Of a stretch of DNA of 32,000 nucleotides, positions 1-32,000 are shown piece after piece; position 1 is the stretch's first letter, and every line of letters starts with the position of its first letter. The stretch covers positions 150,001 to 182,000 of the forward strand of contig NZ_BCZP01000007.1 in assembly GCF_001598795.1 (NCBI RefSeq), read 5' to 3'. Below the pieces are notes generated by a model. The model did no database searches, was not told the DNA's origin, and saw only the letters and a list, made by a program, of their open reading frames with translations. A program made the translations under genes and the position numbers. This stretch comes from Delftia acidovorans NBRC 14950 (lineage in GTDB: Bacteria > Pseudomonadota > Gammaproteobacteria > Burkholderiales > Burkholderiaceae_C).

Positions 1-1
1 G

Positions 2-124
2 GAAGGCCTGAAGGTCTGGCACCCAGGCCGCGGCACGGGCTACAGCCTGCTGGAGCGCGCGGTGACGGACGAGGCCTTCTACGACGCCGAAGGCCGCATC
101 ACCGTGCAGGACTACCGTTACTGA
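2..124 (+). CDS. 3' end of an unidentified gene (last 40 codons, cut by the window edge)
   Basis: The frame is open from the window edge to TGA at 122-124. It has strong G/C third-position bias (EGLKVWHPGRGTGYSLLERAVTDEAFYDAEGRITVQDYRY*). No family recognised. Confidence 0.4.
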   Translation, partial: EGLKVWHPGRGTGYSLLERAVTDEAFYDAEGRITVQDYRY

Positions 125-132
125 CACGCGCC

Positions 133-1386
133 ATGGCCATGCCTGATTCCGACAGCGGCACCCTGCCCGCCTCCACCCTGCCTGTCATCGACCTGCAGGG
201 CCTGGGCTTCGATGCCGGTGCCCATCTTCTGGTCAAGCACGCGCTGGCCGCCCTGCCCGTGGGCGGGCAGCTGCGCGTGACCGGCAGCGCGCCGGGCTGG
301 CAGGCCCAGCTGTCGGGCTGGTGCAGCGACCAAGGCCACGGCCTGCGCTGGGAGGACGGCGCGGGTGCAGCACAGGCCATGGCCATCGTGGCGCGCGGCA
401 GCGCGCAGTCCGGGCGCTGGCGTGGCGCGGCGCAGACGGGCCGCAGCGATGCACGCGCGGGCGGCGATGCCGTGGCCGCGCAGGCCCAGCCTTTCTGGGG
501 CCTGGCCGCGCGTGGCGCGCAGGTGGAAGCCGGGGCGCCGGCCTTCCATTTCCGGCTCAGCGACAAGCTGCAGGTCTGGACCGACAGCGCCGCCGACCTC
601 TACGCCCAGGCCGTGGCCGCGCAGTGGAATGCCGATACCGACATCGACTGGTGCGATGCACCCGAGCTCCCCGCACCCGTGGAAGACGCCATCGTCCAGC
701 TCATGACCTACATGGTGGAGAACGAGAACGCGGCCCTGCTGGTGCCTGCGCGCTTTCTGGGCCAGCTGCACCCGCACTACCGCGAGCTGCAGGCGGCGCT
801 GGCCATCCAGGTGGCCGACGAGGCGCGGCACATCGATGTCTTCACGCGCCGCATCCGCCGCCACGGCCGCGAGCCCGCCCTGTCCACGGCGGGCGGCCAG
901 GCCTCGCTCAAGAGCCTGCTGGACGAGACGGATTTTTCCGTGGCGGGCTTTTTGCTGTCGGTGCTGGGCGAAGGCACCTTCGTGCACCTGCTGCAGTTCC
1001 TGCAGACCGAGGCGCCCGACCCCCTCACACGCCAGATCTGCCGCCTGGCCGCGCGCGACGAGGCGCGCCATGTGGCCCTGGGCATGTCCCACCTGCTGTA
1101 CCGCCTGCAGCACGAGCCCGGCTTCCAGCACCAGCTGGCCCAGGCCGTGGAGCAGCGCTTCGACAACCTGGCCGGCACCTCGGGCCTGAACGAGGAAGTC
1201 TTCGACGCCCTGATCCTCATCGCCGCCGGCGCCCTCACCCCCGAAGCCCTGGCCCGCGGCGCCGCCCGCGTGCAGCAGCTCATGCGCGACATGGCCGACG
1301 GCCGGTTTTCCAAGCTGCTGCGGCTGGGGTTTGAGCGTGGGCATGCGGAGCGGCTGGCTTCGCTGCATACGCGCAATTTCATGTAG
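133..1386 (+). CDS. Ferritin-like di-iron carboxylate protein with a TusA-like N-terminal domain that lacks the catalytic Cys
   Basis: 417-aa ORF. It has two E...ExxH pairs typical of four-helix-bundle di-iron proteins (VENENAA...ADEARHIDVF and LGEGTF...ARDEARHVALG). The N-terminus (IDLQGLGFDAGAHLLVKHALAALPVGGQLRV) resembles the TusA 'D.RGL.CP.P' fold, but with FD in place of CP. Confidence 0.7.
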   Translation: MAMPDSDSGTLPASTLPVIDLQGLGFDAGAHLLVKHALAALPVGGQLRVTGSAPGWQAQLSGWCSDQGHGLRWEDGAGAAQAMAIVARGSAQSGRWRGAAQTGRSDARAGGDAVAAQAQPFWGLAARGAQVEAGAPAFHFRLSDKLQVWTDSAADLYAQAVAAQWNADTDIDWCDAPELPAPVEDAIVQLMTYMVENENAALLVPARFLGQLHPHYRELQAALAIQVADEARHIDVFTRRIRRHGREPALSTAGGQASLKSLLDETDFSVAGFLLSVLGEGTFVHLLQFLQTEAPDPLTRQICRLAARDEARHVALGMSHLLYRLQHEPGFQHQLAQAVEQRFDNLAGTSGLNEEVFDALILIAAGALTPEALARGAARVQQLMRDMADGRFSKLLRLGFERGHAERLASLHTRNFM

Positions 1387-1440
1387 GCACGAGAAACGGA
1401 CCCGATGCCCGGTGCCCGATCGCCACAGGAACAGCGCCGG

Positions 1441-4299
1441 TCAATCCACGATCAATTTGCTGTTGTTCAGCAGCTGCGTGATGATCTGCTCGTCCGTGGT
1501 GGCGCCGGAGTACAGCGCCTGCAGATTCACGCCTTCCAGGATGATCTGCTGTGTCTCGGCCGATGCCGAGTAGCCTGCACCCACCGCATGGGAGTCTGCA
1601 CCGAAGCCGCCCGTGTGGCTGACATGGACCCATGTATCGCCTCCCGTGATCTCGAAGTGCAGGTAGTTGGCCAGGTTGCCTGCGGCATTGCTGGGGCCTG
1701 CGGATTCACCCTGCAGCAGGTCGCGCAGGTCCAGTACATCACCGCCTGCGCCGTTGGTTCCCGCTGCCGCCGTGGAGAAGTTCTGGATTCGGTCCAAGGC
1801 CGGCGTTCCCGCCGCCCCCTGATCTCCCAGCGACCAGACAAAGACATCCACAAAGCTCTCGCCCGCATCGCCGCCTATCAACAGGTCGTCGCCGGAGCCT
1901 CCGATCAGCCGGTCCGTGCCCGATCCCGCGTTGAGGGTGTCGTTGCCGCTGCCGCCGATCAGCACATCGGAGCCCGAGCCCGCCGACAGGTTGTCGTCGC
2001 CAGCGCCCCCGAAAACGATGTTGTTTCCGCTGCCGGCGTTGATGGTGTTGGCGCCGTTGCCACCGGTGATGTATTCGTTGGCCGAGTTGCCCGTATGGTT
2101 GCCGCTCTCGGTCGTGGTGATATCCACGGTCGTATATGAGGCCTTGAGCGTGACCACGGTGGATGTCGATGCCGTGAAGCCGCCGCTGACCTCCGTCGCC
2201 GTGACCTGGACCGTGAGATGCGTGGCGTTCGTGGTGTAGCTGCCAGGCAGATTCAGGATGAGATTGGGCAGGTCGGCCTCGGTGAATTGCCAGACACCAC
2301 CACCCAGGTTCGTACCCGCATTGAAGGACAGATTGGTGGGCAGTCCACTGATCCTGATCGACAGGGTTTCCGAGCCATCCGTATCCACCAGCTTCGTGGT
2401 TATCGGAAACCTGACGCTGGTCCCGCCTGTCCCGTGTGCGATGGCCAGCAGGGACTTCAGGACAACGACCGAAGGAGCGCTGGCCGCCCCAACCGACAGA
2501 TTGACCGTGCCAATACTGGTGCCGCCGCGTCCATCGCTGACGTCGTAGAGAAAGCTGGCCGGTCCTTCGTAGCCTGCAGCGGGCGTGAACAGCACCCCGC
2601 CCGCCTGCAATGCAAGGCTGCCATTGACCGGCGAATGAGCCAAGGTGATGGTCAGGCTGTCGCCGTCGGCATCCGTGTCATTGGCCAGCAGCGTGGCAAA
2701 GCTGATGCTCAGCGGGATGTCCGTGGCAACCATCAATTGATCTGCCACGGCAACCGGTGCATCGTTCACGGGAGTGACCGTGATGGAAACGGTGGCGATG
2801 TTTCCCATGGCCTGCCCGTCGCTGGCACGGTAGGTGAAGCTATCGGAAGTCGTCTCGCTGCCGTTGTGGATATAGGTGAAGGTGCCATTGCCGTTCAGCG
2901 TCAGGGACCCGTTCGCCGGACCCGTCACCAGCACCGCGACGAGCGGATTGCCGTCAGGGTCCGTGTCGTTGGCCAGCACGCTGGTTGCACCGCTGGCAAG
3001 GACCGTGGCCACAGCGCCCTCGGCCACCACTATCGCATCGGAGACAGACACTGGCGGTTGATTGCCGGAGGGCGCAGCAGCAACCGTCACCGACACACTG
3101 GCCGTGGCAGAACCGCCCCTGCCGTCGCCAATGGTGTAGGTGAAGCTGTCGCTGCCGGTGAAGTTGGCGTTCGGCGTGTAGACCGGATTGCCCGTGACGG
3201 CATCCACGACCACGGAACCGTGGGTGCCCTGGGTGATGCCGTAAACGGTCAGGCTGTCCCCATCCGCATCGCTGTCGTTCCCGCGCACGGCGATGGTGAC
3301 GGATGTATCGGCATCGGTGGTGGCCGTATCGTTGCCGGCCACGGGCACCCGGTTCACGAAAACACTCAGCGTGCTGGACGCGCCGGTCTGCACGGTGTAG
3401 CCGATGGCCAGCGGATGGCCGCCGCTGTAGTTCGCATCCGCCTGGAAAGTGAAGCTGCCGTCTGCCTGCAGCGCGAAGGTCCCGCGCCCCGCCACGTTCC
3501 GGGAGCTGCCGGCCGCCACGGTCTGGCCTTCATAGGTGAAGCTGGCGACCACGAGCGCCCCATCGGCATCGGAATCGTTGGACAGCACATTGCCCGTGCG
3601 CTGCCCGGCCGTGTCCACCTGCACGCTGTCGGGCGCAAGCACGCTGGCATGGCTGCCGCGCACGGTTTCCGCCGCCGCGGCGCACAGTTGCGCCACGTCC
3701 ACCCAGCATGAATCGCCCGCCTCCAGCGCGGCGCCGACTGCGCAGGCGCTGCCGGGACGCGGGGCCGTCGATGGAATCGCGCCCGGCACGCCCAGCGGAA
3801 AGCAGGTGTTCCACACAGGGTCCGTGATGCCGGTGACTTTCAGCCGCACCGACGTCTGGTTGCGATAGACCACGGGCAGGAATCCCTGCGGTGCGCCATC
3901 GGCACCCAGCGCTGTCGCCTGCACGGGAACGGTGAGCGTCTCGCCTGCGGCCTGGTTGAAGGCTTCCTGCAATTCCTGAATCTGGGCCTGCACCCGCTCG
4001 CCCCAGACCGCCGTGGCTGCGGTCACGACAACAGCACCGCCCATGGCCCAGGCACGCAGGCCGACCAGGGAGATCCGCCCTTTTTGTACACCCCGCACAA
4101 GGTAGGCCCCCAAGGCCAACGCCAGCAGCGCAAGAGCGCCAGGGTGGTCCACAGGAATCGCCGCCGGCGCCACGGCTGCCAGCGGTGCCACCGTGATGCT
4201 CTGGGCCTGGGCGGCCGGTAAGGCACAGGCCACGGCCAAGGCGCCCAACGCCTGTGCGAGCCCCGTGCCACGGGCAAGGAATTGGAAAAGTTGCAGCAT
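1441..4299 (-). CDS. T1SS-secreted RTX/cadherin-like repeat adhesin
   Basis: Four Asp-rich cadherin/VCBS-like modules (NDSDADGALVV, NDSDADGDSLTV, NDTDPDGNPLV, NDTDADGDSLTI; VNDAPVAV). A nonapeptide Ca-binding run (GGNGANTINAGSGNNIVFGGAGDDNLSAGSGSDVLIGGSGNDTLNAGSGTDRLIGGSGDDLLIGG). The C-terminus matches the VC_A0849-type T1SS target domain (...DVLDLRDLLQGE...NYLHFE...QLLNNSKLIVD). Start placed at ATG 4299; the ORF track's 4398 start is a TTG. Confidence 0.85.
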   Translation of the reverse strand: MLQLFQFLARGTGLAQALGALAVACALPAAQAQSITVAPLAAVAPAAIPVDHPGALALLALALGAYLVRGVQKGRISLVGLRAWAMGGAVVVTAATAVWGERVQAQIQELQEAFNQAAGETLTVPVQATALGADGAPQGFLPVVYRNQTSVRLKVTGITDPVWNTCFPLGVPGAIPSTAPRPGSACAVGAALEAGDSCWVDVAQLCAAAAETVRGSHASVLAPDSVQVDTAGQRTGNVLSNDSDADGALVVASFTYEGQTVAAGSSRNVAGRGTFALQADGSFTFQADANYSGGHPLAIGYTVQTGASSTLSVFVNRVPVAGNDTATTDADTSVTIAVRGNDSDADGDSLTVYGITQGTHGSVVVDAVTGNPVYTPNANFTGSDSFTYTIGDGRGGSATASVSVTVAAAPSGNQPPVSVSDAIVVAEGAVATVLASGATSVLANDTDPDGNPLVAVLVTGPANGSLTLNGNGTFTYIHNGSETTSDSFTYRASDGQAMGNIATVSITVTPVNDAPVAVADQLMVATDIPLSISFATLLANDTDADGDSLTITLAHSPVNGSLALQAGGVLFTPAAGYEGPASFLYDVSDGRGGTSIGTVNLSVGAASAPSVVVLKSLLAIAHGTGGTSVRFPITTKLVDTDGSETLSIRISGLPTNLSFNAGTNLGGGVWQFTEADLPNLILNLPGSYTTNATHLTVQVTATEVSGGFTASTSTVVTLKASYTTVDITTTESGNHTGNSANEYITGGNGANTINAGSGNNIVFGGAGDDNLSAGSGSDVLIGGSGNDTLNAGSGTDRLIGGSGDDLLIGGDAGESFVDVFVWSLGDQGAAGTPALDRIQNFSTAAAGTNGAGGDVLDLRDLLQGESAGPSNAAGNLANYLHFEITGGDTWVHVSHTGGFGADSHAVGAGYSASAETQQIILEGVNLQALYSGATTDEQIITQLLNNSKLIVD

Positions 4300-4337
4300 G
4301 GGTCTGGCCTGGAAGAAAAGATCCGAAGATCCGAACA

Positions 4338-4357
4338 GGCGGGGAACGCTCCCCGCC
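4338..4357 (-). terminator. GC-rich hairpin between the rhs remnant and the adhesin start (candidate terminator)
   Basis: Perfect 8-bp stem GGCGGGGA/TCCCCGCC with a 4-nt loop. On the minus strand it is followed by a T-rich but interrupted tract (tgttcggatcttcggatcttttcttcc). Confidence 0.35.
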
Positions 4358-4488
4358 GCTGCCTTCAGGCAGGCCACAAATGACTGCTCTGCTGACAATT
4401 TCTTACTCTAGACGATGGTCTGCGCAGCGCATATCCCTGAAAGCAGGTAATTGGCAGCTGAGAAGCCCTCCTGGCACACGCCACTTGA

Positions 4489-4925
4489 AGGCCGTTGGCG
4501 TATTGCGTGGGTTGAACAGCCAGGGGGCGGTGTTGCCGGCCAGCACGGCTGCGTCGGTGTCGCTGTGCAGGGTCTGGGTGTTGTCTGTCCCGCGAATCTC
4601 GAAGCTGCGGCGGGCATGCAGGCCGTCCCACTGGATACGTTCATAGGCCAGCGGGCTGTAGGTGGCCGCGCTGCCTTGCGTGGCCTTGTTCAGGCCCGCG
4701 TTGCTGAGGAATTTTCTGCGCGCAGGTTGCCTGCGTTGTAGCGGTACTGGGCCAGGGTCTGCGCACCGCTGCCGTGGTCCTGGTCCACGCGGATGAGCTG
4801 GTCCTGGGCGTTCCAATGGTAGCTGGTGGTGGAGGTGACGGCACCCTTTGTCTGCGCCTGCGTGAGGCGGTTGCCGTTGGCGTCGTAGGTGTAGCTGGCG
4901 CTGGCTGCGCCGCTGATCTCGGTGC
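4489..4925 (-). repeat. rhs core direct repeat, copy C (degraded)
   Basis: Aligns by eye to 8497-8925 with scattered mismatches and two 1-nt deletions. Confidence 0.8.
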
Positions 4926-5045
4926 TGCTGGTTTCGCCTGCCCCGCTCTGGCTGGTGCGGCGATTGAGGGCGTCGTACTGGATGGTGGTGCTGCTGCCAC
5001 CCGGGGCAGAGGCAGTGACTGCGGTATCGCCGCATCTCGTTCACT
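4489..5045 (-). pseudogene. Rhs/YD-repeat core remnant (orphan cassette 3), frameshifted, with no C-terminal tip
   Basis: It translates as ...TASAPGGSSTTIQYDALNRRTSQSG...SYTYDANGNRLTQAQTKGAVTSTTSYHWNAQDQLIRVDQDHGSGAQTLAQYRYNAGNLRAE. Relative to the copy near 8720 it has a 1-nt deletion (ttttct versus tttttct near 4710). A second 1-nt deletion lies near 4510 (gtgggttg versus gtgcggttg). Homology stops abruptly at about 4489. Confidence 0.8.
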
Positions 5046-5060
5046 GAATATCAGTGCATC

Positions 5061-5525
5061 CTAGCCATGAATTTCAATTAATTCCTTCAAATATTTTTCC
5101 ATAGCAACGAAATGTATGGCTGTTGCAAAAGGTCGCTTTGGATCCTGTTTTGAGTTTTCTCTAATTAAAGAGGGAATCTCCTCGTTAAGCCAGAGTTCTC
5201 GATGTGGATATATAGCATATTTTTCCCCTTCAATATCCTCAATTAACATGTGGCCACGCCAAGCATCCTCATATAGCCTATTTGAAATCAGAGAGATGAA
5301 TATAATAGCCTCATCCCCAATAGACAATTGGGCATCCCCCCACGTCCCAGGAGAGCAGACAAAATCAATTTCCCTTCCCAAAGCAGATAAATCAATTCCT
5401 TTCTGCGTCGATAATATCTCCACCACTATCGCCTTCAATACTTGAGGCTCTGGGGAACTGATAACACGAGCCACTATGACATCATGCTTTTTTACCTTAC
5501 TTACCAAAAAATCTTGATTTCTCAT
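5061..5525 (-). CDS. Candidate immunity protein for the orphan Rhs tip CT2 (no recognised family)
   Basis: 154-aa AT-rich ORF directly downstream of the CT2 toxin. Its ATG (5525-5523) overlaps the toxin's TGA (5524-5522) as ATGA. An alternative ATG lies at 5537. The protein is small and acidic, as expected for a polymorphic-toxin immunity gene. Confidence 0.6.
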   Translation of the reverse strand: MRNQDFLVSKVKKHDVIVARVISSPEPQVLKAIVVEILSTQKGIDLSALGREIDFVCSPGTWGDAQLSIGDEAIIFISLISNRLYEDAWRGHMLIEDIEGEKYAIYPHRELWLNEEIPSLIRENSKQDPKRPFATAIHFVAMEKYLKELIEIHG

Positions 5526-7198
5526 TCCGGCTTCCATGGCATACCCAATTTCTCCAATAATGGCATGTAGTTTCTCATATTACCCGTCGCCTCTGGTATA
5601 GGTATACCAATACTCATTGGAAATGTCGCACAATTGAATGTGCATGAATTTTTCCCGGGGAAACCATACATAGCATTATTCATCGGACTATTTATTCCGA
5701 TTGCATTATGCGCTGATTTTATCATATCAAATTGCTCATGAGACATAGGAATCCTATGTTCTATTACCGCCCGAGGAACACCACCTCGGCTAGCAGCGCT
5801 GCTGTTAGCAATTGATCGGAAAATAGCCGTGTCATCCGTGATAACTCCGGGATAACTTGCACCATTTCTTAGCAACTGCACCGCTTCAAAAGCAGAGATG
5901 CCATCAGGCATTTTTGGCCCAAATCCATAAATGGTTTTTCCTCCATCAAATGAATAACCAACATGCCCGGTTACAACATAAGGATGAGGCGCATCTACAG
6001 CCATCAAATCTCTAGTAGAGCCTGCACCTCGAAAGCCAAAAAGGCTGACTGTTGGAACCTCTGTGTTTGAGGGCACTTCGCTTGCTGAGCTGTGTGTCCG
6101 AGCATCATTCCTCACAGCCTGAGCAGTCTTGCTCACCGACTTCCATTCCCCAGCCGCCCGAAGCCTTGGCCCTTCGGCTACCAGTGTCGGCGTTGTGTCG
6201 CTCACCTCTGGCCGGACTTTTGCCGCTTCTATGGTCGGCGTCTTCGCCGCCAGCACAGGCTCCGTGGTTTGGAGTTCCTTTGCCAGTGCTCTTGCTACCG
6301 TCCTCCGATCCAGGCTGCTTTTGATGGCATTTGCCAGAGGTACCGATCCGGCCCCCAACGCACCACCCACGGCCGCCGAAGTTGCCGTTTGCTGCAGGTC
6401 ATAGCCGCTCTGGATGCCACCACCCATGTGCGCCGCCTGTGTGGCAGCATCGCCTGCCGCGCCGCTGCTGGCTCCTACAACAGCAGCCACTGCTACTCGT
6501 CCTGCGGTGCTGCTGGCTGCGCCCACCAAGGCACCTCCAGCAGCTCCAGTAGCCACGTTCAGTCCCGCCACGGCCAGGCCGCCGCCCACGCCTGCACCCC
6601 AATACTGGCCTTGGCTGATCTTGCCTTCGTCGTAGGCATCTCGCATGGGGTCGTGCACGCTGGCAAAGCCCAGCGTGGAGGCCACGTATAGGCCTTTGCC
6701 CAGGGCGTAGAGGGCGCAGGTGAAGCGGCCACATCCTTCTGCAGCGTTGTCGATCAGGGTGGAGGTCGACTGCTCCCCATTCGGATCCACATACCGATAC
6801 GGGTTGTACCTGCCGTACTGGTAAGCACCCCAGGTAATCGGCAGCCTCGCCTCACCCTCCACCGGGTCACGGCTGATGAACTGGCCGCTGGCCGGGTCGT
6901 AGTAGCGTGCCCTGGCGTACAGCAGGCCCGTTTCCGGGTCTGCGTAGTAGCTTCCGAAGCTGTGGCCGTTGCTCTTGAGGCCTACGCCCGCGTTGCCGCT
7001 GGCTTTGCTGTCCACGCTGCCGTAGGCGCCGTACAGCAGCAGGCTTTCGGCCTTGGCCGTGCCGCCTTCGCTGGCAACGGTGGCCACCAGGTTGCCGTTG
7101 CTGTCCGCATGCAGTTGCGTGGTGCTGCTGGTGCTGCCCAGGCCGTTGGCGTATTGCGTGCGGTTGAACAGCCAGGGGGCGGTGTTGCCAGCCAGCAC
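5522..7198 (-). CDS. Orphan Rhs cassette 2: RHS repeat-associated core end plus a 416-aa polymorphic C-terminal tip (CT2)
   Basis: The core end (...YYDPASGQFISRDPVEGEARLPITWGAYQYGRYNPYRYVDPNGE) carries the PxxxxDPxG motif that marks the Rhs core/tip boundary at 6773. The frame is open up to a TAA near 7412, and the first possible start in it is GTG 7198. Diverged, frameshifted YD-repeat homology continues to about 7505, a few nt below the previous cassette's stop. Confidence 0.75.
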   Translation of the reverse strand: MLAGNTAPWLFNRTQYANGLGSTSSTTQLHADSNGNLVATVASEGGTAKAESLLLYGAYGSVDSKASGNAGVGLKSNGHSFGSYYADPETGLLYARARYYDPASGQFISRDPVEGEARLPITWGAYQYGRYNPYRYVDPNGEQSTSTLIDNAAEGCGRFTCALYALGKGLYVASTLGFASVHDPMRDAYDEGKISQGQYWGAGVGGGLAVAGLNVATGAAGGALVGAASSTAGRVAVAAVVGASSGAAGDAATQAAHMGGGIQSGYDLQQTATSAAVGGALGAGSVPLANAIKSSLDRRTVARALAKELQTTEPVLAAKTPTIEAAKVRPEVSDTTPTLVAEGPRLRAAGEWKSVSKTAQAVRNDARTHSSASEVPSNTEVPTVSLFGFRGAGSTRDLMAVDAPHPYVVTGHVGYSFDGGKTIYGFGPKMPDGISAFEAVQLLRNGASYPGVITDDTAIFRSIANSSAASRGGVPRAVIEHRIPMSHEQFDMIKSAHNAIGINSPMNNAMYGFPGKNSCTFNCATFPMSIGIPIPEATGNMRNYMPLLEKLGMPWKPE

Positions 7199-7400
7199 GG
7201 CTGCGTCGGTGTCGCTGTGCAGGGTCTGGGTGTTGTCTGTCCCGCGAATCTCGAAGCTGCGGCGGGCGTGCAGTCCATCCCACTGGATGCGCTCATACGC
7301 CAGCGGGCTGTAGGTGGCCGTGCGGCCTTGCGTGGCTTTGTTCAGGCCCGCGTTGCTGAGGAATTTTTCTGCACGCAGGTTGCCTGCGTTGTAGCGGTAT
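6773..7400 (-). repeat. rhs core direct repeat, copy B
   Basis: Aligns to 8130-8757 at a constant offset of 1357. About 6867-7265 appears identical, because the off-frame ORFs 6867..7283 and 8224..8640 give identical peptides apart from the first residues. Confidence 0.9.
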
Positions 7401-7517
7401 TGCCGTGATCCTTATCTACGCTGACTAGCTGGTCAGGGCCGCTGTCGCGATAGTTCAGCGTAGTTGCAGCACCAGTGTCCAGATTCTGTGGCTTTTGCCA
7501 GCACTCGATTTACCCCT

Positions 7518-7937
7518 CTACTTCCTCAAAGGTAGCAAATCTCGACCATCAATTTCATAAATATCGGTACTGAAAACAACTGAGAAATTTTCAGAATTTA
7601 TGTCAACAACAGCCTTAAAAATAACAAAAACCTCATTTGACGCATTAGATATAATATAACGCTTCGCACCAGTATCAGGATCGGTTTTGACGAGAATATA
7701 TCCACCATTCCTCTCTTCCCAAGAGTCTCCCGCGCCTAGTACTGACGAAGGAATTCCTGTAAAACAAAATTCCCAAACTCCTTCACTTTTTTTGCAACCT
7801 CCATAGTTAGTAGAAGTTCTAAACCAAGAAGGCCAAGTCTCTTTTGGATAAATTCTCAGAAAACCTTCAAAGAACAGTTGAGAAGCCTTATCAAATTCAC
7901 TAGTCAAATTATCTTTCTTCACTCTAATTTCCCCCAT
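7518..7937 (-). CDS. Possible immunity-type ORF (139 aa), in frame with and embedded in the end of cassette 1
   Basis: An AT-rich block of about 470 nt (about 7518-7985) is the size of the 465-nt immunity gene of cassette 2. There is an internal ATG at 7937. No separate ORF fits between the cassette 1 stop (7518) and the start of cassette 2 homology (about 7505). No clear Shine-Dalgarno sequence. Confidence 0.25.
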   Translation of the reverse strand: MGEIRVKKDNLTSEFDKASQLFFEGFLRIYPKETWPSWFRTSTNYGGCKKSEGVWEFCFTGIPSSVLGAGDSWEERNGGYILVKTDPDTGAKRYIISNASNEVFVIFKAVVDINSENFSVVFSTDIYEIDGRDLLPLRK

Positions 7938-9686
7938 AGATTCTTGACCATTGCTTACGCATAATTTCAGACTGAATGATTGCGTCGTCTGATGGAAGCT
8001 GACCGAACGTATGATGCCCGCCGTCACCCCATATAGCGCTACGCTGCTGCCCCATCTGTTGAAGGTCAGCACAGCGAACCCTATGGCATAACCAGCAATC
8101 TTGGTCCCGCAGTCACGCCAGCGGTCGCACTCTCCATTGGGGTCGGTATACCGATACGGGTTGTACCTGCCGTACTGGTACGCACCCCAGGTGATCGGAA
8201 GCCTCGCCTCTCCCTCCACCGGGTCACGGCTGATGAACTGGCCGCTGGCCGGGTCGTAGTAGCGTGCCCTGGCGTACAGCAGGCCCGTTTCCGGGTCTGC
8301 GTAGTAGCTTCCGAAGCTGTGGCCGTTGCTCTTGAGGCCTACGCCCGCGTTGCCGCTGGCTTTGCTGTCCACGCTGCCGTAGGCGCCGTACAGCAGCAGG
8401 CTTTCGGCCTTGGCCGTGCCGCCTTCGCTGGCAACGGTGGCCACCAGGTTGCCGTTGCTGTCCGCATGCAGTTGCGTGGTGCTGCTGGTGCTGCCCAGGC
8501 CGTTGGCGTATTGCGTGCGGTTGAACAGCCAGGGGGCGGTGTTGCCAGCCAGCACGGCTGCGTCGGTGTCGCTGTGCAGGGTCTGGGTGTTGTCTGTCCC
8601 GCGAATCTCGAAGCTGCGGCGGGCATGCAGGCCGTCCCACTGGATGCGCTCATAGGCAAGCGGGCTGTAGGTGGCCGCACTGCCTTGCGTGGCCTTGTTC
8701 AGGCCCGCGTTGCTGAGGAATTTTTCTGCGCGCAGGTTGCCTGCGTTGTAGCGGTACTGGGCCAGGGTCTGCGCACCGCTGCCTTGGTCCTGGTCCACGC
8801 GGATGAGCTGGTCCTGGGCGTTCCAGTGGTAGCTGGTGGTGGAGGTGACGGCACCCTTGGTCTGCGCCTGCGTGAGGCGGTTGCCGTTGGCGTCGTAGGT
8901 GTAGCTGGTGCTGGCCGCGCCGCTGACCTGCACGAGCTGGTCACGGCCGTTGTAGCGGTAGTCCAGCGTGCCTTCAGGTGCGGAGGCACCGGTTTCCAGG
9001 CCGTTGGTGCTGCCGACAGGCGGACCCGTGGCACCGACGGTGGCGACCACGTTCTGCTGAATGCGCCGGCCTCCCGCATCCAGTTGCCAGGTGGTGCGGC
9101 GCTCGGGCGTGGTGTGGCTGGTCAGGCGGTCCTGGGCGTCGTAGGTCCAGCTTTCCACGCGGGTGCGGTTGTGGCTGGCGCTGTTGCTGCCTCCGGGCAG
9201 ATGGGCGCTTAGGGCCGCGCTGCGATTGGCGGCAGACAGGGATTCCGTTCTGCTGCTGCCGACGCGGTTGCCGTTGACGTCGTAGGTGTAGGCGGTGTCC
9301 AGGATGGTGTTGCCTGCGCCTGCCGTGGCCTGGGTGCTGCTGGTTTCGCCAGCCACGCGACCGGCCTTGTCGTAGCGGGTGCTGGTGCTGCTGCCATCGG
9401 GGTGCAGCAACTGGGTGACACGGCTGGATTTGTCGTAGCTGATGCGGGTGGTGCCGCCTGCCCCGCTCTGGCTGGTGCGGCGGTTCAGGGCGTCGTACTC
9501 GATGGTGGTGACGCTGCCGCCCGGGGCGGATGCCGTGGCGGCCGTGGTGCCGATGCGGTTGCCCTGGGGGTCGTAGCTGTGCGTGAGGCTGTTGCCCCAG
9601 GCGTCGGTGGCCTTGACGGGCCGGTTGAAGGCGTCGTAAGTGGTGGTTTCGGTACGCGTGCCCTGGCTGTCTGCCTGTGCCTGTGC
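7518..9686 (-). CDS. 5'-truncated Rhs/YD-repeat protein fragment (cassette 1) with a 203-aa C-terminal tip (CT1)
   Basis: YD repeats (TTYDAFNRPVKATDAWGNSLTHSYDPQGNRIG, TIEYDALNRRT, ISYDKSSRVTQLLHPDGSSTSTRYDKAGRV, AYTYDVNGNRV, WTYDAQDRL, SYTYDANGNRLTQ). Core end ...YNPYRYTDPNGE at 8130. Only about 520 aa of core are present, which from memory is far shorter than full-length Rhs proteins. The ORF-track extension from 9687 to 10544 is antisense to a porin fragment. Confidence 0.8.
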   Translation of the reverse strand, partial: AQAQADSQGTRTETTTYDAFNRPVKATDAWGNSLTHSYDPQGNRIGTTAATASAPGGSVTTIEYDALNRRTSQSGAGGTTRISYDKSSRVTQLLHPDGSSTSTRYDKAGRVAGETSSTQATAGAGNTILDTAYTYDVNGNRVGSSRTESLSAANRSAALSAHLPGGSNSASHNRTRVESWTYDAQDRLTSHTTPERRTTWQLDAGGRRIQQNVVATVGATGPPVGSTNGLETGASAPEGTLDYRYNGRDQLVQVSGAASTSYTYDANGNRLTQAQTKGAVTSTTSYHWNAQDQLIRVDQDQGSGAQTLAQYRYNAGNLRAEKFLSNAGLNKATQGSAATYSPLAYERIQWDGLHARRSFEIRGTDNTQTLHSDTDAAVLAGNTAPWLFNRTQYANGLGSTSSTTQLHADSNGNLVATVASEGGTAKAESLLLYGAYGSVDSKASGNAGVGLKSNGHSFGSYYADPETGLLYARARYYDPASGQFISRDPVEGEARLPITWGAYQYGRYNPYRYTDPNGECDRWRDCGTKIAGYAIGFAVLTFNRWGSSVALYGVTAGIIRSVSFHQTTQSFSLKLCVSNGQESMGEIRVKKDNLTSEFDKASQLFFEGFLRIYPKETWPSWFRTSTNYGGCKKSEGVWEFCFTGIPSSVLGAGDSWEERNGGYILVKTDPDTGAKRYIISNASNEVFVIFKAVVDINSENFSVVFSTDIYEIDGRDLLPLRK
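8130..8757 (-). repeat. rhs core direct repeat, copy A
   Basis: See copy B. It encodes YRYNAGNLRAEKFLSNAGLNKATQG...RYNPYRY(T/V)DPNGE in both copies. Confidence 0.9.
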
Positions 9687-10403
9687 CTGGGCGGCAGCTG
9701 GGGCCAGCTCACGGCCGGGCGCCACTACACCACGCTGCACACCTCGCTGGCCAGCTATGCGCTCACCGGCCTGATCTGGGGCAACGCGGCCAACTATTTC
9801 CGCGACGGCACGGTGCTGCGCGCCAGCAATTCGCTGCGCTACCAGTCGCCGAACATGGGCGGCTTCACGGTGCGCGGCATGTATTCGTTCGGCGAGGCGG
9901 CGGGCTCCAGCGTGGCCAGCCTGTACGGCGGCTCCGTGGACTATGCGGCCGGGCCCTGGGCACTGGGTGCATCGTGGATGCAGCGGCGCACCACGGCCGT
10001 GAATACCGACCGCTATGCGCTGCTGGGCGCGGCCTATGACTTCGGCGTGGCGCGCGCCGCGCTGCTGCTGTCCACGCGGCGCGACGACCTGCCTGCCGCC
10101 ACCAGCGGCCAGGGCCGTTTCTACGAGGCCAGCGTGACCGTGCCCATGGGCATGGCGGGGCAGTGGCTGCTGTCCTATGGTGCCTACCATGGACAGGCTC
10201 GCGCCCAGAGCGATGCGCGTGCGCTGAGCGTGCGCTACGACCACTCGCTGTCCAAGCGCACCAAGCTCTATGCGGGCGTGGGCCGCATCCACAACGAGGC
10301 GGGTGCCGCCTTCACCATCAACACCGCCAGCAATGCGGGGCCGGTGGTCCAGGCAGGCAGCCGGCCCAGCTCGGTGGTGCTGGGCATATCGCACGCGTTC
10401 TGA
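9687..10403 (+). pseudogene. Gram-negative porin, 5'-truncated (about 238 C-terminal codons retained)
   Basis: LGGSWGQLTAGR aligns with LGGNWGSLTMGR of the intact porin at 29885..31033. The C-terminus ...SKRTKLYAGVGRIHNE...VVLGISHAF* parallels ...SKRTAVYTQLGHIRND...INVGIRHMF*. There is no signal peptide, no N-terminal strands and no start codon. Confidence 0.8.
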
Positions 10404-10411
10404 TTGCCGGG

Positions 10412-10434
10412 GGCAGGCGCGGCCAGCGCCTGCC
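10412..10434 (+). terminator. Hairpin just after the porin stop
   Basis: Perfect 9-bp stem GGCAGGCGC/GCGCCTGCC with a 5-nt loop, 9 nt after the TGA. No following T-tract, so its function is uncertain. Confidence 0.35.
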
Positions 10435-10631
10435 ATGCCGACAGGACGGCCCGGCTGGAGTCTGGCTGTTGTAACAACCCCATGAAATCCAGGGAATATT
10501 CGCCTATTTGAATGGATTTTTCCAATCAGAAAAAGTCTGTCCAATCAGCGAATTAGGCGATTTGCAAGAGAGAAAGTTTCGCAAAAAGACAAGTGCCTGC
10601 GTGATCCGGCAAGAAAAATAAAATCCAAATG

Positions 10632-10645
10632 TAAACAATTGTTTA
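10632..10645. promoter_or_regulatory. Perfect 14-bp palindrome TAAACAATTGTTTA in the AT-rich region upstream of the AraC gene
   Basis: Read directly from the sequence. It lies about 65-80 nt upstream of the candidate AraC starts. The binding protein is unknown. Confidence 0.3.
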
Positions 10646-10712
10646 TCTGGCCTGTAAGATTCTTCCAGTCAATCAGTGTTTCCCCAGGAGGGTGTTGTGA
10701 AGCACCTTGCCG

Positions 10713-12197
10713 ATGCATTCATCGGGAAAATGCATCTCACCCGCCTGGCCATTGATTTTTTCATATAAGAATTCTTACTCATTCAATCTTTTGACGCACC
10801 ACATCCACGGCCACCAAGATGAGAGCGCATCCAGATTATGGAGAATAATATCCGCCCATCACCAGCAAGCCGATACTGGATATAACAAAATCAGTCGAGC
10901 CGAGGAATTGCTACAGGCCTGCAAATGGCCAGAGCCTTCCATATATCCCTTGCTGGTGCTCAGATATGTGCAGGAAGCACAGGCCATTTTCGAGCTGCAC
11001 CGCATGCCCGACCGCGTGGTTTCATGCCGCATTGCAGCCGCCTTCATCCATTGCCAGCTGGGTGAAGAGCGCAATGCGATTGCACTGGCCACTGCGGCAA
11101 TGGCCAATCCCGCGCTGCTGCAGCCGGAATCCATGGCCTGCGCCACCTATGTGAGGGCGCTGGCGCACAGCCGGCTGGGCGAGCTCGATACCGCCTTGCA
11201 ATTGATCGAAGGCAAGGACCATGATTTCGCATTGATGGCGCCGGGCATCACGCCCTGGCTGTCCGCCCTGATCAATTGGGCCAGAGCGCAGATTCTGTGG
11301 AAGATCTATCTCTACAAAAATCACCAGAATCTGTGGTGCGGGCCGCCCCCGGATTCAGGCCTGGTCCAGCTCGGTGCCGCGGCACCCGACAGCGCCGACC
11401 TGCAGGCGCTGCTGGAGCGGGTCGGCCGCCAGCTGCCAACGGGCCTGGCCTGGCCCTACAGCGATTTGCTGCAGCTCTCGGTCAAAGGGCTGGATGCGGG
11501 CCGCCGCGAAGCCGCTGGCGTGATCCGTGCCATTGAACGCATCGGCGTCCGCCACCAGATCAAGAACCCGCCGATTGCCGGCTGGGCCTGGCTGAGCAGC
11601 GCACTGGTGCACTGCAGCAAGCGCCAATATGCCCAGGCCCTGCAGGCGGTGATGCTGGCAAAGTCCACGGCCCAGACCTACCAGCTCGAAGGCCTGTGCC
11701 GCAATGCCCTGGTCTACGAGTACCACATACAGGAAACGCAGGGCGATTTTGCAGGCGCGCTGTCCACGCTGAAGGCGCTGAACATCATGCGGCTCAAGAG
11801 CATGGCCATCAGCCCCTATCTGGAGAAATCCAGATTCACGGCCATGGACGAGGCACGGCTGCACGATCTGGAACCCGCCTATGTCAAGCGCGCCCTCCAA
11901 TACATACAAGAAAACCTGGACAAGAAACTACCGATCCAGACCATTGCCGACCATTGCCGCGTCAGCCGGCGCACTTTGGAGGTTTCCTTTCGCAACAGCC
12001 GGTCGTGCAGTATCGGTGAATATATAAGGCAAAGCCGTATCCATCTTGCGGCCGAATCGCTGCTGACCACCGACCAGAGCATAGGACAGATTTCCTCGCA
12101 GCTTGGTTATTCCTCGCTCTCATCATTTTCCAGAGATTTCTCCGGACATTATGGAATACCGCCGTCTGTCTGGGTGCGCCATCATCGATTGGCGTGA
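10713..12197 (+). CDS. AraC/XylS-family transcriptional regulator with a large helical (TPR-like) N-terminal domain
   Basis: The C-terminus has a double helix-turn-helix (HTH): IQTIADHCRVSRRTLEVSFRN...IGEYIRQSRIHLAAESLLTTDQSIGQISSQLGYSSLSSFSRDFSGHYGIPPSVW. The start is uncertain (TTG 10707, ATG 10713, or further downstream). The first roughly 60 codons are AT-rich. Confidence 0.8.
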   Translation: MHSSGKCISPAWPLIFSYKNSYSFNLLTHHIHGHQDESASRLWRIISAHHQQADTGYNKISRAEELLQACKWPEPSIYPLLVLRYVQEAQAIFELHRMPDRVVSCRIAAAFIHCQLGEERNAIALATAAMANPALLQPESMACATYVRALAHSRLGELDTALQLIEGKDHDFALMAPGITPWLSALINWARAQILWKIYLYKNHQNLWCGPPPDSGLVQLGAAAPDSADLQALLERVGRQLPTGLAWPYSDLLQLSVKGLDAGRREAAGVIRAIERIGVRHQIKNPPIAGWAWLSSALVHCSKRQYAQALQAVMLAKSTAQTYQLEGLCRNALVYEYHIQETQGDFAGALSTLKALNIMRLKSMAISPYLEKSRFTAMDEARLHDLEPAYVKRALQYIQENLDKKLPIQTIADHCRVSRRTLEVSFRNSRSCSIGEYIRQSRIHLAAESLLTTDQSIGQISSQLGYSSLSSFSRDFSGHYGIPPSVWVRHHRLA

Positions 12198-12266
12198 TCC
12201 GGATTTTTATGCAATGCGGCCCGATTGCGTGGCACGCAGCCATATTGAATACTGAAAGGAATACGC

Positions 12267-14057
12267 ATGAAATACCTGAAAAACATGAAGACGGGCTCCA
12301 TGTTGGGTCTGGGTTTTTCGATTCTGATTGCCATCGCGCTGTCGATTGCGCTGTATGGCCGCGCCCAGCTGGTACAGGCCTCCGATGATGTGGCCTACCT
12401 GGCCGACAAGCGGATCACCAGCCTGCTCCGGCTGGTGGAGATCAAGGGCTCGGTGGAGTTCATCTTTCGCGGCGTGCGCAGCATGGCGTTGATGGAGGAC
12501 GCCGGGGAAAAGAAGCTGGCCAAGGCCGCACTGGATGCACAGCGCCAGAAGATCGGACAGCTGATGGAGAAATTCCGCGAAGGCCTGAGCACACCGCAGG
12601 GCGTTGCCCTGTACGACAACATGAAGAACGCGCGCATTGCCTATCTGCCGCTGCTCGACCAATTCATGGAGGCGGCCACGCGCCACGACCTGCAGGCCGT
12701 CTCGGCCATGCTTGGCGAAAGCGGGGAGTTCCGCAAACGCCAGGACGCGTTCTTCAACTCCATCAATGACATCCTGGCCCACCAGCAGGTGCGCGCCACG
12801 GAAACGGCGCAGGCCTCCGAGGACAAATCCCTGGCTGCCGGGCGGCTGATGCTGTCCCTGGCGCTGGCCGCACTGGCCATAGGCGCGCTGGTGGGCTGGG
12901 CCATCACGCGGCGCATCACGGGCCTGCTGGGCGGGGAGCCCGCCTACGCGGCGCAGATCACGCAGGAAGTCGCCAGGGGCAACCTGGCGGTGGCCGTGGC
13001 GCTGCGGCCCGGTGACACCACCAGCCTGCTGGCTGCGCTGAACTCCATGCGCGCCAGCCTGGCAGACATCGTCAGCCAAGTGCGCCACAGCAGCGAATCG
13101 ATTGCCACGGGCGCCAGCCAGATCGCCTCGGGCAACGCCGACCTGAGCGCGCGCACGGAGGAGCAGGCCGCCAACCTGGAGGAAACGGCCGCCTCCATGG
13201 AGCAGATGACCGCCACCATCCAGCAGAATGTGGACACGGTGCGCAGTGCCTCGGGCCTGGCCCAGTCGGCCAGCGCCACGGCCGTGCACGGCGGCGAGGT
13301 GGTGCATGGCGTGGTCAGCACCATGGAGGACATCACGCACAGCTCGCGCAAGATCGAGGAAATCATCGGCGTGATCGACGCCATTGCGTTCCAGACCAAC
13401 ATCCTCGCGCTCAACGCCGCCGTGGAGGCCGCGCGTGCCGGGGAACAGGGCAAGGGCTTTGCAGTGGTCGCCTCGGAGGTGCGCTCGCTGGCCCAGCGCT
13501 GCGCCAACGCGGCCAAGGAGATCAAGGGCCTGATCAGCGAGAGCGTGGGCAAGGTCGCCGCCGGCTCCCGCCAGGTGGCCGAGGCCGGCAGCACCATGAA
13601 CGACATCGTCACCCAGACGCACCGCGTGGCCGAACTGATCTCCGACATCGGTGCCGCCACGCAGGAGCAGTCCCAGGGCGTGACCCAGGTCAGCGACGCC
13701 GTGCAGCAGCTCGACCAGGTGACGCAGCAAAACGCCTCCCTGGTGGAAGAGTCTGCCGCCGCTGCCGACAGCCTGAACAAGCAGGCGGCGCAGCTGGTGC
13801 AACTGGTCAGCGTGTTCCGCCTGGATGAAAGCGAGGCCCGGGCACAGGCCGTGTCCGCGCCGGTGGCAGCGGCCGTGTCGGCGCGCGCACAGACCGCCAG
13901 GCCGTCTCCCGCGCTGGCCCCAGCCGTGCCCCGTACCAAGCCCCTGCGTGCGGCAGCGGCGGCGGCCTCCAGTGCACCTATGGCGCTGCCTGCCAGGACC
14001 ACAGCACCCCGCCGCGCCACGGCGGCCGAGATGGCGGAGGAGTGGGAGCAGTTCTAG
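12267..14057 (+). CDS. Methyl-accepting chemotaxis protein
   Basis: Domain order is TM, periplasmic helical sensor, TM, HAMP, then the conserved signalling hairpin ([42 protein letters not shown]). An Ala/Pro-rich tail ends in EWEQF. Ribosome-binding site (RBS) aaaggaa lies upstream of the ATG. Confidence 0.95.
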
Positions 14058-14064
14058 AACAGGC

Positions 14065-14862
14065 TCAGCGCATCACCAGGCCGCCATCGACGAACAGTAC
14101 CTGTCCCGTCATGAAGCCGCTCAGTTCCGAGGCCAGGAACAGCACCGGCCCCGCCACGTCTTCGGGGCTTGCCAGGCGGCGCAGCGGCGTGGCGGCCATC
14201 AGCGATTCTCGGAAGGACTCGCGCGTGTCCTGCGTGCCCTGCGTGGGATAGACCAGGCCCGGCGCGACGCAGTTGACACGTATGCCCACGGGCCCCAGCT
14301 CGCTGGCCAGGTTGCGGCTGAAGGCCACCAGCGAGGCCTTGGCCGTGGTGTAGTCGTGGTAGGGCACGACGGGGTGCTCCACCAGGTTGCTGGCGATGTT
14401 GACGATGCTGCCCCGCGCGCGCTGGCGCATCTGCGGCAGCACGGCGCGGCAGACGTTGAAGGCCGCGCCCACGGCACCGTCGTACTGGGCCTGGTAGTCG
14501 CTCCATTGCAGGTCGTCGAAGCGGCGGCGGCGCTCGGGGTCGAAGGCGTAGGGTTTGAAGGCGTTGTTGACCACGATGTCGATGGCGCCCGCCTCACGCG
14601 CAATGGCCTCGGTCATGGCCTGGACGGCGGGCTGCGAGCCCACATCGGCCTTGATGGCCCAGGCATCGCCTCCGGCCTGCTTGCCCGCAGCCTGGCAGGC
14701 CGCCACGGTCTGCGCGGCGGCAGCATCGTTGGACAGGTGGTTGACCGCCACGAGGGCGCCCTCGCGCGCAAAGGCGGTGGCAATGGCCGCGCCTATGCCG
14801 CGGCCGGCGCCGGTGACCAGCACCACCTTGCCTTGCAGTCCCAGGGAAGACGGCTGTGCCAT
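14065..14862 (-). CDS. Short-chain dehydrogenase/reductase (FabG-like)
   Basis: VLVTGAGRGIGAAIA (TGxxxGxG), NNAF, and YTTAK (YxxxK). ATG 14862 lies 1 nt after the TGA of the upstream binding-protein gene. The ORF-track N-terminal extension is rejected. Confidence 0.9.
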   Translation of the reverse strand: MAQPSSLGLQGKVVLVTGAGRGIGAAIATAFAREGALVAVNHLSNDAAAAQTVAACQAAGKQAGGDAWAIKADVGSQPAVQAMTEAIAREAGAIDIVVNNAFKPYAFDPERRRRFDDLQWSDYQAQYDGAVGAAFNVCRAVLPQMRQRARGSIVNIASNLVEHPVVPYHDYTTAKASLVAFSRNLASELGPVGIRVNCVAPGLVYPTQGTQDTRESFRESLMAATPLRRLASPEDVAGPVLFLASELSGFMTGQVLFVDGGLVMR

Positions 14863-14863
14863 C

Positions 14864-15877
14864 TCATGCCCCGGGCAGCAGGCTGGTGTCCACCACGTCG
14901 GACACCTTGATCTGCCTTTGCACCATGCCCAGCGCGCGGTAGGCGTCGGCGCCCTTTTGCAGGGCGGCCAGGTCGAAGCTGCCCAGCGGCTTGCCGGCCT
15001 GCAGCGGCTGCGAAGACGCATTGCGCAGGCGGATCACGTCCAGGTTGATATCGCGCTGCGTGCCGTCGATGGCGTGCTTGCCGGCCAGCGTGGCGGCCTC
15101 CTCAGGGTTGGCCATCATCCAGGCGGCGCTGTCGCGGTAGCCCTTGAGGAAGGCGCGCAGCAGGTCCTTCTTGTCACGCAGCGTGTCCTCGCGCACCACG
15201 AACATGTCGCTGGAGATGTTCAGGTGGTCGCGCACCTGCATCACATCGACCTCGCCAATGCCTTTGCGCAGGCCCACGGCCAGGCCGGTGTCGGTGGCGG
15301 CCGTGGCATCGACCTGGCCCTGCATCAGCGGCGCGAAGTTGAGCAGGCCGGTGACGACGATGGTCACGTCCGATTCCTTGAGGCCGGCCTGGTGCAGCAT
15401 CACCAGCAGGTTCTGGCGCGTGCCGCTGGACAGGCTGTAGACGCCGATCTTCTTGCCCTTGAGGTCCGCCGGCTTGCGGATGCCCGCCGACTTGAGCGAG
15501 ACCACGTTGAACACGTTCTGCGGGTAGATGTCGTAGATGGCGACCAGCTTCTCGCCCTTGTCCAGCGCCATGAAGAAGGAGCCGGGGTCGGTGAAGGCCA
15601 CATCGGCCTGGCCGCTGAGCATGTTGCGGATGGCGTCGCCGCCGCCTGCGCCGGGCAGGTAGGCCAGCTCCACGCCCTGGGCCTTGAAGAAGCCCTTGTC
15701 GGGCTCGGCCAGGATGTTGGTGATCTCGCTGATGGGCTTGCTCCATCCGGCCAGGCGGATCTTGCCCTGGGCGGGCGCGGCGGCTGCCGAGGTGCCGGCC
15801 AGAGCCAAGCCTGCCAAGCCAGCGGTGGCGCCCAGCAGGCTGCGGCGGGTGAGGAAGGGGGATTGCGGAGTGTGCAT
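14864..15877 (-). CDS. ABC transporter periplasmic substrate-binding protein (NMT1/THI5-SsuA-like, NitT/TauT family) with a Tat signal
   Basis: MHTPQSPFLTRRSLLGATAGLAGLALAGTSAAAAPAQG (twin-arginine motif), followed by a type-2 binding-protein body. It sits next to the matching permease and ATPase genes. Confidence 0.8.
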   Translation of the reverse strand: MHTPQSPFLTRRSLLGATAGLAGLALAGTSAAAAPAQGKIRLAGWSKPISEITNILAEPDKGFFKAQGVELAYLPGAGGGDAIRNMLSGQADVAFTDPGSFFMALDKGEKLVAIYDIYPQNVFNVVSLKSAGIRKPADLKGKKIGVYSLSSGTRQNLLVMLHQAGLKESDVTIVVTGLLNFAPLMQGQVDATAATDTGLAVGLRKGIGEVDVMQVRDHLNISSDMFVVREDTLRDKKDLLRAFLKGYRDSAAWMMANPEEAATLAGKHAIDGTQRDINLDVIRLRNASSQPLQAGKPLGSFDLAALQKGADAYRALGMVQRQIKVSDVVDTSLLPGA

Positions 15878-15915
15878 GGCGCTTGGGGAAAAGGTTTCGG
15901 AAGTGTTCAGGGTGG

Positions 15916-16677
15916 TCAGGCGGCGCGCGAGCGCAGCAGCCGGCGCTCCAGCACCAGGCAGGCCTGGTACAGCAGCAGGCCCATGGCGGCGATCAGCACC
16001 AGGGCCGCAAACATGAGGGTGGTGTCCATCATTCCCTGGGCGGCAATGACCACGGCGCCCAGGCCGCGGCTGGCGCCCATGAATTCGGCCACCACGGCGC
16101 CGACCAGGGCCAGCACCACGGCCACGCGCAGGCCCGCAAGAATGGCGGGCAGACCCGTGGGCAGCTTCAGGCGCAGCAGCGTCTGCAGCCGCGTGGCGCC
16201 CAGCATGCGAAACAGCTGCAGCCGCTGGGCATCGACCTGGCGCAGGCCGGTCAAGGTGTTTTCCATCAGCGGGAAAAAGCAGATCAGCGCCGTGATCAGC
16301 ACCGTGGGCAGCATGCCGAAGCCGAACCACAGCACGAACAGCGGCGCCAGCGCCAGCTTGGGCACGACCTGGCTGACCACCACATAGGGCTTGAGCACAC
16401 GCTCGAGCAGCTCGGATTCAGCCAGGGCCATGCCCGCCAGCAGGCCGATCGCGCTGCCGGCCGCCAGCCCCAGCAGCAGGGCCTGGAGCGTCGCCCGGAT
16501 GTGCGGCCAGAAATAGCCCGTGGCCAGCCCCGTCCACAGCGATGCCGCAATGGCCGAGGGCGCCGGCAGCACCAGGGCGGACAGGCCCCATTGCCGCACC
16601 AGCAGCTCCCACAGGCCCAGCAGGACCAGCGCCAGCGCGGCGGCCAGCAGGCGGGCATGGAACAAGGACACCGTCAT
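15916..16677 (-). CDS. ABC transporter permease (NitT/TauT family)
   Basis: Hydrophobic 253-aa protein with a conserved loop (...LGATRLQTLLRLKLPTGLPAILAGLRVA...). Its ATG (16677-16675) overlaps the ATPase TGA (16676-16674) as ATGA. Confidence 0.9.
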   Translation of the reverse strand: MTVSLFHARLLAAALALVLLGLWELLVRQWGLSALVLPAPSAIAASLWTGLATGYFWPHIRATLQALLLGLAAGSAIGLLAGMALAESELLERVLKPYVVVSQVVPKLALAPLFVLWFGFGMLPTVLITALICFFPLMENTLTGLRQVDAQRLQLFRMLGATRLQTLLRLKLPTGLPAILAGLRVAVVLALVGAVVAEFMGASRGLGAVVIAAQGMMDTTLMFAALVLIAAMGLLLYQACLVLERRLLRSRAA

Positions 16678-17471
16678 GCCGCCGTCCTGTCCATGGCTGC
16701 GCGCACGCGGGCGCAGTGCTCGTTGAACGCCGGCCCGTGGCGCATGGCCTGGGTGCGCGGCGCGGGCAGATCGACCGCCATGTCGGCCACGATGCGCCCG
16801 CCGTGCATGAGGGCGATGCGGTCGCCCAGGTAGACGGCCTCGTTGATGTCGTGGGTGACGAAGAGCACCGTGGTGCCGCGCTCGCGGCAGGTGCGCAGCA
16901 GGTCGTCCTGCAGCTCGGCGCGCGTGATGGCGTCCAGCGCGGCAAAGGGCTCGTCCAGCAGCAGCAGGGGCGGATCGAGCACCAGCGCCCGTGCCAGCGC
17001 CACGCGGCTTTGCTGCCCGCCCGAGAGATGGCGCGGATGGCGCTGCGCGTGGCTGGCCAGGCCCAGTTGCTCCAGCAGCGCCAGGGCGCGTTGCTCGTCC
17101 TGCGGCGCGGGGCGCCTTTGCAGCGACACGGGCAGCAGCACATTGCCCAGCGCCGTATGCCACTCCAGCAGCGTGGGCGCCTGGAACATGAAGCCCAGTT
17201 GCGGGCCGGGCTCGGCCAGCTCGGCGCCACGCAGCAGAATGCGGCCCGACTGCGGCCTGAGCAGCCCCGCCGCCAGCTTGAGCAAGGTGGTCTTGCCGCA
17301 GCCGCTGCTTCCCAGCAGGCAGTGGATCTCACCGGCCTGCACGCGCCAGTCCACGCCGTCCACCACCGGCGGGCGGCCCGGGTAGCTGAACACCACCTGT
17401 TCGATATCGAGAAACGCCATGCCGTCAGCCCCGTCTGTGATGCCCGTCATGCCCGTCGTGCCGGTGTGCAT
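16674..17471 (-). CDS. ABC transporter ATP-binding protein (NitT/TauT family)
   Basis: Walker A GSSGCGKTT, signature LSGGQQ, Walker B LLLLDEP, H-loop VTHD. Start uncertain: TTG 17480 overlaps the LuxC-like stop, and ATGs occur at 17471, 17450 and 17420. Confidence 0.9.
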   Translation of the reverse strand: MHTGTTGMTGITDGADGMAFLDIEQVVFSYPGRPPVVDGVDWRVQAGEIHCLLGSSGCGKTTLLKLAAGLLRPQSGRILLRGAELAEPGPQLGFMFQAPTLLEWHTALGNVLLPVSLQRRPAPQDEQRALALLEQLGLASHAQRHPRHLSGGQQSRVALARALVLDPPLLLLDEPFAALDAITRAELQDDLLRTCRERGTTVLFVTHDINEAVYLGDRIALMHGGRIVADMAVDLPAPRTQAMRHGPAFNEHCARVRAAMDRTAA

Positions 17472-17476
17472 GGATG

Positions 17477-18973
17477 TCAATCCGCATACGGGGCGAACGG
17501 CTGCGCCGCCGCCTCGGCAGATTGCTCGATCTCGGTCATGCGCACCAGGTCCAGCAGGTTGAAGCGGCCGTCATGGTGCCAGCCGGCCTCGGGCATGCTC
17601 ATGGAGCCGATGGCACTGATGCGCGTGACGCCGGCCGCGCCCAGCAGGCCCGCCAGCCGGTACAGCTGCTCGGGCGATGCGGCAATCCCGGCCGTCTGCA
17701 GGTATTCGCGCTGCGCGGCCACCACGGGCACGGCGTCATCCAGGCGGTCCACACCCACCACGGCAATCGTGCGGTACAGGGCCGTGGGCGCCAGCGGCTG
17801 CAGGCTGTCGCTGTACGCCACGCTCCAGGGCGCGTCAACGGGGCCCAGCAGCTGCTGCGCGTCGCCCGACCATTCCACGGACTGCTGCCAGCGGGCCACG
17901 GCGGCGCCCTCCTCCAGCTCCAACGGCCGGCGCGCAAAGCGCCGCTGCAGGTTGGCCAGCTCGGCCGCCAGATAGTCGGCAAAGGCACGCGCAGAGACGG
18001 GGGCGCCGCGCTCCACGTAGAAGACATGGGGCGAGTAGCAGCCCTGCTGGTCGTAGCGCATCACGTCCCAGGCCGCCAGCCGCGCCACGGCGGGCGCCTT
18101 GAGCGTGTCCAGCGCCTGGGCGCCCACCATGCCAAAGCCCAGCTTGTGGCCGTGTGGCAGAAAGCGCGTGGTCACGGGCAGGCGCTGGCGCAGTGCCTGC
18201 AGCGTCTGGTTGCCGCCGTAGGCGAGCACGGTGTCGGCCTCGGCGTGGAGCGCGGCGGCTCCACCGCCATCCACGCCATCGGCGCCATCCGCCCCATCCA
18301 CCCCCCCCGCACCACTCCACCACACCACGGCCAGGCAATCGGCCAGCGGCGGGTGGACCTCGGCCAGCAGCCGCGCGAACCAGCCCGCGAACAGCGGCTC
18401 GGCGCTGGCCAGCTTGCCAATGGCCGGCGCCTTGACCAGCAGGCCGCAGACCAGGCTCCACAGGGACAGCGCAGGCACATTGCCGGCCCAGCTGTGCATC
18501 AGCAGGTCCGGCCCGAAGGCGCGCACCGCGCCGCCCTTGGGCGCGGGCTGGAAGCCGTCGAGCACGGCCGGGTTGGCAAAGTCCTCGGCCACGAAGCGCC
18601 GCAGCTGCGCGGCGCGAAAGGTCTTGAAGAAGCCCGTCAGCCCCAGGCGCACCATGTCGGCGTCATAGCCGCTGACCACGGGCAACCAGGTCTCGGCCTG
18701 GCGCCGATAGGGATCGCTGCGGTCCAGCAGGCGGGCGATGGCACGGTCGATGGCGTCGATGATCTCGGCTACGGGCATGGCCCTGAGGTGGCGGTCGGCG
18801 GCACGCCGCACGTGGGCCGCCAGCGCATGCATCTGCGGGCCGGTCAGCAGGGGCACGGAGACTTCCAGCCGCACGCCTCCGCGTTCGAAGGGCAGCACAT
18901 GCCACTGCACCTCGGCCTCGCGCAAACCAGGCAGTTCGGGCAGGTAGCCGGCCGTGATCCGCTCGATGTTCAT
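17477..18973 (-). CDS. LuxC-like acyl-CoA/acyl-protein reductase (aldehyde-forming)
   Basis: 498 aa. Contains the HSWAGNVPALSLWSLVCGLLVKAPAIGKLAS block, which resembles the LuxC AGNVP region, and a candidate catalytic Cys in DQQGCYSP. Its ATG (18973-18971) overlaps the TGA (18972-18970) of the LuxE-like gene. Confidence 0.75.
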   Translation of the reverse strand: MNIERITAGYLPELPGLREAEVQWHVLPFERGGVRLEVSVPLLTGPQMHALAAHVRRAADRHLRAMPVAEIIDAIDRAIARLLDRSDPYRRQAETWLPVVSGYDADMVRLGLTGFFKTFRAAQLRRFVAEDFANPAVLDGFQPAPKGGAVRAFGPDLLMHSWAGNVPALSLWSLVCGLLVKAPAIGKLASAEPLFAGWFARLLAEVHPPLADCLAVVWWSGAGGVDGADGADGVDGGGAAALHAEADTVLAYGGNQTLQALRQRLPVTTRFLPHGHKLGFGMVGAQALDTLKAPAVARLAAWDVMRYDQQGCYSPHVFYVERGAPVSARAFADYLAAELANLQRRFARRPLELEEGAAVARWQQSVEWSGDAQQLLGPVDAPWSVAYSDSLQPLAPTALYRTIAVVGVDRLDDAVPVVAAQREYLQTAGIAASPEQLYRLAGLLGAAGVTRISAIGSMSMPEAGWHHDGRFNLLDLVRMTEIEQSAEAAAQPFAPYAD

Positions 18974-20088
18974 GCGGCAGCGGCCTTCACGAATTCATCG
19001 ACCGCCAGCGAGCAGCCCTTGGCCGCTGCGCCCTCGGCACGCCCCAGCAACAGGAAACCGCTGTTCTCGCCATGGCCGGCCCACAGGCCCACATCCTCGG
19101 TGAGGATGGTGGTGACCGCGTTGTAGTTGGCCAGGTCGCAGTGCACGAGAATGCCGCGCTCGCCGGGCGCCACGCTGCGGCCGGTGACGGGCTCGACCAG
19201 GCGCGAGCGTATCCAGTGCGGCCCCGACTTGACCGAGGGCAGCGTGGCATTGCCGTCGTCATAGAACTGCGTGCTCAACTCGGTCATGCCGTACATGTTG
19301 ATGCAGTGGCTGCGCGGCACGCCCAGCAGCCGGGACAGGTCGGCGTAGAAATCCTCCAGCGGCAGCTCGCGCGACTGGCCCTTGTAGCCGCCCGTGTCCA
19401 GGATGCGGCTGCCCGGCGGCAGGCAAAAGCTGCGGCCCTGCTCGCGCAGCGCATCCATCACATGCACCAGGCTGAAGCTGGCGCCCAGCAGCGCATAGGG
19501 GCGGCCGCTGCGCTCGGACTCCTCCAGCACGGCGCACAGGCCGGGCATGTCCAGTCCTTCGGGGGTGAGGAAGTAGCGGCTGTCGGGAGTGCCGAATTCC
19601 GTCTTGGCCAGCGCCAGGTAGTGGGCCAGCGAAGAGTTGGGCATGGCCTGCTCGTCGGGAAAGAGGATGCCCATGGGCAGGCGCTCGTGCCCGGCCATGA
19701 AGCGCTGCGCGAAGTTGCGCGTCATCGACGCATCGTAGACATCGAGCGCGGGATGGAAGTGGCGCCCGCGCGCGGACAGTCCCTTGGCCTGGCCCGTGGT
19801 GCCGCTGGTCATGAATACGCGCTCCGTGGGCGAGGCCGGCTCGCTGCGCAGCTCCATGGCCTTGAACGCGTCAATGGGCACGGCGGGAATGTCGCTCCAG
19901 GTCTTCACATTGCGCAGCGTGGCGCCGCGCCTCTGGCAGAAGCTGCGAAACGGCGCATTCGATTCGTATTGGTAGGCGAACAGCCGCAGGGCCAGGGCGT
20001 CGAACTGCTCGTCGGTGCAGCCGTCCATGGCGATGAATGCAAGCAGATCTGCGACCAGAGAAGCCGCCTGGGGCCGGGCCTTGTCCAT
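18970..20088 (-). CDS. LuxE/PaaK-like acyl-protein synthetase (adenylate-forming)
   Basis: 372 aa from ATG 20088, with RBS gaaggaa 6-7 nt upstream. Has the adenylation motif FMTSGTTGQAKG. Its size and its pairing with a LuxC-like gene are typical of LuxE. The ORF-track extension to 20223 is rejected. Confidence 0.75.
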   Translation of the reverse strand: MDKARPQAASLVADLLAFIAMDGCTDEQFDALALRLFAYQYESNAPFRSFCQRRGATLRNVKTWSDIPAVPIDAFKAMELRSEPASPTERVFMTSGTTGQAKGLSARGRHFHPALDVYDASMTRNFAQRFMAGHERLPMGILFPDEQAMPNSSLAHYLALAKTEFGTPDSRYFLTPEGLDMPGLCAVLEESERSGRPYALLGASFSLVHVMDALREQGRSFCLPPGSRILDTGGYKGQSRELPLEDFYADLSRLLGVPRSHCINMYGMTELSTQFYDDGNATLPSVKSGPHWIRSRLVEPVTGRSVAPGERGILVHCDLANYNAVTTILTEDVGLWAGHGENSGFLLLGRAEGAAAKGCSLAVDEFVKAAAA

Positions 20089-20275
20089 GGAATTCCTTCG
20101 AGAGCTGGGACGTGATGCTCCGAAGGCTCCCCCGCCCGTGGCGCATGGGCGGCCACGCAGGGGTGCAAGCTCTTCTTCCGCCGGAATGACCCGGTTCAAG
20201 TTCTCGGGTGTGGATCTCAGCACTGGCGTGCACCCCGGAGCGGAGGGCTATCTTACAGCAGGGTCGCCAACCCCG

Positions 20276-22024
20276 TCAGGCCAGCAGGCGAACCCCAAAA
20301 CCCAACAAGGTCGCGACATACAGCAGCACCAAGGCCTTGCCCAGCACACCGGTGTTGAACCAGAAGTGGCGTGCCACGGCGAAGTCCCAGGCGCCATCGC
20401 GCACCTGCAGCTGCGGCAACCGCGCCAGGATCTCGCGCCTGAACGCGGCCTCGTCGAACAGGGGACTGCCATTGAGTCGCAGGGGAATGGCGCGAAGGCC
20501 CATCCACAGATGCTGGCGCGTGCAGGTGACGCGACTGGCATCGAATTTTCGGGTCCTGCGTGCCATGCGTACCGCGATCCGATGCCCGTCCGTGGCTATG
20601 CGCATGGTCTCCAGCTGCTTGAGCTTGCGCCAGAGCCATGCATACAGACACAGCGGCAACACGGCCAAAAGCACCAGCAGGACACCGAGCATGCCCGTTG
20701 GATCGCACGATTTGTCCGGACCGCAGTCGCGCTGGTGCAAAAGCGGCAAGAACCAGTAGACCATCCCGCCAGCGACCAGGCAATGCAGAACGCCAACCAT
20801 GGCAAGCGCACGCCTGCGCTTCACGGTACTACCCGCAAGCGCCGTGACCGAAGTGACCAACGGCTTTCCTTCCGAGGCTTGAGAAGCCTGCGCGGCGTGC
20901 TGAGACGGTGGGGGAGCCACTGCCGCGCTGCAGGCTTCGGTGTCGGCCACTTCCTGCCAGCGCTTGCCGCCCAATTGGCGCAATTCCCCTGCCTTCCAGG
21001 CAAGCCACAGTCCCAGAGCCATCAATACCCCGATGCTGCCCAGCAGGAACGAAGGCAACCGCCTGCTCCATTCATAGGACGAGCGGGCAGACGCCAGCTC
21101 GCCGCGGAATGGAGCATCCCCGAAAGGCTCCAGCACGCGGCCGTCCAGATCCACGCGATGGACGGTGAATTGGGTCATGTCCGGCAGCAACAACTCCTGA
21201 CCCACCATGGCGATGGCGTTCGGGTCCTGGTCGGGCGAAAGCGGCATCACCCGTTCAGGCTTCAACTGGGAATCCATCAACAGCAGATCTGCTCCCCGCA
21301 TGCTCGAGTCTGCCACCAGCACCCATAGACGCTGCTGGCCATCCAGCTGCATGGCGAACGGGAAGCGGCGCCCGGAACGCAGGCCCGCATATTCCACGGG
21401 AAATACGGCAGGCGCGGCCTGGGTGCTCTGTGCCGTATCGATTTGCGCAATCTGATGGCGGTTGGTATTGGCCACCCACATGCGCTCGCCTACCTGCAGC
21501 GTCTGATTCGGAAAGCGCAGGCCTTCGCTGTAGGTCTTGAGCAGCACATAGGCTTGCGCTGCACTGGAAGCGGCGTCGCGCTGGTAAACGAGAACGCGGT
21601 GATGGGATGCGTCGGAGACCACAATCTGCGCTTCATCGGCCGTTACCCGCATCCAGCGATAGCCACCGCGTATGGACAAATCGGGCAGATCCAGCGCCAC
21701 GCAGCGCTGCATTGCCAGATCGCAGCGATGCACACGTCCCTGGTCATGCGCCCAAAGCGTCTTCTCGCCAATGAACTGAAGGCTGCTGACCGATGGAGTC
21801 AAACCCAATTGCGCCAACTCCAGACGCTGCAGGCGTGTGCCCTGCCGATCAAACTGATGCAAAGCGCCATGGCTTTGAATCCACACTGTATTGCCTTGGA
21901 TTGAGGGAAGCCTGGGGCCCAATGGGTCGGGCAACAGCCAACCCCGAAAGACAAAGGCCAGGATCAACAGGCATTGCAGCCCGATCACAGCCCTGAGCCA
22001 TTTCTTGTAAACCGCCTCAGCCAT
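20276..22024 (-). CDS. Membrane protein of unknown function: N-terminal TM, NHL-like beta-propeller, TM, linker, then a TM pair plus PH-like domain plus a terminal TM
   Basis: Start at ATG 22024 with RBS GGGGGAG. NHL-like strands are present (SDASHHRVLVYQRD, VANTNRHQIAQID, FTVHRVDLDGRVLE). Hydrophobic segments are at roughly aa 10-30, 325-345, 400-420, 435-455 and 555-580. Confidence 0.65.
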   Translation of the reverse strand: MAEAVYKKWLRAVIGLQCLLILAFVFRGWLLPDPLGPRLPSIQGNTVWIQSHGALHQFDRQGTRLQRLELAQLGLTPSVSSLQFIGEKTLWAHDQGRVHRCDLAMQRCVALDLPDLSIRGGYRWMRVTADEAQIVVSDASHHRVLVYQRDAASSAAQAYVLLKTYSEGLRFPNQTLQVGERMWVANTNRHQIAQIDTAQSTQAAPAVFPVEYAGLRSGRRFPFAMQLDGQQRLWVLVADSSMRGADLLLMDSQLKPERVMPLSPDQDPNAIAMVGQELLLPDMTQFTVHRVDLDGRVLEPFGDAPFRGELASARSSYEWSRRLPSFLLGSIGVLMALGLWLAWKAGELRQLGGKRWQEVADTEACSAAVAPPPSQHAAQASQASEGKPLVTSVTALAGSTVKRRRALAMVGVLHCLVAGGMVYWFLPLLHQRDCGPDKSCDPTGMLGVLLVLLAVLPLCLYAWLWRKLKQLETMRIATDGHRIAVRMARRTRKFDASRVTCTRQHLWMGLRAIPLRLNGSPLFDEAAFRREILARLPQLQVRDGAWDFAVARHFWFNTGVLGKALVLLYVATLLGFGVRLLA

Positions 22025-22124
22025 TGAATCTCCCCCATTTTTGAATGGAGGCAAGTGTAGACAAACAAGGCATTGCGGCCATCAAAACGATGACTTCATT
22101 CGAGCGCAATTTCCAAACTGTGGA

Positions 22125-23174
22125 TCAATCCAGTGCCGTCAGCCGCCGCATCACCCACTCCACGGGCCCCTGCGCCACCTTCTTGCTCCAGGCCCAGGCG
22201 GCCAGGCTGGCGATGATCACGTACAGCGCGGCGGCCACGGCCACTTCGCGCAGGCTGCGTGATCCGTCCAGCGCGCCCAGGGCCTCCAGCAGGCCCATGC
22301 CGATGAGGATGTGTGCCAGGTACAGGGTCAGCGTCATGCGCCCGGCCGGCAGCAGGCCGCGCCACGGTCCAGCGGGCCAGCGGTCGGCCAGCCGCAGGCA
22401 GACGCCTATGGCAATGCTGGCGCAGCCCAGGCCCATCAGCAGGTAGGCTGGGCCGGGCGGCATGGGGCCGGTGGCCAGCCAGGCAGCCCATTCACTCTGT
22501 GCCGCAAGTGCCGAGACGGCGCAGGCCAAGCCCACCATCGCAACACCGCAAGCCACCAGACCCCACTGCACGCGCGGCTCGGCCAGCGGCAGGCGTGCCA
22601 GCAGCATGCCGCAGAGGAAAAAGGCAAACCAGGGCAGCACCGGATGGAAGCCGTTGAACAGCAGGTTGCGCGCAAAGCCGGCCGGCTCCCACAGACCCTG
22701 GTAGGACAGGCTCGCCCAGTCCCAGCCCTGGCTGTAGTCCAGCTGCAGCAAGGCCGTGGCGGACAGCACGGCCACGGCCGCCATGCCGGCCAGCAGCGCC
22801 CGTGCGCCGGCCTGCAGCCAGGCGATGGCCAGCACGAAATACACCGCGTAGTAGTGAATGATGTCGGCCGGAAAGATCAGCAGGTTCATGCCACCGGCCA
22901 CCAGCAGGAACAGCGCGCGGCGCAGCGTCCAGAGGCGCGCCGTGGCCGGCTCCAGCGAGCGCGTGGCCAGCACCAGGCCCAGTCCCGCCAGCACCACGAA
23001 GGTGGCCGAGGCCTTGCCCTCCAGAAAATGGAAGAACGACAGCAGCCAGCCCGGCTCCTGCAGCGCGGGATGCATGGCCTGCTTGAAGTTGACGAACACC
23101 ATGCCTGCCAGCGCCAGGTAGCGCGCCAGGTCCAACCCCGCCAGGCGGGCGCCCCTGCCGGTGGCGTGCCTCAT
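22125..23174 (-). CDS. DUF418/YeiB-like polytopic membrane protein (acyltransferase-3-like fold)
   Basis: N-terminus RLAGLDLARYLALAGMVFVNF and C-terminus GPVEWVMRRL, both characteristic of YeiB-type proteins, with about 9-10 hydrophobic spans. Its ATG (23174-23172) overlaps the TetR TGA (23173-23171). Confidence 0.75.
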   Translation of the reverse strand: MRHATGRGARLAGLDLARYLALAGMVFVNFKQAMHPALQEPGWLLSFFHFLEGKASATFVVLAGLGLVLATRSLEPATARLWTLRRALFLLVAGGMNLLIFPADIIHYYAVYFVLAIAWLQAGARALLAGMAAVAVLSATALLQLDYSQGWDWASLSYQGLWEPAGFARNLLFNGFHPVLPWFAFFLCGMLLARLPLAEPRVQWGLVACGVAMVGLACAVSALAAQSEWAAWLATGPMPPGPAYLLMGLGCASIAIGVCLRLADRWPAGPWRGLLPAGRMTLTLYLAHILIGMGLLEALGALDGSRSLREVAVAAALYVIIASLAAWAWSKKVAQGPVEWVMRRLTALD

Positions 23175-23797
23175 GTCGCGTCCCCCCGTACCTCGCCTCC
23201 AAGCAGGCAGGCCAGCAAGGCGGGATGCAGCACATCGACCCCTTCATCCGCCCCCGCGTCTTCTTGCGGCGTCACCGCCAGCGCAAAGCGCAGCGCATCG
23301 CTTTCCACGGCATCCAGCAGCAGTTGCGCGGCCAGGCGCACGGGCACGGCGGGCCGCAAGAGGCCCTGCTGCGCCCCGCGCTCCATGAAGCCGGCCAAGC
23401 CGTCGAGCATGCGCCTGCGGTTGGCCTCGAAGGCCGGCGCCAGCCCGGGCGAACGCGCGATCTCGGACAGGCATTCGGCGCTGAGCACGGCCCATTCCCG
23501 CTGGCGGCACAGCGCCTGGTAGGCGGCCAGGAATTGCGCCACCACAGGCAGCGAAGGGGCTGCGGCCCGCTCCAGCGCCTGCAGCAAGGGCAGCAGCTCG
23601 GTCTGCTCCTGCGTGGCGACCTCGGCAATCAAGGCCTGCTTGCTGTCGAAGTGGTTGTACAGATTGCCCAGGCTCACCGAGGCAGCCTGCGCGATGTCGC
23701 GCATGCTGGTGCAGTGAAAGCCGCGCTCCACGAAGCACTGCAGGGCGGCCTCCACGATGACGGCCCGGCGCTCGCTGATGTCTTCTTTCTTTTTCAT
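23171..23797 (-). CDS. TetR/AcrR-family transcriptional regulator
   Basis: HTH RRAVIVEAALQCFVERGFHCTSMRDIAQAASVSLGNLYNHFDSKQALI. Start taken as ATG 23797. Alternatives are ATG 23827 and GTG 23836. Confidence 0.85.
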   Translation of the reverse strand: MKKKEDISERRAVIVEAALQCFVERGFHCTSMRDIAQAASVSLGNLYNHFDSKQALIAEVATQEQTELLPLLQALERAAAPSLPVVAQFLAAYQALCRQREWAVLSAECLSEIARSPGLAPAFEANRRRMLDGLAGFMERGAQQGLLRPAVPVRLAAQLLLDAVESDALRFALAVTPQEDAGADEGVDVLHPALLACLLGGEVRGDAT

Positions 23798-23807
23798 GCC
23801 CCGGATG

Positions 23808-23827
23808 ATGAACGAACGTTCATTCAT
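23808..23827. promoter_or_regulatory. 20-bp near-palindrome ATGAACGAACGTTCATTCAT, a candidate TetR operator
   Basis: Perfect core GAACGTTC, with flanks matching 5 of 6 positions. It lies 11-30 nt upstream of ATG 23797. Confidence 0.45.
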
Positions 23828-23848
23828 AGTCAACACCGGGGCATGAAA

Positions 23849-25678
23849 TCACAGCGGCGGCAGGGGGCCCACGCCCGAAGGAACGGCCTCCTCGTTGGGC
23901 CTGCAGGGCTGGCGCAGCATGCGCCGGCAGTCCGGCAGCTGCCGCTCATGGGCATAGGCGATATGGCCCAGCACGATCTTCGAGGGCCGGCTGCGGTCCA
24001 GCCAGACGGTGTTGGTCGAAGGCGTGGACAGATGGTCGAAGGCCCAGTACCCGGTCTGCGAAGGCGTGTCCAGGGTCACGCGCAGGCTGGAGCCCGCGCG
24101 GAACACATGGGCGAATTTCTGGATTTCCACGCGCATCAGCGTGGGCTCGCCGGGGCGCAGCGGGCGCACGGCGGCCTCGGTGAAATCACCCCAGGGCCGC
24201 AAGGCGGTGGAGCGCTGGCCGTCCAGCGCACGCATGGAGGCACGCAGCCAGCCGCGCTGCACGAACATCTCCTGGCCGTCGGGACGCACCTCCGAGACAG
24301 TGACCTGCACATCGGTGTCGCCGGCCGTGGCGCTGAGCCACAGGTCCAGCGAGGCCTCGCCATAAAAGCTCAGCGCGCGCGGCAGCGGGGCCGTGGTGAA
24401 GCGCAGCAGGCCCTGCCCGGCGGGGCTGGCCGTCCATTGGCCTGCGCCGGACTCGGTGTCCGCGTCGGGATGGTTGGCCTCGGCGCCCGGCAGCGGGTAG
24501 CGGTAGCTGGCCGACTGGCGCTCGGCCTGCGGCGGCGCATCGCCCAGCCCGCCGCCCGGCTGCAGCCACAGCGTCATCGGCGTGACGCGCACGGGCAGCC
24601 GGTCAAAGCTGGCCACGGCCGAGGGGCGCAGCTGCCCATAGTCGCCCCCACCGTTCATCCACTGCATTTCCTGCGCCAGCAGCACGCGGGGAGTGTGCTC
24701 GAAGCCGTTGCTCTCGCCCTTGAGAAAGCGCGCGTAAAAGCGCTTCATGGTCTCGCGCAGAAAGGGGGCGTTGTCGGTGTGGTGGTCGCCGTTGGAGCTG
24801 ATCAGCCACATCTTGTCCGGGGCGATGCTGTCCTCGTAGTAGCCCATGCGGGTGCCCACCTGCTCGTCCTGCCAGGACTGGGTGCCCAGCGTGGGGATGT
24901 CGATGCGGTGCGTGGAGTTCATGGCGCTCTTGAGCGCGTAGCGGGCGCCGAAGAAGCGGTCCTCGTCCAGCCAGCGCGCCATGTCCAGGTCGGGGCGCTG
25001 GATCTTGCGGATGTTGTCCTCCACGACCTGGGCGCATCCGGTATCGCCGTCCAGCGCCCTGGCATCGTCGGCGGCCTTGCGCCATATCGCGGGGAACTGC
25101 CGCCACCAGTTGGCGGGAAAGCCGATGTTCTGGATGCCGCCCGGATAGGCCACGTCGCGGTAGGGATCGGCCACGTTCTTGCCCGGCGCGATCGCCTTGA
25201 GGCTGGGCGGACGCTGTGCCGCCACCCACAGCTGGTCGTAGCCCGAGTACGAATAGCCCACCATGCCCACCTTGCCCGTGGACCACGCCTGGCGCGCCGC
25301 CCACTCCACCGCATGCGCCCCGGCCGCGCCCACGGAGGCATCGGCCCACTGGTTCTCGCCGGTGGAGCAGCCCGTGCCGGGCACGTTCAGGCCCATCACG
25401 GCATAGCCTTCCTTGGTCCACTCCTGGGTGGTCTGGTCCGTGACCGAGCCCGATCCGTAGCCGTCGTACTCCATCAGCACGGGAAATGGCCCCGGCCCCT
25501 TGGGAAAGACCACCGAATAGCGCATCTTGTTGCCGTCAGGCAGCTGGATGTAGCCCCAGATGCGCGGCCCGGGGTTGGTGCTGCCCGAAGAGCCCCCGCC
25601 GCAGGCCGCGAGGCCCAGGGCAAGGGTGGCGATGCCGGCCGCGCCGAGCCACGCGCGGGAATGGCGAAAAGTCATCAT
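23849..25678 (-). CDS. CocE/NonD (S15 X-Pro dipeptidyl-peptidase-like) family hydrolase, a lipoprotein
   Basis: Lipobox LGLAAC|GGG. N-terminal YIQLPDGNKMRYSVVFPKGPGPFPVLMEYDGYG, a nucleophile elbow MVGYSYSGY, and a long C-terminal beta domain. Confidence 0.85.
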   Translation of the reverse strand: MMTFRHSRAWLGAAGIATLALGLAACGGGSSGSTNPGPRIWGYIQLPDGNKMRYSVVFPKGPGPFPVLMEYDGYGSGSVTDQTTQEWTKEGYAVMGLNVPGTGCSTGENQWADASVGAAGAHAVEWAARQAWSTGKVGMVGYSYSGYDQLWVAAQRPPSLKAIAPGKNVADPYRDVAYPGGIQNIGFPANWWRQFPAIWRKAADDARALDGDTGCAQVVEDNIRKIQRPDLDMARWLDEDRFFGARYALKSAMNSTHRIDIPTLGTQSWQDEQVGTRMGYYEDSIAPDKMWLISSNGDHHTDNAPFLRETMKRFYARFLKGESNGFEHTPRVLLAQEMQWMNGGGDYGQLRPSAVASFDRLPVRVTPMTLWLQPGGGLGDAPPQAERQSASYRYPLPGAEANHPDADTESGAGQWTASPAGQGLLRFTTAPLPRALSFYGEASLDLWLSATAGDTDVQVTVSEVRPDGQEMFVQRGWLRASMRALDGQRSTALRPWGDFTEAAVRPLRPGEPTLMRVEIQKFAHVFRAGSSLRVTLDTPSQTGYWAFDHLSTPSTNTVWLDRSRPSKIVLGHIAYAHERQLPDCRRMLRQPCRPNEEAVPSGVGPLPPL

Positions 25679-25767
25679 GGATGGTCCTCCTGGTTGCTGA
25701 TGCAGTCATGCCCGCAAGGGGGCAGGCCGCAATGTAGGACCGTCCGGGCACATGGCGCACGCGCAGG

Positions 25768-25833
25768 CTGAAGGGGGGCTAAAGGGGGGATGAAGGGGCG
25801 CTGAAGCGCGCCTGAAGACAGGCTGAAGGCAAA
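25768..25833. repeat. Six tandem 11-bp units with a conserved CTGAAG core
   Basis: The units are ctgaagggggg, ctaaagggggg, atgaaggggcg, ctgaagcgcgc, ctgaagacagg and ctgaaggcaaa. They start at 25768, 25779, 25790, 25801, 25812 and 25823, so the spacing is exactly 11 nt. Confidence 0.85.
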
Positions 25834-26032
25834 CGCGGCCAGTCGCCACGGCCCTCGGCCCCGGGGGCGGCATGGACTGGCACGACATGGTGATGGCGCT
25901 TGGAGCGACGGAACTATCCATCGCCCCCGCAGTCGAACGGCCTTCGCTGGAGACCTCAACGCATAACAGCCCGGCCCACACTCCATCGTTGCCGATGGAG
26001 CCACTGCCTGAACAGGCAAAGGTGAAACTGTC

Positions 26033-26320
26033 ATGCAATGTCCCGCCTGCCGAGATGCCACGCTCATCATCTCCGAGCGCCAGAACATAGAGATCGACTA
26101 CTGCCCCCAATGCCGCGGAGTCTGGCTGGACCGCGGAGAGCTGGACAAGCTCATCGAGCGCTCCGCCGCCCAGGCACCCGCAGCGCCAACAGCCTATGAA
26201 CGCCCGCAGGAACGGCGCGCGGGCCCTGACGGATCCCATGACCGGCGCGAGCACTCCAGCCACGATGGCTACCGCCGCAAGAAGCGCGAAGGCTTTCTCT
26301 CCGATCTTTTCGACTTCTAG
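26033..26320 (+). CDS. zf-TFIIB-type zinc-ribbon protein
   Basis: MQCPACRDATL...IDYCPQCRGVWLDRGELDKLI, with two CxxC pairs, followed by a basic low-complexity tail ending KKREGFLSDLFDF. Confidence 0.8.
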   Translation: MQCPACRDATLIISERQNIEIDYCPQCRGVWLDRGELDKLIERSAAQAPAAPTAYERPQERRAGPDGSHDRREHSSHDGYRRKKREGFLSDLFDF

Positions 26321-26401
26321 CACCAGGGCAAGTCCGCTGCGCCGGCATCGGGACATGGCAGCCGCGCCCCACTATGATTCGGCTTTCAGTTCCTTGTCCC
26401 C

Positions 26402-26902
26402 ATGCCCCGCGCCCGCACACCCAAGCCCGCTCCTGCCGAAGAGAACACGGCCCCGTCCAGCACTACAGCGCCAGGGCCGTCCATCGACGCCTCCTTCCTG
26501 CACACCCTCGTGGGCTACAACGCCCGGCGTGCCTCGCTGTCCATCATCGAAGTGTTCGTGGAGCGCATGGCCACCCACGATCTCAAGATGGTGGAGTTCT
26601 CCGTGCTCTCCCTGGTGTCCCACAACCCCGGCATCACCTCGCGCCAGTTGTGCGCGGCGCTGGATGTGATGCCGCCCAACCTGGTGGGCCTCATCGCAGC
26701 GCTGGAGCGCCGCAAGCTGATCGAGCGGCGCACCCACCCCACCGACCGCCGCGCCGTGGGCGTGCACCTGACGCCGGCCGGCGCCGAGCTCACGGCACGG
26801 GCGGAAAGAACGGCGGCGGAATTGGAAATGGATGCCACCTACCGCCTGACCGACGCCGAGCGCAGGACGCTGATCCAGCTGCTGCAGAAGATCTACAACT
26901 GA
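26402..26902 (+). CDS. MarR-family transcriptional regulator
   Basis: Winged HTH FSVLSLVSHNPGITSRQLCAALDVMPPNLVGLIAALERRKLIERRTHPTDRRAVGVHLTPAG. Confidence 0.9.
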   Translation: MPRARTPKPAPAEENTAPSSTTAPGPSIDASFLHTLVGYNARRASLSIIEVFVERMATHDLKMVEFSVLSLVSHNPGITSRQLCAALDVMPPNLVGLIAALERRKLIERRTHPTDRRAVGVHLTPAGAELTARAERTAAELEMDATYRLTDAERRTLIQLLQKIYN

Positions 26903-26908
26903 GCGCGC

Positions 26909-27796
26909 TCAGTCCGCCTTCTCCGCTGCCGGCTGCTCCAGCCCCAGCAGCCGCACCGCGTTGCCCTTGAGGATGCCGGGCATCACCTCGGGCTTGAAGC
27001 CGGCTTCCTGGAAATCCTTCATCCAGCGCTCGGGCGTGATCAGCGGATAGTCGCTGCCGAAGAGCACGCGGTCCTTGAGCAGGGTGTTGGCGTACTGCAC
27101 CAGCTGCCGGGGAAAGTACTTGGGGCTCCAGCCCGACAGATCGATCCAGACATTGGGCTTGTGCAGGGCCACGGACAGGGCCTCGTCCTGCCAGGGAAAG
27201 CTGGGGTGGGCCATCACGATCTGCATGTCGGGAAAGTCGATGGCCACGTCGTCCAGGTGCATGGGATTGCTGTAGGCCAGGCGCAGGCCGCCGCCGCAGC
27301 GCATGCCGCTGCCAATGCCGCTGTGGCCCGTGTGGAAGATGGCCGGCAGTTGGTACTCGGCCACCACCTCGTAGATCGGCCAGGCCATGCGGTCGTAGGG
27401 ATGGAAGCCCTGCACCGTGGGGTGGAACTTGAAGCCCCTGACGCCCTCTTCCTCGATCAGCCGCCGCGCCTCGCGCGCGCCCATGCGGCCCTTGTGCGGA
27501 TCGATGCTGGCGAAGGCCACCATCATGTCGCTGTTGGCCCGCGCAGCCTCGGCGATCTCCTCGTTGGGAATGCGGCGCCGGCCCAGCTGCGACTCGCTGT
27601 CCACCGTGAACATCACCAGGCCCAGGTTGCGCTCGCGGTAGTAGGCCACGGTCTCGGCGATGGTCGGGCGCCGGCCGTTGCCGAAGTACTTGTCGGCGGC
27701 GCGGTCGTACTCCTCGCCGTAGTTGTCGAACGGGTTCCAGCAGCTCACCGCGGCATGCGTGTGGATGTCGATGGCAATGAGTTTTTCGTGGTCCAT
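26909..27796 (-). CDS. Amidohydrolase-2 (ACMSD-like) family metal-dependent hydrolase/decarboxylase
   Basis: N-terminal IAIDIHTHA metal motif, an internal FHTGHSG, and C-terminal LFGSDYP. RBS AGGAGA. Confidence 0.88.
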   Translation of the reverse strand: MDHEKLIAIDIHTHAAVSCWNPFDNYGEEYDRAADKYFGNGRRPTIAETVAYYRERNLGLVMFTVDSESQLGRRRIPNEEIAEAARANSDMMVAFASIDPHKGRMGAREARRLIEEEGVRGFKFHPTVQGFHPYDRMAWPIYEVVAEYQLPAIFHTGHSGIGSGMRCGGGLRLAYSNPMHLDDVAIDFPDMQIVMAHPSFPWQDEALSVALHKPNVWIDLSGWSPKYFPRQLVQYANTLLKDRVLFGSDYPLITPERWMKDFQEAGFKPEVMPGILKGNAVRLLGLEQPAAEKAD

Positions 27797-27875
27797 GTCT
27801 GTCTCCTGTGCAGCCTGCTGCCTGCCCCGGCATCAAGGGGAAGTCCCAATAAGAAATTCGCAAAGGCCGCTTGAA

Positions 27876-27896
27876 TTGGTTATTAAATATAACCAA
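27876..27896. promoter_or_regulatory. Inverted repeat TTGGTTAT-N5-ATAACCAA in the divergent amidohydrolase/tannase control region, a candidate MarR operator
   Basis: Perfect 8-bp arms read directly from the sequence, in an AT-rich patch midway between the two start codons. Confidence 0.4.
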
Positions 27897-27991
27897 AATC
27901 GCGGCCATCAGAAAGCGATGCGGATGCGGGCAACGGCTGCCACGCAACGGTTTCGCGCTGAGGCTTCACACCACCTTCCGAGGAGACAGAC

Positions 27992-29701
27992 ATGGACAGA
28001 AAGATCCACAAGACCCGTTCCCGCGCCTTGCCGGCCACGCTGGCCGCCGCCCTTCCCGCCCTGCTGCTGTCGGCCTGCGGCGGCTCGAGCGACGGCATCG
28101 CACAGCTGGCCGAGGCCCGCCCCGCCACGCTGCTGTCGTGCACGGACCTGGCCGCGAAAATATCCTTCCCCAACACCCGCATCACCGCCGCCGAGACCGT
28201 GGCCGCCGGCACGCTGACGGTGGCAGGCAAGCCCATTGCCGAGCACTGCCGCGTGACCGGCCGCATGCACGAGCGCGTCAGCACCGTCGACGGTCAGAAC
28301 TACGCCGTGGGCTTCGAGATGCGCCTGCCGCGCGACTGGAACGGGCGCTTTTTCTACCAGGCCAACGGCGGCCTGGACGGCAGCGTGAGCACGGCCGTGG
28401 GCGCACTGGGCGGCGGGCCGCTGGGCAATGCGCTGCAGATGGGCTTTGCCGTGCTCAGCTCCGATGCGGGGCATGCAGGCAGCCTGGGCCCCTTCTTCGG
28501 CCTGGACCCGCAGGCGCGGCTGGACTACGGCTACCAGGCCGTGGGCAAGCTCACGCCCATGGCGCGCAGCGCGCTGCAGACTGCCTATGGCAAGGGCCCG
28601 GACCGCTCCTACCTGGGCGGCTGCTCCAACGGCGGGCGCCACGCCATGGTGGCGGCCTCGCGCTATGCCGACCAGTACGACGGCATCATTGCCGGCAACC
28701 CCGGCACGCGCCTGCCGCTGGCGGCCATTGCCAACATTGCCGGTGCCCAGGGCTATGCGAAGCTGGCCACCACGACACAGGATCTGGGCACGGGCTTCAC
28801 CCAGGCCGAGCGCCGCCTGGTCAGCCAGGCCGTGCTGGCCCGGTGCGATGCGCTGGACGGCGCCACCGACGGCATGGTGCAGGCCGGCGCAGCCTGCCAG
28901 GCGAGCTTCGACCTGGCGCGCGACGTGCCCACCTGCGGCGGCGCGCGCGACGGCAGCTGCCTCAGCGCCGAGCAAAAGAGCACCATTGCCGGCCTGTTCA
29001 AGGGCGCCACCACCAGCGGCGGCAGCCGCATCTACAGCAGCTTCCCGTATGACGCAGGGCTGGATACGGCCGGCTGGGCCGGCTGGAAATTCTCCAACTC
29101 GCTGAACCTGGACACCGGCGCCGTGGGCCTGGTCTGGCAGGCGCCACCCGAGAACCCGGCCAGCTTCAACGGCCCGCAGTTCGCGCTGACAGGCAGCGTG
29201 GACAGCATGCTGGCCAAGGTCCAGGCCACGACGGCGCTGTACACCGAAAGCGCGCTGTCCTTCATGCTCCCGCCCGACTACGGCAAGCTGCCCGTGCTGC
29301 GCAACCGGGGCGCCAAGCTCATGGTCTACCACGGCACGGCCGATCCCATCTTCTCCAGCGACGACACCGTGCAGTGGTACGACACGCTGCGCCGCAACCA
29401 TGGCGACGCCGCCGACTTCGCCCGCCTGTACCTGGTGCCCGGCATGAACCACTGCAGCGGCGGCCCGGCCACCGAGCAGTTCGACATGCTCAGCTCCCTC
29501 GTGGCCTGGGTGGAGAAAGGCCAGGCGCCAGACCGCGTGATCGCCAGTGCGCGCGGCGCAGGCAATGCGGGCGGCGCCAACGCCGACCTGCCCGCCACCT
29601 GGTCGCCCACGCGCACCCGGCCGCTGTGCCCCCATCCGCTGGCCGCCCACTACAACGGCAGCGGCGACATGGAAAGCGCTGCCAGCTTCAGCTGCCGCTG
29701 A
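27992..29701 (+). CDS. Tannase/feruloyl-esterase family hydrolase (the family that includes MHETase), a lipoprotein
   Basis: Lipobox LLLSAC|GG. Nucleophile motif GGCSNGGRHAM, and a His motif PGMNHCSGGP with the paired Cys residues typical of the family. Confidence 0.9.
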   Translation: MDRKIHKTRSRALPATLAAALPALLLSACGGSSDGIAQLAEARPATLLSCTDLAAKISFPNTRITAAETVAAGTLTVAGKPIAEHCRVTGRMHERVSTVDGQNYAVGFEMRLPRDWNGRFFYQANGGLDGSVSTAVGALGGGPLGNALQMGFAVLSSDAGHAGSLGPFFGLDPQARLDYGYQAVGKLTPMARSALQTAYGKGPDRSYLGGCSNGGRHAMVAASRYADQYDGIIAGNPGTRLPLAAIANIAGAQGYAKLATTTQDLGTGFTQAERRLVSQAVLARCDALDGATDGMVQAGAACQASFDLARDVPTCGGARDGSCLSAEQKSTIAGLFKGATTSGGSRIYSSFPYDAGLDTAGWAGWKFSNSLNLDTGAVGLVWQAPPENPASFNGPQFALTGSVDSMLAKVQATTALYTESALSFMLPPDYGKLPVLRNRGAKLMVYHGTADPIFSSDDTVQWYDTLRRNHGDAADFARLYLVPGMNHCSGGPATEQFDMLSSLVAWVEKGQAPDRVIASARGAGNAGGANADLPATWSPTRTRPLCPHPLAAHYNGSGDMESAASFSCR

Positions 29702-29884
29702 CCGTGCACTGAAGGCGGGCGGCGCCTGAACGGTCTCCTGAACGGCCCGCCCCCTCCGCCCTCATCCACCCCTTGTCCGCAGTCCCGCCCCCGGCGGGGC
29801 CGGGCCCCGCTGCGCCTGAAAAAAAGGCGCGCGGACACCCACGCCAAGACGGCAACGATTTTTCAAACCAGAGGAGACATCACC

Positions 29885-31033
29885 ATGCAAAAAACCCCAT
29901 CCCCGCTGACCCTGGCGGCCGCCGCCGTGCTGGCCCTGGCCGGCTCCAGCACCAGCTTCGGCGCCTTCGCGCAAGGCACCTCCAGCGTCACGCTCTACGG
30001 CATCGTCGATGTGGGCGTGGAGCACCTGAACAACGTGGCGGCAGGCGGCGGTCTCAGCCGCATGCCATCGACCACCAGCCTGGTGCCCTCGCGCTGGGGC
30101 CTGCGCGGCAGCGAGGACCTGGGCGGCGGCCTCAAGGCCATCTACACGCTGGAGTCGGGCTTTGCGCCCGACCAGGGCACCTTCAACCAGGGCGGGCGCG
30201 GCTTTGGGCGCCAAAGCTGGGTGGGACTGGGCGGCAACTGGGGCAGCCTGACCATGGGCCGCCAGAACTCCATGCTGTTCTGGTCACTGCTCGATTCGGA
30301 CATCATCGGCCCGGCCGTCTTCGCCATGGGCTCGCTGGACGCCTACATTCCCAACTCGCGCGCCGACAACATGCTGGCCTGGCGCGGCAACTTCGGCGGC
30401 CTGGCGCTGGGCGCGGGCTACAGCTTCGGGCGCGATGCCGTCAACGCAGGCCCCAGCCCCGCCGGCACCAACTGCCCGGGCGAGAGCGGATCGGACACGC
30501 AGGCCTGCCGCCAGTGGTCGCTGTATGCCAAGTACGACACGCCCGTCTGGGGCCTGGCGCTGGGCTACGAACAGCAAAACGGCCGCACGCCGGCCTCGTC
30601 CACCGACCCGGTGTTCGGCGGCATGAACTCCAGCGCCAAGCATGACGAGCGGCTGCACCTGGGCGGCTACTTCAAGCTGGCCGGCGTGAAGGTCGGCGGC
30701 GGCCTGCTGCGCCGCGACAACGATGGCGACGCCGTCAAGCCGCGCAGCAACCTCTGGTACGTGGGCGCCTCGTACCCGGTCACCGAGGCGCTGGTGCTCG
30801 AAACCCAATGGCTGACGCTGCGCTACCGCGGCGTGTCGGGCTACGACTCCGACCTGCTGGTGGCACGCGCCATCTACAACCTGTCCAAGCGCACGGCGGT
30901 CTACACCCAGCTCGGCCACATCCGCAACGACCGCCTGGCCACCGTCTCGGTCAGCGGCGGCGCCCCGGGCAGCAACACCGCGCCGGGCCGCTCGCAGACC
31001 GGCATCAACGTCGGCATCCGCCACATGTTCTGA
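29885..31033 (+). CDS. Outer-membrane porin (Omp32/OmpC-like, Porin_4)
   Basis: Signal peptide ...SFGAFA|QGTSSVTLYGIVDVG. The body has alternating beta-strand patterning and ends GINVGIRHMF. RBS gaggaga. Confidence 0.9.
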   Translation: MQKTPSPLTLAAAAVLALAGSSTSFGAFAQGTSSVTLYGIVDVGVEHLNNVAAGGGLSRMPSTTSLVPSRWGLRGSEDLGGGLKAIYTLESGFAPDQGTFNQGGRGFGRQSWVGLGGNWGSLTMGRQNSMLFWSLLDSDIIGPAVFAMGSLDAYIPNSRADNMLAWRGNFGGLALGAGYSFGRDAVNAGPSPAGTNCPGESGSDTQACRQWSLYAKYDTPVWGLALGYEQQNGRTPASSTDPVFGGMNSSAKHDERLHLGGYFKLAGVKVGGGLLRRDNDGDAVKPRSNLWYVGASYPVTEALVLETQWLTLRYRGVSGYDSDLLVARAIYNLSKRTAVYTQLGHIRNDRLATVSVSGGAPGSNTAPGRSQTGINVGIRHMF

Positions 31034-31083
31034 GCCTGTTCTTTCCAGCTTTTCCTTTTCTTCGATTTCACCAGGAGACATCC

Positions 31084-32000
31084 ATGCAGATGCATCGCCG
31101 TCATTTCGTCCAGGCCCTGGGCAGCGCCGCCGCCCTGGGGTCGCTGTCGCCACTGCAGGCCCTGGCCCAGGCGCTGGACCAGGTCAAGATCATGTACGGC
31201 TTTCCGGCAGGCAGCTCGGGCGACAGCGTGGCCCGCCGCGTGGCCGAGCGGCTGGGCGGCACGCCCTACAGCAAAGGGCCGGGCTTTGTGGAAAACAAGC
31301 CCGGCGCCGGTGGCCGCATCGCGGTGGAGGCCCTGAAGAACGCCCCGCCCAACGGCTCGGTGCTGGCGCTGGCGCCCGTGTCGGCCTTCTCGGTCTACCC
31401 GCACATCTACCCCAAGCTGACCTACAAGCCCGAGGACGCGATCCCCGTCTCCATCGGCGCCGTCATCTACCACGGCCTGGCCGTGGGGCCTGCCGTGCCG
31501 GCCGAGGTCAAGACCCTCAAGGACTTCCTGGCCTGGGCCAAGGCCCACCCCGACCGGGCCAACTTCGGCTCGCCGGGCGCGGGCTCCATGCCGCACCTGC
31601 TGGGCGCGCTGCTGAGCCTGCGATCGGGGGTGGAACTCAAGCACGCGCCCTATCGCGGCACCGTGCCCAGCATCACCGACCTGGTGGGCGGCCAGGTCGC
31701 GGCCACCATGAACCCCAGCGGCGACTACCTGCAATACCTGAAGGCCGGCCGCCTGCGCGTGCTGGCCACTTCGGGCAAGCAGCGCTCGCCCTTCCTGCCC
31801 GACGTGCCCACCTTCACCGAACTGGGCTTTCCCGATGTCACGGTGGAGGAATGGTTCGGCTTCTACGCTCCCGCCAAGACCCCGGCCACCACCATTGCCA
31901 ACGCCAACGCGGCCATCACGGCCGCGCTCAAGGACAAGGCCGTGATCGACGGGCTGGCCGCCCTGGGCCTGCTGGCGCGCGGCAGCACGCAGCAGGAAAT
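31084..32000 (+). CDS. Bug/TctC-family (tripartite tricarboxylate transporter) periplasmic binding protein, 3' end outside the window
   Basis: Own translation from ATG 31084: MQMHRRHFVQALGSAAALGSLSPLQALA (Tat-like RR), then ...FVENKPGAGGRIAVEAL...YRGTVPSITDLVGGQV. RBS aggaga. It is not in the ORF track because no stop falls within the window. Confidence 0.88.
   Translation, partial: MQMHRRHFVQALGSAAALGSLSPLQALAQALDQVKIMYGFPAGSSGDSVARRVAERLGGTPYSKGPGFVENKPGAGGRIAVEALKNAPPNGSVLALAPVSAFSVYPHIYPKLTYKPEDAIPVSIGAVIYHGLAVGPAVPAEVKTLKDFLAWAKAHPDRANFGSPGAGSMPHLLGALLSLRSGVELKHAPYRGTVPSITDLVGGQVAATMNPSGDYLQYLKAGRLRVLATSGKQRSPFLPDVPTFTELGFPDVTVEEWFGFYAPAKTPATTIANANAAITAALKDKAVIDGLAALGLLARGSTQQE

Follow-up and report, generated by a model that had tools for sequence, protein, structure and literature searches.

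This locus raises the question of what kind of protein is encoded by the long tip of an Rhs reading frame in Delftia acidovorans, and in which compartment of a target cell that protein would act. The best explanation for the locus as a whole, to which we give a probability of roughly 0.6, is an orphan cassette in which an entry segment is joined to a permuted-papain thiol toxin that would act in the cytoplasm and would be held in check by a soluble immunity protein. All positions refer to the window, that is, the whole stretch of 32,000 nucleotides that was analysed.

An orphan Rhs module and its downstream gene

In the open reading frame list of the window, the frame at 5522..7198 (minus strand) encodes 558 aa, made up of the end of an Rhs core and a 416-aa tip that follows the DPNGE motif and occupies 5525..6772 (minus strand). 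The NCBIfam search of this frame matched the Rhs-associated core TIGR03696 at residues 56-141 with an E-value of 1.9e-15. The features discussed below are the following, with the basis of each in brackets.

6773..7367, minus strand: 3' end of the Rhs core, which is the 5' homology arm of the orphan module (TIGR03696; core-end repeats)
6773..6787, minus strand: DPNGE, boundary motif and predicted site of Rhs C-terminal autoproteolysis (translation)
6599..6772, minus strand: start of the tip, residues 143-200, QSTSTLIDNAAEGCGRFTCALYALGKGLYVAS..., with C156 and C161 (translation, composition)
6329..6598, minus strand: Gly/Ala-rich glycine-zipper segment, residues 201-290, 90 aa (composition, motifs)
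6053..6328, minus strand: polar linker, residues 291-382 (disorder in the model, GC, comparison with P0282)
5525..6052, minus strand: putative toxin domain, residues 383-558, 176 aa, of an unnamed polymorphic-toxin family (family search, AF2 model)
5963..5965, minus strand: H412 in the motif TGHVGYSFDGGKTIYGFGP, predicted general base (98% conserved; second residue of model strand 72-77)
5831..5833, minus strand: D456 in the motif ITDDT, a conserved acid that may orient the His (98% conserved; end of model strand 110-116)
5666..5668, minus strand: Y511 in the motif YGFP, candidate third active-site residue (98% conserved; aligned by hhalign to the Tyr of DESI1/DESI2)
5630..5635, minus strand: N522-C523 in the motif NCATF, with C523 as predicted nucleophile (99%/98% conserved; just before model helix 187-190)
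5061..5525, minus strand: predicted cognate immunity gene, 154 aa, soluble (synteny; ATGA overlap)

The first-pass annotation of this DNA had described a 416-aa Rhs tip in three parts after the DPNGE boundary, ending in an AT-rich domain behind a polar linker; the TIGR03696 match, the translation and the composition confirm the three-part tip, and the GC content of the domain (0.438, versus 0.636 for the start, zipper and linker that precede it) confirms its AT-rich end. The downstream ORF had a GC content of 0.399, compared with 0.658 over the window as a whole.

The end of the Rhs core is present in three copies (4510-5032, 6773-7367 and 8130-8929) that are 95-98% identical, and the core of the upstream Rhs fragment also terminates in DPNGE. 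The module does not encode a complete Rhs protein, having neither an N-terminal delivery domain nor an intact YD shell: homology begins at about 7367, in-frame stop codons lie upstream of that position, and the first possible start codon is the GTG at 7198. Because the homology starts at about 7367 with stops upstream of it, the cassette is an orphan Rhs toxin-immunity module without an N-terminus or start signals of its own, in effect a promoter-less, stored spare tip, and an identical layout was found in two NCBI assemblies. The upstream "main" rhs gene is itself a 5'-truncated fragment fused to a porin remnant, and the window contains no T6SS genes, vgrG and PAAR included, so that this strain may never express the cassette at all. 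Orphan rhs-CT/rhsI modules reportedly lie downstream of rhs genes in E. coli and Salmonella. The Delftia cassette shares with them the order of core-homology arm, variable tip and immunity gene, the missing start and the tandem core-end repeats, but differs in that the upstream rhs gene is 5'-truncated and porin-fused and that the window is without vgrG/PAAR.

The ORF at 5061..5525 begins with an ATG at 5525 that overlaps the stop codon of the toxin frame as ATGA, and Pfam and NCBIfam searches with its product gave no match. The toxin is followed by a homologue of this ORF in five other loci; in L001, L002, L004 and L007 the homologue comes immediately after the toxin and is 40-49% identical. 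This synteny is kept in Dyella, Massilia, Ralstonia and a betaproteobacterial MAG. Because its homologues follow the toxin in these other loci, the ORF is, as judged from gene order, the cognate immunity gene, the role for which it had been nominated earlier. All four immunity homologues examined had a KD19 (Kyte-Doolittle hydropathy in 19-residue windows) of at most 1.2, with no signal peptide and no TM helix.

The C-terminal domain, its family and its invariant residues

Relatives of the putative toxin domain fall into 370 representative clusters (50% identity, E<=1e-3). The domain formed the C-terminus of 141 of the 150 proteins, preceded there by PAAR, prePAAR, Rhs, CdiA or eCIS modules, and its partner domains included eCIS_core (7 proteins), PAAR (6) and RHS (3), as well as prePAAR, PT-TG, PT-VENN and Tox-PAAR-like. 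It stands at the end of a TPS/haemagglutinin-repeat CdiA protein in Ralstonia and, in Massilia eburnea JCM 31587, within an operon of VgrG, Eag(DcrB), prePAAR effector and immunity genes. The first-pass annotation had recognised no named toxin family, and here too Pfam, NCBIfam and PDB sequence searches returned no family for the tip, the domain, a 59-member profile or 121 individual relatives. Two candidates, Lnb_N (DUF4105) at E 0.019 and TGL at E 0.052, were each matched by one member, which is chance level for 59 queries, and were rejected. A literature search on the locus tags of the relatives found nothing. As far as sequence comparison goes, then, the domain belongs to a widespread family without a name, a solved relative or a known substrate.

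The two motifs that had drawn attention to the domain, TGHVGYSFDGGKTIYGF and CTFNCATF, are both present, with 111 residues from H412 to C523. Their conservation is greater than expected by chance: across 133 divergent domain sequences, G411-H412 was conserved in 98%, D456 in 98%, Y511 in 98%, N522 in 99% and C523, the second Cys of CTFNCATF, in 98%, whereas the first Cys of that motif, C519, was not conserved in the same 133 sequences. The invariant Y511 lies 12 aa before the Asn-Cys pair. Thus, the family probably uses a Cys-His active site, a prediction drawn from the pattern of conserved residues.

Fold of the predicted enzyme

The AF2 model of the domain had a mean pLDDT of 81, with values >90 for most of model residues 40-219; a model of the distant member P0010 (pLDDT 45) was left out. 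DSSP assignment placed H73 of the model (H412) in strand 72-77, at the start of a beta-hairpin, and C184 (C523) before helix 187-190. Foldseek, which the first-pass annotation had named as a check on a permuted NlpC/P60-LRAT-like domain, did return a permuted papain enzyme, CLN5, as the best PDB match, although at a score that is not significant (E 1.1, TM 0.24), and the only significant structural neighbour was an uncharacterised giant-virus protein. By hhalign, the H, Y and NC of the family were colinear with those of DESI2, and the Y and NC with those of the DESI1 profile, N522-C523 being aligned to NCNTF and NCNHF of DESI1 and DESI2; the P values of 0.027 to 0.19 are non-significant, and the PPPDE profile, built from a human DESI1 search, holds close vertebrate orthologues only and is shallow (Neff 2.3). 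The catalytic residues of CLN5 were not aligned by hhalign; with CLN5 and PLA2G16 entered as single sequences, the alignments were meaningless. HMMER detected no similarity to DESI, to PLA2G16/LRAT or to the TseH-like tip.

The PPPDE/CLN5 centre is a His-Tyr-Cys arrangement in permuted order (PMC9012467), and permuted NlpC/P60 toxins such as Tox-Act1 and TseH are established T6SS effectors (PMC12994826). With PPPDE/DeSI proteins (Peptidase C97) and CLN5, which are thioesterases/isopeptidases of the permuted papain type, the domain shares a His that precedes the Cys and an invariant Tyr shortly before an Asn/Asp-Cys pair, and its H-to-C spacing of 111 aa compares with 114 aa in CLN5. It differs from them in an extra alpha-beta-alpha insert that carries the invariant D456, in the lack of any significant sequence or structure score, and in its context of a bacterial toxin with an immunity protein. 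The permuted-papain idea is only partly supported. Both the predicted secondary structure and the succession His-Tyr-AsnCys agree with PPPDE, CLN5 and TseH; the order of the residues, the model, the CLN5 match and the colinearity with DESI2 speak for it, while every score is non-significant, and we regard a permuted NlpC/P60 fold as only suggestive. The LRAT part of the earlier proposal fared less well, as the domain appears to resemble PPPDE/CLN5/TseH more closely than LRAT (PLA2G16, hhalign P 0.53).

The strand/helix alternation of the AF2 model exceeds that of a minimal papain core, and the same beta/alpha alternation would suit a Cys-His enzyme that is unrelated to papain-like enzymes and has another, or an altogether new, fold, for example an alpha/beta sandwich thiol peptidase or a transglutaminase (in the Tox-HDC or clan CD sense). 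Such an enzyme would probably be a protease or deamidase with a cytoplasmic protein as its target. It would also be in keeping with the giant-virus protein as sole significant neighbour and no significant PDB fold match, with conserved H, D and C residues that match the Tox-HDC signature, and with the His-before-Cys order that is found in clan CD as well; reports of Tox-HDC include Rhs proteins from beta- and gamma-proteobacteria (PMC3482391). However, the Pfam Tox-HDC model hit 0 of 121 members, no caspase, gingipain or flavodoxin-like structure appeared among the Foldseek matches, and the invariant Tyr and Asn-Cys suit PPPDE better; we consider a different fold of this kind unlikely. Tox-HDC itself (PF15656) was rejected as a candidate, having given no match at E<=1 for the window protein and 59 members or at E<=0.01 for 62 further members; its motif is SGxH, compared with TGHVG here, and Tox-HDC toxins are typically without immunity genes.

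Proposed entry segment, compartment of action and mechanism

The start segment of the tip is common to the D. acidovorans protein P0283. In the zipper segment that follows, residues 201-290 are 24% Gly and 29% Ala, GxxxGxxxG occurs at 197 and 218 together with further [GAS]xxxGxxx[GAS] motifs, and the KD19 maximum of 1.57 is lower than that of classical TM helices; only 6 homologues of the segment were found. One of these proteins, P0282, carries the same zipper and linker followed by a PT-HINT domain in place of the present toxin domain, its divergence from the window protein beginning inside the linker. The linker is disordered in the AF2 model (pLDDT <50 at model residues 1-39), and at its end, near 6050-6100, the GC content drops from ~0.6 to ~0.43, marking a module junction. 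The entry segment is modular, as evidenced by the zipper and linker that stand before the HINT domain in P0282 and by the GC break at the linker end, and its proposed role, suggested by composition and motifs, is in membrane insertion and translocation.

In Rhs and LXG toxins, tips with a glycine zipper are known to form pores, one example being Tse5, whose structure has been solved. A segment that is 53% Gly+Ala and contains GxxxGxxxG twice could by the same token be the toxin itself, or a second toxin, forming a membrane-depolarising pore like Tse5-CT, CdzC/D or EsxX, with the C-terminal domain as an accessory. Against this, the zipper is not the terminal payload, being followed by the linker and the predicted enzyme domain; elsewhere it precedes a HINT domain and, in a further case, another payload; no gene for a membrane-bound immunity protein is present, and the only conserved partner gene tracks the C-terminal domain in loci that have no zipper; and the 416-aa tip matches no PDB chain by sequence, Tse5 included. 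A pore-forming zipper is in our estimate very improbable, and we retain an entry role for the segment.

The relatives of the domain offer further information on delivery. TM segments lie directly upstream of the toxin domain in all three prePAAR members, where it sits behind TMD2, and hydrophobic spacers separate DPxG from the domain in 8 of 9 Rhs members, versus 26 of 86 other members. Tse6-type prePAAR effectors are built as TMD-PAAR-TMD-toxin (PMC7773334), and the close domain homologues P0014, P0016, P0023 and L002 (Massilia) have the same architecture, with an Eag/DcrB chaperone and with a hydrophobic segment immediately before the toxin; in the window protein, by contrast, the hydrophobic segment follows DPNGE as part of the Rhs tip, and its richness in Gly and Ala sets it apart from a classical pair of TM helices. 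StbD-CT, a CdiA tip, consists of an entry domain, a flexible linker and a C39 cysteine peptidase (bioRxiv 10.64898/2026.05.07.723447); it resembles the present tip in leading from an entry module through a flexible linker to a thiol enzyme with cytoplasmic action, but differs in having a C39 domain of canonical papain fold with Cys before His, an entry domain that binds YajC, and GyrB/ParE as known target. The target of the Delftia domain is likely cytoplasmic, because the predicted immunity protein is soluble and the toxin homologues stand behind TM or entry modules.

The first-pass annotation had predicted an amidase or a phospholipase/acyltransferase-type toxin. A permuted NlpC/P60 toxin at work in the periplasm, whether as an amidase of the cell wall or, in the manner of Tox-Act1, TseH or LRAT, as a membrane phospholipase/acyltransferase, would have precedents: PG and PE are cleaved by known T6SS effectors of the permuted NlpC/P60 type, and some Rhs proteins of Delftia and Ralstonia end in TseH-like tips (both PMC12994826). 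Like the present family, Tox-Act1/TseH toxins belong to T6SS, are Rhs- or PAAR-borne and have a catalytic His followed by a Cys ~110 aa away (H43 and C151, 108 aa apart, in Tox-Act1 versus 111 aa here), and the His-hairpin motif resembles that of TseH (GHAGVILINGETGVTRYYEYG vs GHVGYSFDGGKTIYGFG). Those toxins, however, act in the periplasm with membrane-anchored immunity: Imm-Act1 has two TM helices (PMC12994826), and the product of the ORF that follows the TseH-like tip in Ralstonia contains a strong TM helix (KD19 2.44), in contrast to the four homologues of the present immunity protein. Moreover, they match DUF4105, DUF6695 or Peptidase_C97, whereas this family gave only a chance-level match to Lnb_N (DUF4105) in 1 of 59 members, and it has no detectable sequence similarity to the TseH-like tip. 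That Ralstonia Rhs tip (from the table of PMC12994826) matched TseH 6v98 and not this family, and membership of the Tox-Act1/TseH clade was rejected. The reading as a periplasmic amidase or phospholipase is disfavoured because the immunity protein is without a signal peptide or TM helix and because the domain follows TMD2 in prePAAR effectors and terminates a CdiA protein, both of which are cytoplasm-delivering routes; we consider it improbable.

Under the preferred reading of a cytoplasmic thiol toxin, the cassette would be expressed only after recombination of its 0.6-kb core-homology arm with a full-length rhs gene. The 416-aa tip would be housed in the resulting Rhs shell, which would cut it off at DPNGE. 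Following delivery by the type VI system, the hydrophobic segment rich in Gly and Ala would enter the inner membrane of the target and pass the flexible linker and C-terminal domain to the cytoplasm. The 176-aa domain would there function as a thiol enzyme with C523 as nucleophile and H412 as base, assisted by N522, Y511 and D456, built most likely on the papain (NlpC/P60) fold in its circularly permuted form, as in PPPDE/CLN5/TseH. Its substrate, cytoplasmic or in the inner leaflet, would have an acyl bond (thioester, ester or amide/isopeptide) that the enzyme breaks or transfers. In the producer cytoplasm the soluble 154-aa protein (5061..5525) would neutralise the toxin. We judge the odds to be about even that the domain represents a new cytoplasm-acting toxin clade of at least 370 clusters across T6SS, CDI and eCIS, forming either a new permuted-papain (PPPDE/CLN5-like) branch with a His-Asp-Tyr-AsnCys centre or a new fold, accompanied by a soluble immunity family that is likewise new and, in the case of Rhs proteins, by a glycine-zipper self-translocation module after the DPxG site.

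New enzymatic activities come in large part from Rhs, CdiA, PAAR and eCIS toxins, and while a system of this kind is already known, the toxin domain has not been described before. The tip offers a simple test case for how a payload freed from an Rhs shell might cross the inner membrane. If the domain is indeed a PPPDE/CLN5-like enzyme of the bacterial cytoplasm, permuted NlpC/P60 toxins would extend beyond the recently described periplasmic phospholipases, and the family would provide a tractable bacterial model for CLN5 and DeSI chemistry.

Organization of the tip and its orphan locus

The predicted protein of ORF 5522..7198 matched TIGR03696 (Rhs-associated core domain) at residues 56-141 (E 1.9e-15), and beyond the core it comprised the same parts that the first-pass annotation had described: a start, a Gly/Ala zipper, a polar linker and a domain.

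5522..7198, minus strand: ORF encoding 558 aa
6773..6787, minus strand: DPNGE in translation, end of the Rhs core
5525..6772, minus strand: 416-aa tip after DPNGE
Residues 143-200: tip start segment, with two cysteines
Residues 201-290: Gly/Ala segment (zipper), 24% Gly and 29% Ala
Residues 291-382: polar linker
Residues 383-558: compact domain (the toxin domain)
5061..5525: immunity ORF, its start ATG overlapping the toxin stop codon as ATGA
7518..10544, minus strand: upstream Rhs fragment, 5'-truncated, with a junction near 9650-9700

The zipper contains GxxxGxxxG motifs and is moderately hydrophobic, with values up to 1.57 in a 19-residue Kyte-Doolittle window (KD19). GC content was 0.64 for the start, zipper and linker, 0.44 for the toxin domain and 0.40 for the next ORF, compared with a window average of 0.66.

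The 3' end of the Rhs core is present in three copies (4510-5032, 6773-7367 and 8130-8929) with 95-98% identity. Because the copy preceding the 416-aa tip lacks the N-terminal Rhs body, with stop codons in frame immediately before it, the cassette is an orphan tip/immunity module like those of E. coli and Salmonella; it works like other orphan Rhs cassettes, and the window copy of the toxin is a silent orphan. Gene calls in two NCBI assemblies include the identical 558-aa protein, with its locus arranged in the same way, and P0283, a related protein annotated as Delftia acidovorans, is near-identical to it in its N-terminal part, which makes a Delftia the probable host. The "main" Rhs ORF upstream of the cassette is a fragment too: its Rhs repeats, starting from ~9650, lie against what is left of a plus-strand Porin_4 gene (the C-terminal two-thirds, about 9690-10403), suggesting that both genes were disrupted long ago by a rearrangement or inversion. 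This Rhs/Porin_4 layout is common to two assemblies.

The tip of the upstream fragment (CT1; 7521..8129, minus strand, 203 aa, GC 0.28-0.47) yielded no family match and is not followed by a separate immunity ORF; its second half (MGEIRVKKDNL...) is a possible immunity gene, joined in frame once most of the toxin had been lost. The third core-end copy lies in a short remnant (4403..5044, minus strand; homology 4510-5032) that breaks off directly after LAGNTAPWLFN and has neither tip nor immunity gene. Adjoining the array, a 985-aa protein (1441..4398, minus strand) combines cadherin-like/Big_9 repeats with RTX-type GGxGxD repeats at its C-terminus and is likely an adhesin secreted through a type I system. 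Elsewhere the window contains ordinary chromosomal genes, none of them belonging to a T6SS.

The toxin family and its immunity partner

A word-indexed search returned only 11 relatives, from Ralstonia, Pseudomonas and metagenomes; an exhaustive profile search of the toxin domain returned 370 representative clusters at E<=1e-3, 56 of them at <=1e-30. The domain is C-terminal in 141 of 150 proteins and is preceded by eCIS_core (7 proteins), PAAR (6), RHS repeats (3), prePAAR, Tox-PAAR-like, PT-TG or PT-VENN domains; in Ralstonia solanacearum it is carried on a TPS/haemagglutinin-repeat CdiA, and a Massilia eburnea operon encodes VgrG, an Eag(DcrB) chaperone, a prePAAR effector ending in the toxin domain, and immunity. 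Neither Pfam nor NCBIfam models matched the domain in the window protein and 121 members, nor did any PDB chain by sequence, and the first-pass annotation had likewise recognised no named toxin family in it. The positions best conserved among 133 divergent sequences, each at 98-99%, were G411-H412, G451, D456, Y511, N522-C523 and G539; the top positions fall in the two motifs singled out by the first-pass annotation, both of which we located in the domain, 111 residues apart.

Homologues of ORF 5061..5525 with 40-49% identity directly follow the toxin in four other loci, from Dyella (L001), Massilia (L002), a betaproteobacterial MAG (L004) and Ralstonia (L007). Since the delivery domains differ among these loci, immunity pairing follows the toxin domain rather than the carrier. 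Signal peptides and TM helices were absent from all four aligned immunity proteins (window, L001, L002 and L007; KD19 maximum <=1.2). The analysis confirmed a toxin family that has no name, with a predicted catalytic His and Cys and a partner in immunity, inside a well-known kind of system.

Several relatives showed additional features. At L001 7004-7432, L002 6926-7462 and L004 6844-7233, the immunity gene is followed by one for a small conserved TPR protein (54-68% identity), which persists as a 15-aa remnant in Ralstonia (L007 10091-10135), is absent from the window, and is a possible third member of the cassette in its ancestral form. At L004 6001-6751 the toxin match ends after ~96 domain residues with the immunity and TPR genes intact, so that the locus looks like a toxin-deleted cassette keeping immunity. 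The Ralstonia CdiA (L007 873-9543) is split into two ORFs, one of 661 aa bearing the TPS domain and one of 2351 aa; the PLSDB gene table lists no CDS for it, and either a pseudogene with a frameshift or a gap in the annotation is the probable explanation. Some very large relatives (P0017, P0094 and P0021) carry, besides the toxin domain, Annexin repeats, a Zeta-toxin domain or a PLD domain, hinting at multi-toxin proteins, possibly including eukaryote-directed members.

Predicted fold and chemistry

An AF2 model of the toxin domain, built from a 12-sequence alignment, was confident (pLDDT >90 over most of model residues 40-219). H412, the predicted base, sits second in a hairpin strand, D456 and Y511 each end a strand, and C523, the predicted nucleophile, lies three residues before a short helix. 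Whatever its fold, we estimate the probability that the domain is a Cys-His thiol enzyme at about 75-80%.

The circularly permuted papain fold proposed at first pass is plausible but unproven, and we favour it slightly. The Foldseek comparison suggested there found nothing significant among 350,542 PDB chains; the first-ranked chain was human CLN5 (E 1.1, TMq 0.24; non-significant), a relative of PPPDE/DeSI whose papain fold is circularly permuted and which has a His-Tyr-Cys centre and is active as a thioesterase (PMC9012467). In the family, His comes first, then Tyr 12 aa ahead of Cys, then Asn-Cys, an order that fits that centre. With hhalign, the C-terminal half including Tyr and Asn-Cys aligned to a DESI1 profile (P 0.027, non-significant), and His, Tyr and Asn-Cys were colinear with DESI2 (P 0.19, non-significant). 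Also in favour of this fold, the His hairpin resembles that of TseH, and papain-like folds commonly escape detection by automated structure comparison (PMC10318531). Against this fold, CLN5 and LRAT-type sequences gave no sensible alignment to the family, no similarity was found to a Ralstonia TseH-like Rhs tip, and a minimal papain core would contain fewer alternating beta-alpha units than the model does.

By predicted chemistry the nearest characterised toxins are Tox-Act1 and TseH, permuted NlpC/P60 T6SS phospholipases (PMC12994826). Homology to either toxin is undetectable, and both differ in acting in the periplasm and in having membrane-anchored immunity proteins. Tox-HDC has an H, D, C signature in common with the family; identity with it was rejected, as the family model test and the motif test both failed.

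Entry segment and site of action

Residues 143-300 had only six homologues. One, the metagenome protein P0282, has the same zipper and linker followed by a PT-HINT/Hint_2 domain instead of this toxin; this continuation and the GC break at about 6050-6100 jointly place the cassette junction at the linker end and show the zipper to be a separate module. The zipper/linker module is thus used again in P0282, ahead of a different processing domain and payload. A hydrophobic segment directly upstream of the toxin domain recurs among type VI-route relatives: KD19 exceeded 2.0 in 3/3 prePAAR relatives, and in 8/9 Rhs relatives DPxG was followed by a spacer of 75-162 aa reaching KD19 values of 1.26-2.13, whereas only 26/86 other relatives reached 1.2. 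Because of this recurrence, and because passage through the target membrane has been linked to the TM domains of such effectors (PMC7773334), we read the zipper as a putative translocation module, giving the tip the same plan of entry module, linker and enzyme as Tse6-type and StbD-type effectors. That reading, the soluble immunity protein and carriage on CdiA together make a cytoplasmic target probable, and a periplasmic amidase or phospholipase is unlikely.

New polymorphic toxin domains turn up often; this family is large, its active site is clear and its structure is predictable, yet it is uncharacterised.

Follow-up and report, generated by a model that had tools for sequence, protein, structure and literature searches.

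Six closely packed, co-directional genes on the minus strand of Delftia acidovorans NBRC 14950 (positions 14065-20088 of the window, by which we mean the whole 32,000-nucleotide stretch of DNA that was analyzed) encode a LuxE-like and a LuxC-like enzyme, an ABC transporter ATPase and permease, an NMT1-type substrate-binding protein (SBP), and an SDR. The link of this operon to thiamine is strong, and because the genes sit behind a predicted TPP riboswitch they most likely serve to recycle an oxidized fragment of vitamin B1. In the reading that we favor, with a probability of roughly 0.55, the module is a TPP-repressed salvage operon that imports a carboxylic acid formed when thiamine breaks down (most likely the acid of the pyrimidine half) and reduces it to HMP. 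The riboswitch, the embedding of the module in thi operons of relatives, and the nearness of the SBP to the thiamin/pyrimidine branch argue for a thiamine-regulated pathway rather than a generic carboxylate route.

Organization of the operon

A first-pass annotation, made from the sequence alone, had described a six-gene operon in this region, and Pfam and NCBIfam profile searches recovered all six ORFs on the minus strand, each in the family that had been claimed for it (Table 1). The junctions were read from the sequence, and three of them were as previously given: an ATGA joins the LuxE stop to the LuxC start at 18970-18973, a second ATGA joins the ATPase stop to the permease start at 16674-16677, and TGAgATG at 14860-14866 contains the binding protein stop and the SDR start. 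The overlap reported between LuxC and the ATPase at 17477-17480 is found only with a TTG start, as the first ATG lies 9 nt further in; this junction is thus a 4-nt overlap or a short gap, depending on the ATPase start codon. The permease/binding-protein junction, which had not been quoted, is a 38-nt gap between the permease stop at 15916 and the binding-protein ATG at 15877. The remaining large ORFs of the window included no PF00296 luciferase-family or other lux gene, in agreement with the reported absence of luxA, luxB, and luxD. A scan for consensus promoters yielded no promoter, and terminator-like sites were present at chance level.

Table 1. Features of the operon and its leader (positions are those of the window).
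Feature	Positions	Strand	Basis and remarks
TPP riboswitch aptamer (THI element)	20156..20247	-	RF00059 match directly 5' of luxE; core P1-P5 20166-20243
Leader/expression platform between aptamer and luxE	20089..20155	-	sequence and folding
luxE-like adenylate-forming acyl-protein synthetase, 372 aa	18970..20088	-	PF04443
luxC-like acyl-thioester reductase, 498 aa	17477..18973	-	PF05893
ABC transporter ATPase, thiZ-like	16674..17480	-	PF00005, 115.6 bits; start TTG 17480 or ATG 17471
ABC transporter permease, thiX-like	15916..16677	-	PF00528, 104.6 bits
NMT1/THI5-family substrate-binding protein, thiY-like	14864..15877	-	PF09084, 173.8 bits; start corrected to 15877
FabG-like SDR, OarX-like	14065..14862	-	PF13561 (adh_short_C2), 188.9 bits; TGAGRGIG NADPH-type motif, YTTAK catalytic motif

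A predicted TPP riboswitch upstream of luxE

The first-pass annotation overlooked a TPP riboswitch upstream of luxE and left the substrate wholly open. Rfam at gathering thresholds returned no match over the whole window; the riboswitch surfaced only through a comparison of the DNA preceding the operon at 80 loci, followed by a second Rfam search in E-value mode. The window element then matched RF00059 over the full model (1-105) with 48.3 bits (E = 1.4e-8), short of the gathering score of 54.3; the deficit is due to the lack of the optional P3a stem. The conserved CUGAGA and P4/P5 pyrophosphate-sensor sequences are present, the score against a purpose-built covariance model (R1) was 103.7 bits, and the riboswitches found at the same position in loci L083-L089 scored 56.4-76.7 bits, above Rfam gathering. 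Covariation was assessed over 54 distinct riboswitch sequences; 97.4% of cells were paired and 14 of the 20 pairs had changes on both sides, 0 of 500 shuffles reached the observed value, and slid controls were 32-57% paired, although the alignment was fitted to the covariance model, which favors the structure. Distant riboswitches were placed by covariance model-guided alignment, the MAFFT alignment being too poor in the P3 region.

On the basis of sequence and folding, the GAAGGA ribosome-binding site is covered by a leader hairpin, CCUUCGGAGC...GCUCUCGAAGG, whose sequence recurs in the Comamonas, Delftia, and Acidovorax loci. Thermodynamic two-state folding of the leader revealed no clear on/off switch, as this hairpin formed with or without the aptamer being enforced.

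Conservation of the module and its neighbors

The first-pass annotation had proposed a survey of gene-neighborhood conservation, and the survey showed a conserved unit. All 79 informative genomes, from Comamonadaceae, Alcaligenaceae, and Thauera, carried the riboswitch together with the six-gene string, whereas the flanking genes were unrelated. The riboswitch occupied the same position at 79 of 80 genome loci, and all six genes were found in the same order at 77 of the 80, so the arrangement is far beyond chance; the remaining 3 loci are on cut contigs or have one gene whose match fell below the thresholds used. Among the other loci with upstream DNA, 62 of 69 showed the strict riboswitch pattern. 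Four loci (L104, L109, L118, and L161) carried the module with no detectable riboswitch. When a conserved regulator or other neighbor was sought around the loci, only the six genes and antisense shadow ORFs recurred.

In several more distant relatives the module is part of a larger thiamine operon. The order in L083 and L084 is riboswitch-thiD-luxE-luxC-ATPase-permease-SBP-SDR-thiE-thiO-thiS-thiG; that in L085 is module-thiF-thiE-thiS-thiG-thiO-thiD; and L126 has module-thiM-thiD-thiE, with thiM directly after the SDR. The commonest flanking gene is thiD; in L074, L128, L159, and L167 it separates the riboswitch from luxE, with no other gene in between. A reduced form that has no importer, riboswitch-luxE-luxC-SDR, occurs in Staphylococcus haemolyticus and Marinococcus halophilus, and an SDR follows LuxE/LuxC in every locus. 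A luciferase-like monooxygenase adjoins the three-gene form in L099, L101, and L108; because it is limited to these three related loci, it is a weak candidate for a general partner.

The importer and its binding protein

The first-pass annotation had called the importer NitT/TauT-type, a label that is correct for the superfamily but misses that the SBP lies closer to the thiamin/pyrimidine branch than to binders of taurine, sulfonate, or nitrate. A profile of the SBP searched against the PDB matched 4NMY (4.7e-15), THI5 (2e-10), 2x7p (4e-9), and ThiY 3IX1 (1e-8), with TauA (2e-5) and SsuA (4e-4) at lower ranks. The SBP is ∼25% identical to 4NMY, a binding protein with bound thiamin (PMC10586155). 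The Tat export previously ascribed to the SBP is borne out by a twin-arginine signal, LTRRSLLG. Together with the permease and ATPase under a predicted TPP riboswitch, this NMT1/THI5-family protein gives the module the set-up of a ThiXYZ-type importer. The likeness to ThiXYZ/ThiY and 4NMY thus extends to the NitT/TauT-type architecture, the SBP family, and the riboswitch, whereas the SBP of the module is distant from theirs and its importer, where present, always belongs to the same string as LuxE/LuxC and the SDR. The homology to ThiY and 4NMY is remote, and HMP, FAMP, and other thiamine pyrimidines are candidate ligands.

Were the operon instead devoted to generic assimilation of a sulfonate, a nitrate-type compound, or another non-vitamin carboxylate with no tie to thiamine, the top NCBIfam matches of the transporter parts to nitrate, sulfonate, and taurine systems would be explained. 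All such matches are, however, far under the family cut-offs, both for the binding protein (SsuA_fam, 102.6 versus 163.5 bits; taurine SBP, 46.9 versus 304) and on the permease side (SsuC, 110.8 versus 347 bits; TauC, 104.9 versus 342), and the nitrate/sulfonate/taurine-type ATPases matched by the ATPase are likewise under theirs. With a riboswitch at nearly every locus, thi genes in the same strings, and an SBP profile that ranks thiamin/pyrimidine proteins over TauA and SsuA, we consider this explanation very improbable. A sulfonate or sulfoacetate substrate, which had been entertained from the SsuA/TauA-like matches, was dropped when the riboswitch and thi genes were found.

The LuxE-like and LuxC-like enzymes

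The first-pass annotation had made its proposal depend on HMM searches placing the enzyme pair in the LuxC and LuxE families, and both proteins scored above Pfam gathering. The LuxE-like protein reached 76.9 bits with PF04443 (cut-off 24.9) and the LuxC-like protein 250.2 bits with PF05893 (cut-off 21), the latter over profile positions 3-400 of 401. Against the 7XC6 structure, the LuxE-like protein aligned to LuxE (chain E) with E = 4e-21, and its C-terminal KGCSL acyl-cysteine motif and GGYK lysine line up with those of the structure. The catalytic cysteine of the LuxC-like protein, in YDQQGCYSP, aligned with YDQQACFST (Cys296 of Photobacterium phosphoreum), as did the AGNVP motif. The LuxC cysteine was invariant in 16 diverse relatives (alignment A1) with the motif present in ∼159 loci, and the LuxE C-terminal KGC motif was conserved among relatives. 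The roles of the LuxC cysteine and of the LuxE C-terminal KGCxL acylation motif are defined in PMC9157457.

The module thus shares with the P. phosphoreum LuxC-LuxE fatty acid reductase (7XC6; PMC9157457) two families side by side, an overlapping stop/start, the KGCxL acyl-cysteine, the active-site cysteine, and the same expected chemistry, in which acid, ATP, and NADPH would yield an aldehyde without CoA. The identity is only ∼20-25%, however, and the module differs in having a TPP riboswitch, an importer, an SDR, and, in relatives, thiamine operons; its substrate is presumably a small heteroaromatic acid and not myristate. Membership in the two Pfam families could be taken to mean a canonical Lux-type fatty-acid reductase, with long-chain aldehydes or alcohols destined for lipids or wax as its products. 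We regard that as extremely improbable given that the NCBIfam equivalogs of the bioluminescence enzymes are far from reached (NF052251, 63.3 bits versus 750; NF052244, 73.6 versus 550), that luxA, luxB, and luxD are absent from the large ORFs of the window, and that the operon also contains a small-solute importer and is preceded by a TPP riboswitch. The LuxC of L090, 32% identical, stands in a different context with no riboswitch, which shows a functional split of the family. The flagellin-glycosylation islands of Aeromonas, known from the literature on nonluminescent LuxC/LuxE, were set aside because the gene context differs.

The SDR and its relation to OarX

The best NCBIfam match of the SDR was NF006393/PRK08642 (264 bits), ∼70 bits above any other family, with FabG models at 175-183 bits. 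Every SDR of the distant modules likewise had PRK08642 as its best family, and two exceeded its cut-off. The SDR of the operon fits the description of OarX, an orphan thiamin-linked FabG-like SDR (Rodionov et al. 2002, cited in PMC11223231), in its family and in its riboswitch and thi gene context. Both lie downstream of a TPP riboswitch, among thiD/thiE/thiM/thiOSG and thiamin transporters. Oliveira-Filho, Rodionov and Hanson 2024 (PMC11223231) independently predicted that the oxidized thiamin products PCA, MTA, and thiamin acetic acid could be salvaged if their carboxyl group were first activated and then reduced through an aldehyde, with the riboswitch-linked OarX as candidate reductase; they thus explicitly proposed, as we do here, that thiamin moieties with an activated carboxyl group are reduced. 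In their experiments with Corynebacterium glutamicum, which carries oarX-fmnO, auxotrophs were rescued by none of PCA, MTA, and thiamin acetic acid. Because the operon, as described there, has neither luxE/luxC nor this importer, in contrast to the luxE-luxC-SDR of the module, that test does not directly address the module. The text of PMC11223231 mentions acyl-CoA synthetase neighbors but not LuxE/LuxC, Staphylococcus, or Burkholderiales.

The same riboswitch-controlled chemistry might act on a thiazole acid (4-methylthiazole-5-acetic acid to HET) or on thiamin acetic acid (to thiamin). This alternative is unlikely. In its favor, 4NMY, the nearest solved relative of the SBP, was crystallized with intact thiamin rather than a pyrimidine acid, and one operon (L126) carries the HET kinase gene thiM; thiazole-synthesis genes are also present in several operons, and the OarX contexts were judged to point to thiazole or thiamin derivatives (PMC11223231). 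The recurrent immediate partner is nevertheless thiD, at 7 loci versus 1 with thiM (which also has thiD), the SBP profile has THI5 and ThiY, which handle pyrimidines, among its matches too, and no thiamin kinase or pyrophosphokinase was seen adjoining any module.

A thiamine-regulated module could also have another role, such as detoxifying a toxic thiamine analogue, ending at the aldehyde, or processing a modified thiamine derivative. C. glutamicum with oarX made use of none of the five obvious oxidation products, and a derivative with further modifications was raised by the authors as the possible true substrate of OarX (PMC11223231); the luciferase-like monooxygenase of three loci hints at extra chemistry in some lineages. 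These roles seem improbable, however, when LuxE and LuxC together specifically convert acid to aldehyde (PMC9157457), every locus has an NADPH-type carbonyl-reducing SDR, a binding protein-dependent importer points to uptake for use, and the thiD/thiE/thiM surroundings point to the feeding of synthesis.

Discussion

Family memberships, catalytic residues, the riboswitch, and synteny with thi genes were computed here, and with these in hand we infer a substrate, an order of steps, and a product for the preferred salvage route. Scarce TPP would allow the riboswitch to permit expression of the six genes, and the ThiXYZ-like importer would bring in a product of thiamine breakdown that carries, through oxidation, a carboxylic acid in place of the side-chain alcohol, most likely 4-amino-2-methylpyrimidine-5-carboxylate (PCA). 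LuxE would adenylate the acid with ATP and load it onto its own C-terminal cysteine; LuxC would move the acyl group to its own cysteine and, using NADPH, reduce it to the aldehyde; and the SDR would reduce this aldehyde to the alcohol, HMP, which the ThiD and ThiE of the cell could return to thiamine synthesis. The scheme of the first-pass annotation (import, activation by LuxE at the cost of ATP, formation of an aldehyde by LuxC, and an SDR step) stands in its gene identities and logic, given the catalytic cysteines and the conserved unit, but its generic, open substrate does not. Its statement that no characterized pathway has this composition agrees with the literature that we searched, which contained no report linking LuxC/LuxE to thiamine.

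Thiamine is expensive to synthesize and is exchanged as a currency within microbial communities, and we know of no metabolic fate for its main oxidized breakdown products. Base-degraded thiamine is reportedly salvaged by TenA and YlmB (Jenkins et al. 2007), from FAMP through AmMP to HMP. In both cases a damaged pyrimidine fragment would be imported by a ThiY-type system and made into HMP for ThiD. The TenA/YlmB route is hydrolytic (deformylase and aminohydrolase) and acts on a hydrolyzed fragment, whereas the module would be reductive, spending ATP and 2 NADPH on an oxidized one. No tenA was found near any module; all loci were searched for it and for thiC motifs, and neither was found.

The riboswitch-linked OarX SDR has gone two decades with no assignment, despite the 2024 genetic study of obvious substrates (PMC11223231). 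The module unites in one string an importer, ATP-dependent activation, thioester reduction, and aldehyde reduction, which is the logic missing for OarX. We see about an even chance that it is the missing reductive salvage route for oxidized thiamine fragments (PCA, MTA, or thiamin acetic acid), giving the OarX-type SDR its function and Lux-type reductases a nonlipid role in vitamin recycling. Because its hosts include bacteria that can be grown in culture and are amenable to genetics (Delftia, Comamonas, Acidovorax, Achromobacter, Bordetella, and S. haemolyticus), the question is directly testable with cheap commercial compounds. If the proposal is true, annotation pipelines could drop the labels 'acyl-CoA reductase' and '3-oxoacyl-ACP reductase' for these genes. 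It would also be the first physiological role of a LuxC/LuxE reductase beyond luminescence and lipid chemistry, and Lux-type two-protein carboxylate reductases would have a widespread role in vitamin recycling in Burkholderiales, Rhodocyclales, and Firmicutes, including staphylococci.

Organization and conservation of the six-gene unit

The six ORFs of the unit are co-directional, and Pfam matches placed the first two products in the LuxE and LuxC families, as the first-pass annotation had read them. The ATGA junctions that it described at 18970-18973 and 16674-16677 and the TGAgATG at 14860-14866 are present in the sequence, but the overlap it assigned to LuxC and the ATPase holds only if the ATPase starts at TTG, and the two genes may otherwise stand a short distance apart. 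Between the permease and binding protein genes there are 38 nt, and the ATG of the latter is at 15877. Its further statement that luxA, luxB, and luxD are absent proved correct for the window's other large ORFs, among which neither a lux nor a thiamine gene was found; the ORFs encode an RTX/cadherin adhesin, an RHS protein, an AraC regulator, a chemoreceptor, a DUF418 protein, an S15 peptidase, a tannase, and a porin.

Features of the window and the matches on which they are based
Feature	Window position	Strand	Match or property
592-aa predicted membrane protein	20276-22054	minus	No Pfam match
TPP riboswitch, full-length	20156-20247	minus	Rfam E-value mode, 48.3 bits, E=1.4e-8
Six-gene unit	14065-20088	minus	Six ORFs
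LuxE		minus	PF04443, 76.9 bits
LuxC	17477-18973	minus	PF05893, 250 bits
ABC ATPase		minus	ABC_tran
ABC permease		minus	BPD_transp_1
Binding protein	14864-15877	minus	NMT1, 173.8 bits
SDR		minus	adh_short_C2, 188.9 bits
SDR and chemoreceptor gene ends	14055-14067		7 nt apart
Low-GC stretch	5001-8000 and 7518-10544	minus	GC 43-51%, background ~68%

The SDR and chemoreceptor genes converge so closely that the terminator of either must sit within the other gene. The predicted membrane protein gene ends 28 nt ahead of the riboswitch and, among the fetched loci, was seen only in Delftia (L027). The low-GC stretch adjoins the RHS-repeat protein, its adjacent ORFs lack Pfam matches, and it resembles an island for a polymorphic toxin and its immunity gene.

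When one genome per GTDB species was scanned, 80 loci were recovered, in Comamonadaceae (Delftia, Comamonas, Acidovorax, Paracidovorax, Diaphorobacter, Variovorax, Xylophilus, Xenophilus, and Ramlibacter), Alcaligenaceae (Achromobacter, Bordetella, and Castellaniella), and Thauera; the LuxC of D. tsuruhatensis is 98% identical to that of the window. All six genes occur in the same order in 77 of these loci, which bears out the expectation of a conserved cluster, and the remaining three are cut contigs or miss one match at the thresholds used. No neighbor outside the six genes is conserved across the 80 loci, and there is therefore no dedicated regulator. The six-gene unit is real and strongly conserved. 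One contig labeled Pantoea sp. 18069 carries a module 85% identical to the Comamonadaceae versions, probably through contamination or a mislabeled assembly. In a rearranged locus (L081; 1-942 and 7535-9377), luxE lies ∼7 kb from luxC with a TetR gene and a sugar-type ABC system between them, the riboswitch directly precedes luxC, and the ATPase gene is absent between luxC and the permease gene.

A TPP riboswitch upstream of luxE

When the DNA upstream of luxE was lined up across loci, a near-invariant element of ∼75 nt was apparent, with the consensus GCUCCGGGGUGC...CUGAGA...ACCCG..AACUUGA.CCGG......CCGGCG.AAGAAGAGC. Rfam identified the window element as a TPP riboswitch. Because this element lacks the optional P3a stem, it falls short of the gathering score of 54.3, and a scan of the window at default gathering thresholds therefore returned no match. 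The riboswitch lies just 5′ of luxE on the correct strand in 79 of the 80 genome loci, the contig of the other beginning within the operon, and a covariance model made from these riboswitches matched in 60 further loci. Across 54 distinct sequences, in an alignment that was fitted to the covariance model, 97.4% of the proposed pairs are formed, and both partners have changed in 14 of 20 pairs; none of 500 shuffles reached these values, and slid controls were far lower. A conserved hairpin, present in both modeled folding states, overlies the ribosome-binding site. No TPP riboswitch was found at Rfam E≤0.001 in four loci bearing the six- or three-gene form (L104, L109, L118, and L161).

Thiamine genes around the module in relatives

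Distant representatives, with LuxC 36-53% identical to that of the window, were examined on their own contigs, and their riboswitches score 56-77 bits, over the Rfam gathering threshold. Two loci (L083 and L084) have the order riboswitch-thiD-luxE-luxC-ATPase-permease-SBP-SDR-thiE-thiO-thiS-thiG, a third (L085) has riboswitch-module-thiF-thiE-thiS-thiG-thiO-thiD, and two others (L086 and L087) have the module and riboswitch alone. Marinococcus halophilus and Staphylococcus haemolyticus carry riboswitch-luxE-luxC-SDR, with the importer absent. A LuxC of 32% identity lies in a radical-SAM/aconitase context without a riboswitch, which sets the outer boundary of the thiamine-linked subfamily. A metagenome scan yielded 80 more loci, 33 with the six-gene form alone and 7-8 with the three-gene form. 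The commonest neighbor of the module is thiD, which stands between the riboswitch and luxE in several further loci (L128, L159, L167, and the Ramlibacter locus L074).

Several loci have further features. In S. haemolyticus (L089), a second TPP riboswitch (76.7 bits; 6554-6652, minus, in the opposite orientation) controls a PF09819 gene (YkoE-type ECF S-component; 5883-6455, minus) divergent from riboswitch-luxE-luxC-SDR, and a DJ-1/PfpI gene follows the SDR. In three closely related loci (L099, L101, and L108), a luciferase-like monooxygenase gene (PF00296, 182 bits; 5478-6674, minus, in L101) is divergent from riboswitch-luxE-luxC-SDR, so that a LuxA-family gene adjoins LuxC/LuxE in a thiamine context; this gene is a possible counterpart of 'FmnO', the partner of the SDR OarX. 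A weaker second match to the riboswitch model in L137 (23.9 bits; 1702-1780) lies ∼2.4 kb upstream of the main riboswitch, ahead of two ORFs of 533 and 191 aa that lack Pfam matches and are conserved across L123, L137, and L138.

Enzymes, binding protein, and SDR

Against solved structures, the sole real matches of the window LuxC and LuxE were the corresponding chains of the fatty-acid reductase from Photobacterium phosphoreum (7XC6). The active-site cysteine of LuxC (YDQQGCYSP in the window, YDQQACFST in 7XC6) and the C-terminal acyl-cysteine motif of LuxE (KGCSL) both align, the roles of these cysteines being taken from PMC9157457, and both motifs are kept in ∼160 related loci. On the basis of these motifs, the two enzymes look functional. 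Although the pair shares both motifs with the P. phosphoreum proteins, it scores far below the NCBIfam equivalog cut-offs (63 bits versus 750 for LuxC and 74 versus 550 for LuxE) and is far from the luminescence orthologs.

Of all components, the binding protein shows the highest conservation across lineages (61-81% identity, with 64% in a probable Firmicute, where LuxC has ∼40-62%); its ligand site may be very constrained, or the module may have spread horizontally. The profile of the binding protein matched 4NMY best in the PDB (E=4.7e-15, full length), a Clostridioides difficile protein solved with thiamin bound (PMC10586155), followed by the uncharacterized 3QSL and then THI5, 2X7P, and ThiY; TauA and SsuA rank lower, so that the profile is nearer to the thiamin-related proteins than to these. 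For the SDRs of all modules, NF006393/PRK08642 is the top-scoring family by a wide margin. The glycine motif of the window SDR includes an Arg that we take to be typical of NADPH-dependent carbonyl reductases.

A proposed role in thiamine salvage

The riboswitch, the synteny with thi genes, and the profile matches of the binding protein are three independent lines that link the module to thiamine, with a probability that we place above 0.9. OarX is a FabG-like SDR whose position behind TPP riboswitches, in the company of thi genes, dates in the literature from 2002; Oliveira-Filho, Rodionov, and Hanson hypothesized that three oxidized products of thiamin, 4-amino-2-methylpyrimidine-5-carboxylate (PCA), 4-methylthiazole-5-acetic acid (MTA), and thiamin acetic acid, are recycled through activation of the carboxyl group, reduction to the aldehyde, and reduction of the aldehyde to the alcohol (PMC11223231). 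Corynebacterium glutamicum auxotrophs with oarX-fmnO were rescued by none of the three acids, and the text of that paper mentions occasional acyl-CoA synthetase neighbors and makes no mention of LuxE/LuxC (PMC11223231). No paper tying LuxC/LuxE to thiamine was found in the library searched.

Because the chemistry of the LuxCE pair is established and the SDR is invariably present, we favor a mechanism in which the importer would take up a thiamine-derived carboxylate, LuxE would adenylate and thioesterify it, LuxC would reduce it to the aldehyde, and the SDR would convert the aldehyde to the alcohol. The preferred substrate is the pyrimidine acid PCA, with the pyrimidine alcohol HMP as product, because thiD is the recurrent immediate partner and the binding protein belongs to the THI5/ThiY/thiamin branch. 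The nearest solved binding protein holds thiamin itself, and one operon, of a probable Bacillus relative in the metagenome set (L126), has thiM-thiD-thiE after the SDR; both the thiamin ligand and thiM would fit a thiazole acid or thiamin acetic acid, which are less likely candidate substrates beside PCA. The unit joins a Lux-type carboxylate reductase to an importer of the ThiXYZ type and an SDR of the OarX type behind a TPP riboswitch; it is uncharacterized as a whole and gives experimenters direct access to an open point in vitamin B1 salvage.
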